The notes under the pieces are model-generated. The model did no database searches. It was not told the DNA's origin and saw nothing but the letters and a program-made list of their open reading frames with translations. Made by a program: the position numbers and the translations under genes. DNA of 51,377 nt, from NCBI GenBank assembly GCA_030603385.1, contig JAUVXW010000034.1, forward strand, positions 1 to 51,377, in the 5' to 3' direction. The stretch is from Promethearchaeota archaeon. GTDB taxonomy: Archaea > Asgardarchaeota > Lokiarchaeia > Sigyniarchaeales > SOKP01. This document shows, one piece after another, positions 1 to 51,377 of this stretch (positions within the stretch are counted from its first letter, which is position 1; the number at the start of each line of letters is the position of its first letter).

Positions 1-339
1 GAGAATTGGTTAGATGCTCTATTACAATATCTTAAAGGAAACCTGAATTTTTTAAAAGTTTTTATCAAAGAAAAACTCCCACAAATAAAAGTAATAGAAC
101 CTGAGGGGACTTATCTTGTTTGGCTTGATTTTCGAGAATTAAGACTAGAACCCAAAGAATTGGAAAAATTTATGCGTGGGAAAGCAGAAGTAGCGCTAGA
201 TGAAGGTTATATTTTTGGTCAAGGTGGGGAAGGATTTGAAAGGATCAATATTGCATGCCCTAAATCAATCTTAGAAGAAGCCCTTAATAGAATTACAGAA
301 GCAATAATTAATATGAAAAAAAAGGAAGACTATGATTAA
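1..339 (+). CDS. PLP-dependent C-S lyase/aminotransferase, MalY/PatB family (3' part; truncated by window edge)
   Basis: Frame 1 is open from base 1 to TAA 337-339: ...WLDALLQYL...PEGTYLVWLDF...GYIFGQGGEGFERINIACPKSILEEAL..., the typical MalY/PatB C-terminus. Confidence 0.85.
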   Translation, partial: ENWLDALLQYLKGNLNFLKVFIKEKLPQIKVIEPEGTYLVWLDFRELRLEPKELEKFMRGKAEVALDEGYIFGQGGEGFERINIACPKSILEEALNRITEAIINMKKKEDYD

Positions 340-458
340 GGTGGGAGTTTTAAATTTTCTTATTTTATTACTGAGGTAAATTTTGAGCTATCCGAAATGT
401 ATAATGAAAGGTTGTAATAACAATAGCCCAAATACTATAAAAATGATATTACATAAGG

Positions 459-1289
459 ATGAATATGAACCGTATCCAAATCAAAGCTCGCGGATTCAGG
501 TTTGACGCCTGGTCAGATGGGCCGGAAGAGGGACCATTGCTACTGTTACTGCATGGTTTGCCCCGAACGAGCTGGGAGTGGCACCATCAGCTGCCGAAAT
601 TAGCTGAGGCTGGGTTCCGAGCTGTTGCGCCTGATCTGAGGGGTTATTGTCCGGGTGCGCGACCTGAAGGCGTGGAGGCATATGTTGTAGATGAGTTTGT
701 CGAAGATATCCTGGCAATTGCCGATCAGCTTGGATGGGCGGATCGTCCCTTTCATCTTATGGCTACCAGTATCGGATCTGTGATCGCATGGTGTCTTGCC
801 GGACAGTATCCTCAGCGGGTAGCGACGCTAGCCTGCATCAACATTCCACATCCTATGGCAATTGTTGAGGTGATGACGACAGAGGCGGCGGATAAACAAC
901 GACAAGGGTTTAGTTATTTTTCTAATTACAGAAAAGAGGGCAATGAATTGAAAAATTTTGAGTCTGCCCTTAAACGCATGGAATTGCCGGCCGAAGAGAC
1001 CGACCCGTATCGTGAGGCGCTCAGCAGCGAAGAAGCGCTTCGGGCCGTTTTTCACTGGTATCGGGCACTTAAAATTCCACCATTAAAACCGGTTGTCATG
1101 CCCACTCTGTACATTTGGCCCCGAAAGGCAGGGAATGTTTCCCAGGAGGCGGCTGAGGGCAATGCGCATTATGTAGAGGGGCCGTATCGCTTCGAGATCC
1201 TCGAAGTTGCGCGCAATTTCGCACTTCAAATGGAGCCGGAAACGATAACCCGTCTGTTGCTTGAGCATCTGGCTGAACATGCTCAATAA
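459..1289 (+). CDS. Alpha/beta hydrolase, epoxide hydrolase-like, with atypical catalytic residues; GC-rich
   Basis: HGLP, APDLRGY and WYRA motifs; nucleophile elbow ATSIG instead of GHDWG. Confidence 0.85.
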   Translation: MNMNRIQIKARGFRFDAWSDGPEEGPLLLLLHGLPRTSWEWHHQLPKLAEAGFRAVAPDLRGYCPGARPEGVEAYVVDEFVEDILAIADQLGWADRPFHLMATSIGSVIAWCLAGQYPQRVATLACINIPHPMAIVEVMTTEAADKQRQGFSYFSNYRKEGNELKNFESALKRMELPAEETDPYREALSSEEALRAVFHWYRALKIPPLKPVVMPTLYIWPRKAGNVSQEAAEGNAHYVEGPYRFEILEVARNFALQMEPETITRLLLEHLAEHAQ

Positions 1290-1421
1290 AACTATGCATT
1301 GAACATTGGCCGGAGCAGCCTTGGAAGTATATTTTTGTACCTGGATTTATTTACCGATCTCTTTTGAAAGAAATAAAATTTAAAGATAACTCTTTTATAA
1401 AAAACGATCAATATAATATAC

Positions 1422-1541
1422 ATGAATATAGGAATTCTAATCTGGGATGGTGTAGAACCATTAGATTTCTGCGGTCCATATGAAGTTATCACTGAATTTA
1501 TCAGTCAAATTAAAAAACTAGGGCCATTACTTACTTTTTAA
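1422..1541 (+). pseudogene. Truncated DJ-1/PfpI (ThiJ/InhA-like) gene remnant
   Basis: MNIGILIWDGVEPLDFCGPYEV matches the N-terminal motif of DJ-1/PfpI proteins; similarity is then lost and the frame stops after 39 aa. Confidence 0.65.
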
Positions 1542-1620
1542 AAAAATTTGTTATTCCTTTTCCAAAAAATTAAAAAATAGAGAGGAATTAAGAACAATAA
1601 TTTCAAAACTTTATTAGATC

Positions 1621-2649
1621 ATGATAAATATGACTGTAAATTTTTTAGATTTAATTCATATTGAATTATCAGTTCCTGATGCTGAAAAAGCTTATCAAAT
1701 CCTACATAATGTCTTTGGGGCTGAGAAAGTTCAAGAAGAATTCGCGGGTTTTTTAGATGGTGAGTATAATAAAGTGATTCATGTTGGTCTAGGTGATGTT
1801 GTCTTACAATTTATCGAACCCCAAGTTGAAGAAGGCTCTTGGGATGCTCAATTAAAAACAAAGGGTCCTGGAGTCCATAATTTGACTTTTGGAGTGGAAA
1901 GTGCTGAAGAAACTGCAAAGGAAATGGAAAAATTAGGAGGGTTTAAACCTCTTTTTACATTTGATTTAGAATGGGATAATATGATCCCCCCTCAATTCTT
2001 GAAACCTGGGGTTAAGAAAGTTTTTATGATGGATACTATGGAAAAACTTGGATTCAACTTAGAATTCGGTGATAATCCTGTGAAAGAAGGGGTTAACGTA
2101 TTCCCTCAAACACGATATGTGACAGGTCGAGATGAATTAATTGGCAATGTATCACCAATGTTACACATTGAGTTAGTCACACCAGATTTAGAGAAGACAT
2201 ATGAACTTTTACATAAAGTTTTTGGCTCTGAAAAAGTGGAAATCGAGTTTGCAGACTTTTTAGATACTCCCTTTATGCGTATTATACATGTAAATTTGAG
2301 TAATGTTGTTCTACAGTATTGTCAGCCTATGGTTAAAGTTAAAACAGAAATGGGAAGTTGGTATGAACTTTTAGAAAAAAATGGTGCATACGTGCATAAT
2401 ATTACTTTTATAGTAGATGATCTTGATGATGTTGTTGAAAAATTCAAGAAAGAGGGAATAGAACCTCTTTTTACTTTTAATTTACAGTGGGATAAGTTGA
2501 ATGAGAATATGAGTTCTGAAATAAAACCAGTATACATGATGAATACATTAGATAAACTAGGATTTCATATGGAACTCGGTGAGGTACTTACGGAAGAAGA
2601 ACGCGAAGCTTTTTCAGAATTATTATATATCGATTTAAAGCAAAAATAA
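1621..2649 (+). CDS. Tandem VOC/glyoxalase-family (methylmalonyl-CoA epimerase-like) protein
   Basis: Two homologous halves: HIELSVPD...FGAEKV...GPGVHNLTF and HIELVTPD...FGSEKV...GAYVHNITF. Confidence 0.8.
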   Translation: MINMTVNFLDLIHIELSVPDAEKAYQILHNVFGAEKVQEEFAGFLDGEYNKVIHVGLGDVVLQFIEPQVEEGSWDAQLKTKGPGVHNLTFGVESAEETAKEMEKLGGFKPLFTFDLEWDNMIPPQFLKPGVKKVFMMDTMEKLGFNLEFGDNPVKEGVNVFPQTRYVTGRDELIGNVSPMLHIELVTPDLEKTYELLHKVFGSEKVEIEFADFLDTPFMRIIHVNLSNVVLQYCQPMVKVKTEMGSWYELLEKNGAYVHNITFIVDDLDDVVEKFKKEGIEPLFTFNLQWDKLNENMSSEIKPVYMMNTLDKLGFHMELGEVLTEEEREAFSELLYIDLKQK

Positions 2650-2676
2650 AAAATTTAGGAAGTGTGAATAACAGAT

Positions 2677-3078
2677 ATGATATTTAAAGTATTTAATGAA
2701 GATTGGTTGGAATCTTTAGATACATTTGAAGAAATAATGTGGCTGTTAATACTATACTTGATTTTGCTCCTTGTTATAGCAATCTTCTTGAAAATAGCAT
2801 TAGGATTTTTCAGTAAATCTAGACGCACCGATTTTGGACAAGTATTCTTAACTTCTTTTCTAATAACGATCGCTTTTGCAATAGTCTTTCTATTTTTTGG
2901 AGGATGGCTTGCATGGATAATAGCATTAATTATCACTTGGATAGTTATATGTATTCGGCATAACGTAGGATTTCTAAGTGCAATTATAATTACGGTTTTA
3001 GCTTTCTTAATTTATGTGATTGTTGCTCTTATTATCGGTGCAATTTTAGATGTCACACTGATTGTTTTACCATTTTAA
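2677..3078 (+). CDS. Hypothetical integral membrane protein (about 4 TM)
   Basis: Highly hydrophobic 133-aa ORF, co-oriented with its neighbours. Confidence 0.75.
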   Translation: MIFKVFNEDWLESLDTFEEIMWLLILYLILLLVIAIFLKIALGFFSKSRRTDFGQVFLTSFLITIAFAIVFLFFGGWLAWIIALIITWIVICIRHNVGFLSAIIITVLAFLIYVIVALIIGAILDVTLIVLPF

Positions 3079-3118
3079 TTCATTTTTTTTTATTTATCAT
3101 TAGGTTGAGTTATATATT

Positions 3119-4621
3119 ATGAATACAAAACCAAATATTATAATTTTTAATGTTGATCAATGGCGTGGAGATGTTTTAGGACATTTGGGAAATCCCGCAG
3201 CAGAAACACCCAACCTCGATAATATTATTAAGCAGGATGCCGTTTCTTTTAGCAATGCTTTTTGTCAGAATCCAGTTTGTACTCCTAGCAGGTGTAGTTT
3301 CATGACTGGTTGGTATCCTCATGTGAGAGGGCACCGTACAATGTATCATATGCTTCATTTAGAACAGAATGAACCGAATTTATTAAGAGTTCTAAAAGAT
3401 GACGGGTATTTTATATGGTGGGGAGGTAGAAATGATTTAATTACTGCCCAACAGGAACCAAAAGATATTTGTGATGTTCGATATTGGCCTTCAAAGGAGG
3501 ATCTTAAACGTTGGGGGCATAAATGGAAACCAAATTTGCACATGTCTACTAAATGGCGAGGAAGCCCAGGAAGTGATGGATATTATAGTTTCTTTGCTGG
3601 TAAATTAGATACAAAAGGAGATGATATCTATTTTGATTATGATTGGGGGATTATATTAGGCGCAATTGATTTTATACAAAATTATAAAGGGGATAAGCCT
3701 TTTTGCATGTATATCGCACTTGCTAATCCACACCCTCCATATGGGATTGAAGAGCCATGGTTTAGCACCACAAATCGTAAAAAGCTTCCTCCTCGTAAAA
3801 AGACACCAAAAGATTGGGAGGGAAAACCCTCACTCTTAAAAGGAATATATGAACGACAAAATCTCCAAGGTTGGACTGAGGATCAATGGTCAGAGCTACG
3901 AGCAGCATATTATGGAATGTGTTCTCGTGTGGATCATCAATTTGGATTAATCATAGAAAATTTAAAAAGCAGAGATCATTATGAGGACTGTGCGATATTC
4001 TTTTTCTCGGATCACGGTGATTTTACTGGTGATTATGGATTAGTTGAAAAAACTCAAAATACATTTGAAGATTGTCTTACTAAAGTACCTTTTATCATAA
4101 AACCTCCTAAAAGAAAAGTTTTCAAACCTGGAATACGTGATGCTTTAGTGGAATTAGTGGATTTTTCCGCGACCGTATATGCTCTAACCGGTATAGATCC
4201 AGATTATTCTTATTTTGGTAAAGATCTATCACCATTATTAAATGGAGAGACTAAGATTCACAGAGATGCGGTTTTCTGTGAAGGCGGTCGACTTTATGGG
4301 GAAAAACAGGCCATGGAATTGCAGAGTATGCAGAATTTAAAACAAACGGGTCTTTATTGGCCTCGAGTTAGTCTTCAGACAACTGATGAGGGACCTTATC
4401 ATGGTAAGGCAGTCATGTGTAGGACAAATGATTTTAAATACATACGGCGTCTTTATGAAAAAGATGAATTTTATGATTTAACTAAGGATCCTGAGGAACT
4501 CAACAATGCAATTGATGATGACATATATGCTGATGTTCTTTCCACCTTAAAGGAAAGGATGCTAACATGGTTTGTAAAAACATGTGATGTGGTTCCATTT
4601 GATACAGATAGACGATTTTAA
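3119..4621 (+). CDS. Sulfatase (formylglycine-dependent, arylsulfatase/choline-sulfatase-like)
   Basis: PNIIIFNVDQ, CTPSR signature, SDHG, YDLTKDPEE. Confidence 0.92.
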   Translation: MNTKPNIIIFNVDQWRGDVLGHLGNPAAETPNLDNIIKQDAVSFSNAFCQNPVCTPSRCSFMTGWYPHVRGHRTMYHMLHLEQNEPNLLRVLKDDGYFIWWGGRNDLITAQQEPKDICDVRYWPSKEDLKRWGHKWKPNLHMSTKWRGSPGSDGYYSFFAGKLDTKGDDIYFDYDWGIILGAIDFIQNYKGDKPFCMYIALANPHPPYGIEEPWFSTTNRKKLPPRKKTPKDWEGKPSLLKGIYERQNLQGWTEDQWSELRAAYYGMCSRVDHQFGLIIENLKSRDHYEDCAIFFFSDHGDFTGDYGLVEKTQNTFEDCLTKVPFIIKPPKRKVFKPGIRDALVELVDFSATVYALTGIDPDYSYFGKDLSPLLNGETKIHRDAVFCEGGRLYGEKQAMELQSMQNLKQTGLYWPRVSLQTTDEGPYHGKAVMCRTNDFKYIRRLYEKDEFYDLTKDPEELNNAIDDDIYADVLSTLKERMLTWFVKTCDVVPFDTDRRF

Positions 4622-4648
4622 AAATGAAAAAAAGTGTTATTGAATTTA

Positions 4649-5542
4649 TTATGGATTATTTTTAATAAATTCTATCATTAATTCAGCTAATTCTGGTCCT
4701 TTATCCTCTTGTACAAAATGTGCTGCGTCTTTAATTGTTGTATGATTTTGTCCTTTAGCTCCTGGAATGTATTGCTGCAAAAATCTATCTCCACCGCGAG
4801 TAACTGGATCGCTATCTGAAAATGCAGTTAAAAATGGTTTTTCCCACTTCCCAAATTCTTCAAAGGCTTTCTTATTGGCTTCATGTTCTGGATCGTCAGT
4901 ATTAATTGGCACTAAAGAAGGTAAAATTCGTGCGCCTGCTTTATACGTATCGTCAGGGAATGGGGCGTCATAACCAGCCAAAATATCATCCGATAGTTTA
5001 GTAGTTGTTGCACCTTGAAGTATAAATTTTATATCAAAATTAGGGGATTCTCTTGAAAATCTTCGCCAGTTCAAAAAAGCTTCACTCATAGGTTGTTCAC
5101 CAGTGGGTAAACCTCCATTTGATAACACTATTTGACTAAATCGATCTTGATTCTCAATAGCAACTCTTAAACCTATTAATGATCCCCAATCTTGACAAAA
5201 AAGAGTTATCCTTTTAAGGTCAAGAGATTTAACTAATCTTGTTATCCAATTTACATGTTTAGCATATGTATGGTCCTCCTGTTTTGTCGGTTTATCAGAA
5301 CGCCCAAAACCCACTAAATCAGGGGCAACAGTTCTAAATCCTGCCTTCACTAAAATTGGAATCATATGTCTATATAAAAAGCTCCATGAGGGTTCCCCAT
5401 GCATAAGTAGCATAACTTCTGCGTCTTTAGGACCCTCATCTACATAGTGTATTCGTATCTCATCAACTTCAAAATAATGTGGTTCATAAGAAAAATCAGG
5501 AAGATTTTCAAATCTTTCATCCGGAGTACGTAATAATTTCAT
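4649..5542 (-). CDS. Haloalkane dehalogenase
   Basis: LRTPDERF, HGEPSW, QDWG nucleophile, DPVT, AAHFVQED. Confidence 0.92.
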   Translation of the reverse strand: MKLLRTPDERFENLPDFSYEPHYFEVDEIRIHYVDEGPKDAEVMLLMHGEPSWSFLYRHMIPILVKAGFRTVAPDLVGFGRSDKPTKQEDHTYAKHVNWITRLVKSLDLKRITLFCQDWGSLIGLRVAIENQDRFSQIVLSNGGLPTGEQPMSEAFLNWRRFSRESPNFDIKFILQGATTTKLSDDILAGYDAPFPDDTYKAGARILPSLVPINTDDPEHEANKKAFEEFGKWEKPFLTAFSDSDPVTRGGDRFLQQYIPGAKGQNHTTIKDAAHFVQEDKGPELAELMIEFIKNNP

Positions 5543-5679
5543 AATTTTAACCTTTTAATTTCTAAATTTTTTAATATTTACTTCAAAAACTAAATAAAGA
5601 TAGTTATTTATAAAATAATAATATACAAGGAAATTTTAATGAAAAATTATCAGAATTAGACTATAGATGATCGTAGACT

Positions 5680-5910
5680 ATGATGGATTCTGAAATAAAA
5701 GATTTAGGAAAAAGAAAGTCCAAAAGAATACTCACATTGATATTAGGAATAGCAGCTATAGCAACGGTAATTTCAATAGTTCTAATCTTTACCTTATCTA
5801 ACGATACAAGTAACGGTGGTTCAAGTTGAGCTTGTGTAATCATAAATTTTCCATTCTTAGAACTATTGAGAAATTATATTGTACAAATAAATTTTGGGCT
5901 TCTATTGTAA
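5680..5910 (+). CDS. Candidate small membrane selenoprotein, 76 aa, U50-x-C52 (absent from the ORF track)
   Basis: MMDSEIKDLGKRKSKRILTLILGIAAIATVISIVLIFTLSNDTSNGGSS-(TGA 5827-5829)-ACVIINFPFLELLRNYIVQINFGLLL-TAA; a SECIS-like hairpin starts a few nt after the TAA. Confidence 0.7.
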
Positions 5911-5917
5911 AAATAAG

Positions 5918-5986
5918 AATCGAGTTGAATGAGTCTTACAAAAAAATGATAGTTGTAAGAGGACGAACCTAGCAATGGTTTCGGTT
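5918..5986 (+). promoter_or_regulatory. SECIS-like element (eukaryote/Lokiarchaeota type), copy 1
   Basis: GAATGA-G-TCTTACAA-[AAAAATGATAG]-TTGTAAGA-GGAC, side hairpin AACC-TAGCAAT-GGTT, closing stem AATCGAG/TTCGGTT; homologous to the hairpin after the UGA-containing hdrA, with compensatory changes. Confidence 0.8.
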
Positions 5987-6051
5987 TTTTATAAAATAAC
6001 TATTAATTTATTAGGTAAAATTTTAAAAAATCAGTATGGTTAGGGATAAAT

Positions 6052-6204
6052 ATGCCAGATGCTTTTCTTACAGTTAATGAAAAAAAGATCCCTTTAAAAG
6101 ATTTCATGCAGGAAATGCTGACAAACATAATTTTAGGTTATCTCAAATCCACAAAAGCAGTTCCTGAAAATATTGAAACGATTGAGATTGAAATTAAGCT
6201 ATAA
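6052..6204 (+). CDS. Small protein (50 aa) resembling the C-terminal domain of MobB-type proteins
   Basis: MPDAFLTVNEKKIPLKDFMQEMLTNIILGYLKSTKAVPENIETIEIEIKL; below the ORF-track cutoff. Confidence 0.6.
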   Translation: MPDAFLTVNEKKIPLKDFMQEMLTNIILGYLKSTKAVPENIETIEIEIKL

Positions 6205-6340
6205 ATTTTTTATTTTTTTATTTTAATTGAGTATCTAAGGCTACAAATATAAAAAAAATTAGAAATATATAATAATTTGAGCTGTTGGATAGCTTTAATT
6301 TTACATAAGTTTCACAAATGTAAGATTTTAAAGGAATACC

Positions 6341-7261
6341 ATGTTTTTCTACTCAAAAGAAGATTCTTCTATTAATATGAAATTAGAACCAGAATGTGTA
6401 GGATGTATTTTTAATCAAGTATTAAAAGCTTTTGAATTACTTCAACCTAATATCTCTCACGAGATAGTTATATCCGCTCAGAAAAAACTAATGACTTTTC
6501 TTTTAAATTTTGATGAAAATCTCGATGCAGCACCAATCTTGGGTAAAGTAGCATATGGTATTATTTCAGAATTTTTGAATGATCAAGATCCTTATCGAAA
6601 TTTAAAAAAAGAAAGTAATAAACTTGCTTTAGGACTTTTTGAAAAAGCTAAAGGAATTATCGATAAAGCTGATGATCCGTTATTTGAAGCTATTATCGTT
6701 GCGGCACTTGGAAATACTATTGATTTTGCGGGTCAACACCAAATTAATTTGATTTCTGATATTAAGAATTTCACAACAGAAGATTTAGTTATCAATGATT
6801 ATACATCTTTTAAGAAATCATTAGAAAAAGCTAAACATTTATTAATCATAGGAGACAATGCTGGAGAGATTGTATTTGATAAACTTTTAGTCTTAACTCT
6901 CAAAGACATTTATCCCGATTTAGAAATAGTTTATTCAGTAAGAGCAGCACCAATAATAAACGATGCCACAATTGAAGATGCTAAATATATTAATTTAACA
7001 GATTTAGTTCAGGTTATTGAATCATGCGCAGCGCCAGGTGTTGACCTAACTTCCTCTACAAAAGAATTTAAAAAATTATTCTTTCGGAAAGATGGGGTGA
7101 TTTTATCCAAAGGACAAGGAAATTTTGAAAGTCTGTACGGGATTGAAATTCCTGATAAAGATGCTTACTATTTGCTAAAAGCCAAGTGTAATCTAATGGA
7201 AAGAATATTTAATGTCAAAATTGGAGATTTAATTTTCAAGAAAAAAACACAAGGATTCTGA
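6341..7261 (+). CDS. ARMT1-like/DUF89 damage-control phosphatase (start may be ATG 6377)
   Basis: ECVGC, GNTIDF, DNAGEIVFD, INDAT, SKGQGNFESL. Confidence 0.92.
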   Translation: MFFYSKEDSSINMKLEPECVGCIFNQVLKAFELLQPNISHEIVISAQKKLMTFLLNFDENLDAAPILGKVAYGIISEFLNDQDPYRNLKKESNKLALGLFEKAKGIIDKADDPLFEAIIVAALGNTIDFAGQHQINLISDIKNFTTEDLVINDYTSFKKSLEKAKHLLIIGDNAGEIVFDKLLVLTLKDIYPDLEIVYSVRAAPIINDATIEDAKYINLTDLVQVIESCAAPGVDLTSSTKEFKKLFFRKDGVILSKGQGNFESLYGIEIPDKDAYYLLKAKCNLMERIFNVKIGDLIFKKKTQGF

Positions 7262-7263
7262 AA

Positions 7264-7761
7264 TTATTGTCTTAATTTTTTCAGTGCCTCAGTGAAGAAC
7301 CCGAAATCTCCGATCTCAGCTTTCTCTTCCGAATCTTGTATCCTTTTAAAGTATTCTTCAATCTGCTTTGATAATATGTTCTTAAAAGACTCAAATTGAG
7401 TAACCTCACAATCATCATTGGCAATCTCGCTTCTATAAAGTGTATAGAACATGTCCAGTGACTTTTCTGCTTCTTCTCTTATATCATGCTTTAGAAAATC
7501 CTTGTCAAGAATCGCAACGAAAATTAAGTTGTATTTATAGACAATAATCATATCTACATCAAGTCCTTTGATGTTAATCTCTTCTATTTCTCCCAAGTTA
7601 TTTCCAAATAGACGTAATGCCCCAACAAAAGAAGATAATAAAACTGGATCGATTTTTGAATCTAATATTAGATCAAGTAAATACTCTCCAGACTCTTTAC
7701 ATATAACAATACCTTTTACTAGCTTATTGTCTTTAATAGTAATCTTTATCCCTGTTATCAA
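7264..7761 (-). CDS. Longin/roadblock-like small domain protein (Asgard type)
   Basis: Beta-strand/G-turn N-terminus, DPVLLSSFVGAL helix, IEEINI and LIFVAIL strands, C-terminal helices. Confidence 0.6.
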   Translation of the reverse strand: MITGIKITIKDNKLVKGIVICKESGEYLLDLILDSKIDPVLLSSFVGALRLFGNNLGEIEEINIKGLDVDMIIVYKYNLIFVAILDKDFLKHDIREEAEKSLDMFYTLYRSEIANDDCEVTQFESFKNILSKQIEEYFKRIQDSEEKAEIGDFGFFTEALKKLRQ

Positions 7762-7922
7762 TTCTATTACTACCTAATTCCATAATATAAATATTGCCTA
7801 ATAAAATCTTTTAAATATTAATTTATAATTAGATGTAATATCTATGAAATAGATAGAGAAAAGAATACACACAATCTCCAACCATAATTAAAGTTTTATA
7901 AAAAAAAAGTCAATAAATCAAA

Positions 7923-8774
7923 CTACTTCTCTAAAATCTCTCTCACTTTATTTACAATAGCTTTAAATGCTTTTGTAGCTTTATTATCAGGATATTTCAA
8001 AACGAATGGCAATCCTTGGTCTCCTTGTTGACTTATCTCAACTTCAAAAGGAATTTTCCCTAATAATTCAATATTAAAGTCAGTAGCTGCTTTTTCCGCC
8101 CCACCTGGAGGGTATAAATCAATATATTCACCACAATGAGGACAATTAAAGCCTGAATGGTTTTCAATAATCCCAAGAATTTTTCTTTTCATTACCATTG
8201 ACATTTTTATTGATTTTCTTGCATCCATTAAAGCCACTTGCTGTGGAGTTGTAACAACTACAACATTTTCATCTGGAATTAATTGTAATATATCGAGGGT
8301 CTCATCAGAAGTACCTGGTGGTAAATCGCATATTAAATAATCAAGTTCCCCCCAAATGGCATCACCTAAAAACTGTCTTACAGCGCTCATTTTCATTGGG
8401 CCTCTCCAGATAATTGGATCGTCAGGTGTGAGAGTTAAAAATGCCATACTCATTACTTTGATATTTAGGGGCCCATTTATAGGGTAAAATTTTTTAGTAT
8501 CAGCATCAACCCTTGGTTTAAGTTCAGGATCTACACCTAGCATTTTAACAACGTTTGGGCCTGTTATATCAACATCAAGAATTCCTACTCTTAATCCAAC
8601 ACTAGCTAGGCTCATAGCAAGATTAACCGCAACGGTCGTTTTACCAACTCCACCTTTTCCGGAAATGATAACGATTTTATTTTTGATTTTTTCCATATTT
8701 GTTTTTATGTTCTTCTCTCTCTCATCCACCATCATTTCTTTTAAATTGATTTCTGGAATCTCTTCTTCAGACAT
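7923..8774 (-). CDS. Mrp/NBP35 (ApbC) Fe-S cluster carrier ATPase
   Basis: SGKGGVGKT, DVDITGPN, WRGPM, DLPPGTSD, CPHC. Confidence 0.95.
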   Translation of the reverse strand: MSEEEIPEINLKEMMVDEREKNIKTNMEKIKNKIVIISGKGGVGKTTVAVNLAMSLASVGLRVGILDVDITGPNVVKMLGVDPELKPRVDADTKKFYPINGPLNIKVMSMAFLTLTPDDPIIWRGPMKMSAVRQFLGDAIWGELDYLICDLPPGTSDETLDILQLIPDENVVVVTTPQQVALMDARKSIKMSMVMKRKILGIIENHSGFNCPHCGEYIDLYPPGGAEKAATDFNIELLGKIPFEVEISQQGDQGLPFVLKYPDNKATKAFKAIVNKVREILEK

Positions 8775-8989
8775 ATTCTTGAATCACTCTTTCTTTATGA
8801 TATGAAAATAAGAAGCTGTTTTATTTTTTTCGATAATTATTTATGAATTATTTCGTTGTTTTGCTTATAATTCTATTCTCATTATAAAAGAATTTATTTC
8901 GTATAAACTAAAGAAATTAATAAATTTGAATATATTATTCATAACTGAAAAGAGAAGAAAAAAAAGTTTGAAGGTGTTACCAAATTCCA

Positions 8990-9469
8990 GTGTCTAATTT
9001 CATGGAGCTATATAAATTTCTACCAAAGACAAATTGCAAGAAATGTGGAAAACCGACATGTATGGCATTTGCATTAGATCTATTACAAGGAAAAGTGAAA
9101 ATTGATGATTGCCCACCGCTTTTAGAGCCTAAATATAAAAAAAATTATGATACACTGAAGGAACTTATAGGCTCTGAAGAAGGTAAAGAGAAGGAATTAA
9201 GAATAGATGTAGATACTGATTTATGTGATGGATGCGGGATTTGTGTAACAGTTTGTCCTGTAAATGCTAGATATTGTCCCCCTACATTAAGTGGCAAAGC
9301 ACCGGATTATCCACCTGAAAAACATCAATTATTTCAAGTAAAGGCTGGTAAATGCGAATTATTGAATATAGAGTATTGTCGCAGGATTGAATCACAAGGT
9401 AGAGAAAGAGAATGCCGTGTATGTGAGACTTATTGTCCTCGTGATGCTGTAAAAATAGATTATGTTTAA
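8990..9469 (+). CDS. Ferredoxin (FwdG-like) with N-terminal CdhE/RnfB-type Fe-S domain
   Basis: LPKTNCKKCGKPTCMAFA...CPP plus CDGCGICVTVCP and CRVCETYCP; first gene of the fwd-like operon. Confidence 0.8.
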   Translation: MSNFMELYKFLPKTNCKKCGKPTCMAFALDLLQGKVKIDDCPPLLEPKYKKNYDTLKELIGSEEGKEKELRIDVDTDLCDGCGICVTVCPVNARYCPPTLSGKAPDYPPEKHQLFQVKAGKCELLNIEYCRRIESQGRERECRVCETYCPRDAVKIDYV

Positions 9470-9511
9470 TCCGCATTTAATATTTTATAATTCTGTAAAG
9501 GTGTTAAAAAA

Positions 9512-10816
9512 CTGGTTAGTAAACGTGTAAAATGTACTGGATGCTCTCTTTTATGTGATGATATAATTGTCAGAGGCGATGGTTTGTATATCGATGAAGT
9601 TTTAGGAGCTTGCTTAAAAGGTAAAGAGAAATTTGATCAAATAACTAGTAAAAATCGTATATTATCCCCGCTTATACGCGATAAAGGTGAATTAAAAAAA
9701 GTTTCACTTGATACTGCATTGGAAAGATCTATTGAGATCATAAAAGAATCATCTAAACCACTATTATATGGTTTTTCTACTGTTAGTTGTCAAGCCCAAT
9801 TAAAAGGAATTGAATTAGCAAAATCTATAAATGGATTTATAGATTCCAATTCGGTAATTTGTCAAGGTAAAGTTCTTAATACTGCAAAAGAAATGGGATT
9901 AACATTAGCCACAATATCAGAGGTAATTAATAAAACAGATTTATTAATATTATGGGGTGCTAATGCCGCAGAATCAATACCTCGATTATTGAATAAAATC
10001 CTTTTTTCACGTGGTAAATTTAGAATGACAGGGCGTGAAATTAAAACACTTATAATTATAGATCCTGTTAAAACTGCATCATTCGGGGTTATGGGTGTTC
10101 GAGATCTTTCGCTAAATATAGAGCCAGGGAAAGATATTGATTTGATTCGTGTTCTAAAGGAAGAATGTTGTACACCAAGTGGTTTCCCTGCAGATGGTGT
10201 TGCTGGTATTGATCAAGATGATTTAAAGAGGTTATTGATTCAACTAACTAATGCTGAGAACGCTGTAATTTTTATTGGTCAAGGAATATTAAGTTCGCAG
10301 ACAAGTGTCAATGTAGTTCATGAGTTACTTGATTTAGTGCATATGATAAATGTAAAACAACAAAAAGGTCGCATGTCAATCATGATGTTAGGAGGTCATT
10401 ATAATATGGCAGGTTTTGACCAAGTTGCCTTATCATTATTTGGTAAAAACCATAGTTTACAATTTTTTGATAATAATCTGGTCGAAACATCAGAAACGAT
10501 AATATCTAAACTTAGTAAAGAGGATTTTGATTGCTCTATAATTGTTGGAACTGATCCAATTTCACACTTACCGTGGAAACTGAGTAAAGTATTAATGTCA
10601 AAACCATTAATTCTTATTGATAATAAGAAGTCAGCAACCTTCAACGTGGCAGATGTTATTTTACCCTCTGCACTCACAGGAATTGAATGTGAAGGATTAG
10701 CTTATCGTTTAGACCATGTGCCAATTGAATTGCAAAAAATAGTAAATCCACCAAATAACATAATTTCAGACGAGGAACTTCTATCTAAGTTAATTAGAAG
10801 ACTAAATCCCATTTAA
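9512..10816 (+). CDS. fwdB: Formylmethanofuran dehydrogenase subunit B-like (divergent); probable CTG start
   Basis: The frame extends upstream of 9584 to CTG 9512 (AAGGTG SD; in-frame TAA at 9488) and adds the CTGCSLLCDD Fe-S motif; FSRGKF, GHYN, EGLAYRLDHVP motifs. Confidence 0.8.
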   Translation: MVSKRVKCTGCSLLCDDIIVRGDGLYIDEVLGACLKGKEKFDQITSKNRILSPLIRDKGELKKVSLDTALERSIEIIKESSKPLLYGFSTVSCQAQLKGIELAKSINGFIDSNSVICQGKVLNTAKEMGLTLATISEVINKTDLLILWGANAAESIPRLLNKILFSRGKFRMTGREIKTLIIIDPVKTASFGVMGVRDLSLNIEPGKDIDLIRVLKEECCTPSGFPADGVAGIDQDDLKRLLIQLTNAENAVIFIGQGILSSQTSVNVVHELLDLVHMINVKQQKGRMSIMMLGGHYNMAGFDQVALSLFGKNHSLQFFDNNLVETSETIISKLSKEDFDCSIIVGTDPISHLPWKLSKVLMSKPLILIDNKKSATFNVADVILPSALTGIECEGLAYRLDHVPIELQKIVNPPNNIISDEELLSKLIRRLNPI

Positions 10817-10829
10817 TGAGGTTAGAAAT

Positions 10830-11201
10830 ATGGAAATGTTAATAAATACTGTAAGGATGATTGACTACGATCAAGTAAAAGAATACTCCTTTGGGGATAA
10901 AAATTCTTTAAAAGAAAATCTAGCAATTGGAATAATAAATCCTGAAGATTTCGAGAAACTTAACTTAACTACAAGTCTGAATTTAAAATTATCAAATGAG
11001 TATGGAAAAGTAATTATAAAAGTAAAACAAAACAAAGATGTTCCAATTGGTACAATCTTGATGCCTGTATCTATCTGGGCAAATCAAATCACAGGAATTT
11101 CTAATGAACAACTAATTTTCAAAAATATTAAGGTCAATGCGGAGACTACCAGAGATAAGGTTTTAGATATGGAAGAATTATTGAACATCATCAAAAAATA
11201 A
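10830..11201 (+). CDS. fwdD: Formylmethanofuran dehydrogenase subunit D-like
   Basis: INPEDFEKL...NEYGKV...MPVSIWANQI...FKNIKV; molybdopterin-dinucleotide-binding fold pattern and operon context. Confidence 0.8.
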   Translation: MEMLINTVRMIDYDQVKEYSFGDKNSLKENLAIGIINPEDFEKLNLTTSLNLKLSNEYGKVIIKVKQNKDVPIGTILMPVSIWANQITGISNEQLIFKNIKVNAETTRDKVLDMEELLNIIKK

Positions 11202-11217
11202 CTCTTATATAATTATT

Positions 11218-12900
11218 ATGGATAGGAATAAAATAATCATAAAAAATGGTATAGTTTATGACCCTCTTAACAAAATAGAGGGAGAAAAAAAAGACATCTT
11301 GGTAGAATCAGGCCAAATTGTAGATAAATTTACAAATAGTAAAGATATAAAGGAAATTGATGCTACAGGAAAAACAATTATACCCTCGGCTATTGATATT
11401 CATACTCATGTTGCTTCTCAACAAGTTAATTGGGCAAGACTTTTAGGATCCAATATTGATAAATTTAAAGAAGTTTGGAAAGGATTAAGATTAAAAAACA
11501 TAGCTAAGGACTATATTTCAATGGGTTATACTTTTATACTTGAAGCCAATGTATTTCCATCTTTAGCAAAACAGACGATTTTCAACTTTCAGCAAATACC
11601 CGTGTTAGATAAGGCGATGCTATTAAATATCAGTAATCTATGGCCTTTAGAACTCGAATTCCAAAGAGGAAAAATTAAAAATATGGCTGTATTTTTATCT
11701 GATCTCTTATCTAAAACCTATGGTTTCGGATTTAAAGTTTATAACCCCTTTGAATGCGAGACATGGGACTTTAAAGAATTAAGAGAAGATTTAACAAAAC
11801 AAGGTAGATTATATAATTTCTCCGCTTTAGATGTTTATGAAAGTGTTGTCAGATGTGTGGAATCACTCGGTATGCCCCATTCGGCTCATGTGCATATTGA
11901 AGGTTATGAAAATGAAGTTGGGAAAGAAAACCTATTTAAAGTTTTAGAGAAGATAAGGTCATTAAATTTAGAGCCCAATCAGAAAACCAATTCAAAAATA
12001 AAGCGTCATCAAATATTACATTTAGCTCATGCGAATGCATATTCATTTGATGGAAATAATGAAACTTTAATTAATTTTCTAAACAACAATCAAAATTATA
12101 GCGTTGATTTGGCTTTTATCGGCTTTAACAAGATAAATCCTATTATCACATCAGATAGAAGGCTGATTAATTCTATGTTAACTTTAGATGCAATCGATAA
12201 TCAGTATAAATTAATAAGTTCAGCCGTAGAATTTGAAGGCGATTCATTTGTTTCAATGAGAACTTTAGATAAGAATAAATATCAAGATTGTATCTTATGG
12301 GCAAACGCATTGGATTTAGCTCTCAATGTTAAAAATAAATATCAGGTGTGTTTTTCATTAAATTTTCCAAACTATGCAAAACTAATGGATATCCCTGAAA
12401 TTGCAACTTGGTTGATAAGTAAAGAAGCTCGAGATAATTATATGGAGGGAATGAACAAAGAATTTTTAAAAGATAGCATTCTAAAGAGCGATGATAAAGT
12501 TCTTAATTTCACTGAATTTCTTCAATTGACAAGAGTGAGTCCAGCAATGTGCTTGGGATTTGGAAGCATAAAGGGGAATATTGGACTAGGTGCTGATGCG
12601 GACATTAATGTATTAAACTTAAATATTAAAGAAACAGATCTTTTGAAAGATTTTGGAAAATTCAAGAAAAAACTCTCCAATATTGAATATGTTATAAAAT
12701 CTGGTGAAATTGTCAAAAAACAAGATAAATTCAATTTAAACCCGCAAGGTTCAATTTTTTGGGCTAATGGCAAAGCAGACACCGAAGGAAAGGATTTAAT
12801 TATGTCGAAAAAGGAAGAATTCTACCAAAAGTACTCATCTTTATTCTATGATTCCTATCAAGTTTCGGTTGATAAAAATCTATTAAGAAAGATAGATTAA
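11218..12900 (+). CDS. fwdA: Formylmethanofuran dehydrogenase subunit A-like amidohydrolase (divergent)
   Basis: IKNGIVYDPLN, DIHTH, KVYNP, PHSAHVH, KGNIGLGADAD. Confidence 0.85.
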   Translation: MDRNKIIIKNGIVYDPLNKIEGEKKDILVESGQIVDKFTNSKDIKEIDATGKTIIPSAIDIHTHVASQQVNWARLLGSNIDKFKEVWKGLRLKNIAKDYISMGYTFILEANVFPSLAKQTIFNFQQIPVLDKAMLLNISNLWPLELEFQRGKIKNMAVFLSDLLSKTYGFGFKVYNPFECETWDFKELREDLTKQGRLYNFSALDVYESVVRCVESLGMPHSAHVHIEGYENEVGKENLFKVLEKIRSLNLEPNQKTNSKIKRHQILHLAHANAYSFDGNNETLINFLNNNQNYSVDLAFIGFNKINPIITSDRRLINSMLTLDAIDNQYKLISSAVEFEGDSFVSMRTLDKNKYQDCILWANALDLALNVKNKYQVCFSLNFPNYAKLMDIPEIATWLISKEARDNYMEGMNKEFLKDSILKSDDKVLNFTEFLQLTRVSPAMCLGFGSIKGNIGLGADADINVLNLNIKETDLLKDFGKFKKKLSNIEYVIKSGEIVKKQDKFNLNPQGSIFWANGKADTEGKDLIMSKKEEFYQKYSSLFYDSYQVSVDKNLLRKID

Positions 12901-13102
12901 TCAATAGATTTGTTAATTCAATATTATTAATTTGAGAGTATTTAGGAATTAAAATGTGTGCTTTCAACTAGTCATAGCTTTATTCCTATGTAAAATATAT
13001 ATAAAAACAATGTTCAAGAGAGAGTTATCTTAAATTTCAATAATTTTAATACTTTATTTTATTTTTTTATATTAATTTAAAGTTTTAATAATAATTCAGA
13101 TA

Positions 13103-14299
13103 ATGTCTAAATTAGCTTTAGAAGGAATAATAGTTATTGATTTTTCTACTCTTATTGCAGCTCCAATTATTGGTTCTCTTATGGCTGATTTTGGTGCTGA
13201 AGTAATTAAAGTGGAATTACCTAAAATTGGTGATCCTCAACGAGGAGCTCAGCTTATTGGAAAAGGGAAGAGCCCAACTTGGTTAGTTGGAAGTCGAAAT
13301 AAAAAAACAATCACCTTGGATTTGCATAAAAAAGAGGGTCAAGATATTGCTAAAAAATTATGTGCTAAAGCGGATGTAGTTCTTCTAAATTTTCGACCTG
13401 AGGTTTTAGAAAAATGGAATCTTGGTTCTGAAGTTTTGCATCAAATTAATCCAGGATTAATAATTTGCTTAGTTTCCGGGTTCGGTCAGACAGGACCTTA
13501 TAAAAACAGAGGTGGATTTGATCGAACTGTCAGTGCTTTTGCGGGTTTAACGTATACGTCTGGTTATCCCGAATATCCACCAGTTCGTAGTGGATATCCG
13601 TTAGTGGATTATTTAACAGGGTATCTTGGTGCGTTTGCAGTAATGATGGCTTTATATAATAGAGACATGAATCATAATAGAGGGGAAGTGATTGATTTAA
13701 GTTTAGCAGAAGCTGCTTTTAAAGCAACTGGTGGTAGTTTACCAACTTATTCTTTAACGCGTTCTATTTATGAAAGATGCGGCAACCGAATTAAATTTTT
13801 TGTACCTGCTGAAAATTTTAAAACTAAAGATGAAAAAATCATTGCTCTTAATGCAGGTACTGAGAAACTGTGGAAGCAATTAGTAAAAGCAATGAATCGA
13901 GAAGATTTACTCACAGATAAGAAATTTCGTAAATATTTAGCACGTATACAAAATCAAGATGAGCTTTATAAACTTATTGGCGATTGGGTAAAAAGTAAAA
14001 CTACAGAAGAAGTTATGGAAATTCTTGAAAAGGAAGGAGTTCCATGTGAAAAGGTAAATAGTATCGCAGATTTGGCATCTGATCCTCATATGCTCGATAG
14101 AGAAGCAGTATTAGAATTTATTGATCCTGATTATGGTAAAGTATTAATTCCTGGTATTGTTCCGAAATTGAAAAATTTTCCAGGACGTGTAAAGTTTCTA
14201 GGTGCTAAGCTTGGGGAATATAATCAAGAGATATATCGAAAATTTCTTGGATTAACTACTGAAGAAATTAAAAAATTAGAAGAAAGAGAAGTAATTTAA
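13103..14299 (+). CDS. CoA-transferase family III (CaiB/BaiF)
   Basis: ADFGAEVIKVE, RNKKTITLDL, SGFGQTGPY...GFD. Confidence 0.93.
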   Translation: MSKLALEGIIVIDFSTLIAAPIIGSLMADFGAEVIKVELPKIGDPQRGAQLIGKGKSPTWLVGSRNKKTITLDLHKKEGQDIAKKLCAKADVVLLNFRPEVLEKWNLGSEVLHQINPGLIICLVSGFGQTGPYKNRGGFDRTVSAFAGLTYTSGYPEYPPVRSGYPLVDYLTGYLGAFAVMMALYNRDMNHNRGEVIDLSLAEAAFKATGGSLPTYSLTRSIYERCGNRIKFFVPAENFKTKDEKIIALNAGTEKLWKQLVKAMNREDLLTDKKFRKYLARIQNQDELYKLIGDWVKSKTTEEVMEILEKEGVPCEKVNSIADLASDPHMLDREAVLEFIDPDYGKVLIPGIVPKLKNFPGRVKFLGAKLGEYNQEIYRKFLGLTTEEIKKLEEREVI

Positions 14300-14312
14300 G
14301 CAAAAAAATTAA

Positions 14313-15437
14313 CTATGTAGCTTCAGGGATTAAAAAGACAAAATTGCTCCCGTGTGAATAATCACCCTTCACTCTATCTTCAATCCAGATTTCACCCTTA
14401 TAACTCTCTATGATTTTTTTCACGAGTGTTAGTCCAAATCCCATACCCTTTGAACCTTTTTCCTTACTGAATCCTTCTTGAAAGATTACTTCTTTCCTTT
14501 TATCTGAAATACCAATCCCATTATCAATGAATTCAAATTTTATATATCCTATATTTACTTTGGTTTGTCTTGAAATCTTAATGAGAACCTCTTTTTTGGG
14601 ATTTTCATTGTAATTAACAGCGTTGATTAATATATTGTCGAATACATCTATTAAAAACTCATTAGCTCTGGTGATAATTTTCTTTTCAGATGTTATAATT
14701 CTTATATTAATATCCTTTGATGACCTACTGTTTTGGATAAATTTTATTGCTTCTTCTAATACTTTAATTGCCTTAACAGATTTTAAAGATTTCTCTAAAT
14801 TTTCAAGATTCGATAATTTACGGACATTAGTAATTAATTTTGTACCTCTCTCAAATTGCCCTTTAATTAATTCATAAAGATCTTTAATTTCCCTTTCTTT
14901 CCCAGGTTCATTAAGATATTTTTCACTAATATCGATTGATAGTTTTATATTAGAAAGGATATTGTTGATATCGTGATAAAATAAATCCTTATAAAGTTCA
15001 GCTCGGTTGTAAGCTTCTCGATATTTTTCCTCTGATTTTTTTAGTTTCTGTACAGATTCCTTTTGTTCTGTAATATCTCGAGTAAATCCATAAAAACCAA
15101 CTTTTTTTCCACTCGTATCATATCTTAAATAAAATGTTCCTTCAAAAGTCCGTTCTTGCCCATCATTTCTGATTACCTTACTTTCAAAAGTCCCTTTTGG
15201 AAGATTGTTTTTATATACAAGATTGAAGATTTCATATACTTCTTTATAAGTTTTCTTGTTTAACATAGAAGTATAACTCTTTCCTATTAGTTGTTTTTTC
15301 GAAAATCCTAAATACCTGCAAATGTAATCATTAACATAAGTAAAATTTCCATGTAGGTCTACTTCAAAATATCCATCCTCGATATTTTCAATGATTTCTC
15401 TATATCGTTTATCTGGTTCATTATCAAACTTGCTCAT
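14313..15437 (-). CDS. PAS-domain sensor histidine kinase
   Basis: PAS N-terminus, HDINN H-box, NILINAVNY, DNGIGI, GMGFGL. Confidence 0.93.
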   Translation of the reverse strand: MSKFDNEPDKRYREIIENIEDGYFEVDLHGNFTYVNDYICRYLGFSKKQLIGKSYTSMLNKKTYKEVYEIFNLVYKNNLPKGTFESKVIRNDGQERTFEGTFYLRYDTSGKKVGFYGFTRDITEQKESVQKLKKSEEKYREAYNRAELYKDLFYHDINNILSNIKLSIDISEKYLNEPGKEREIKDLYELIKGQFERGTKLITNVRKLSNLENLEKSLKSVKAIKVLEEAIKFIQNSRSSKDINIRIITSEKKIITRANEFLIDVFDNILINAVNYNENPKKEVLIKISRQTKVNIGYIKFEFIDNGIGISDKRKEVIFQEGFSKEKGSKGMGFGLTLVKKIIESYKGEIWIEDRVKGDYSHGSNFVFLIPEAT

Positions 15438-15678
15438 AACGGAAACTCCTTTTTGAATGCCTTAAATGAAGATGTTAATATTAGAAGGCAATTTCTTTGA
15501 ATAAAATCCCGATAGTATTTGCACCCATAATTTTCTAATTAAAGCTCGAAATACACAATTATAAAGATATTTAATGAATATATTTATATCCGATATATCA
15601 TATTTTTGTTCTTATAGTTCGAACAAGATGGGAAAAGGAATAAGGGGAACTTTATGGGATAGATTAATATCTAAGAAA

Positions 15679-16848
15679 CTATAATTTCAATGGATATTTC
15701 CGATATTTCTCTATAGCTGCTCTGAATGCTAAGATGTTTTCCCATGGAACATTTAATATATTATGACTTGGGCCCGCAAAATAACCACCACCTGGAGCTG
15801 CTGCTTTAATGCATCTCTTTACTTCTTCTTCAACTTCTTTTGGAGTTCCAAAACTTAACACTCTTGTGGAATCCATTCCACCCATAAAACTTAATTTATC
15901 TCCTAATGTTTCCTTTAAATGCCCTAAATCAACACCCGCAGCAGGCTCTAATGCTTGAATACAATCTAATCCCGCATCAACCATATCTGGAAGAAGTTTA
16001 TCAATATATCCACAGGAATGCTGAATAATAAACATTCCATGTTTCTTACATTCTTGATATATTTTTTTGTAATAGGGTAGCATAAAGGTTCGGAAATTCT
16101 CAAGAGAAAACATAGAACGCCCTTTATAGCCCAAATCATCGTAATAAAAAACAACATCTATTCCTGCTTCTGCATAACGTTTTATATATTCTAAATTTGT
16201 TTTAGTATATTCCTCCATAACTTCATGGATAAATTGCGGGTTTTTTCGCATATGATATGTAACCCTACTTATTGTCATTCCTTCGAAAAGAGCTTCATTC
16301 ATTGCAATCATTAATCTCGCCATGGGATATAAATAAGGTGATAAGCTCGTAACAAACTCTTCCCAGATTTTTGGGGAATAATTAACCTCATCATTAATAC
16401 ATTCAGAGGGTTTCCCATATTCATCCCAATAAGAGTGTAAAATTTCAGGTGTTCTGAAATAGCCATCTATATACCATGCATAAGTTAAACCCGTTTTAAC
16501 TTGTTCCACTCGCTTAAATATTCTCCCTGATGTTGGGATTAAGTAACTTCCAGGATATTCAGGTGGACCCTCGGCAATCATTGTTTTCATTCGATGCCTC
16601 CAAGGGTCCATAGAATGGCAATCAACATTCCAGAATCGTAGTTCTGTTATATCCCCAGCCCATCTATAATCCTCTCTTGAAAAAGTATTTTCAATATAAA
16701 CCTTATTTGCGTTATAATCATCTGATTCTATAAAATGTTGATAAGAAGTACCAGTTCTTTCAAATCCAAGATAATGAATCGGTATCTTATCAGGTTCATC
16801 ATCATGTTCTAAAGTTCGAATAACGCGTTCTCGTTTTGATAATACCAT
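15679..16848 (-). CDS. UroD-family methylcobamide methyltransferase (MtaA/MtbA-like)
   Basis: YDDLG, HSCG, GGGYFAGPSH; divergent from a corrinoid protein gene. Confidence 0.85.
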   Translation of the reverse strand: MVLSKRERVIRTLEHDDEPDKIPIHYLGFERTGTSYQHFIESDDYNANKVYIENTFSREDYRWAGDITELRFWNVDCHSMDPWRHRMKTMIAEGPPEYPGSYLIPTSGRIFKRVEQVKTGLTYAWYIDGYFRTPEILHSYWDEYGKPSECINDEVNYSPKIWEEFVTSLSPYLYPMARLMIAMNEALFEGMTISRVTYHMRKNPQFIHEVMEEYTKTNLEYIKRYAEAGIDVVFYYDDLGYKGRSMFSLENFRTFMLPYYKKIYQECKKHGMFIIQHSCGYIDKLLPDMVDAGLDCIQALEPAAGVDLGHLKETLGDKLSFMGGMDSTRVLSFGTPKEVEEEVKRCIKAAAPGGGYFAGPSHNILNVPWENILAFRAAIEKYRKYPLKL

Positions 16849-16970
16849 AATAAAAAAATATTTTGATTATTTAAAAAAATATTTAATAGAAATTGATTTG
16901 TAATTAATATTGTTCATTGAAATGAAATTAGGGAGAATTAAATAAATATTATAAAAATTGGGTTTATATT

Positions 16971-17606
16971 ATGGATTTTGAAGAATTAACTGAACTAATA
17001 GTTGAATTGGAATTGGATGATATAGCCGATGCGGTAAAGAGTGCGCTTGAGGAAGATAAAAAGGATCCATTTGAAATTTTAACTGCTTTAACAAAAGGTA
17101 TGGATGAGGTAAGTCGCCGTTATGAGGAATTTGAATATTTTCTAGGAGAATTAGTATTAGCTGGTGATACTATGAAAGCAGGACTTGAAGTGTTAAAGCC
17201 TGCTCTAGCTGTATCAGATAACACAATTGAGAAAACAAAAGTCGTAATTGCAACTGTAAAAGGCGACCAACATGATCTAGGGAAGAATATATTAGGGACA
17301 ATGCTACTAAGTGCTAACTTTGAAGTTTACGATTTAGGGAGGGACGTAGATGCTAAAACGATAGTAGAAAAAGCTAAGGAGACTGGAGCATCCGTTGTGG
17401 CATTAAGCTCTTTATTATCCATGACAGTTGATCAAGTTGAAGTTGTTCATAAAGCGTTACAAGAAGCAGGATTAAGAGATAAAGTTAAATTGATTGTAGG
17501 TGGGGCTCCTTTCAATATGGAGCTAGCTAAAAAGTTTGGAGCTGATGATTATGCGGATGATGCTATATATGGTGTTGAACATATTAAAAAGCTAATTGAA
17601 AGTTAA
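16971..17606 (+). CDS. Corrinoid (B12-binding) protein, MtaC/MtbC-like
   Basis: GDQHDLGKN (DxHxxG), DLGRDV, IVGGAP. Confidence 0.93.
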   Translation: MDFEELTELIVELELDDIADAVKSALEEDKKDPFEILTALTKGMDEVSRRYEEFEYFLGELVLAGDTMKAGLEVLKPALAVSDNTIEKTKVVIATVKGDQHDLGKNILGTMLLSANFEVYDLGRDVDAKTIVEKAKETGASVVALSSLLSMTVDQVEVVHKALQEAGLRDKVKLIVGGAPFNMELAKKFGADDYADDAIYGVEHIKKLIES

Positions 17607-17675
17607 TGAATTCAGTAAGTTATCTCAAGAAGATTGTAACATAAAATCCAATCGCACATATTATACTGATTGAAA

Positions 17676-18212
17676 TCAACAAATTCCCTTTATATTTCTT
17701 ATTGTGTTCTTTTTGTTTTTTTTTTTCTGTTGTTTAGCTTCATAGAGTTGTTGTTCAAGTCTTTCTTGGGCTTCAGGATCATTTATTAAATATTGAATAT
17801 TTGGATTATACCGTGTTCTATACATTCCCTCGAAAGCATACCCTGCATCTTTGAATAAAGCTACTAAATAAACGAGTTCTGGAAGGGTAATAATGAATAT
17901 AATATAGTCAATAATACCAAAGCTGAAATCTTCATACGGAATTATAAATAACCCCGGTAAGGTGTAAAAAGAACTACAGATGATAGTTCCATATACAAAA
18001 TAAATATAAAACGGATTTTCCTTCTTAAATGTAAAGATGATTCCAACCACCATAATTAAAGTAAAAGCATAAGCAACAATGACTAAAATTAAATTCTCTT
18101 GCATTATTAATATAAGAAAACCCATTACAAAAGAATTGAATAAGCCAAAAAACATATCATAATGTTGGATGTTATCCCTTTTTTCTGAAGATTGATTTTG
18201 TTTAGTTTCCAT
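17676..18212 (-). CDS. Hypothetical membrane protein, probably frameshifted at an A11 tract
   Basis: Several TM segments; after the 11-nt homopolymer (17716-17726) another frame gives a further TM tail (QKEHNKKYKGNLLISISIICAIGFYVTIFLR). Confidence 0.65.
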   Translation of the reverse strand: METKQNQSSEKRDNIQHYDMFFGLFNSFVMGFLILIMQENLILVIVAYAFTLIMVVGIIFTFKKENPFYIYFVYGTIICSSFYTLPGLFIIPYEDFSFGIIDYIIFIITLPELVYLVALFKDAGYAFEGMYRTRYNPNIQYLINDPEAQERLEQQLYEAKQQKKKNKKNTIRNIKGIC

Positions 18213-18284
18213 TTCAATCTGCTCAATATGTGGATTCTTTGATGACTAATTAAAATTTTTATTTTATATGATTTCAGAATTGAT

Positions 18285-18442
18285 TTAATAGTTCAATCCT
18301 TTAAAATAATTTACAGTTATAAACATGTTCTTACCGCCCTTTCTAAGATAATTCATAGCATCCTCTATACCATCAATAGTAAAATCAAACATTAGGGTAA
18401 TGCTATAAATGATCTTTTGAGTTCATGGTGCTTATTCTGGTT
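18285..18442 (-). pseudogene. Diverged duplicate of the 3' end of the vWA gene (22056-22214)
   Basis: Long near-identical stretch, e.g. TTTCTAAGATAATTCATAGCATCCTCTATACCATCAATAGT, present in both copies. Confidence 0.85.
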
Positions 18443-18471
18443 TGGTAATTAAATAAAAAAAAAAAAAAGAA

Positions 18472-21400
18472 TTACTTCCTAAATTTCCTTATTTTTGCAA
18501 TTATAATGATTGATATAACGGATAGAATGCTAAGGAGGAATAATAAATTATAACCTGAAACTGCTTGACTTGAAGGAAGACTTTTTAAAATATATACGCT
18601 TTCAACTCCTTCATTTCCTGCTCTATCTAATGCATAAAAGGTTATGATAATCACTCCTTCAGATAATTCATCCCACGCATCTTTATCGAATGTTCCATCA
18701 AATTCTGTAAAGTAAAAATTTCCCTCAATGCCTTCTATTGTATACCAAGAGGAAACTAAATCCTCTTCAAAAATAGAAATATTAAACTCTGGAGGATTTC
18801 TACCAAATTTTTCATTAGAAAGTGGAGAATTTATTGTAATATCTGGTATATATGCATCTTTTCTAAGTATTATTTCTAGGAATCCTTCATGACCCCAAGC
18901 ATCATTGGCATAGAACCTTATACTTACAGTTCCATTACCCTTTTTATCCCATTCACCCTTATTGATTGTCAATGTCAATCCGGGAAATGTAATATTTGTT
19001 ATTCCATCATCAAGAGTGTACCAAGTATCATCTAAATTTGGATCGAAAATTGATAATTCGAAAGATGGGGCTGTTATGCCAAATAAATCATTTTGGTTTG
19101 GTGAATTAATAGTAATTTCAGGAGGACTAGTATCTATCGTGAAATATCTACCTTCAGATGTACGCATGATTCCTGACAAGTCGTTCCCGAACACTTGAAT
19201 CTCGTGGAATCCATCATCAGGTAGTGGAATAGTAGTATTGCCTAGAAGCTTTATACTATTCTGATTATCTAAGGAATATTCAATCAGGTTTAAGTCGATC
19301 CCGAGTCTGATATTAAAACTTAGCAACAATCCTTCGTATAGATTATCTCCAAGGTTATAAATAAAAGAAGTCCAAGAAAAACCTATAGCGTCAATATAAT
19401 AAGAATATCCCTGTAAACCAAAAAGAAAATCTGTATACCACTCAATCCTACTAGCTTGACTTTGGTTATTTATAAAATTAAATTCCCCATAATTAATACT
19501 ATTTACGTATAATCGCCATGTATATTGAGATAATCCAGTATAATTTCCAGTTGAGCATTCAAAATCCACTCTTATGTGATACCAAGTATTATTTTCTATA
19601 AATCGTACATTATTCCAATCAGATCCATTATAATATTGTAATACATTGAATTCTATCCTCATGGTTACCAGCTCATTAGCTATAGCTCCATTATCTAGTC
19701 TAACACCACAAAGCTTGGGATTGTCAGATCTCATCCAATATTCTACGCTACCAAATTCTGGAGTTCCAAAAAGATTTTTAATAACATGGGCACTGACAGA
19801 ACCGGATGATGTATCGTGTAATTCTAAAACTGAGTTATGTCCATCAAGATTTTCAATAACTTGTACAGTTCCGCCATTAGTTCCGACTTCTTGAAACCAT
19901 GTAGGTTCAGAACCAACTTCATCATGATCAAAACTATTGGTTCCGGGATAATGCCCATCCATAGGTTCATAATATGTTTGATTCTTAGGGGATTTTATAT
20001 CAATTTCAAGTCCTGGATAACACTTTAAATCCCATAAAATATCCTTTTGAACTTCAGGGTAATTAACAATACCACTATGGCCAACTAAGCGATAGGCTCT
20101 ATTATTAACTGCTCCTGATAATACCGCTGACCCTGTTGCGACAAAACCATCACCAAATGTACCAATAAGGTTACGGATTTGGATAACTAATGTTAAATTA
20201 TAGTCTCCAAGATTAGGAAAAATTAAACCCCAGTAACTCACATCTAATATACCTGTACCTCTATATGTATTATAGTATATGTCATATCGTGTTTCATCCC
20301 CAAAATTAAGATCCATTAAAAATTCACTAAATGTGTACATTTGTAATGGGCAAGTGTTTTTTATTTCCTCAGTTAAAGTACCGTTATTTTCATAATTCCA
20401 GTAAATCGCATTAAAAGCCCATTGACCATGATGAGGACTTCCATATATTGATGCGTGAATTATAGTAATTCCTGCCTTTCTTAGATCATTATAGTGTTCT
20501 TTAATCATCGTTCGAATTACTAAACCTCCCTGTGACCATGCTATTAAGTCAATATTTTTTTTAATGTTGCCTGCGTTAAATTCGTTTATTATATAGTTTT
20601 TTACTGCATTTCCAATAATTTGAAGTGACGTCGAACCAGCACCGTCAATCCCGTCAAACTCTGTTCTGTTCGTATATCTATCATAATAACTTACATTGAA
20701 TATATTTTGAGACCCATAATAATCAATAAAATCACTAATTCCATTATTATTCAAATCAAGCATCGATGAAGTAATTCCATTTAATAAAGGTTCACTATCA
20801 CCACTAATCCCAGGAATCAATACAAGGGTCGGATTGTTTACTTCAAAATTCCTTAATTCTGATGTGTAAACTGCATTTCCTGAATCCTTGCCGAATACCT
20901 TAATTGAATGAGGTCCGTTTCCAGGTTTGGGAATTGCGGTTTCACCTAATACCGTTATGTTATTATGACCATCTAATGAATAACCTATCCAAGTTAAGTT
21001 GGATGGTGCTTGAAACTTTAACAACAATCCGTCGTTCATGTTATCAGCAATATTACAGCCATCAACCCAAGAAAATGCTATCGCATCAATATATAAATAA
21101 TGATCAGAAAATGGCATAAATAAATCAGTAAACCATACGATGCTTATAACATTAATTTTATCTACGTTAAATAGAAAGACTTGTGACAGACCGCCGTTTA
21201 TAAATATCTGCCAAGTATATTGAGCCAATCCTTGGTATCCCCCATTAGAGCATTCAAAATCAATCCTTACATGAAACCATTCATCATTTTGGACGGTTAT
21301 ATTTTCTATTTCTATCCAGTTTGCTCCGTTCCAATATTGAATAGTATTAGACCATGTTCGCACTGAGATAATTATTTCTGGAGCCAATATTCCCCCCCAC

Positions 21401-21888
21401 AAATAAAACCCACAAGCCTTAGAAGTGTTATCAGTTCTCATCCAAAATTCAATAGTACCTTTTGATGGCAGAAGTAAGAGATTTTTTTGGACGTAAGCAG
21501 CATCAGTTACATTTGTATCATGCAGTTCTAAGACTGAATTATGTCCATCAAGCACATCAATGACTTGTACAGTTCCACCATTAGTTCCGACTTCTTGAAA
21601 CCATGTAGGTTCAGTTCCAACCTCATCATGATCGAAGCTATTAGTTCCGGGGTAATACCCGCTCATTGGTTTATAGTATACTTTATCCTCAGGGGTGATG
21701 AGATTAATTCCCCCATTACTAGATTTTAAAATTTTATTTTCTTGAGAATTATTATCAGTAGTGTCGTCTTCCAAATTTCCATAATTCCCTCCTTGATAAT
21801 AGTTAATATTAGAGTTGGCTATAATTGAAAATCCAAAAATAATCCCTAAAATAACTAAAATTAACTTTTTTTTACTTATATTTCTCAT
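18472..21888 (-). CDS. Large cell-surface protein: duplicated LamG/ConA-like modules around a lipase-type alpha/beta hydrolase, Ig-like repeats, Loki-CTERM-like anchor
   Basis: N-terminal TM; IPGISG, AWSQGG (Ser), GDGFV (Asp), GHSG (His); near-identical internal repeat YPGTNSFDHDEVG.EPTWFQEVGTNGGTVQVI; C-terminus VSGYNLLFLLSILSVISIIIIAKIRKFRK. Confidence 0.8.
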   Translation of the reverse strand: MRNISKKKLILVILGIIFGFSIIANSNINYYQGGNYGNLEDDTTDNNSQENKILKSSNGGINLITPEDKVYYKPMSGYYPGTNSFDHDEVGTEPTWFQEVGTNGGTVQVIDVLDGHNSVLELHDTNVTDAAYVQKNLLLLPSKGTIEFWMRTDNTSKACGFYLWGGILAPEIIISVRTWSNTIQYWNGANWIEIENITVQNDEWFHVRIDFECSNGGYQGLAQYTWQIFINGGLSQVFLFNVDKINVISIVWFTDLFMPFSDHYLYIDAIAFSWVDGCNIADNMNDGLLLKFQAPSNLTWIGYSLDGHNNITVLGETAIPKPGNGPHSIKVFGKDSGNAVYTSELRNFEVNNPTLVLIPGISGDSEPLLNGITSSMLDLNNNGISDFIDYYGSQNIFNVSYYDRYTNRTEFDGIDGAGSTSLQIIGNAVKNYIINEFNAGNIKKNIDLIAWSQGGLVIRTMIKEHYNDLRKAGITIIHASIYGSPHHGQWAFNAIYWNYENNGTLTEEIKNTCPLQMYTFSEFLMDLNFGDETRYDIYYNTYRGTGILDVSYWGLIFPNLGDYNLTLVIQIRNLIGTFGDGFVATGSAVLSGAVNNRAYRLVGHSGIVNYPEVQKDILWDLKCYPGLEIDIKSPKNQTYYEPMDGHYPGTNSFDHDEVGSEPTWFQEVGTNGGTVQVIENLDGHNSVLELHDTSSGSVSAHVIKNLFGTPEFGSVEYWMRSDNPKLCGVRLDNGAIANELVTMRIEFNVLQYYNGSDWNNVRFIENNTWYHIRVDFECSTGNYTGLSQYTWRLYVNSINYGEFNFINNQSQASRIEWYTDFLFGLQGYSYYIDAIGFSWTSFIYNLGDNLYEGLLLSFNIRLGIDLNLIEYSLDNQNSIKLLGNTTIPLPDDGFHEIQVFGNDLSGIMRTSEGRYFTIDTSPPEITINSPNQNDLFGITAPSFELSIFDPNLDDTWYTLDDGITNITFPGLTLTINKGEWDKKGNGTVSIRFYANDAWGHEGFLEIILRKDAYIPDITINSPLSNEKFGRNPPEFNISIFEEDLVSSWYTIEGIEGNFYFTEFDGTFDKDAWDELSEGVIIITFYALDRAGNEGVESVYILKSLPSSQAVSGYNLLFLLSILSVISIIIIAKIRKFRK

Positions 21889-22055
21889 ATTGTTTTCGCC
21901 AAAATTTTTTTAACTAATAAGTATAAATTTTAGCATATATATTTAAAATTTAGGGTTTTTCCTCGTAAATAGTTTAAATTTTAAACAAAAAATAGAAAAG
22001 ACAATACTTAAAATAACTAAATTAAATTAGTATATTTTTACTATCTATACAATTC

Positions 22056-23480
22056 CTAATAATTCAATCCTTTAAAATAATTTACAGTTGTAAACAAGTT
22101 CTTACCACCTTTTCTAAGATAATTCATAGCATCCTCTATACCATCAATAGTGAGATCAAACATTGGAATAACACTAGAAATAATCTTACGCGTCCACGGG
22201 CTCCATTCTGGTCTAATTAGCTCTGGGTTAAGCCAAACAATCCCATTTTTAAAATGATTAGCGAGTTCTCTGATATAATAGATCCCGGGCATTTCATTCC
22301 TATGATAATAGTATATAGAACCATATTTTTCAGTTAATTCCCAACTGGCCATTGCACTATCCCCGACCACAACAACCTTGTATTTATTATCATATTTTCG
22401 AATAAAATCGTCAAATTCAATTGCCTCATCGGGATTCCTTTTACCATTGAAATACAAAGTCTCATAAATGCAATTGTGAAAGTAATAAAATTTAAAATCT
22501 TTCCAATGTGACATATTGTTAGCTGCTGAGAAAAGTAAATTGACGAGATGAGCATATGGCGTCATACTCCCTCCTACATCCATAAGCAGTAATATTTTTA
22601 CATCATTTTTTCTACGTTTATCAAATACAATTTCAATATCTCCCCCATTCTTTGCTGTCTTATCAATAGTCTCATCAATGTTCAATTCATCCTGTTTTCC
22701 GATATCTTCGAGCTTTTTTAGTCTTTTTAGAGCTACTTTAATTTGTCTAGTATCTAAAACGATATCTTTCCGATAATCTTTAAAAATTCTTTTTTCAGCT
22801 ATTTGTACTGCTGTTCGCATTCCAGAAGACCCCCCAATTCTCATCCCCATTGGATTTTCCCCAGAATGACCAAATGGTGATGTACCTTGTGTCCCAATCC
22901 AATGATCTCCATAATTGTGCGCTTCATCTTGCTCCCGCATTAATTCTTCCAGACGTTTTTGCATTTCTTCTAGACTAAAGAATTGACTCATCAATTCTGA
23001 AGGATTCCCATTCATTGCAGCTGCATTAAGATTATTTTTCAACCACTTTAGGATTTCCTCTTTAAGTGCGTCTGGCGTGTCAGTTAGGATTCCTTTACGC
23101 AACTCAGCATCATATTTTTCCAATAAGTCCTCAAGAAACTTTTGTAGGTCTTCAATATTTAGGTATTGTTGATATTCTTTCAATAAAAGTTCTAATCCTT
23201 CGATTAACTCAGGGAAGCTGATCGGTTTATCTAACCAATCCCAGATTTCCTGTTTAAAATCTTCAGGGAATTGTACCATGGCGTTTTTGAAGAAATTTGC
23301 AAAGGAAATGTCGAAAATATCAAAATGGTGTTCGTTTTTACAAAGAATTGACCTCGAAGTATAGTAAAACTCGACCATATTGTGGATGAGTCCTTTATCG
23401 AGAGCTTCAATTAAGGTCATATACTCTGTGATGCTTACGGGCAACCTTTCTTTTAGATAATAAAAAAATTCGACAAACAT
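22056..23480 (-). CDS. vWA-domain protein (CoxE-like, typically an AAA+ ATPase partner)
   Basis: WIGTQGTSPFGHSG, LLMDVGGSM MIDAS, YFHNCIY, VGDSAM, WLNP. Confidence 0.9.
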   Translation of the reverse strand: MFVEFFYYLKERLPVSITEYMTLIEALDKGLIHNMVEFYYTSRSILCKNEHHFDIFDISFANFFKNAMVQFPEDFKQEIWDWLDKPISFPELIEGLELLLKEYQQYLNIEDLQKFLEDLLEKYDAELRKGILTDTPDALKEEILKWLKNNLNAAAMNGNPSELMSQFFSLEEMQKRLEELMREQDEAHNYGDHWIGTQGTSPFGHSGENPMGMRIGGSSGMRTAVQIAEKRIFKDYRKDIVLDTRQIKVALKRLKKLEDIGKQDELNIDETIDKTAKNGGDIEIVFDKRRKNDVKILLLMDVGGSMTPYAHLVNLLFSAANNMSHWKDFKFYYFHNCIYETLYFNGKRNPDEAIEFDDFIRKYDNKYKVVVVGDSAMASWELTEKYGSIYYYHRNEMPGIYYIRELANHFKNGIVWLNPELIRPEWSPWTRKIISSVIPMFDLTIDGIEDAMNYLRKGGKNLFTTVNYFKGLNY

Positions 23481-23678
23481 CTGATAAAATAGAATAATTT
23501 AATGATTATAAGATTATATAATTAAAGATCTTTTATAGCTTTATTGTAAGTCTGCAACCTCATAGCGTTAAATAATAAAATGTTATGCTTGATTAACACC
23601 TTGAATTTTCCTTTGAAATGTAAAATAGGAAAAATGATTTTAATTGTTGTTTAAATTGTTGAGTAAAGATGAAATTAT

Positions 23679-24182
23679 ATGTTCTATACGATAGCCGATG
23701 ATCTAGTTTTTTATCAAATTTTGACGTTCATAAAAAAGTATTCAAATTCTGAACTTAAATTATATAAATATTTTCATAATAAGACGGAGGGAATATACCC
23801 AGAATTTGTTATTGTTATTGATCAGTTTATCTTTTTTTTTGTGAAAAATGAGAATTACTTTGGTTCTAAACTCTATTTAAATGTAATGAGAAGAGAAATT
23901 AGGAATAGAAAGATCTTAATTATCAGAGCTGAAAATGTATTAATTAATTTATTGTTCAGTCTATTCCCTGATTTATATATCCATAATATCTCATTGAAAA
24001 GAAATGATTCTTCAGGGCAGAGAGAAATTTCAGTGTATTTTTTAACTTATAAGGAAAGGGGTATCGCAATCGGACGCGGTGCTGAGTATATCAAATGTGT
24101 TAATGAGTTGTTTAAAAGATATATTAGATTTGAAAATAAAAGCACACCAATTGAAATTAAATGTAAAAATGTAAATCCATAA
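23679..24182 (+). CDS. Divergent archaeal NusA-like KH-domain protein
   Basis: ERGIAIGRGAEYIK KH motif; IFFFVK and RKILIIR segments follow the archaeal NusA layout. Confidence 0.6.
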   Translation: MFYTIADDLVFYQILTFIKKYSNSELKLYKYFHNKTEGIYPEFVIVIDQFIFFFVKNENYFGSKLYLNVMRREIRNRKILIIRAENVLINLLFSLFPDLYIHNISLKRNDSSGQREISVYFLTYKERGIAIGRGAEYIKCVNELFKRYIRFENKSTPIEIKCKNVNP

Positions 24183-24471
24183 TTTTTCTCAATGTTGTTA
24201 CATTTTTAAACGAAACAATTGTCTACCTAAGAAACTCGAGCTTTTGATTATAGAGAGTTTTTATAAATTCGAAAATAAAAAAAATTTCTTAATAAAATAT
24301 AATAAGAATTTTTATCTACTCAGTAAATTTTTAGTAATCATAGAATTAATGAAATATAATAACTAATCTTCGCCGTAGATTGAATTTTTTTGGTAGCTAC
24401 TGCTGTACAGCAGTTTCAGTGATATTTTAAAATTTATTTGTCAGTCTTGTAATAAAAAAAATTGAAGCATA

Positions 24472-24909
24472 ATGATTACTAACTCAAAAACAATTAATAA
24501 GAACTCTCAAAATAAAAAGAAACTACGTAAAAAAATTATTAAAAAATTATATTTTTTGGGAGGAACTATCTCCTTAACAATTGGGATTATTGGAATTGTT
24601 TTACCAATTCTTCCAACCACAGTTTTCTTACTAATTGCTACTAGTCTATATTCAAAATCTTCACAGAAACTATATAATTGGATAATTAATAACAAAATTC
24701 TAGGAACCTATATTAGAACTTATAAAGAGGGAAAAGGAATTCCCTTAAGAGTTAAAATCTTTACCTTATCACTACTATGGTTGACAATTCTAATTACAAT
24801 GTTCTTAATAATTGATATTTTTTGGATCCAAATATTATTACTAATTATCGCTATTAGTGTTTCAATTCATATTATCTTAATTAGACCAAAAATAAAGCAA
24901 GAAAAATAA
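24472..24909 (+). CDS. YbaN/DUF454 family membrane protein
   Basis: GIIGIVLPILPTTVFLL...SS.KLYNW. Confidence 0.9.
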   Translation: MITNSKTINKNSQNKKKLRKKIIKKLYFLGGTISLTIGIIGIVLPILPTTVFLLIATSLYSKSSQKLYNWIINNKILGTYIRTYKEGKGIPLRVKIFTLSLLWLTILITMFLIIDIFWIQILLLIIAISVSIHIILIRPKIKQEK

Positions 24910-24977
24910 TAATTCCATACTTAATATAGCATGATTTTAATTCTAAAAAATAAGGTTAAAACTAACTTTCCTTTATT

Positions 24978-26339
24978 TTAATAAAATTCGCAGTCAAGAA
25001 GAATTTGTGAGATATCTAGCACTTTAATCGGAGAATTATCTTCATTTGCTACTTGATATAAATTGTTCTTACAAAACACGCAAGAACTGACAAGAACCTC
25101 TGCATTTGTTTCAATAGCTTCTTTTAAGCGATCTTCACGAATTCTTACCATGCACGATCGAGTTTCTGTTAATCTATCTCTGCCAATTTCACCTGCAATT
25201 TCCCCATATAACGCTTTAACTCCACCTCCTGCACCACAACACCACGCCATTTCTTTATTATGTTTCATCTCAAATAGTTTGATTCCCTCAATCATTCTTA
25301 ATAGTTCTCTCGGTTCTTCATAAACATCGCAATATCTCCCTAAATGGCATGGATCATGGTATGTGACAAGTAAGGGATTATCCTTAGAACGTTTTGTGTA
25401 TCGAATTTTTAGCCCCTTTTCTTTCACAACCTTCAAGGTGTATTGAGTCAAATGATAAAGGTCAAATTCTAGTTTACGATTAGCTAACCTTGTATACTCT
25501 AGGGTAAATGTTGAAAAACAGCCAGAACAAGAAAAGACAACATCTTTAACACCACTTTTACGAATCATTGAATAATTATGTTTCACAAGCTCAAGTGCAT
25601 CATCTTCTAATCCTGTTCGAAATAACACTGATCCACAGCATCGTTCTTCTGGAAAAACTATAAATTTAATACCTAACTTATCTAAAACTTGGGAAGTAGC
25701 CGAAACGAGTTCTTTATTCCTGTATGAGGATGTACACCCCACAAAATATCCTACTTGAGGTGTTTCAACTTCTCCTTTTTCTAGATCTGCAGAACTTAAA
25801 TTATCCAGGTTTAATTTTGCACGTTCATAAGCTTCTTTTCCTTCTTCACAGGTGTCACACCAATTGAATCTATCACTATGTTGCTCAAGAAAAGGATTAT
25901 TGTTTTGTATAATAGCATTTCTAAGTATTTTTAGCTTTTCTGGCACTGCTCCCCTTCGTACAACTTCTTTGCGAAAGTTTTGAAATACGCTTAATGTGTC
26001 AACTCCTACAGGACAAACTATCTTACAGTTTCCACAAAGCATGCAGCGGAAAACAGATGGAATAATTTTTTCTTTGTCAAATTTAATATCCTTACGATCT
26101 AATGCTTTAATAATTCTATTCCGACCACCTGCATAATCAGTTTCTGACCAAGAAGTATTATATACTTTGCAAACATGACGACAATATCCACAATGAGTAC
26201 AACGCTCGTAAGAATATTCGTCTTTCATTGTAGATTTGGGTTCAATTAGGTTTTCTGTAGAAGGTTTAATTAAACCAGCAACAGTTGGTCCAGTTGTTAT
26301 TACTTTTTTAATATCATTCACTTCTTTACTACCACTCAT
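24978..26339 (-). CDS. Fe-S/CCG-domain oxidoreductase (GlcF/HdrD-like)
   Basis: CTHCGYCRHVC, CMLCGNCKIVCP, YFVGC, RCCG, YHDPCHLGR, CCGAGGG. Confidence 0.9.
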   Translation of the reverse strand: MSGSKEVNDIKKVITTGPTVAGLIKPSTENLIEPKSTMKDEYSYERCTHCGYCRHVCKVYNTSWSETDYAGGRNRIIKALDRKDIKFDKEKIIPSVFRCMLCGNCKIVCPVGVDTLSVFQNFRKEVVRRGAVPEKLKILRNAIIQNNNPFLEQHSDRFNWCDTCEEGKEAYERAKLNLDNLSSADLEKGEVETPQVGYFVGCTSSYRNKELVSATSQVLDKLGIKFIVFPEERCCGSVLFRTGLEDDALELVKHNYSMIRKSGVKDVVFSCSGCFSTFTLEYTRLANRKLEFDLYHLTQYTLKVVKEKGLKIRYTKRSKDNPLLVTYHDPCHLGRYCDVYEEPRELLRMIEGIKLFEMKHNKEMAWCCGAGGGVKALYGEIAGEIGRDRLTETRSCMVRIREDRLKEAIETNAEVLVSSCVFCKNNLYQVANEDNSPIKVLDISQILLDCEFY

Positions 26340-26472
26340 GATTTATTTACCAAATTTTTTGTATGCTTTTTCATTCAAGCCATAATTATTTTCTTTTAAA
26401 TTTTTAATTATTATATTATATTGGAAAATTTTCTCTTTTGTTTATGCTTGTACATGTCACAACTAATTATTA

Positions 26473-27936
26473 CTAAATTTTGTATAAAAGTTTTGCAGTA
26501 TTAAAGAGTAAAGAAATCCTCCAAAATTTCATTCTTGCCTTAATTATACGATATGAATTAAACAAATCCTCTGGATCTACCTTTTCTTTCAACTTCTTTC
26601 TTTTAATTACCTCATCAGGTCTAAATTTAAGTAAATAAAAAGTATTCACAATTCCAATTGTATAAACTCTATCTCCACGGCTAAATGCTTTAATTGATAG
26701 ATCGTGTAAAAAAGCCTTAACAGCAAAAAATTCGCGAGGTTTACTTATATCGGTTAAACCGAATATTTTTATTCTACTCCACCCCTCTATTCCTGAAATT
26801 GCGTAAGTTGCAGTAAGAAATTTATACTTATTGCTATCTTTAATATAATCTTGAAAAAAATCCTCAATTCTTTGATCAGAAATCCAATATTCTTGAAATA
26901 TTAAATTTCTACTGGATCTTCCAATTGCAACCTCAGCATCGCTTATATCTCGCCATTTTTCTTTCAAATAGGATTTTTCTACATCGATTCCGTTCAATTT
27001 TAATGCTATGTCTTTAGTTAAAGAAACGCATTTAGATGTAACTTCAGGATCGTCGTAATAAACTGCCCATACTAACCATTCTTGCTTTGGAAAAATAATA
27101 TGGGAATATTTCTCAAAATTTTGATTTGAAATTGAAAGAAAGAAAGGTTTAGTTGAAAGTTCATCCTTGATTTTTGTATAAAATTGAATCGCATTTTTAA
27201 TGGAAGAAAATCCATACCCAATTACCTCCAATGAAGTTTTAAGTGTTGTTAGAGATAATTCTACCTCAGAAATTGCTCCATAAATGCCATAAGTACCAGA
27301 AATATCTTCAAGAGACAATTCTCCATTAGAATCTCTGGAAATTTTAGTAATTGTTCCGTCAGGCAAAACCAACTCTAAAGATACAATTGAATCCATCATT
27401 GTTCCATATTTTAAAACACCAATGCCTGCTTTACCGGGTGTTGCGATAAAACCACCAACACAAGAAGTTTTAAAGCTTGTAGGATAACATTTCGGGGCTA
27501 GTCCATAGTCTGCAAGAGCTTCAATTAAATTTAACCAAGAGATTCCACTACCTACACTTACAATCATTTTGTCAGGATCAATTTTATAAATTTTATTTAT
27601 CCTTCGCATGTCTATAATAACTCCCCCTTTTGATGGAGTTGCTGAAGAAAAACAAGATGTACCCGCAGATCTAATTGTTATTGGAATTGATAGCTCTCTG
27701 CATTGTTTTATGACCATTGAAAGCTCTTCAGTATCTGCTGGACGAATAAGATAATTAGCTCTGTAATTTTCTTTGAACTTATAATGATAAGAGGGTAAGG
27801 AAGTTAGATCTGCTGATGCTGATTCAAGTTCATAAGGGTTATCACTTATATGATAAGGAGATACAAAATCCTTTATAATATCCAGAAAACCTTTTTTCTT
27901 ACTTTTATTATCATAATTTTTTATCATTATTATCAT
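26473..27936 (-). CDS. FAD-binding oxidoreductase (GlcD/D-lactate dehydrogenase-like)
   Basis: RSAGTS, DMRRINKI, SCVGGFIAT, KYG, GTYGIYG, DPEDLFN. Confidence 0.88.
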   Translation of the reverse strand: MIIMIKNYDNKSKKKGFLDIIKDFVSPYHISDNPYELESASADLTSLPSYHYKFKENYRANYLIRPADTEELSMVIKQCRELSIPITIRSAGTSCFSSATPSKGGVIIDMRRINKIYKIDPDKMIVSVGSGISWLNLIEALADYGLAPKCYPTSFKTSCVGGFIATPGKAGIGVLKYGTMMDSIVSLELVLPDGTITKISRDSNGELSLEDISGTYGIYGAISEVELSLTTLKTSLEVIGYGFSSIKNAIQFYTKIKDELSTKPFFLSISNQNFEKYSHIIFPKQEWLVWAVYYDDPEVTSKCVSLTKDIALKLNGIDVEKSYLKEKWRDISDAEVAIGRSSRNLIFQEYWISDQRIEDFFQDYIKDSNKYKFLTATYAISGIEGWSRIKIFGLTDISKPREFFAVKAFLHDLSIKAFSRGDRVYTIGIVNTFYLLKFRPDEVIKRKKLKEKVDPEDLFNSYRIIKARMKFWRISLLFNTAKLLYKI

Positions 27937-27978
27937 TAATTTTAGTTAAATCATTCATTTATCTAATCAAAACTTTAC

Positions 27979-28362
27979 TTAAACTAATATAAATCCTGAA
28001 AGGAAAGCGCCCCACCAACATATTAATGTAATATACCCTGTCATTTTCGCAGGTTTACGTTCTGCTGCAATACCAAACAACATACTTAAAAAACCCGTTA
28101 TTAATCCCAAGGCTCCTAAAATTATGTGCGACCAATGTACTCCTTCGGTAAATGAAGCCCAAATATCAGGATTTAAAAAAATTGTGGACAGAACGTTGAT
28201 AAGCGTTAAAATCCAAGAAACTACAGCGAAAATTCCGTGGATTTTAACAAATTTACTTTCATTAACTAATACAAGAATAGTACCAATTGTTAGTAATATT
28301 AAAGCAGGTGCTCCTAAAAGCATACCAAAATGTAGGTTTACACTTGAAACGATATCGGGCAT
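27979..28362 (-). CDS. 4-TM membrane protein with His residues in helices (cytochrome b561-like?)
   Basis: LHFG, KIHG, VHWSHII in or near TM segments. Confidence 0.6.
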   Translation of the reverse strand: MPDIVSSVNLHFGMLLGAPALILLTIGTILVLVNESKFVKIHGIFAVVSWILTLINVLSTIFLNPDIWASFTEGVHWSHIILGALGLITGFLSMLFGIAAERKPAKMTGYITLICWWGAFLSGFILV

Positions 28363-28456
28363 GATTATCCTAAATTTCCATTTTATTAGTTATTTTACGT
28401 TCGGTTTTAATATAAAAAAAAAAATTAAAATAGATTATAATTGCATTTTTCTGTAG

Positions 28457-28954
28457 TTATATTACTTCTCGTTTTGATTCTCCAAAAACTGATTTCGTAG
28501 CTTTTTTAGTAATTAGGAGTACTGCGACTAAAAGCAGCATCAATACAATGAACCATATAATTGCATGAACCACAGGATCAATATCAGCCGTTTCCACAAT
28601 ATATGCAGTACCTTCATGCCCTATATAATATAAAAAGGCGATGAAAACAGAAGCAGAAGAAACACCACCAAAAATTAATTCTTCAGTCTTAGATCCACTG
28701 AATAATGAAGTCTGTCTAGCTATAAGAAAAATTATGATCGCCCCGATGATTGAAATTGGGATAACGATGAAAAACTTACCATAGTATCCCATCGATATTT
28801 CTCCAGGTGTTTTTCCAAGTCGCCATTCATTAAGTACAGGATAGTATCTCCAGACAGGGATACCAAACCAACTTGCCCATATATATGTTAATGAACCTAT
28901 TAACACTAATCCATATATAAAATATGATATTGTTTTATTTTTTTCTAATGCCAT
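28457..28954 (-). CDS. Hypothetical membrane protein
   Basis: About 4 TM segments; GAGG SD; same operon. Confidence 0.75.
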   Translation of the reverse strand: MALEKNKTISYFIYGLVLIGSLTYIWASWFGIPVWRYYPVLNEWRLGKTPGEISMGYYGKFFIVIPISIIGAIIIFLIARQTSLFSGSKTEELIFGGVSSASVFIAFLYYIGHEGTAYIVETADIDPVVHAIIWFIVLMLLLVAVLLITKKATKSVFGESKREVI

Positions 28955-28992
28955 TATTTTTACCTCTTTTATTTATTTTGAGTGATTTCCTC

Positions 28993-29469
28993 CTAAATAC
29001 TATGGACAGCAGTAAACACAAACCCCATAATCATCTTAAATAACACAGCAAATGTTACAAATGTTTGTAATTGCATCGCTAATTTGAATTTTGGCAAATT
29101 TTCCCTTTCTGACAGATCAAAAAAGACATGTAATAAAACTACGGCTATTGCAGGTATAACTGCGATTCCTCCTACATGTTCTTTAATCTCAAATAGACCT
29201 GCTAAAATTGGCTCGTTAGGATCAAAATCTGGAACCATTACATTTACTTTGAAAACGGGATAAATTGCGATACCAAGGAACCAAGTACCAAAATATAATA
29301 GCATACCAATTAAGCTTGCTAGTTTGAAAGTTCTAAATTTGGTAGAATCTTTTTTTACCTGAAATAAAACTATGTAATAAGATGCAATAACAGAAAATAT
29401 AAGACCTATTGCCATAATAAGATGTATTGTCAATAATGTACTTGAAACATCTTCGAATATAACTGCCAT
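28993..29469 (-). CDS. Hypothetical membrane protein with TM His residues
   Basis: TIHL, FEIKEHV; about 4 TM segments; GGTGAG SD. Confidence 0.75.
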   Translation of the reverse strand: MAVIFEDVSSTLLTIHLIMAIGLIFSVIASYYIVLFQVKKDSTKFRTFKLASLIGMLLYFGTWFLGIAIYPVFKVNVMVPDFDPNEPILAGLFEIKEHVGGIAVIPAIAVVLLHVFFDLSERENLPKFKLAMQLQTFVTFAVLFKMIMGFVFTAVHSI

Positions 29470-29678
29470 AATCTCACCATATTCTATTTTTTTTTTGTTT
29501 CTCTTAATTTTCTTTTTTAAAGTTTTATGTTTAAATTATGTAATATTGAAAATTAAAAAGTCTATATATAATTTTGATTTATGAAAAATAAGTATTTCCT
29601 TAATTATTTTTGAAACTTGGCTATTTTAAACAATCGATTAACTTATAGTTTCAATTTCTGACATTTTTTATTTCTTAC

Positions 29679-29691
29679 TTTCAATTTGAAA
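29679..29691. promoter_or_regulatory. Palindrome TTTCAA-T-TTGAAA in a divergent promoter; candidate Lrp-family operator
   Basis: Perfect inverted repeat next to a TTATATAA box, with extra half-sites near 29610 and 29649. Confidence 0.4.
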
Positions 29692-29906
29692 CTTATATAA
29701 AAATGAAAAATTTGAAAAAATTCAATATTAAAATAATTTCAAACTATTGATTCCATTATTTCTTATATTCAAAAAGACTTTCAAGCTTTTATAAAAAATC
29801 GAGAAATTATACACTTTGTTTATAGCAATAAAAGAATTCAAAGACAAACATTTATTGATTATTAAATTGAAATTTATTAATCTAAGTTCATATAGTTCAA
29901 ATAAGT

Positions 29907-30470
29907 ATGAAGATAGATAATATAGATAAACAAATTCTAAAGGCATTGTTTAATAAAGGGCGTGAAAGCCTAACGAATCTTGAAAAAAAGGTTTTTAAAT
30001 CAGATCAAGAAACAATGAGTCATACTGGAATTGCAAAAAGGATTTCGAAATTAGAAGAAATGGGAATTCTTAAGGTTCAGGCTAATACAAACATTAACAC
30101 TATGCAATACAAAGCTCTTTTCTTTTTAATGGAGATGGAAAATTATGAAGAAATGAGAAAAATTATTAACGCATATTCTGAATGCCCAAGAGTTTTTTTA
30201 TTAGCACAAGTTACCGGTCAATATAATCTTATCTTAGGAGTGCTAGGTCAAAATATAGAAGTTTTGCAGAATTATATTAATCATTGTGGACCCACTAATA
30301 AAAAAGGGATATTGCATTCAGCAGCTATATTTGTTTCTGATTTTATATTGCCAAAATTTATGCCTTTAAATCTCTTTAGTAATGAAAGTATGGAAGATAA
30401 ATGTGGAAATATTTGTAAAAATTGTGAAGCATATTTAGAGGGTAAATGTGAGGGTTGCGGTAATTTTTAG
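29907..30470 (+). CDS. Lrp/AsnC-family regulator with C-terminal Cys cluster
   Basis: IDNIDKQIL...GR HTH, RAM-like VTGQYNL, C-terminus CGNICKNC...CEGC. Confidence 0.85.
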   Translation: MKIDNIDKQILKALFNKGRESLTNLEKKVFKSDQETMSHTGIAKRISKLEEMGILKVQANTNINTMQYKALFFLMEMENYEEMRKIINAYSECPRVFLLAQVTGQYNLILGVLGQNIEVLQNYINHCGPTNKKGILHSAAIFVSDFILPKFMPLNLFSNESMEDKCGNICKNCEAYLEGKCEGCGNF

Positions 30471-30535
30471 ATCTCTCAATTGAATTTAAATCAAATTAAG
30501 AGAATTTAGTAAAGATTTTATAAAAATATTAACTG

Positions 30536-30856
30536 GTGAAGAATACCATTAAAAGCCGAATTGACCCAGAAAAGAAAACAATTGAAATAATGATACAGAT
30601 GTATTGTAAAAATTTTCATAATCCTGAAAATAGATTTTGTCTGTCTTGTTTAGACCTTTTTAAGTATGCTGAAAAAAGGTTAAAATATTGTCAATTTGGT
30701 GAAAATAAACCCACCTGTAAAAAATGCCCGATTCATTGTTACAAACCAGATATGCGAGAAGAAGTTCGGAAAGTAATGCGCTATGCTGGTCCACGAATGT
30801 TATATTCTCACCCAATTATGGGTTTTCGTCATCTTCTTAATAAATTTAAAAAATAA
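30536..30856 (+). CDS. YgbA-family (nitrous oxide-stimulated promoter) protein
   Basis: EKKTI..MI.MYC, YA.KRL..C, KPTCKKCPIHCY, MRYAGPRM. Confidence 0.9.
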   Translation: MKNTIKSRIDPEKKTIEIMIQMYCKNFHNPENRFCLSCLDLFKYAEKRLKYCQFGENKPTCKKCPIHCYKPDMREEVRKVMRYAGPRMLYSHPIMGFRHLLNKFKK

Positions 30857-30932
30857 ATAGGCTTGATGTGACAGAATATTAAATTATGAGATTCTTATAT
30901 GATTTTCTTTTGTAATAAATATGTAGTTAATT

Positions 30933-31298
30933 TTAAAACCATTGGGTCGCATCTGCCTCTAAAACCAAATCATTCAGGGTTGCTGCCCCTACAATTTTTA
31001 CCCCAGGAATAAGATCGACTTTTTCCAATCCTAACATTCTTTTTGATGCTTCACATACCATAATTTCAATTCCCATATCCATTGTTTTATCTATCATTTC
31101 CTTTACACTTGGAAATGCACCTAATTTTATTTTCTCAGCTTCGCCAGGTTTTAATATCCTTAATCCTGTACCCAAATAATATACAACTGGTTTGATATCC
31201 ATTGCTTTGGCGGTTTGAGCTAACACTAATGGGGAATATTGACGTTCTGGATCATGACTGGTCTGTACATATAGGATAAATTTCTTATTTTCGCTTAT
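30933..31298 (-). CDS. DsrE/DsrF-like protein; probable ATA (or ATT 31301) start
   Basis: The frame extends 24 codons upstream of the track start (KFILYVQTSHDPERQYSPL); GAGGTGA SD; in-frame TGA just upstream; VCEAS, GAATL. Confidence 0.8.
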   Translation of the reverse strand: MSENKKFILYVQTSHDPERQYSPLVLAQTAKAMDIKPVVYYLGTGLRILKPGEAEKIKLGAFPSVKEMIDKTMDMGIEIMVCEASKRMLGLEKVDLIPGVKIVGAATLNDLVLEADATQWF

Positions 31299-31550
31299 AA
31301 TACATCACCTCTAAATCTATTAATATAATATTTTATGAGATACACAAATTTTTTGTTAAATATGCGCTATACACAATGCATATCAGTAATTAATAAATCT
31401 CACTTTTATATTTCAGAAAAAAAGCTGAATTTTGTTAAAAATTTTATAAGAGAATTTTAATTGAACTTATAAAATATTAAAATCATAGAGGAAATTTAAA
31501 TATATTAAATTCCTTCTAATATGACTTTCAAGTTTCTATTGAGAAAGTTT

Positions 31551-33638
31551 TTACAAATTCAAAAATAAAATAAAACCCCAATTTACAATACCTCCAATAA
31601 TTATAGCAAGCGAAATTTCCAGAAAAGAAATTTGAAGTGCGTATTTCCAATTAGTTTGTTTCGCTATGATGATGACTGTTGCAAAACAGGGGATGTAAAG
31701 CATTGTGACTAAGCTGAATGTAATCATTTGAATAGGAGTTAATAATTCTACAAGAGTTAACCCCAAATTTTCTGCAAAAAGAGCAAGAAGTACAAGCGTT
31801 AGTTCTTTACGTAAAATGCCATAAATTAAGAATATTCCTACAGCCATTGGAAGACCTAACCAGATTACAGATATTGGTGATAGAATACGATTAACTGGTT
31901 CTAAGGCGTTAAAAATCAGCAGGATCTCTAATGTAATTCCAAGAATGATAATAATAGGAAGTGCTTTAAACACAAATTCTTTAGATCTTAACCATGTTTG
32001 CTTAAAGATTACATTATAATTGGGCATCCTATATTCATGCATTTCCATAATTAATTCTGTACAAGTTCCAGGCATTGTTTTGTTTAAAATTCTTCCTATG
32101 ATTAAAATGACTGAAAAGTTTATAATAAACAAAAATAGAACCCACGAAAGACCTAAATATCTCCCAACTAACCCCATAACTACTGTCATTGTTGCAGCGC
32201 AAGGAACAAGTGAAGTTAAAACAATAGAGATCTTTTTTTCTCGCTCAGTTTCCATAATTCTACATCCCGCGCATGCTGGAACATTACATCCAAAACCTAA
32301 AATCATGGGTATAATAGATTTCCCGTGAACTCCAACCGTATGCATAACTCTATCCATCAAAAATGCTGCCCTTGGGAGATACCCTGAATCTTGTAGAATT
32401 TCAATTATTAAAAAAAATGGTATAACATATACTAATACACCACCAACTGCTCCGATTAATCCTCCTACTCCTCCATCCCAAAGAATTTTGACCCCTAATA
32501 AGTTTTCTCCGTATAATGAGTAAATACTCTCGCTCCAAATTCCATATTCTTCATCTAATAATCCCCCCAAAAAATCTCCAATGGAAAATGTAAATATATA
32601 GATCCCTAAAATAACCAGAATCAATATAACGTATCCCCAGATTGAGTGAGTGGTAAGATGGTCGAGTTTATCAGCAAGAGTAATTTTCTTAGTTTGTTTT
32701 TCAGATTGAATTATTAAAACTTGTTCTACAATTTTATTAATGTTGTTGTAAATTTCAGAAGAAATTACAGTACTAATATCTTCGCCATGAATCTCTTCAA
32801 GTTCCTTACGAAAACTATCAGCTAGTTGAATGATATCTGAGGTTGACTCATGATTTTCAAATATTTTGTTAATTTCTTCATCATCTTCTAAAAGTTTTAT
32901 TGCTAAAAATCTTGGGGGATAATGAGAGTTAACAACAGATTTTCTATCAGCACTAATACCTTTTATGAGATCATTGATTTTATCCTCAACTTCCTTTCCA
33001 AAAGAAAGGATTACCGATAAATCAGGAATTTCATATTCACTATTTTCATAATTTAAATGAGTGTGGCGATATTTAACCATTTCAATTGCTTTTTCAAGAA
33101 GTTGATGGACACCTAACCCATGAACCGCAACCACAGGCAAAACTGGCAATTTAAAAATCTTTTCTAACTTTTTGAAGTCCAGATCTATATTTCTTTTATG
33201 TAAAATATCCATTTGATTCATAGCGAGAATTATTGGAACATTTAACTCTAATAGTTGAAAAGTAAAAAATAAATTTCGTTCAAGATTAGTAGCATCAATA
33301 ACATTTATTATTAAATCAACGTCCTCAGAAATTATAAATTCTCGGCTTACAATTTCTTCTAACGTGAATGTTGATAATGAATAAATACCAGGTAAATCAA
33401 CTATATTGAAGTGATATCCTAAGAAGTCTAATTTCCCTTCCATTTTTTCGACTGTCTTTCCAGGCCAATTTCCAATCGTCTGTGAAAGCCCTGTTAACTG
33501 ATTAAAGATGACTGATTTTCCCACATTTGGATTACCAGCTAAGGCTATATTGATTGAATCTTTATGTTTATCTTTATGTTTCTTTTTTCCTTTTCGTTTA
33601 TACGGTAAATGGCTTGGTGTTCTCCTTTGATGTTTCAT
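31551..33638 (-). CDS. feoB: Ferrous iron transporter FeoB
   Basis: GNPNVGKS, GNWPGKTVE, DLPGIYSL, DSGYLPR, GFGCNVP, LYIPC. Confidence 0.97.
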   Translation of the reverse strand: MKHQRRTPSHLPYKRKGKKKHKDKHKDSINIALAGNPNVGKSVIFNQLTGLSQTIGNWPGKTVEKMEGKLDFLGYHFNIVDLPGIYSLSTFTLEEIVSREFIISEDVDLIINVIDATNLERNLFFTFQLLELNVPIILAMNQMDILHKRNIDLDFKKLEKIFKLPVLPVVAVHGLGVHQLLEKAIEMVKYRHTHLNYENSEYEIPDLSVILSFGKEVEDKINDLIKGISADRKSVVNSHYPPRFLAIKLLEDDEEINKIFENHESTSDIIQLADSFRKELEEIHGEDISTVISSEIYNNINKIVEQVLIIQSEKQTKKITLADKLDHLTTHSIWGYVILILVILGIYIFTFSIGDFLGGLLDEEYGIWSESIYSLYGENLLGVKILWDGGVGGLIGAVGGVLVYVIPFFLIIEILQDSGYLPRAAFLMDRVMHTVGVHGKSIIPMILGFGCNVPACAGCRIMETEREKKISIVLTSLVPCAATMTVVMGLVGRYLGLSWVLFLFIINFSVILIIGRILNKTMPGTCTELIMEMHEYRMPNYNVIFKQTWLRSKEFVFKALPIIIILGITLEILLIFNALEPVNRILSPISVIWLGLPMAVGIFLIYGILRKELTLVLLALFAENLGLTLVELLTPIQMITFSLVTMLYIPCFATVIIIAKQTNWKYALQISFLEISLAIIIGGIVNWGFILFLNL

Positions 33639-33714
33639 ATTTATTCTTGAAAGTTTTATTTTAGAATTTTAAAGTTTTATTTAATAAAATCACGGATATA
33701 ATTTTTAAAAATAT

Positions 33715-33948
33715 TTATAAGTTACATTGTCCCTGACATCTTACCATGATTTTTGCGGCCAGACCTCTACCAATTACCAATGAAGTACCTTTCACAATAA
33801 TTTCTAAGGGTCCTTTCAAGGGAGCACTTTTCTTTTTTAATATTTTTACACCCGGAACGATTCCTAAGTTTGCAAGGCGTCTTTTAGCTTTGATTCCAGT
33901 TTTCACACTTAAAACAGTAATTATTTCTCCTTTTTCACATTCTGTCAA
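33715..33948 (-). CDS. feoA: FeoA
   Basis: RRLANLGIVPG...APLKGP...IGRGLA.KI; upstream of feoB. Confidence 0.92.
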   Translation of the reverse strand: MTECEKGEIITVLSVKTGIKAKRRLANLGIVPGVKILKKKSAPLKGPLEIIVKGTSLVIGRGLAAKIMVRCQGQCNL

Positions 33949-34328
33949 ACACCTAATTAATGGTGTTTGGAAAATTTCTTTTTTAACCTGTTTTTCATGT
34001 ATAGAATTAATAATTCAAAATCATCTCAAATAAGACTTTTTAATTAATAAAATGAATTATAGAATTTAAATTTAGGCATAACAAATTATAAATAATTTAT
34101 TTTTATTATAAATTAAGTTGATTAAATTAAAGTAAAAATTTGAAACCTAATTTTGGATTTTTAATGTTTCCTTTAATTTTTATATCTTAGGTTCAATATT
34201 TCTTAAGTAAGTAAGAATTAGAATGAATAGAACAACAAATTATTTTATTTTTATAAAGAACAAAATTTATTGTATGGGGTTGTATTTATTGCTTTAATTT
34301 TGCATTAAATGATTGAATGTTCTTTTAA

Positions 34329-37300
34329 CTAATTAGATTCAATTTCTATTTTTTCTAACATTTTGGGAACTAGAATTTCATCTAATTTTTTAATTTTCAT
34401 CGTAAATTCTGTTATTAATTCTGCAAACTGTTTTCCTTCACTTGCTGAAATAGCATGAATCATTATTCTTTCTTCGTCTATTCCAATCTGTTTCAATAGA
34501 TTTTTCAGATGGTCCATTCGAGGATAAGCATTTTCATTTCCACTTATATAATGGCAATCTCCTAGATGACAGCCTGCTATAAAAACTCCATCAGCACCTT
34601 TTAAAAAAGCTTGTAATATAAAACTTTTTGACATACCACCAGAACACATTACTCGAATTACTCTTATATTGGGGGGATATTGATATCGACTTACACCCGC
34701 TAAATCTGCTCCCGCATAACTACACCAATTGCATAGAAATGCTACTATACGTGGTTTCCCGTTCTTATCGAAAGGTTTGACAGCTTCTTTAATCATCGGT
34801 TCGATCTGAGTGTTCCCAAAATGGCTCATAGTAATTGCAGAAGCAGGGCATTCTGCCATACAAGTTCCGCAACCCTTACAAACAGCTTTAATTACGTGTG
34901 CTTTCTTATTATTAGATGTATATAAACCCATCTGTTTAGTAGATTCTATTAGTTCTATTGCGTTATAAGGACATAGTTCGATACATCTACCACATCCAAT
35001 GCATTTATTTTCATTTACTTGAGAAGTGATGCCTTCAGTTTCTAATATATCTTTAGATAAAATTGTAACTGCCCTAGATGCCGCTGAATTTGCTTGAGAT
35101 ATACTTTCTCTTATATTTGCTGCTCCACGCGCGGTTCCACATAAGAAAATACCATTAGTCGCAAAATCAGAAGGTCTTAGTTTAACATGAGCTTCTAAAA
35201 AGAAGTTATCCTCATTTAGAGGAACTTTTAATATTTTGGCTAAATCAGAATTATCTTCAGGGGCAACTATACCTGTACTTAAAACAGTTAAATCTACACA
35301 AATCTTAAGATTTCCAATATCTCTTCTGTATAACAAATTTACCACCTCATCATCTTCTATTTCGATTTGGGGTGGTTTTTCTTTGTCAAATCTAATGAAA
35401 AGAATTCCTTTTTCTCTTGCTAAATTGTAATATTTTTCTTTAAATCCGTAAGTTCGAATATCTCTATATAAAATGCTTATGTTCAAGCGGGGGTTCATTT
35501 TTTTTGCTTTCAATGCGTTCTTAACAGCTTCAGCACAGCATGTTCTACTGCAGTATGGATGTTCATCATTCCTAGAGCCAACACATTGAACCATAACCAA
35601 GGATTTCAATTTTTTTATTTTTTCTTCATTTGTAAAGAGAATTTCCTCAAATTTTGATTGAGTCACAATTCGTTCATCCCGACCATATAGAAAATCGCTA
35701 CCCTGTGGCTCGTATTCCTTTGCTCCTGTAGCTACGATAATTATTCCATGTGTAAAATTCTTTTTTTGTTTCTCTTTACTGAAAGTAATATCTGTCGTAA
35801 AATTTCCTACATATCCAATAACAGAGTTAATTTCCGTCTCAAGAAAAACATTTATAAATTTATGATTGCTAACCTTTTCTATTAATTCTTGAAGAAACTT
35901 TTGCACATCATTATTTTCTAAAGTTTCATAAATATTTCTAGCAAATCCTCCCAAATATTCATTTTTTTCAACTAAAAATACTTCATAGCCTTGATCCGCA
36001 AGGTTTAAAGATGCAGTCATGCCTGCGATACCCCCCCCAATAATAAGTCCTTGATGATTTATATTAATTTCTTGTTCTTGTAAGGGAACTAAGTTTCTAG
36101 CTTTTGACACAGACATTCTTACCAAATCTTTTGCTTTCTCTGTTGCTTCTTCAGGTTCATGCATATGTACCCATGAACATTGGTCGCGAATATTAGCCAA
36201 ATCAAAAAGATATTTATTCAGGCCAGCTTCTCTAATTGTTTCTTGAAACAATGGCTCATGTGTTCTGGGTGTACATGATGCGACTATTACTCTATTTAAA
36301 TTATGCTCTTTAATTTTTTTTTTAATGTTTGTTTGAGTATCAGCTGAACATGTATATAAATTACTTTCAGCATATATTATATTAGGTAATGTCTTTGCAT
36401 ACTCAACTACTTCAGGAACATTCACAACTCCACCTATATTTATCCCACAGTGACATATAAAAGCACCGATTCTAGGGGGGTCTCCACTGACATCTAGTTC
36501 TTCGGGATATTCTTTTACTGCAACCAAGGTATCTCTCACATCAGATAGATAGACATTAACAGCTCCTGCTGCTGCGCTTGCTTCAACCACAGTTTCGGGG
36601 ATATCTTTAGGTTCCGAAAACATGCCACATACAAAAATTCCTTCTCTTGAGGTTTTTACTGGAGAAAATGGTTTTGTTTTGCAAAAGCCATATTCATTTA
36701 ATTCAATATTCAATTTTTCAGCTAATTCTTTAGCTTTATGAGGAGGTTGTGCTCCAACTGCAAGAACAATAAGATTAAAAATCTCTTCAACAATTTTTCC
36801 ATTTTCAGTTTCATAAGATACTTTAAGATCTTTTGTATCTGGAACTTCTCGAATGCAAGAAATTCTCCTTCGAATATACCTAACACCATATTCTTCTTGA
36901 GCCCGCGTAATGTATTTATCAAAATCTTTACCATATGCTCTAATATCCATTGAAAAAATGGTAGGTTCAACAATATTCATATGTTCTTTAGCAATAACAG
37001 CCTCTTTAGCAGAGCACATACAACACACAGAGGAACAGTATTCAACATCGATGTTTTTATCCCTCGATCCGACACATTGGAGGAAACCTATTTTTATAGG
37101 GATTGTCCCATCAGAAGGACGAATTATTTTTCCAGAAAATGGGCCACTAGCACTTAAAATCCGTTCAAATTGGGTACTAGTAATAACATTTTTAAATTTA
37201 CCATAACCATAAGCTTTAAGAGGTGTGGGATCATATTCATCAAAACCAAGTGCTAATATAACCGCACCCACATCTATATTTATAAATTTTTCTTTAAGTG

Positions 37301-37814
37301 CATAATCGATAGCCTTTGCTTTACATACACCTCTACAAATCCCACATCCAATGCACTTATCTTTATCAATTGAAAAGACTAGAGGTACCGCTTGAGGAAA
37401 TTTTACAGATATTGCCGATCTTTTAGAAAGACCCGCGTTAAATAAATCAATTGCTTCTATCGGGCATGAAATGGCACATAAACCGCAACCTGTGCATTTA
37501 CTTTGATCCAAATATAATGATCTTTGCTTAATTTCAACTGTAAAATTTCCCGGTTGTCCTTCAATTTTCTCAATATTTGAGTTTATCAAAATATTAATGT
37601 TCTCATGTCTTCCTGCTGCTACTAATTTCGGAGCAAGTATACAAATCGCACAATCATTAGTAGGGAAAGTTTTATCTAATTGAGACATAATCCCGCCTAT
37701 ACTCGTTGTGGATTCTACTATGTAGACTTTATAACCAGAATCAGCTAGATCCATAGACGCTTGGATGCCTCCAATTCCGCCTCCAATAACTAAAACAGCA
37801 CCGATCTTTTCCAT
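34329..37814 (-). CDS. hdrA: Tandem HdrA-HdrA-MvhD fusion (heterodisulfide reductase A-like); start set at the ATG of MEKIGAV
   Basis: Two GGGIxG FAD domains, LDKTFPTNDCAIC, two QCVGSR..CS..CC motifs, internal ICHCG/NIRDQCSWVH domain, C-terminal AFLCNWCSY..RVMCSG MvhD. Confidence 0.93.
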   Translation of the reverse strand: MEKIGAVLVIGGGIGGIQASMDLADSGYKVYIVESTTSIGGIMSQLDKTFPTNDCAICILAPKLVAAGRHENINILINSNIEKIEGQPGNFTVEIKQRSLYLDQSKCTGCGLCAISCPIEAIDLFNAGLSKRSAISVKFPQAVPLVFSIDKDKCIGCGICRGVCKAKAIDYALKEKFINIDVGAVILALGFDEYDPTPLKAYGYGKFKNVITSTQFERILSASGPFSGKIIRPSDGTIPIKIGFLQCVGSRDKNIDVEYCSSVCCMCSAKEAVIAKEHMNIVEPTIFSMDIRAYGKDFDKYITRAQEEYGVRYIRRRISCIREVPDTKDLKVSYETENGKIVEEIFNLIVLAVGAQPPHKAKELAEKLNIELNEYGFCKTKPFSPVKTSREGIFVCGMFSEPKDIPETVVEASAAAGAVNVYLSDVRDTLVAVKEYPEELDVSGDPPRIGAFICHCGINIGGVVNVPEVVEYAKTLPNIIYAESNLYTCSADTQTNIKKKIKEHNLNRVIVASCTPRTHEPLFQETIREAGLNKYLFDLANIRDQCSWVHMHEPEEATEKAKDLVRMSVSKARNLVPLQEQEININHQGLIIGGGIAGMTASLNLADQGYEVFLVEKNEYLGGFARNIYETLENNDVQKFLQELIEKVSNHKFINVFLETEINSVIGYVGNFTTDITFSKEKQKKNFTHGIIIVATGAKEYEPQGSDFLYGRDERIVTQSKFEEILFTNEEKIKKLKSLVMVQCVGSRNDEHPYCSRTCCAEAVKNALKAKKMNPRLNISILYRDIRTYGFKEKYYNLAREKGILFIRFDKEKPPQIEIEDDEVVNLLYRRDIGNLKICVDLTVLSTGIVAPEDNSDLAKILKVPLNEDNFFLEAHVKLRPSDFATNGIFLCGTARGAANIRESISQANSAASRAVTILSKDILETEGITSQVNENKCIGCGRCIELCPYNAIELIESTKQMGLYTSNNKKAHVIKAVCKGCGTCMAECPASAITMSHFGNTQIEPMIKEAVKPFDKNGKPRIVAFLCNWCSYAGADLAGVSRYQYPPNIRVIRVMCSGGMSKSFILQAFLKGADGVFIAGCHLGDCHYISGNENAYPRMDHLKNLLKQIGIDEERIMIHAISASEGKQFAELITEFTMKIKKLDEILVPKMLEKIEIESN

Positions 37815-37897
37815 TGATCTATCTCCATTATTAAGCATAAATTTTAAATTTCTTCTATTTTTTTCAATATAAGTCAACCAACTGATCAAAAAAAATT

Positions 37898-39127
37898 TTA
37901 ATAAAGAAATAGGAATTTTCCTATAAAACTTGCTAGATCCATTACTTTTATTTTATTTTTTAACTCTTCATGAACCTCATTTGAATAAAGTTCATTAAGA
38001 TAACATTTGAAATGTGTTAAGCACTTAGGGCAAGGAACAAGTAAATATTCTGCTCCTGTTTTTATTGCTTCTTTAATACGGTTCTCTCTTAACAGTCGAG
38101 AATATTCATTGCAGTTCATAAATCCTACAACACCGCAACAATTGGCATCATCTTTGATATTATCCATTTCAATTAATTCAACCCCAGGAATCATTTTAAT
38201 TAGTTCTCTTGGTGCGTCGTATAATTTACCACCTAAACGCCCTAAACGGCAAGAATCGTGATATGTAACTTTAATATTTTTTCCCTGTGGAAATCTTACA
38301 TTTTCGAGAATATTTTCCTGTAAAAAGAATTCTGAAAAATGCTGTATTTCAAACTTAAAATCTTTAATTACTTTTGGATAATCATATTTCCAAGTTCTAT
38401 ATCCTTCAGCACATCCAATTATAATCTTTTTAACTCCGGCATCTTTATAAAGTTGAACATTGTATTCTGCCAACTTTTTAAAAGTTTCGATATCCCCTCT
38501 TCCCCAAAGCATGTCATGACCGCAACATTTTTCATTTAATACAACCGGAATTTTATCTGCTTCATTTAATAAGCTTAATATAGTTTTTGCGGTGTTGGTA
38601 TACTTAATTTCAAATTTATAAAGCATTTCTTCCATTAAGGGTAAGCATCCTACAAAGTAGGCAATTTCACCTGACTCACTTGTTCTAATTTGAGTTCCTT
38701 TTAAAAAGTCTAATTTATCTGGATGGATGGATCTATCTGCTTGAATTTTTGGAATTATATCGAAAATTCCATCATGTGTTTCACATTGAGTCATTTTTGT
38801 TTTTTCTGTTTCATTGTGAAAAAATGCCTTTCGCAATTCTAAAATTAAATCAGGGATTCTTACACCTGCATTCTCTTGAGTCATTGGGCAATAAATTGTA
38901 CATTGACCACATGTGAGACAATTCCATATATTATGATTTTTTAAAACGTCTTCTATTGGTGAGAAAATTAAATCTGTTACTAAACTTCGTGGAGAAAAGA
39001 TGTCTATATGAGATAATGGACACACAGTGTTACAGCGATTGCAGCTATAGCAATAATTTGCCATGCCGTTTATATTTTCAATTATTTCTCCTGAAATAAG
39101 ACTATTTGTTACGTCAATAGATTTCAT
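37898..39127 (-). CDS. HdrD-like (HdrC-type Fe-S plus CCG domains)
   Basis: CYSCNRCNTVCP, WNCLTCGQCTIYCP, YFVGC, KCCG, YHDSCRLGR, NCCG, CPKC. Confidence 0.88.
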   Translation of the reverse strand: MKSIDVTNSLISGEIIENINGMANYCYSCNRCNTVCPLSHIDIFSPRSLVTDLIFSPIEDVLKNHNIWNCLTCGQCTIYCPMTQENAGVRIPDLILELRKAFFHNETEKTKMTQCETHDGIFDIIPKIQADRSIHPDKLDFLKGTQIRTSESGEIAYFVGCLPLMEEMLYKFEIKYTNTAKTILSLLNEADKIPVVLNEKCCGHDMLWGRGDIETFKKLAEYNVQLYKDAGVKKIIIGCAEGYRTWKYDYPKVIKDFKFEIQHFSEFFLQENILENVRFPQGKNIKVTYHDSCRLGRLGGKLYDAPRELIKMIPGVELIEMDNIKDDANCCGVVGFMNCNEYSRLLRENRIKEAIKTGAEYLLVPCPKCLTHFKCYLNELYSNEVHEELKNKIKVMDLASFIGKFLFLY

Positions 39128-39141
39128 GTCCGGAATAGAAA

Positions 39142-39330
39142 TTATTTATCATCATAAAATTCAAAAAATCCACATTTAGAACATTGAAAACCACTAAAAG
39201 AGGATGTACGTCTATAAATATAATCACTACATTCTAAAGTTGAACCACAGTTAGGACATTTTTCTTTAGTTTTTGTCACTTCATTCTTTTTCTGTTCTAT
39301 TAACATAATTCCCTCCATAAACTTTTTCAA
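39142..39330 (-). CDS. Small zinc-ribbon protein
   Basis: CPNCG...CSKCG; the true start may be later (GGAGG SD before MLIEQ). Confidence 0.65.
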   Translation of the reverse strand: MKKFMEGIMLIEQKKNEVTKTKEKCPNCGSTLECSDYIYRRTSSFSGFQCSKCGFFEFYDDK

Positions 39331-39425
39331 CTTTCAGATTTCTAGTGTATTAAACTTAAAACTAGTATTGGTATTCTTTTATAATTTTAGAAAATTTAGA
39401 AAATATTCTAAAAATATTGATCACT

Positions 39426-39580
39426 ATGACAAGAATAGTAATCATAATATAAAAGTCTTCACACTATATGCAGAAATTCAAACCTTTAATATAGAGATTA
39501 CTATATTATCATTTCTAATATCGAAAACTTTTGATTAATTAATAATTCAAATCCCACATTATGATAATATAAATGATCAG
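39426..39580. promoter_or_regulatory. Three candidate operator sites (7-N6-7 palindrome)
   Basis: ATGACAA-N6-TAATCAT 39426, TTGATTA-N6-AATTCAA 39531, ATGATAA-N6-TGATCAG 39561. Confidence 0.5.
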
Positions 39581-39695
39581 AATACGAAGTTTGTCTCCTT
39601 ATTTATAAATCTTTTTAATAACTTTTTTAATATATTTGAATAAAGATAAATCTGTTTTTCACTTTAAATTAAATTGTTATTACAATTAAAATAAG

Positions 39696-41009
39696 CTAAT
39701 GCGCAACACAGGATATGCAAGGGTCAAATGCTCTAATAACAGTCTGAACTTTTTTCTTAACTAAATTTATATCTCCAGTTTTATTGTATAATTCTTGAGC
39801 GAATTTTGTTATAATATCGTTAATTATTGAAATGTTAATTTCAGTAGGGATGAATATTTTTGCTTTTTTAATCACATTATTATCATTTACGTAATAATGA
39901 TGTAGTAACATACCTCTTGGTGCTTCAATAACTCCTATACCCTCCGAATTTTTCAAAGAGGTAAGAGATGGGAGCAATGTTCGCCTATTTAACACAGGCT
40001 CTTCTAAGATTTTCAATCCTTGTTGAGATTCAAAGTACATTTCTAATAACCTAAGAAAGTTAGCGAATAAAACTCCATTTTGCCAAGATTTATCAAAATA
40101 TTCAAGATAAGTATTGATTTTATCAATTTCATAATTTTCGGTAATTTTATATCGGGAAATAGGACCAACTAAAAATCTTTTACTTTTATCAAAATGGAAA
40201 TCAATTCCTCTTAGATTGATATCCTTTTCAAAATAGGAAGAATAGTTTTTTTCTTCGAATTCGATTGAATTTCTTTCATTTTCTTTAATTTTTAAGGTCC
40301 CCCTGTACCTATCAAAATTATCGAAGTTATTTAAACCCATATACATTACATTTGGGAGATCATATTCTTTGGGAGGAACATGATTGGAAAATATATCAAT
40401 AAATTTCTCAATTATCCATTCCAAATTGATTATAGCCTTTTGAAAATATTTTCGCGCTATAGAAATATTTTTTCGAGAAGGTAAATAAATAAGTCCTCCT
40501 GGAATTGGAGTAATCAAATGAACAGATCTTCCGCCAAAAATTCTTTCGATCTCGTTGCCTATTTTAATTAATTCATATACATTTGTCGTTAATTGAGAGT
40601 CATATCTGATCAATTCGTATGGAGAGAATGGTTTTTGACTAATCTCAAAAATTTGAAAAAGATCCGGTAAGGATTGGAAGAAAAAATGCATAGAATGTGA
40701 TTTAATTAATTCTCCAAATAGTAATAGATACCTTAAAAGAATAGATTGTTCTGGTACAGCTATTTCAAACATATTTTCTATTGCTTTACAGCTAGCAATT
40801 GTTTGAGATGCATAACATAAACCACATATCCGAGATACAATTTTAGGAACGTCGTCTAGTTTTTTTCCAATTAAAAAGCTTTCAAATCCTCGATTTGATC
40901 CAATTTCGAAATCAACACTTGAGATTTCATCGTTCTTTACTAAAATCTTTACAGTTCCATGGCCCTCAACACGAGTACATACATCCACTATTTTTAACAG
41001 TACTATCAC
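39696..41009 (-). CDS. mvhA: Group 3 [NiFe]-hydrogenase large subunit (MvhA-like) without C-terminal extension
   Basis: RVEGHG, SRICGLC, EAPRG, DPCISCVAH followed directly by the stop. Confidence 0.88.
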   Translation of the reverse strand: MIVLLKIVDVCTRVEGHGTVKILVKNDEISSVDFEIGSNRGFESFLIGKKLDDVPKIVSRICGLCYASQTIASCKAIENMFEIAVPEQSILLRYLLLFGELIKSHSMHFFFQSLPDLFQIFEISQKPFSPYELIRYDSQLTTNVYELIKIGNEIERIFGGRSVHLITPIPGGLIYLPSRKNISIARKYFQKAIINLEWIIEKFIDIFSNHVPPKEYDLPNVMYMGLNNFDNFDRYRGTLKIKENERNSIEFEEKNYSSYFEKDINLRGIDFHFDKSKRFLVGPISRYKITENYEIDKINTYLEYFDKSWQNGVLFANFLRLLEMYFESQQGLKILEEPVLNRRTLLPSLTSLKNSEGIGVIEAPRGMLLHHYYVNDNNVIKKAKIFIPTEINISIINDIITKFAQELYNKTGDINLVKKKVQTVIRAFDPCISCVAH

Positions 41010-41764
41010 CTTCTTAATTTTGGTTTTGAAAAACGATAAAATATTCCTTCATAATTTTTTAAGTCCTCAGAAAGACTAAGCAAACTTAAAAAATTGATGG
41101 TATTTGATGTAAAATCTTTTGAAACAGGACCCATACAACCATCACAGGGAAGTCCGAGTTTTATACATTTACTCTCGCATCCTTCTCGAGTTATCGGTCC
41201 CAAACATAGAATGCCTTTTTTCAAAAAGCAATCTAAATTTTCTTCACCAAGAACAATTTCATCAGGATTAGGATTTATTTTAATTATATGTGTATCTAAA
41301 TTCTCCTCCATATTTTCTCTTAATGAACAACTAGAGCATAAAACTTTTTCAGATAGGTTTGTATCTTTATTTTCTATTAATCTAATTAAAATATTTCCTA
41401 ACAATTTAGAGGGAGGAGGACATCCGGGAATAATTCCGTCAATTTCAATATAAGTTGAGATTGGTTTTATATTTCTTGAATTCGAAAGGCTTAAAATCCC
41501 TCCAAAAGCTGCACATGTTCCAAGGGCATACACTTTTTTAGCATGTTTTCTAACTTCTTTGAGGAGACCAATTTCCGAGTCTTCAGAAATACAGCCTTCT
41601 ACTAAAGCAATATCACAATCTTCAATTTTTTCTACATCTAAGATAAATGGAAAATGAATTATTTTAGTTCTTTCAAGGAATTGAGGAAAAATATCTAAGG
41701 AGATTAATGTTGAGATACAACCGCTGCACGATGTTAAAGAAATTATAATAACTCTAGGCTTCAA
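41006..41764 (-). CDS. mvhG: [NiFe]-hydrogenase small subunit (MvhG-like)
   Basis: SCSGC, GTCA, PGCPP, CLGPITREGC, PCDGCMGP. Confidence 0.9.
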   Translation of the reverse strand: MKPRVIIISLTSCSGCISTLISLDIFPQFLERTKIIHFPFILDVEKIEDCDIALVEGCISEDSEIGLLKEVRKHAKKVYALGTCAAFGGILSLSNSRNIKPISTYIEIDGIIPGCPPPSKLLGNILIRLIENKDTNLSEKVLCSSCSLRENMEENLDTHIIKINPNPDEIVLGEENLDCFLKKGILCLGPITREGCESKCIKLGLPCDGCMGPVSKDFTSNTINFLSLLSLSEDLKNYEGIFYRFSKPKLRR

Positions 41765-44303
41765 ATTTGATCTCCTCCATCAAATGGTTATAGAAATTAT
41801 TAACAATTTCAGCAAATTTACTGCCCTCAACAGCGTTCATATGTTCAAGAATAACACGATTACTGTATTTTGGACCTAAAATCTTTTTTAATAATTTGAT
41901 TTTATTATTAATTCTTTCTACTCCATCAATATATCGACATGCGTTCTCATTACATCCAATAACCATAACTCCATCAAATCCACGCTCAAATGATTTAATT
42001 ATAAAATTTATATCAACACGACCAGTACATGGAACTCGCACGATGAAAATATTTGGATTATACGAAATTTTTTTAAGGCCAGCATCATCAGCTGCGGCAT
42101 ATCCACAAGAACCACAACAAAATGCGATAATTTTCGGACTTTTCTTATACTTTGAAAGCACTTCAATTGTCTTAAGAAACTTTTCAGAAGTGTCTATATT
42201 CAAATCTATTGCATTTGTAGGACACACACTTACACATGTTCCACATCCTTTACATTTGAATTTATCAATGCTAATTTTATCAGATTCGATTGTTATTGCA
42301 TTATATGGACAAATTTTAGAACATAAGCCACATAAACCACATTTTTCCTCATTTATTTCTATTCCACTAAACTCTGCTATTAAGTAATCCTGTGAAAGTA
42401 ATGAAATCACTTTTAAAGCGACATTATTAGCTGTAGAAATTGTGGAATTATAATCTAAAGGGCCAAAAATAGTTCCAATCCCATATATTCCTGAAGCTAA
42501 GGTTTCTTCACTCATAAAGCCATAATCATCCAAGGTAAAATCCAAAGTTTTTCTAAATGATTTTAAATCTTTATTTGGAACTATTGCTAGATTTAATACA
42601 ATCAAATCGCTTGGATATTCCATTGAATCTGCAATAATCCGCTTTTCATTATTTTTCTCAACAATTTTTATCTTATTAACATAATGGAATCTGGGGTCCC
42701 TTGAACTAAGTAAAAAATCATTATTGTCATTAATTTTGTTTAAATCATAGAAAACATTTACGGAGCATTCAGGATTTTTTACATTTATACAACTTAGATA
42801 TTTTAAAGCAAGAATGTCATGAAGTTTATGTTGATGATCAGGAGAACATGCGCATTGAATAATTGAAATTCTCTTTGCAGGTTTTTTATTAGAAATTTTT
42901 AATATTTCCCCACCTGTGAAACCGTCTGAAGAAAGCATTCTTTCAAATTCAGGGGACGTAATTATGTCATTTTGTGGATCATAATGGTATTGCTCTAAAT
43001 CAGAGTATAAATCGGCACCAATTGCAATGACTTTTACACCAACTTTGATCCTAATTTTCTCTTGTTTTTGATCAAGAGTAATTGCTTTATTTATACAAGC
43101 ACGTTCGCAAATTCTACAATTAAGACAACTATCTATATCTTCAATATCGATTAAAGGAACATAAGGATATGAATGAATAAATGGGATGTATATAATTTTT
43201 CTATTAATTAAACCAAATTCGTACTGATTGGATTTTTCTATAGTACATACATCTATGCATTGTTTACACCCCGTGCATTTTTTCTCATCTACATAACGGG
43301 GGTTTTTAAGTAAATCAATTGTAAAATTACCAACCTCTCCTGATACACTCTCGATTTCGGTATTAGTTAAAATTTTTATATTTTTTTCTTTTACTAATTC
43401 AGCTATCAATTCAGAAATGAAACAAATAGAACAATCACCCATTTTATAGATTCGATCCCACCTAGCTACCTTTCCTCCCAGGGTTGGTGATTTTTCAATA
43501 AGATATACTTTAATTCCTGCTCGTGCTAAATTTAATGAGAGCGTCATGCCTGCAATTCCACCACCTATGATTGCACAACTCTTTTCTATTTCAACTCTCT
43601 TAATTTTTACATTCTTCTGAAGAATTACCCGTTCAATGGCAGCTTCAATTAATAATTTTGCTTTTTCTAAAATTAGTGTAGGATCTATATTATCCACTTT
43701 AAATTGATGCACCCAACAGCATTGTTCTCTGATATTTGCTATTTCTATGTTTGCGCGTTCAATAACATCCTCAAAAATGCGTTCAAAAATATGTTGATGT
43801 GTCTTTGGGGAACATGCGGCAATAACAACCTTGTTTAAGAAATTATCTTTAACCCATTTGGCAATCTTAATAAAATTTTTTTGCTGGCATAGATTTTCAA
43901 AAACTTTGACAGAAACAACATATTTTAACTTATTTACGTAGTTTTCAAGGGCATTAACATTTATAATATTTGAGATTTCTGTATTGCAATTACAAAGAAT
44001 AACCCCAACTCGACTTATTTCGCTTCCCTTTGAATTTAAATATTCATCAATATCTTCTCCTGATAAAATCCTTTTATTAATATTTATTATCTTAAGGACC
44101 CGCTTTCCTTCTTCTGTAAGAAAATATGATTTCTTATCTTTATCTATTAGATATCCAATTTTTTTGAGATGGAAATTTAACTGACCCGTTGTTTCTAAAC
44201 CAAGTCTTTCCATTAAATCTGTATAGGGAATATAACCCTCATTTTCTAGAAGGTGTAATATCCTTCTTCTAAATGGATGAGATAATATTGAATATATATC
44301 CAT
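41754..44303 (-). CDS. Winged-helix (ArsR-like) HTH-HdrA-MvhD fusion protein
   Basis: aa 1-75: LSHPFRRRILHLL...YTDLMERLG..TTGQLNFHLKK...YFLTEEG; then HdrA (CNC, AACSP, NIREQC, GGGIAG, DCSIC, ferredoxins) and MvhD (AFCC..C.Y, RVPCTGRV). Confidence 0.88.
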   Translation of the reverse strand: MDIYSILSHPFRRRILHLLENEGYIPYTDLMERLGLETTGQLNFHLKKIGYLIDKDKKSYFLTEEGKRVLKIININKRILSGEDIDEYLNSKGSEISRVGVILCNCNTEISNIINVNALENYVNKLKYVVSVKVFENLCQQKNFIKIAKWVKDNFLNKVVIAACSPKTHQHIFERIFEDVIERANIEIANIREQCCWVHQFKVDNIDPTLILEKAKLLIEAAIERVILQKNVKIKRVEIEKSCAIIGGGIAGMTLSLNLARAGIKVYLIEKSPTLGGKVARWDRIYKMGDCSICFISELIAELVKEKNIKILTNTEIESVSGEVGNFTIDLLKNPRYVDEKKCTGCKQCIDVCTIEKSNQYEFGLINRKIIYIPFIHSYPYVPLIDIEDIDSCLNCRICERACINKAITLDQKQEKIRIKVGVKVIAIGADLYSDLEQYHYDPQNDIITSPEFERMLSSDGFTGGEILKISNKKPAKRISIIQCACSPDHQHKLHDILALKYLSCINVKNPECSVNVFYDLNKINDNNDFLLSSRDPRFHYVNKIKIVEKNNEKRIIADSMEYPSDLIVLNLAIVPNKDLKSFRKTLDFTLDDYGFMSEETLASGIYGIGTIFGPLDYNSTISTANNVALKVISLLSQDYLIAEFSGIEINEEKCGLCGLCSKICPYNAITIESDKISIDKFKCKGCGTCVSVCPTNAIDLNIDTSEKFLKTIEVLSKYKKSPKIIAFCCGSCGYAAADDAGLKKISYNPNIFIVRVPCTGRVDINFIIKSFERGFDGVMVIGCNENACRYIDGVERINNKIKLLKKILGPKYSNRVILEHMNAVEGSKFAEIVNNFYNHLMEEIKFEA

Positions 44304-44399
44304 CTTCTAAATCCCTCTCTTTTTCACTATTTTCAAACAGGATATTTAATTCTACCCAAATTAAAAAAAAAATTAATTTTTAAAAATTGATTATGGTAC

Positions 44400-45563
44400 T
44401 TAATTGTCATCATTTTCTAAAGTTAAAGGTGGAGATTTCCATGTAATCGATTTATTTTTCATAAAGTTTTCAAATCGTTCTATCTTTAACTGACAGAATT
44501 GAGAAATTTTCTCTTTCATTTTCTCTTTGCTTGTTTCATCCAATTTAAAAGATTTAATTACTCCTGCATCAATTACTTTCTTAATTATATCTTTTCCCTT
44601 TTTAGTGCGAGTGATTACTGTAGTAAATTTATCCATAGAACCTAATCCTCCAAATGAGATATCAGCATAAATATTAGTGAAATCGTTACAAGCAAGACAA
44701 GGTTGACGCATATAATCTTTTATACTCTCAAAGGGGATATGGATTATTTTTTGAGTGGCGCCTCTGTTTTTCAATTTAATGATTAGATCTTCTTTAATGT
44801 TTATTCTTTCAATATTTTCGAATTTCAGATTGAATTCTTTTTCAAACTTCTCAATTCTGAGCTTATCAAAAAAGAAGTTCTCGTAACAAAATAATCCTAA
44901 ACAAAGCTCAATATTCTGTGAAGGAATAATACCTAAACTTTGCATGCATCTAATAGTATAAATTTGGCACGGTGTTCCAACTACAGCTAATCTTTTAAAT
45001 TTGTAATGTCTTAATTGGGGAAGTGAACTTGTATATGTGTGAAATTTCTGTAATTCATTTACCTGTAGAGATAAATCTAATTTAACTCCTGATGCCTCTA
45101 TTAAATCTTTTTTATTTCTAGCAATTGTGGCTTCTCTAGAAAAGGCAGTTTTTGTTTTAGCAACGATAGCTCCATCAATTACTTTCTTCTCTATTAGATA
45201 GTTTATTACTGAGTTTACTACGCCTCCATCTGTTCCAAATTTTAAAAAATCTTTATCTGTGGCTTGACATGAGTAGATATTGTCGATAAATCCAAAGGGC
45301 ATGGATGAAAAATTTGTGAAATTATAAGTTTTATTAAGATCATCGTCTAAAATATGAGTCTGTGGACAAATTAAATAACAAATTCCACACTCAAGACATT
45401 TTTCCTCATTTATATATTTTGGAGGTGAATTAGGATCCATCATACCAATTACATCATTTTCAATTGAATTACAAAAACTTACACAACCTCCACAATGTTG
45501 GCATATACCAGGTTCGTGAACTTCTTTAATTAAATCCTTAAAATTTTTTATTTTCATTATCAA
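44400..45563 (-). CDS. FrhB/FdhB-family F420-binding subunit with N-terminal ferredoxin (FpoF-like)
   Basis: CQHCGGC, CLECGIC, TDGGVV, VGTPCQ, GLFC, C..C.DFT..ADISFGG. Confidence 0.9.
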   Translation of the reverse strand: MIMKIKNFKDLIKEVHEPGICQHCGGCVSFCNSIENDVIGMMDPNSPPKYINEEKCLECGICYLICPQTHILDDDLNKTYNFTNFSSMPFGFIDNIYSCQATDKDFLKFGTDGGVVNSVINYLIEKKVIDGAIVAKTKTAFSREATIARNKKDLIEASGVKLDLSLQVNELQKFHTYTSSLPQLRHYKFKRLAVVGTPCQIYTIRCMQSLGIIPSQNIELCLGLFCYENFFFDKLRIEKFEKEFNLKFENIERINIKEDLIIKLKNRGATQKIIHIPFESIKDYMRQPCLACNDFTNIYADISFGGLGSMDKFTTVITRTKKGKDIIKKVIDAGVIKSFKLDETSKEKMKEKISQFCQLKIERFENFMKNKSITWKSPPLTLENDDN

Positions 45564-45607
45564 GAATCACCAAGTGTATTTATAATCTCAAAATCTTAAT
45601 GACTATT

Positions 45608-45794
45608 TTGGTAAATATTATGATCACTATGATAAATATTATTGTCAAAATATATAAATGTATCTTTTTCGTATAATTAAGGAGTGACAAACCTCAATTG
45701 AATATTAGGAAAATGATAAAGATTATATTAATTCTGGATCATAGGTAGATCCGATTCGTTCATTAAATAAAAAATTGATAAGTAGATTTATCAA
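45608..45794. promoter_or_regulatory. Three candidate operator sites in the divergent frhB/hdrA promoter
   Basis: TTGGTAA-N6-TGATCAC 45608, ATGATAA-N6-TTGTCAA 45629, perfect TTGATAA-N6-TTATCAA 45775. Confidence 0.55.
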
Positions 45795-45960
45795 AATAAC
45801 AAATATTTTTCTTATCAAATTTTTTAAATTTATCCCACCTCATTAATTGGAATATAGCATTAAAAAGCGATTATAATTACATTTTTGTATTTTTTTCAAA
45901 ATTGAAAAAATAAATTTTATTATAAATAATAATTGGTGATATTTTACAAAGGTGGATTAG

Positions 45961-47991
45961 ATGTCTGAAGAGCAGACCATTAGATTAGGCGTATATATCT
46001 GTAGATGAGGAGTAAATATTGGTGCTAGCATTGATTGCGATATTGTTAGAAATTATGTTGAACTACTCACTGGTGTCATAATTGTCCGAGTAAATGATTT
46101 TACTTGCAGTGATCCAGGACAAAAACTTATTAAGAACGATATTTTAGATTTAGATTTGAATCGGATTGTTGTTGCTGCTTGTACACCAAAAATTCATGAA
46201 TCCACCTATCGAGCAGTATTAATTGAAGCGGGATTAAGCCCATATTATTTTCAAATGGTTAATTTACGCGAACAGTGCTCTTTTATTCACTCAGATGACA
46301 AAAAAAATGCCACTGAAAAAGCTATAAGATTAGTACAAGCAGGAATAAATCGTGCACGGGAATTAGAAATTATCCCTCATAAAAAAATATCGGTGGAAAA
46401 AGCTGTTTTAGTTATTGGTGCTGGAATTGCTGGGATGAATGCTGCTTTAGATTTAGCAAACCAAGGGATTCCTGTTTATTTAGTCGAAAAAGAAGCCACA
46501 ATTGGTGGAAAAATGGCACAATTAGACAGAATTTACCCCACCGATGATTGTGGAATATGAGTACTCGCACCTATTATGGTAAGTACTTCAAAGCACCCAA
46601 ATATAGAATTATTTACTTATAGTGAAATTATTGAATTTGGTGGTATCCCTGGCAATTATAATGTTAAAATACGAAAAAATCCCCGTTATGTTAATGAAAA
46701 GAAATGTACTGGTTGCGGATTATGTACAATAAAATGCCCAATAAAAGTTCCGAACGAATTCAATAGAGGTATTGGCGAAAGGAGCGCAATTTACATACCT
46801 TTTCCACAAGCTGTTCCTAAACTTGCTTTAATTGATAGGGATGTCTGTATAGAATGTAAAAACTGTCAAAGAGACTGTCCAGCAGAAGCTATTGAATTTG
46901 ATCAAGAACCCGAGTTTATCGATTTAAGAGTTGGAGCAATCATTGTTGCTACTGGATGGGATGAATATCCAATTATGAAATATAACGATTATAAATATGG
47001 TATTTATCCTGACGTAATTACACAGATAGAGCTAGAGCGAATATTAAGTCCAATTGGACCAACAGGGGGTCATCTTTATAGGATTTCTGATGGAAAAACC
47101 CCAAAAACAGTAGCAATGATTCAATGTGTTGGTTCGAGAACCTTAAAAGGGAACCCCTATTGTTCTGTAGTTTGTTGCAGTGTTGCTCTTAAAAACGCTC
47201 AACTGCTAAAACAAGAATATCCGGATATGGAGATTGTTATTTTTTATATTGATGTTCGAGCATGGGATAAAGGAAATGAAGAATATTACAGAAAAGCAAG
47301 AGAAGCAGGTATAATGTTGGTTCGGGGAAAAGTAGGAGATATAAGAGAAGATCCAGAAACAAAAAAGCTAAAAGTTCGAGCTTCTTCAACTTTAACGGGT
47401 GATTTAATTACTTTGAACACGGATTTAGTCGTATTATCAACAGGCATGGTCCCTTCTAAAAATGCAGCAAAAACTATTGATATTTTAGGATTAAGCAAGG
47501 ATTCGAATGGTTTTTTACGTGAGATTCATGGATGCCTAAAACCTCAAGAGACAAATAATATGGGTATTTATATATGTGGATGTGCCGCTGGACCCAAAAA
47601 TATCCCTTATTCAGTATCAACAGCGTTAGCCGCAGCAAGTAAGGCATCAACATTACTTTCTAAAGATACAATAATTCAAGAATTAATTATTGCTGAAATA
47701 GATGAAGATCTGTGCATGGGTTGTCGTAGATGTGAAAAACTCTGTTATAATAATGCAATTATAGTTAATGGAGAAGGTATTGCAGAAGTAGATGATTTAA
47801 AGTGTAAAGGTTGCGGTGTTTGCGTTTCATCATGTCCCGCCCGAGCAATCGACCTCAAATATTACAGAGAAAAACAATTTGTCGAAGAAATGAAAGGGAT
47901 TTGTAGTATTGAAATTGAATCTATTGAATCTATTGAATCTATTGAATTTGTAATGAAAGAGATTGAAGCATTAGCTCCTCATAAAATTTAA
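45961..47991 (+). CDS. hdrA: Selenocysteine-containing heterodisulfide reductase subunit A, 676 aa, U16 and U200 (split into two ORFs in the track)
   Basis: ATG 45961 after AAGGTGG. GVYICR-TGA(46006)-GVNI aligns to GAFICHCGINI, and TDDCGI-TGA(46558)-VLAP aligns to TNDCAICILAP in the paralogue. All in one frame, with a 3' SECIS-like hairpin. Confidence 0.93.
47914..47947 (+). repeat. 9-bp tandem repeat ATTGAATCT, about 3.8 copies (IES repeats in the HdrA tail)
   Basis: Directly visible in the sequence. Confidence 0.9.
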
Positions 47992-48062
47992 ACCGAAAAA
48001 GAATGATCCTTTCAAAAAAATTATAGTTGAAAGGGAACTAACCCATAGCCTGGGTTTTCGGT
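47992..48062 (+). promoter_or_regulatory. SECIS-like element, copy 2 (3' UTR of Sec-hdrA)
   Basis: ACCGAAAA/TTTTCGGT closing stem; GAATGA-T-CCTTTCAA-[AAAAATTATAG]-TTGAAAGG-GAAC; side hairpin CCCA-TAGCC-TGGG. Confidence 0.85.
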
Positions 48063-48248
48063 ATAATAATATTTCTTAGATTTAGGGTTTTGATTTATTG
48101 AAAATTTTTTCTAATTTTAGTATTTTGTAATAAGTTTAAATTATGATTAATTCATAATTACCCTTATTAGATATTTTAAGCATTTCTAATTTCCTGTTAT
48201 AAGTGGAATTTGATTATTATATATTTTTTTATTTTTTTGTTAAAAAAA

Positions 48249-48366
48249 TTGACAATTTTTATTTTCAAATCATGTTTATTAATATGGTAGAAATGTGATT
48301 TTGAACTTTATACTGCCATAAAAGAAAAATTCACTAAAGTTATAGATTGACAATAAAGCTTGTCAA
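48249..48366. promoter_or_regulatory. Two candidate operator sites upstream of the mtd operon
   Basis: TTGACAA-N6-TTTTCAA 48249 and perfect TTGACAA-N6-TTGTCAA 48347. Confidence 0.55.
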
Positions 48367-48451
48367 ATCTAATATAATTTTTGTTATCAGATTCTTTAAA
48401 TTCTGAGGTTTTGTTTATTTACTTGGAATAGTTAGATTTATTTATTATGAG

Positions 48452-49105
48452 GTGAGAATTAAGATGGAAGTTTTAGAAATTAAACCTGTTAGGAATAAAG
48501 AAATTATAGTATATCTGGTAAAGATTTCTAATATAAAATCAAAACCTAATGCAAACGTAAATTTATTTGAGTTTTTAAGCCGTATAAATGTTAATTTTGC
48601 CACAATTGATTTAGAAAATGAGAACCTAAGAAGTTTTAATAAGTCAACCTTAGCAAAAATATTGGAACAATATAAAATTCCTTATTATACAGTAGATATC
48701 CCAGAGTATGCGATGGGTTATCTTATGACGGAAATAATAGGGAGAGAAGATCAAGTTAACGAATTAACAGAAGAATTTCTTAGTATGAGAAATAAAGAAT
48801 CTATAAAAGGGCTGAATTTAAAATCTTGGATTGATTTTCTCAAGGAAGAGATCGATGAAAAGAAACTATTTTTACAATTAAAGTTAAGACCAGAATGGAT
48901 TGTTAAAAAAATTCTAGATATAATAAGAAGTAAAAATAATAATGAAATCACCTTCGTCCATTTTGCTCAGGATAACATATTTAATGAAACAATGAACCTT
49001 TTAAAAGATTTAGATATAAAAGTTAAGGTTTATGACCATAAAAAAGAAAATTTTAATTTAAATTTAATTATAAATGAGGAGGAATTAGAACAATGGAAGT
49101 ATTAG
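48452..49105 (+). CDS. Hypothetical protein paralogous to the N-terminal domain of the downstream Mtd fusion
   Basis: MEVLEIKP / IPYYTVDIPEYA / LRPEWIV versus MEVLELKP / IPYKMVDISENA / VREAWMM. Confidence 0.75.
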   Translation: MRIKMEVLEIKPVRNKEIIVYLVKISNIKSKPNANVNLFEFLSRINVNFATIDLENENLRSFNKSTLAKILEQYKIPYYTVDIPEYAMGYLMTEIIGREDQVNELTEEFLSMRNKESIKGLNLKSWIDFLKEEIDEKKLFLQLKLRPEWIVKKILDIIRSKNNNEITFVHFAQDNIFNETMNLLKDLDIKVKVYDHKKENFNLNLIINEEELEQWKY

Positions 49106-50769
49106 AATTAAAACCATTAAAGAAAAAAAGTTTAAAATTGGTGTTGATAGAAAGTGAATTTCCAATAGATTGGTGGTTTGAGACATCAGCACAGAAAAAG
49201 CACGATTTAGTTTGGAATTTAAATCTAGTTTCGAGGGAGTATCTTAATCTAATTGAAGAACTTATGGAAAAATATAACCCAAACTTCGCTGTAGAAGAGA
49301 AGGGGAGTCGTTGGGAGGATACGATATCTCATGAAGATCCTATAGAGACATTATTTAGAGAACATGGGATTCCCTATAAAATGGTTGATATTTCAGAAAA
49401 CGCAGAGTATTATCTTTCTTCAAATTTGGAAGATCTAAGAAATTTTATAAAGCAGTTAACAAAATCGATTAAAAATACTCAGAAGAATGAAGGCCATAAG
49501 GATGATTATTTGTTTCTACGACAATTATTATGGAAGGAATATTTACAAAAAGAATATGATACGCAAGAAGATGAAATAAGATATAAGGTTCGAGAAGCTT
49601 GGATGATGATGGGAATTCTTAAATTGGCGAAAAAATTGGAAGATAAAAAGCTAAATGCATTTTTTATCTGTGACTCTAAACATTTCAAAGGCATTACTCA
49701 ATTAACAGAAGAATTGGGTATAGAAACTGAAGAAATAAAAATTAAACGATTAGTTAAAGTTATAAATAATCCTGGCTCTGAATCGATTAAAAATATAATT
49801 AAAAAATCTATACTTGAATTATCTCCAATTAAAGTGAAAAAGAAGGAGTCATTAGAAAAGATATGTTATTTCTTTGACACAGACGACAACGCTTCTCCTT
49901 TCGATATAAATATGGCTTATGATGCGGGATTTGATGTTGTTATCCCTATTAGTAAAATGACCGCTGATCAAGTCCCAAAACTTGTCCAAGATGCTATTTT
50001 TTCCAGAAAACCAAAAGCTCCTACCACGTTCTTTATTGGTGGATCCAATGTTAAAGAGGGCGAAAAAATAGCTAAAAAAGTAATGGAATCGTTGGTACCT
50101 CCTTTTGAATGCCCGGTAATAATTGATCCTCGTGGTTCGCATACTACTGCTTCTTCAATAGTCGCTAAAACTATTGAAATTGCTAAGAAAAATGATTTGT
50201 ATGATTTGAAAGGGAAAAAAGTAGTTATCTTTGGAGCAGGGCCTGTTGGAAGAATTGCAGCAATACTAGCAGCAAAATTAAAATGTAAAACTTATTTGGT
50301 TGAAACTTGGGAAAAATCAAGTGAGAATTTCATTAAAAACCTAGCAAAAGAATTAATGGAAGAAGTTGGAGTAAAAGATACTGAAATTATTGGAGTTTTT
50401 GCACCAAATGATGAAAAGAAATTAGAAATAGTAAAAGATGCAGATATAATTTGGACTCTAGCTGCTGCCGGTGTAAAAATTTTATCAAAAGAATTACTAT
50501 TTAAACTCCAAAACAAAATTATAATCGATATTAATCTAGTCCCTCCTTATGGAGTTGAGGGTTTAAAGCCAAAAGATGATTATAAAGAAATATACCCAAG
50601 TATATTCGGAATTGGAGCATTGGCTTTAGGGCGTTTAAAATCTAAAATTGAAGCAGATATCCTTAAAGAGGCATCGAATACTAAAGGAAAAAAAGTCTTT
50701 GATTATAATTATGCATTTGCACAAGCAAAGAAGATCTTGTTCGGAAATAGTATAAAAATCTCTACTTAA
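49093..50769 (+). CDS. NAD(P)-dependent methylene-H4MPT dehydrogenase (MtdA/MtdB family) with an extra N-terminal domain of about 250 aa
   Basis: SPFDINMAYDAG, QDAIFSR, FIGG, DPRGSHTTA, GAGPVG, DINLVPPYGVEG, GALALG. Confidence 0.88.
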   Translation: MEVLELKPLKKKSLKLVLIESEFPIDWWFETSAQKKHDLVWNLNLVSREYLNLIEELMEKYNPNFAVEEKGSRWEDTISHEDPIETLFREHGIPYKMVDISENAEYYLSSNLEDLRNFIKQLTKSIKNTQKNEGHKDDYLFLRQLLWKEYLQKEYDTQEDEIRYKVREAWMMMGILKLAKKLEDKKLNAFFICDSKHFKGITQLTEELGIETEEIKIKRLVKVINNPGSESIKNIIKKSILELSPIKVKKKESLEKICYFFDTDDNASPFDINMAYDAGFDVVIPISKMTADQVPKLVQDAIFSRKPKAPTTFFIGGSNVKEGEKIAKKVMESLVPPFECPVIIDPRGSHTTASSIVAKTIEIAKKNDLYDLKGKKVVIFGAGPVGRIAAILAAKLKCKTYLVETWEKSSENFIKNLAKELMEEVGVKDTEIIGVFAPNDEKKLEIVKDADIIWTLAAAGVKILSKELLFKLQNKIIIDINLVPPYGVEGLKPKDDYKEIYPSIFGIGALALGRLKSKIEADILKEASNTKGKKVFDYNYAFAQAKKILFGNSIKIST

Positions 50770-50830
50770 TTTTTTTTTTAATTATAAAATCTATTTAAAT
50801 AAAGAATAAAATAAGTGAGAAGTGATTTTT

Positions 50831-51150
50831 GTGTATAAAAGCATTTTAGATGAAAATAAAAGAAAAAAATCCGCAATTGAAAGATTATCTGAAATAAAAT
50901 CTGATAATAAAAAGGATTATAAAATATCTGTTGAAAATTGGCAATATAGAAAGAAAATAGATAAGTTGATAAAAAACCTCGAAAGTAAAACTTTCTGAAA
51001 TACGAAAAATGTAAGATTACTGATAATATATATCGCATTTCTAATATGTTTTTAATTTTTTTTAATTTATTCTTTTATTATATTAAAAATACAATTAGAG
51101 GTGTTAGTGCTGTTGGAATAGTAATAACAAGTAATTAGTAATAATAACAG
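50831..51150 (+). pseudogene. Possible decayed membrane-protein gene
   Basis: GTG-initiated 55-codon protein-like frame that continues through TGA and TAA stops into hydrophobic stretches. Confidence 0.3.
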
Positions 51151-51377
51151 TATTAACTTTTTTTCTTCTAAAAATTTGAGATTGCTATAATTGGAGAAAA
51201 TCGACGAAAAGTAAAAAAAAATAAAATAGAAAATAAGGCATTAATACCTTTTAGGTGATAACAAATTTTTTTTTCATTTACTTATTTTGTAAAAATTTAG
51301 TTTGATATCACTTAAATCGTTGTATCTATTATTTTTTAGATTAACAAACTACCAATCTTTGCGTTGTATGAGGGCTC

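Follow-up and report, generated by a model that had tools for sequence, protein, structure and literature searches.

A candidate family of small single-pass membrane selenoproteins associated with a Lokiarchaeota-type SECIS element in Asgard archaea

Eukaryotes, whose closest relatives are the Asgard archaea, possess small membrane selenoproteins. SELENOK and SELENOS are eukaryotic ER-membrane selenoproteins in which a C-terminal Gly-rich arm bearing selenocysteine (Sec, U) is directed toward cytosolic partners, and in SELENOK the basic cluster is located C-terminal of the transmembrane (TM) helix. Thioredoxin reductase carries a C-terminal Gly-Cys-Sec-Gly redox arm, and the C-termini of SELENOK/S and of thioredoxin reductase resemble a G-U-G-stop ending. 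Five selenoprotein families were listed in 2016 (PMC4989117), seven for Asgard archaea in 2024 (PMC11227280), and 11 for all Archaea in 2026 (PMC13188914). The proteins given by Mariotti 2016, Sun 2021, Huang 2024 and the May 2026 review are soluble redox enzymes or enzyme subunits only, none of them membrane-anchored, and the published surveys of archaeal and Asgard selenoproteomes have proceeded mostly by homology to known families. The recoding element of Lokiarchaeota (lokiSECIS) is defined by an AUGA motif, a 9-bp stem, an 11-nt loop (AAAAA...(A)G) and then GA or AA, and is located just after the coding sequence (PMC4989117, section 11); it is also known as the Asgard type I eSECIS-like element, and variants of it are described (Huang 2024, PMC11227280). 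In the Asgard DsbA-like and AhpF-N-terminal-like selenoproteins the SECIS resembles the hdrA, frhD or frhA SECIS of the same organism, a resemblance that suggests acquisition from existing genes (Huang 2024, PMC11227280).

The DNA analyzed here (a stretch of 51,377 nt from a Promethearchaeota archaeon, GCA_030603385.1 JAUVXW010000034.1, hereafter the window) carries at 5680–5910 on the plus strand what is, judging from its sequence and that of its homologues, very probably a genuine gene in which the UGA at codon 50 is decoded as Sec under the direction of a Lokiarchaeota-type SECIS, giving a 76-residue single-pass membrane protein. The recoding mechanism is known; the protein class is new. 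The frame starts at ATG 5680 and has 76 codons followed by TAA at 5908–5910, and readthrough of the internal TGA at 5827–5829 (codon 50) is needed to reach this TAA; homologues have the same layout with one in-frame TGA. The N-terminal segment (residues 1–16, 5680–5727), acidic first and then basic (KRKSKR), is predicted by the positive-inside rule to be cytoplasmic. It is followed by a single predicted TM helix (residues 17–39, 5728–5796; best 19-residue Kyte-Doolittle window 2.8), which an AF2 model places within a helix of residues 3–43 at low confidence, and by a polar Gly/Ser-rich linker, SNDTSNGGSS (residues 40–49, 5797–5826), probably flexible, for which the model has no secondary structure at residues 44–51 and a pLDDT below 50 at 46–49. 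The codon read as Sec stands in the context GGSS-U-A-C, and TGT at 5833–5835 encodes Cys52, the putative partner in a U-x-C motif; 26 codons (5830–5907) separate the TGA from the TAA. An ORF absent from the gene listing and having each of these elements, from KRKSKR to the TAA ending at 5910, had been described in an initial annotation of this DNA, and the description is confirmed throughout. The AF2 model as a whole is helix, loop, helix with a pLDDT of 64 and is thus too weak for a fold search.

Under translation table 11 the locus yields a 49-aa ORF only, and public gene calls in close relatives are likewise cut at the TGA, at 45–49 aa; one public call of 73 aa (P0002) is translatable only with TGA as Trp. 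This is precisely the product expected if the TGA were an ordinary stop, in which case the gene would encode a 49-residue membrane peptide and the hairpin that follows would be a SECIS-like relic, a terminator or a regulatory RNA, a reading against which the structure and distribution of the hairpin and the conservation on both sides of the TGA are set below. An antisense ORF of 60 aa at 5661–5843 is dismissed as a shadow ORF; every antisense frame has stops in 18 of 20 homologous loci.

The hairpin is a lokiSECIS-type element at 5919–5985 on the plus strand, starting 8 nt 3' of the TAA and with its AUGA core 18 nt past the stop and 99 nt past the UGA. It consists of a basal helix (5919–5923/5981–5985); the AUGA (5929–5932), in an internal loop opposite GA 5962–5963; helix II, of nine positions (5933–5941/5953–5961; eight Watson-Crick pairs and a closing G.G); an 11-nt apical loop, AAAAAUGAUAG (5942–5952); and a TAGC-containing 3' side hairpin (5966–5969/5977–5980). 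All features of the published definition are present: the AUGA immediately 5' of the main stem, the nine-position stem with its 11-nt loop, the A-run at the start and (A)G at the end of AAAAAUGAUAG, the GA directly 3' of the stem (GAC, 5962–5964), and the position just 3' of a coding sequence with an in-frame UGA. The comparator in the window is the SECIS of a two-Sec hdrA (47987–48077, plus strand; AUGA at 48003–48006), which, like an element on contig C47, has AAC 3' of the stem, a published variant. The two window elements share 81% column identity and the TAGC side hairpin and differ by compensating stem changes, which bears out the earlier proposal that they are homologous, and their minimum-free-energy folds have the same three-helix shape. 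The window contains exactly two instances of the pattern GAATGA-N(5-12)-AAAAATNATAG (5927 and 48001), and 100 shuffles contain none. A T6 run directly after the basal helix (5985–5990, plus strand) may be an archaeal oligo-T terminator.

The minimum-free-energy fold of 5910–5995 alone is not better than that of shuffled sequences (z −1.1), and the centroid structure differs; the structure is supported instead by covariation in an alignment of 20 elements. This set comprises 18 elements from homologous loci, the hdrA element, and one HdrA-VhuD element. In the alignment 92% of cells are paired and 13 of 18 pairs have changed on both sides, a result equaled in 0 of 500 shuffles, and sliding the stem partners lowers pairing to 51% or less. 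Covariation is present in all three helices, including seven of the nine stem pairs of helix II, and RNAalifold recovers the same three helices unaided. The AUGA motif is found in all 20 elements, with UGA invariant and A or G as the first base. An Rfam scan of the window gave no match at gathering thresholds; the Loki-type SECIS is not captured there.

A covariance model (R1) built from SECIS elements was run over the whole 3.9-Mb assembly. It returns nine matches at E ≤ 7e-5, the best of which is the element at 5919–5985 (91 bits; hdrA comparator, 81.5 bits), and each of the nine is located between −20 and +19 nt relative to the stop of an in-frame-TGA ORF. The owners are the ORF described here, the stand-alone HdrA of the window, three HdrA-VhuD pairs, two PrxL (W-U-x-H-C) and two proteins designated 'UU', whereas four weak matches (E > 0.07) do not follow in-frame-TGA ORFs. 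A spread of the hairpin across the genome after genes lacking an in-frame UGA, which would have counted against the initial annotation, is thus not observed, and the restriction to in-frame-TGA genes also argues against a terminator or regulatory RNA behind an ordinary stop. The genome is Sec-competent: tRNA-Sec is found at C41:48216–48308 with SepSecS directly adjoining, the latter scoring 486 bits, over its cut-off, and a PSTK-like gene scores below its cut-off. The window gene shares with the other lokiSECIS genes (HdrA, VhuD, VhuU, PrxL) the same recoding signal with all its defining features and its position just after the coding sequence, and in this genome it occurs together with HdrA, VhuD and PrxL. 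It differs from these families in that its product is unrelated, tiny, membrane-anchored, not an enzyme subunit, and without a known Cys homologue.

The hdrA of the window (45961–47991, plus strand) has in-frame TGA at codons 16 and 200. Its own SECIS starts ∼10 nt past its stop, and no VhuD/FrhD gene lies between (45961–48077, plus strand). In published surveys the hdrA and frhD genes are invariably neighbors, with one common SECIS after the second gene.

Relatives searched in six frames yield homologues for most genomes of the genus, and nearly all of these carry a single in-frame TGA. Across 400 genomes of the phylum, a profile search recovers the family in 46 of 53 genomes of the genus and 30 of 42 of the sister genus, as well as in several further genera of the family and in one other family of the class, and TGA is present at the aligned Sec site in ∼71 of 77 matches with E < 1e-4. 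Among the long open frames of this genome just 13.5% end in TGA, compared with 71% in TAA; an ordinary stop would therefore not be expected to remain TGA over such divergence. Searching for related loci by tblastn with the single protein gave no match. In a pattern scan of public genomes the SECIS occurs almost only in MAGs labelled Promethearchaeota, Hermod-, Hod- or Thorarchaeota, and among the matches listed a family member is directly upstream of it in 38 of 80 loci. The pooled set from all searches comprises 74 distinct TGA-bearing ORFs from Promethearchaeota/Lokiarchaeia MAGs, all laid out as a basic N-terminus, a single TM helix, a Gly-rich linker and the TGA, in most cases with a Cys close to it. 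Gly immediately precedes Sec in 53 of the 74, and 65 have a Cys codon no more than five residues away (U-x-C in 43, U-x3-C in 14, C-x-U in 5, C-U in 2, and U-x2-C in 1), most often two codons downstream. A Cys retained beside the site speaks against termination at the TGA. In nine members no Cys is nearby, and a U-x-C redox pair therefore cannot operate throughout the family.

The SECIS accompanies the TGA closely. It is present in 20 of the first 20 homologous loci, and R1 matches are found 3' of all 27 further loci of the genus and of the sister-genus loci. Three members from the other family (L021, L079, L080) give weak R1 scores only (E 0.016 or worse), and manual inspection reveals a variant AUGA/GA hairpin right after their stops. 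Cys-rich relatives without TGA give no R1 match. Two closely related paralogues of the sister genus, L082 (G243:C134) and L083 (G241:C17), read ...GGGGGGGTIFG-TAA-C... at the Sec site, and the R1 search finds no SECIS at either. Such TAA variants are what an ordinary stop would allow, and homologues ending at the site with TAA or TAG would have weighed against Sec insertion; they number only ∼2 of 75, however, the hairpin has vanished along with the TGA in both, and both genomes retain a TGA-bearing family copy, so that the TAA paralogues are read as secondary loss. Among the tested members of the window's family-level group TGA and SECIS are shown to be strictly paired, as expected from the linked hairpin that had been predicted.

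The initial annotation had also anticipated coding conservation past the UGA, and this is borne out by the neighboring Cys codon described above and by two further tests, all three stronger than pairwise substitution counts. In divergent members with 33-codon tails the BLOSUM62 score per residue after the TGA is +0.72 in the ORF frame compared with −0.53 and −0.31 in the other frames, codon position 2 is the most conserved, and the tail length of 33 codons is equal even in very divergent members. Across 33 sequence clusters (≤60% identity) the frame is open toward the SECIS for 680 codons, compared with 301 ± 44 in shuffles of the same spacers, and 0 of 2000 shuffles reach as high. The pairwise excess of third-position changes is clear before the TGA (86 vs 44 and 33) and weak after it (37, 33, 20), indicating that the tail is loosely constrained. 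Tail length in the 74 ORFs has a median of 26 and a range of 1–61 residues, and several members end U-G-stop or U-G-G-stop, with tails of 1–2 residues. In these short-tail members the SECIS is still ∼70–95 nt from the TGA, and stops have accumulated in the former tail. The weak third-position bias and the endings one or two codons past the TGA are, together with the gene calls and the TAA paralogues, what can be said for an ordinary stop; set against the persistence of TGA, its pairing with the SECIS, the neighboring Cys, and a frame both open and similar in sequence up to the SECIS, they leave that reading extremely improbable.

The same tail data bear on a different possibility, namely that Sec is inserted but the tail is a functionless spacer, translated only to set the distance between UGA and SECIS. 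Its variable length, its weakly coding-like substitution patterns, and the distance held by short-tail members (SECIS 71–73 nt from the TGA, with stops gathered in the former tail) would fit a spacer, whereas the in-frame BLOSUM score, the conservation of position 2 and the 33-codon length kept by divergent members would not; moreover, a pure spacer needs no open frame, and the frame is open to the SECIS in most of the 33 clusters. A spacer is considered unlikely. The tail is most readily read as translated, mildly constrained, and dispensable in some lineages. In the window protein it is moderately hydrophobic, helical in the AF2 model, and, on the BLOSUM62 and open-frame tests, weakly constrained but coding; its best 15-residue hydropathy window is 1.2, under the value usual for a TM helix.

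No relationship of the family to a described one could be found. Searches of Pfam and NCBIfam with P0001 and 19 members gave no match beyond TM-driven noise, and PF10961 (SelK_SelG) and PF06936 (Selenoprotein_S) were absent for the 19 members at E ≤ 1 and for P0001. The family is likewise absent from the published selenoprotein lists searched, although literature coverage was incomplete and prior publication is possible; the early judgment that the protein fits none of the known selenoprotein families holds to this extent. A profile search of 1.84 billion representative proteins gave 47 matches, which are truncated forms of 39–54 aa and full-length calls bearing W at this position, of which the one checked was P0002, described above. 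Neither the 400 Asgard genomes nor the 1.84 billion representative proteins yielded a Cys-for-Sec orthologue, so that the classic Sec/Cys pair is absent; conservation of either TGA or Cys at position 50 had been suggested as a check, and it is TGA alone that is conserved, in ∼74 distinct homologues. Three candidate Cys homologues were rejected: P0050, the single Cys-containing candidate among the representative proteins, has a bacterial SmpB/ECF context and is unrelated, G055 is a two-TM protein without Cys, and G049 is an unrelated Cys-rich TM protein. A candidate paralogue in the same genome (C9:6475–6633) lacks a proper ORF and does not belong to the family.

The DsbA-like and AhpF-N-terminal-like proteins resemble the window family in being lineage-restricted selenoproteins with an hdrA-resembling SECIS, but they derive from Cys homologues of thioredoxin fold, and the window family has neither a thioredoxin fold nor a detectable Cys ancestor. 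Cys-rich Asgard TM peptides (A4; L063–L068) have a similar basic N-terminus, one TM helix, an extramembrane Cys segment and an aromatic amphipathic tail. They are ∼100 aa long and belong to other Asgard families (G100, G141–G149), and they differ in having 5–8 Cys in C-x3-C repeats, no TGA and no SECIS; the hhalign match of A4 is confined to the basic and TM part, and homology to the Sec family is therefore unproven.

In 72 of 74 members the residues N-terminal of the TM helix carry a net positive charge (mean +3.1); on the C-terminal side the mean is −0.4. The positive-inside rule would thus place the Sec outside the cytoplasm, as initially predicted, at a predicted 8–17 residues from the membrane. 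The proposed arrangement is one in which the short basic N-terminus would remain in the cytoplasm while the Gly-rich tether, the Sec and the tail would be exported. A flexible Gly/Ser tether of ∼10 residues would then lead to the Sec-x-Cys motif, and the 24 moderately hydrophobic residues C-terminal of Cys52 would form a hydrophobic or amphipathic helix, probably lying on or in the outer leaflet; in most members the tail appears too weakly hydrophobic for a second TM helix. Sec and the nearby Cys could serve as a selenenylsulfide redox pair or as a ligand for soft metals or chalcogens, and in the Cys-free short U-G-stop forms Sec might form an intermolecular bond with a partner. At the cell surface the protein would most likely exchange with or capture thiols, polysulfide, peroxides or soft metals. 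Topology and function are inferred from the positive-inside rule and from analogy, and that the Sec is on the extracytoplasmic face, acting as a tethered selenol, is given a chance approaching even.

The analogy closest to such chemistry is the thioredoxin reductase arm, in which a selenol beside a Cys on a flexible Gly-flanked segment is likewise capable of forming a selenenylsulfide. The window family differs in the order and spacing of U-x-C, in the lack of a flavoprotein domain, in being membrane-tethered, and in the nine of 74 members without Cys. The likeness to SELENOK/SELENOS pointed out in the initial annotation survives as a loose analogy of layout, in that a single TM helix, a flexible Gly-rich segment and a Sec near the C-terminus are common to both, and short family members end G-U-G-stop. 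The layout in full fits these short forms only; most members have a further 15–33 residues after Sec. There is no sequence or Pfam match, and the window family has its basic cluster on the opposite flank of the TM helix, with the consequence that its Sec is predicted outside, not on the cytosolic C-terminus as in SELENOK/S. The likeness is accordingly superficial, with homology not shown, and common ancestry with the eukaryotic ER-membrane SELENOK/S is very improbable.

A functional counterpart of SELENOK/SELENOS would nevertheless be conceivable if the topology were reversed, with the N-terminus outside and the Sec cytoplasmic. Such an orientation would agree with the order of TM helix, Gly-rich disordered segment and near-C-terminal Sec, with the G-U-G-stop ending that the short forms have in common with SELENOK/S and thioredoxin reductase, and with the cytoplasmic Sec chemistry usual among known archaeal selenoproteins. 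It runs counter to the consistent N-in charge bias, to the location of the SELENOK basic cluster after its TM helix, and to the finding that 0 of 19 members match PF10961 or PF06936, and it is considered improbable.

Returning to the outward orientation, this may be the first membrane-anchored archaeal selenoprotein with its Sec displayed outside the cell, a surface selenol, usually paired with Cys, that would serve in soft-metal capture or in the extracellular chemistry of thiols, polysulfide or peroxides, in a family dependent on Sec and without a Cys form; this composite proposal is advanced tentatively, as somewhat less than evenly probable. If true, a tethered outward selenol would be used by syntrophic sediment Asgard archaea. 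The family would in any case represent a new class, a tiny membrane-anchored selenoprotein, probably outward-facing, without a Cys counterpart. It is present in the majority of genomes in at least two Lokiarchaeial genera and accounts for a sizeable share of their SECIS elements; since it is unlisted, the published selenoproteomes are undercounted. These genes are cut short or overlooked by annotation pipelines and can be recovered by a search that starts from the SECIS. Given the kinship of Asgard archaea and eukaryotes, a eukaryote-like SECIS on a putative, lineage-specific membrane selenoprotein bears on the diversification of Sec usage before eukaryogenesis.

Several observations concern the surroundings of the gene and other candidates. 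A conserved ORF of 50 aa (6052–6204, plus strand) follows in the same orientation at 16 of 20 loci, and at 66 of 109 when redundant loci are counted, with copies, including that of the window, 72–100% identical. It has no Pfam match, and in NCBIfam it weakly matches (E 1e-4) the C-terminal ∼45 residues of MobB/FeS PRK14494; it appears to have its own AT-rich promoter region after a T-run; a functional link is unproven, and it may be no more than a syntenic neighbor. In 45 of 109 family loci (e.g., L050:1835–2956, minus strand) a 374-aa membrane protein without Pfam match is encoded ∼0.6 kb upstream on the same strand, and these loci also have an MFS transporter on the opposite strand; the upstream neighbor in the window is instead an alpha/beta hydrolase. 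In the same genus, L069 (G025:C63:88000–88700) is a second kind of small TM ORF, with ...DDEKCKR-U... and an R1 SECIS match after it, and may be a separate C-x2-U membrane selenoprotein. Elsewhere in the genome of the window organism, the two 'UU' ORFs, of ∼110 aa (C34:53504–53803, minus strand, and C10:102205–102540, plus strand), have an adjacent double TGA (Sec-Sec) in the motifs ..HAD-U-U-ADV.. and ..GC-U-U-EKV.., and a lokiSECIS match is found 3' of each. They were rejected as VhuU, which has ∼50 aa and one Sec. No Pfam family matches them, 22 of 23 matches in relatives retain the double TGA, and they may constitute a further unlisted selenoprotein family.

Follow-up and report, generated by a model that had tools for sequence, protein, structure and literature searches.

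A palindromic site at the promoter of an Asgard archaeal gene for an ArsR-type winged helix fused to HdrA-MvhD suggests a hydrogenase-linked trigger enzyme

Introduction

Hydrogen exchange is central to all current models of how an Asgard archaeon and a bacterium gave rise to the eukaryotic cell, and to our knowledge almost nothing is known about H2 sensing and hydrogenase regulation in Asgard archaea. The regulatory hydrogenases HoxBC and HupUV, which work with HoxJ-HoxA, belong to group 2b and signal via a histidine kinase and a response regulator; a large subunit without the C-terminal extension is a trait of H2-sensing hydrogenases. In PutA of enterobacteria, a DNA-binding domain is fused to a flavoenzyme, and the protein represses its own divergent promoter depending on the redox state of the FAD.

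In the Hdr of methanogens, the cluster HA4 passes the high-potential electron from the FAD to HdrBC (PMC13580544). The N-terminal domain of HdrA is, in solved homologues, part of a 'mobile arm' that swings during turnover, and the two such domains in the solved (Mvh-Hdr)2 complexes sit on separate mobile arms (PMC13580544; PMC12350162 served as a further source on HA4 and the mobile arm). In Elp-Hdr of Methanothermobacter, a FrhB/FdhB-like flavoprotein feeds HdrA via an MvhD homologue (PMC12350162).

Here, we describe a locus in which an ArsR-type winged helix is fused to HdrA and MvhD; "the window" denotes the whole stretch of DNA that was analysed (51,377 nt). The fusion and its partners have in common with MvhAGD-HdrABC of methanogens (5ODC, 8RVU, 9SW2) the HdrA domain order, the FAD site, the N-terminal cluster, the DCSxC pair, two ferredoxin domains and the MvhD, MvhG and MvhA partners, but the fusion adds an N-terminal winged helix, has MvhD joined to HdrA and lacks the cysteines of the cluster that feeds HdrBC, while the unit has no hdrBC and its MvhA no C-terminal extension. 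HdrA2 of Methanosarcina, likewise an HdrA-MvhD fusion (NF040770), matches aa 98-842 end to end, including the C-terminal MvhD, with 575 bits in the Pfam/NCBIfam search, a score far under the cut-off of 1100, and differs by the absence of a DNA-binding domain and by its link to hdrB2C2 instead of a hydrogenase. PutA resembles the fusion in its N-terminal DNA-binding domain on a flavoenzyme, in operators (putative here) within its own (divergent) promoter region and in control by the flavin state (proposed here), whereas its ribbon-helix-helix, its proline chemistry and its release from DNA by membrane binding set it apart, and the two proteins are not homologous. The likeness to HoxBC/HupUV consists in the large subunit without C-terminal extension and in a hydrogenase setting the transcription of hydrogenase genes (proposed here), but our enzyme is group-3-like, with the DNA-binding domain in the same chain as the electron-transfer partner. 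ArsR/SmtB repressors (1Y0U, Phr 2P4W, PH1932 and SurR of Thermococcales) have the same fold and HPxRxxIL...HLKxL signature, an alpha1/alpha5 dimer (modelled here) and a palindromic operator (putative here) near the TATA box; in the fusion, a 750-aa redox-enzyme body replaces their small sensing site, and there is no metal or CxxC site. Elp-Hdr is a precedent for the frhB-like gene of this clade, which differs in being an addition of one subclade and in standing alongside a hydrogenase.

Results

The fusion gene belongs to a run of four minus-strand ORFs, whose products were assigned with Pfam and NCBIfam profiles:

45563-44400, minus strand: frhB/fdhB-like flavo-iron-sulfur gene (Pfam FrhB_FdhB_N and FrhB_FdhB_C), opening the transcription unit only in this clade
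44303-41754, minus strand: wHTH-HdrA-MvhD fusion, 849 aa (ArsR-type winged helix, then HdrA, then MvhD)
41764-41006, minus strand: mvhG-like hydrogenase small subunit (Oxidored_q6 and VhuG matches)
41009-39696, minus strand: mvhA-like [NiFe] large subunit (NiFeSe_Hases match)

The fusion gene is translationally coupled to mvhG and mvhA, with overlaps of 11 nt between fusion and mvhG and 4 nt between mvhG and mvhA. In every locus with enough sequence mvhG adjoins the fusion, and mvhA always follows too. The original prediction of a four-gene operon stands for the ORFs and for the overlaps of the last three; the frhB-like gene is separated by 96 nt and lies immediately 5' of the fusion in only about 20 of the 80 loci examined, all closely related (one subclade). 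F420 and FrhB being outside the conserved unit, the coupling to F420 suggested at the same time is not upheld. It is unusual for a transcription factor to be an enzyme subunit under 1:1:1 translational coupling, the PutA precedent notwithstanding, and this counts against the explanation that we prefer below.

The architecture, which might have been unique to this assembly or an artefact, proved widespread in Asgard archaea. We found it in at least 149 protein clusters, nearly all of about 849 aa, and in 518 matching stretches of species-representative genomes. At class level 41 of 61 genomes have it, at phylum level 34 of 151 sampled Asgard genomes (families f1, f15, f19, f22 and f10), and a continuous ORF is present in hundreds of independent assemblies from several sources. 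Three of the genomes searched, complete or nearly so (1 to 10 contigs), lack the gene, and we suspect these to be the cultured strains. Judged from this distribution, the fusion is real and old.

The N-terminal part consists of two segments:

44064-44303, minus strand: ArsR-type winged helix-turn-helix, fusion aa 1-80 (Pfam DUF7347, fold, modelled dimer)
44013-44063, minus strand: linker, fusion aa 81-97, joining the winged helix to the HdrA N-terminal domain

Profile, fold and modelled dimer agree that the predicted ArsR-like winged helix is genuine. DUF7347 matches aa 2-73 with 41.3 bits (cut-off 27.6), distant fusions also match HTH_20, and a profile of 36 relatives retrieved the ArsR-family structure 1Y0U from the PDB (E 6.7e-9). 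The AF2 model of the isolated domain (pLDDT 89.6; helices 3-7, 10-22, 27-34 and 39-48, strands 53-56 and 59-62, helix 64-80) has the alpha1-alpha2-alpha3-alphaR-beta-beta-alpha5 fold of ArsR/SmtB repressors, and the best Foldseek matches were YodB, CadC, NolR-DNA and ArsR (TM 0.6-0.7). The recognition helix corresponds to aa 39-48 (TTGQLNFHLKK), the wing to aa 53-62 and the dimerisation helix to aa 64-80. This basic domain (pI 9.5) is the best conserved of the whole protein, with TGQLNFH invariant; the genome encodes just one further DUF7347 paralogue, a membrane protein whose recognition helix differs. Cysteines are absent from aa 1-97, as is a metal- or thiol-sensing site (alpha3N or alpha5 Cys/His), so the domain is not a metal sensor of the classical kind and any signal must pass through the linker. 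The latter is poorly ordered in the full-length model (aa 82-95, pLDDT <50), its sequence (NKRILSGE) being conserved all the same.

The modelled homodimer of the winged helix scored 0.65 against 0.01 for the best control, at a mark that 20 of 30 solved homo-pairs attain, as does one of 23 proteins with single-chain structures; since ArsR dimers have already been solved, the model may owe its pass to likeness with them. Contacts agreed between runs to at least 93%, the pLDDT of the partner was at least 86, and the interface (aa 2-8, 13 and 68-89, i.e. alpha1/alpha5) leaves the recognition helix free. It had been argued that HdrA is dimeric and thereby suits the binding of a palindrome; this is not straightforward, because in solved complexes mobile arms carry the N-terminal domains of HdrA (PMC13580544), and the modelled dimer uses the winged helix's own interface.

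The remainder of the chain comprises:

42159-44012, minus strand: HdrA core, fusion aa 98-715 (aligned to HdrA of 8RVU and 5ODC, E 1e-102 to 1e-111)
41754-42140, minus strand: fused MvhD-like [2Fe-2S] domain, aa 722-849 plus stop codon (Pfam FlpD)

The HdrA core begins with the N-terminal [4Fe-4S] domain, followed by the FAD/thioredoxin-reductase (TrxR) domain with an inserted ferredoxin and by a C-terminal ferredoxin. FlpD/MvhD was detected at aa 725-842 (121 bits; chain D of 5ODC, E 1e-23), with Cys 729/730/733/759/784/789 conserved across the family. As originally predicted, the FAD motif and the ferredoxin domains are retained, together with the cysteines of the N-terminal domain, the DCSIC pair and the MvhD cysteines, while ligands of one cluster are lost that both neighbouring HdrA paralogues keep (CVGSR...CSxxCC). 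In the alignment to 8RVU and 5ODC this stretch of the TrxR domain reads 'QCACSPDHQ------HKLHD', so three of the four Cys ligands are gone. The loss is real in the fusion but not special to this copy. Among 117 homologues, three of the four TrxR-domain [4Fe-4S] cysteines are lost family-wide and the first is kept in just 28%, the cysteine sets of the N-terminal cluster, the DCSxC pair and the inserted and C-terminal ferredoxins being 96-100% conserved. By elimination from published descriptions rather than from coordinates, the lost cluster is probably HA4. With the cluster that feeds HdrBC lost, the body is probably not a heterodisulfide reductase. The fusion scores under the NCBIfam HdrA equivalog cut-offs, and locus comparison found no hdrBC among the genes of the conserved unit; only the closest relatives have an HdrD-like gene, 570 nt downstream.

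The large subunit contains the motifs RICGLC and DPCISCVAH. It ends at the His of the latter and therefore lacks a C-terminal extension, DPCxxCxxH being the terminus in 68 of 72 orthologues. Its closest solved relatives are chain D of 7T2R and MvhA (5ODC chain F), and by sequence it belongs with the group 3 (Mvh-type) [NiFe] hydrogenases; for membership of group 2b we found neither nearest relatives, which are group 3, nor a kinase in the neighbourhood. The genome encodes two [NiFe] large subunits, counting this one, and 15 MvhD-type domains.

New here is an 18-bp palindrome, TGAYAA-N6-TTRTCA, which lies 2-4 nt past the TATA box of the operon and is a candidate operator. The window contains the following sites:

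45630-45647, no strand: promoter-proximal operator (putative), perfect, 3 nt past the TATA box of the frhB-fusion-mvhGA unit
45651-45658, minus strand: TATA box TTTATATA of the frhB-fusion-mvhGA unit
45776-45793, no strand: distal operator (putative), perfect, in the divergent frhB/Sec-hdrA region
45811-45818: half-site TTGATAAG beside the distal operator
48348-48365, no strand: operator (putative), perfect, upstream of the orf217/mtd-like promoter
48250-48267: second orf217/mtd-like site, one mismatch
39427-39444, no strand: operator (putative), one mismatch, 1 nt past the s62-hdrD-hdrAA TATA box (TTTTATAT)
39562-39579: second s62-hdrD-hdrAA site, one mismatch

The genes next to these sites, which we regard as putative regulon members, are:

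45961-47991, plus strand: Sec-hdrA, divergent HdrA paralogue with two in-frame TGA codons (16, 200)
48452-50769, plus strand: orf217 and a 558-aa Mpt_N/NAD-binding (MtdB-like) protein
34329-39330, minus strand: s62 zinc-ribbon ORF, HdrD-like protein and 1186-aa HdrA-HdrA-MvhD fusion (this clade)

Sec-hdrA has the ligands as CVGSR...CSVVCC, the HdrD-like protein consists of Fer4 and two CCG domains, s62 is a small ORF, and in most genomes orf217 and the MtdB-like gene stand divergently beside the fusion gene. The s62-hdrD-hdrAA promoter shares its TATA-palindrome-TAGTGATCA layout with the frhB promoter. With up to one mismatch, nine sites occur in the window against 1.76 expected, seven of them in three promoter regions of the cluster. 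The whole 3.89-Mb genome has five perfect palindromes, three in this cluster and two inside ORFs; non-coding sites with up to one mismatch number 23 genome-wide, six of which are in this cluster.

An alignment of 40 otherwise divergent intergenic regions revealed two conserved blocks, the first of which corresponds to the distal operator, and a site in 39 of the 40. Across 78 loci (1.16 Mb), we counted 92 perfect sites: 47 within positions -500 to -1 of the fusion gene, 25 upstream of frhB, where present, and none in the 5 kb from the fusion start codon (operon coding sequence). The spacing of TATA, 2-4 nt and palindrome is conserved among relatives, and 40 of the 58 promoter-proximal sites show this layout at 80-99 nt 5' of the first gene. 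The f15 and f22 fusions (40-60% identical) have a perfect site less than 100 nt upstream, in genomes with only one to three perfect sites in total, and the palindrome is kept at a locus where the fusion is 37% identical and the genes upstream of it are unrelated. Genomes in which we did not find the fusion have no such site near their mtd-like genes. The canonical palindrome is also absent in f19 (four loci) and at the single f10 locus, and in whole-genome searches of 11 genomes with the fusion, two lacked a perfect site within 1 kb. No other conserved HTH gene was found in the fusion neighbourhood by locus comparison. In these comparisons the putative operator tracks the fusion gene rather than its neighbours, and we infer that the winged helix of the fusion is what binds it. 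A conserved, genome-rare palindrome on the fusion's own promoter (f1, f15, f22) is what an autoregulating DNA-binding protein predicts.

Discussion

With the palindrome placed on the promoter of the fusion, the complex probably switches its own genes by hydrogen or redox state. The explanation that we prefer, and consider reasonably probable, is that the 849-aa protein is a self-regulating, bifunctional 'trigger enzyme', with H2 or redox state controlling the DNA binding of the hydrogenase complex. Two traits of such enzymes are seen: enzyme body and DNA-binding domain in one chain, and putative operators at its own and neighbouring redox-gene promoters. The HdrA-MvhD flavin/iron-sulfur module would form a complex with the MvhG/MvhA [NiFe] hydrogenase from the two overlapping downstream genes, and the winged helix would dimerise via alpha1 and alpha5 and bind TGAYAA-N6-TTRTCA. 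One putative copy, located after the TATA box but before the transcription start in the own operon, would occupy the classic position of archaeal repressors, and further copies would act at redox/C1 promoters, namely orf217 and MtdB-like and, in this clade, Sec-hdrA and hdrD-hdrAA. The winged helix would be tethered to the HdrA N-terminal domain by a linker of about 15 residues, and when H2 reduces the module (or when the module is oxidised), the geometry or availability of the winged-helix dimer might change and thereby set the expression of hydrogenase and partners. We propose such a redox-driven change because the winged helix hangs by its linker on the mobile-arm domain, and we infer both the sign of regulation and the control of DNA binding by redox state or H2. 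Against this explanation stand the separate mobile arms of the two HdrA N-terminal domains, the loci and genomes that lack the palindrome (f19, f10 and two of 11 genomes), and a winged helix with neither Cys nor metal site. Repurposing as a sensor, as originally predicted, is not separable from an enzyme that also regulates.

More tentatively, the protein could be a one-component H2 sensor, in which H2 oxidation at the [NiFe] site reduces the flavin/iron-sulfur chain and rotation of the mobile arm, via the linker, moves the ArsR-type dimer on or off its operator, switching Asgard archaea between H2-consuming and H2-producing Wood-Ljungdahl/Hdr metabolism. If so, a hydrogenase complex would for the first time be seen to translate H2 directly into transcription, and the electron-bifurcation machinery would gain its first DNA-binding member. 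The trigger enzyme, if true, would be the first HdrA module without an HdrBC branch and the first tied to DNA, and would extend the trigger-enzyme idea to flavin-based electron-transfer complexes. A widespread protein, an 18-bp target and defined target genes make it testable with recombinant protein and short DNA probes, no cultured host being needed; if the complete or near-complete genomes that lack the fusion are the cultured strains, such a host may not be available.

The operator and linkage evidence would fit equally well if the winged helix bound its operator without H2 or redox control, as a plain autorepressor giving negative feedback on how much complex is made or as an anchor of nascent complexes, with a purely metabolic hydrogenase. 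All cofactor sites but one are conserved, sensing residues are absent from the winged helix, and a genome that encodes just one [NiFe] large subunit besides this one suggests a metabolic role. We nevertheless consider this unlikely, since one-component sensors are typically built in this way, with a DNA-binding domain fused to a large body rich in cofactors, the domain is attached to that part of HdrA which moves in the turnover of homologues, and the putative regulon consists of redox and C1 enzymes.

It is rather improbable that an unlinked transcription factor binds the palindrome while the winged helix serves protein-protein contacts or assembly, e.g. by docking the FrhB-like or orf217 protein. 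Winged helices are protein-binding modules in many archaeal and eukaryotic complexes, and f19 retains the domain but not the canonical palindrome. Yet the operator accompanies the fusion gene from family to family and through changes of neighbours and is essentially confined to the fusion locus in each genome, and such sites are usually served by a regulator encoded nearby; the nearest relatives in sequence and structure are all DNA-binding repressors, the domain is basic with an invariant recognition helix, and many loci keep it without FrhB and orf217.

We give only a small chance to a dedicated H2 sensor without catabolic role, an analogue of HoxBC/HupUV with a built-in output domain, even though the ligands of the HdrBC-feeding cluster are lost, hdrBC is absent from the conserved unit and nearly all orthologous large subunits lack the C-terminal extension. 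Both ferredoxin domains, the outward electron carriers in Hdr, are fully conserved, sequence groups the enzyme with group 3 and not 2b, and next to 15 MvhD-type domains the genome has one other [NiFe] hydrogenase, so the enzyme may serve the cell as its Mvh. That the fusion arose as an artefact of assembly or gene calling, finally, is refuted: hundreds of independent assemblies contain it as an uninterrupted ORF of 838-866 aa.

The fusion protein and its operon

The operon is located on the reverse strand, where we found the ORFs and overlaps that the original prediction had described:

44400-45563, minus strand, frhB/fdhB-like gene
41754-44303, minus strand, ORF of the 849-aa fusion (Pfam/NCBIfam domain set)
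41006-41764, minus strand, mvhG-like small subunit, overlapping the fusion ORF by 11 nt
39696-41009, minus strand, mvhA-like [NiFe] large subunit, overlapping mvhG by 4 nt

The sequence observation behind that prediction is confirmed in every particular. The Pfam domain DUF7347, whose function is listed as unknown, covers aa 2-73 of the fusion (41 bits, cut-off 27.6), and an end-to-end HdrA2-type match spans aa 98-842, with two ferredoxin domains in the protein and an FlpD/MvhD match at aa 725-842. Aligned with solved HdrA structures (8RVU, 5ODC), the fusion keeps all cofactor motifs but one: the canonical HCVGSRD...CSRVCC has become QCACSPDHQ...HKLHD, with three of the four Cys gone, and these ligands are retained by both adjoining HdrA paralogues, as had been noticed. 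The loss is family-wide, the first Cys also being absent in most members, and all remaining Cys sets of the family are 96-100% conserved.

In structural models of the Mvh-Hdr and Elp-Hdr complexes, the high-potential electron leaves FAD for HdrB/C by way of the [4Fe-4S] cluster HA4; HA3, a shuttle cluster, sits on a 'mobile arm' that consists of HdrA's N- and C-terminal domains with MvhD, MvhG and MvhA, and the inserted ferredoxin domain houses HA5 and HA6 (PMC13580544, PMC12350162). By elimination, the missing ligands are those of HA4. There is no hdrBC in the conserved unit, and with HA4 gone as well a role as canonical heterodisulfide reductase is ruled out for the complex, which could nonetheless transfer electrons between H2, flavin and ferredoxin.

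In 68 of 72 orthologues (window and compared loci L001-L080), the last residue of the mvhA-like large subunit is the His of DPCxxCxxH, leaving no C-terminal peptide for a maturation protease to remove. H2-sensing hydrogenases also end without a C-terminal extension. By sequence, the enzyme groups with group 3 and does not belong to the group 2b hydrogenases. The window's genome encodes two [NiFe] large subunits, the one described here and one at C31:67151-68512, and 15 FlpD/MvhD-type domains, four of which contain a pair of in-frame TGA codons; given this single other large subunit and the 15 MvhD-type domains, a purely sensory role is not obvious.

An ArsR-type winged helix at the N-terminus

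The assignment of the N-terminal domain as an ArsR-like winged helix was borne out by profile, fold and nearest structures alike. A profile of 36 relatives searched against the PDB retrieved ArsR-family repressors, with 1Y0U on top (E 6.7e-9) and ArsR, PH1932, PagR, HlyU, Phr, CadC and SmtB as further matches. The model of the isolated domain is confident (pLDDT 89.6) and has the order helix-helix-helix-recognition helix-wing-helix, and its closest solved structures are all DNA-binding regulators (YodB, CadC, NolR, ArsR, Rv0081 and CggR), some of them DNA-bound. The domain is basic (pI 9.5), has no Cys in its sequence and is the best-conserved domain of the fusion, with TGQLNFH in the recognition helix invariant. 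A two-copy model scored 0.65 versus 0.01 for the best control, passing a mark that 20 of 30 solved homo-pairs and one of 23 proteins with a single-chain structure also pass; its contacts agreed to at least 93% between runs with pLDDT of at least 86, and the modelled interface (aa 2-8, 13 and 68-89) corresponds to ArsR alpha1/alpha5, leaving the recognition helix and wing free. Because ArsR dimers have already been solved, this result indicates likeness and is not proof. The full-length AF2 model was moderate (pLDDT 71, pTM 0.44) and was used only for secondary structure and for the linker, where low confidence at aa 82-95 fits a flexible tether.

Distribution and gene neighbourhood of the fusion

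The original prediction had been wary of a fusion unique to this assembly, a doubt that did not survive the searches. With the first 100 residues as query among proteins of similar length, at least 149 protein clusters matched, nearly all of ~849 aa with an identical Pfam set and with 62-96% identity in the N-terminal domain; their source names comprise Promethearchaeota/Lokiarchaeota, Hel-, Hod-, Hermod-, Thor- and Odinarchaeota. A scan with one genome per species returned 518 matching stretches, of which the best 80 are all on Asgard contigs. The fusion was present in 41 of 61 genomes sampled from the window's class and in 34 of 151 genomes sampled from the phylum, there in five families and with identity down to 38-44%, and even distant fusions, with winged helices 35-38% identical, have the same architecture and mvhG-mvhA neighbours. 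The fusion is widespread in Asgard archaea and bears on H2 metabolism. The label 'Candidatus Nanopelagicaceae bacterium' is attached to one locus that carries the Asgard fusion together with mvhGA and orf217-mtd (DATKTW010000111.1); this contig is probably mis-binned.

Across 80 loci the invariant core is fusion-mvhG-mvhA. The frhB-like gene, which had been counted as part of the unit, does adjoin the fusion here, but it lies directly upstream in only about 20 close relatives; the FrhB/F420 part is limited to one clade. The usual upstream neighbour is a divergent pair of orf217 and a 558-aa Mpt_N/NAD-binding (MtdB-like) protein, found in the window at 48452-50769. Of the genomes in the class sample, 40 carry both the fusion and the mtd-like gene, one the fusion alone, six the mtd-like gene alone and 14 neither, counts that are not independent since the genomes are related. 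Neither gene was found with these queries in the three complete or near-complete class genomes searched (G055, one contig of 4.4 Mb; G054 and G010, 10 contigs each). We suspect that these represent cultured strains, which, if so, may explain why the protein went unnoticed.

A conserved palindrome upstream of the fusion gene

Alignment of 40 divergent intergenic regions, which are elsewhere AT-rich and poorly conserved, revealed two conserved blocks, both centred on the palindrome TGAYAA-N6-TTRTCA. This putative operator occurs with at most one mismatch in 39 of the 40 regions; the motif escaped an exact-arm inverted-repeat tally, which was too strict, and needed a degenerate pattern to be seen. 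The promoter-proximal block reads TTTATATA, 2-4 nt, TGACAA-N6-TTATCA, TAGnGA; at 40 of 58 promoter-proximal sites, its distance upstream from the first gene is 80-99 nt. With this layout the palindrome follows the TATA box and precedes the expected transcription start, which is where archaeal repressors normally sit. The window contains nine sites at ≤1 mismatch versus 1.76 expected, including three perfect ones and four with one mismatch, among them the last three listed here:

45630-45647, perfect, 3 nt past the frhB TATA box
45776-45793, perfect, between frhB and the divergent HdrA paralogue with in-frame TGA codons
48348-48365, perfect, upstream of orf217
48250-48267, one mismatch
39427-39444, one mismatch, directly after the TATA box of the unit formed by a 62-aa zinc-ribbon ORF, hdrD and hdrAA
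39562-39579, one mismatch

Only five perfect sites exist in the whole genome (3.89 Mb), three in the window and two inside ORFs, and six of the 23 non-coding sites at ≤1 mismatch are at this locus. The sole other pair of non-coding near-matches (C31:76872 and 76936) was judged to be due to chance, being surrounded by small hypothetical genes and overlapping with the start of an ORF.

Of 92 perfect sites in 78 loci (1.16 Mb), 47 occupy the 500 nt before the fusion gene, 25 are found upstream of frhB where this gene is present, and none is in the 5 kb from the fusion start codon, a stretch that contains the operon's coding sequence. The predicted operator follows the fusion gene through changes of neighbourhood and deep divergence. 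A 37%-identical fusion with unrelated upstream genes (TPR, SRAP and others) has a perfect site ~45 nt before its start codon, and the site is found 56-62 nt upstream in all five loci of family f15 (40-44% identity, GC up to 41%) and 96-97 nt upstream in both loci of family f22. Five such genomes, searched whole, contain one to three perfect sites each, one of which always precedes the fusion gene by <100 nt, and in one of these genomes (3.8 Mb) this site is the only one. In three more genomes of the window's family, one or two of six to seven perfect sites are within 350 nt upstream; two others have no zero-mismatch site within 1 kb of the fusion. Genomes in which the fusion was not found have one to six perfect sites. 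The canonical palindrome is absent in family f19 and in the one f10 locus. Covariation between recognition helix and operator yielded no clean specificity rule: f15 has several changes in the helix (TGLFNYHL) and the same palindrome, and f19 (SGKLNFHL) is without the canonical one.

Four of the six genomes with only the mtd-like gene were examined. In one (L089), a contig break adjoins frhB and operators are present; two (L090, L091) have mtd-like paralogues without operators. The fourth, of the same genus (L088, G060:C30:58000-73260), has, within 6623-8550, a 71-aa mvhA remnant just after the mtd-like gene (62% identical to aa 137-207), which suggests a recent loss of the operon by rearrangement; its 15 kb are free of operators.

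Regulatory reading and comparison with known systems

Among candidate binders of the palindrome, orf217 was rejected, since it has no HTH and no family match and is missing from loci that keep the operator. The genome's only DUF7347 paralogue, a membrane protein of 277 aa, differs in its recognition helix, and the neighbourhood holds no other conserved gene with an HTH. The comparative-genomics argument is strong for linkage between the candidate regulator and its putative site, and a DNA-binding, self-regulating role of the fusion is a well-supported prediction from its conservation and operator. The proposed H2/redox-sensing regulator is supported in this part; the F420 connection through FrhB applies to one clade only. 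Control of DNA binding by H2 or redox state is plausible. The winged helix is tethered to the HdrA N-terminal domain, a part that rotates in homologues, suggesting a route by which redox turnover might reach the DNA-binding dimer. The operator sequence provides an exact DNA probe for the decisive experiment on the putative binding.

The closest systems are Mvh-Hdr and HdrA2 by homology, ArsR-family repressors, archaeal ones included, by DNA-binding domain, and PutA and the regulatory hydrogenases HoxBC/HupUV by logic. PutA, a flavoenzyme, carries a DNA-binding domain and, depending on the state of its flavin, represses its own divergent promoter. Trigger enzymes and one-component regulators are a known kind, of which the fusion would be a variant; from HdrA proper it differs in two defining respects, the HA4 ligands and the partnership with HdrBC. 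We found no description of an HTH-HdrA fusion in the literature, and HTH fusions are missing from a paper on archaeal fusion proteins that does list HdrA-HdrA-MvhD ones.

Neighbouring genes

The HdrA paralogue at 45961-47991 (plus strand) has two in-frame TGA codons, codon 16 (46006-46008, CR-U-GVN of the N-terminal cluster motif) and codon 200, and is a probable two-selenocysteine protein; under table 11 its gene call is broken at the second TGA. An HdrA-HdrA-MvhD fusion of 1186 aa (34329-37889, minus strand) has two full CVGSR...CSxxCC ligand sets, and the HdrD-like gene ahead of it encodes Fer4 and two CCG domains, with TfrB as best NCBIfam match. The zinc-ribbon ORF ahead of the HdrD-like gene (39142-39330, minus strand; CPNC...CSKC) is weakly S27ae-like and is conserved among the closest loci (54-87% identity). 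Furthermore, orf217 (48452-49105, plus strand) bears a weak resemblance to the N-terminal half of its Mpt_N/NAD-binding neighbour (49093-50769, plus strand; 23% over 160 aa, E 6e-7), a half that in other genera is a separate gene of ~241 aa ahead of a 331-aa Mtd-like gene.
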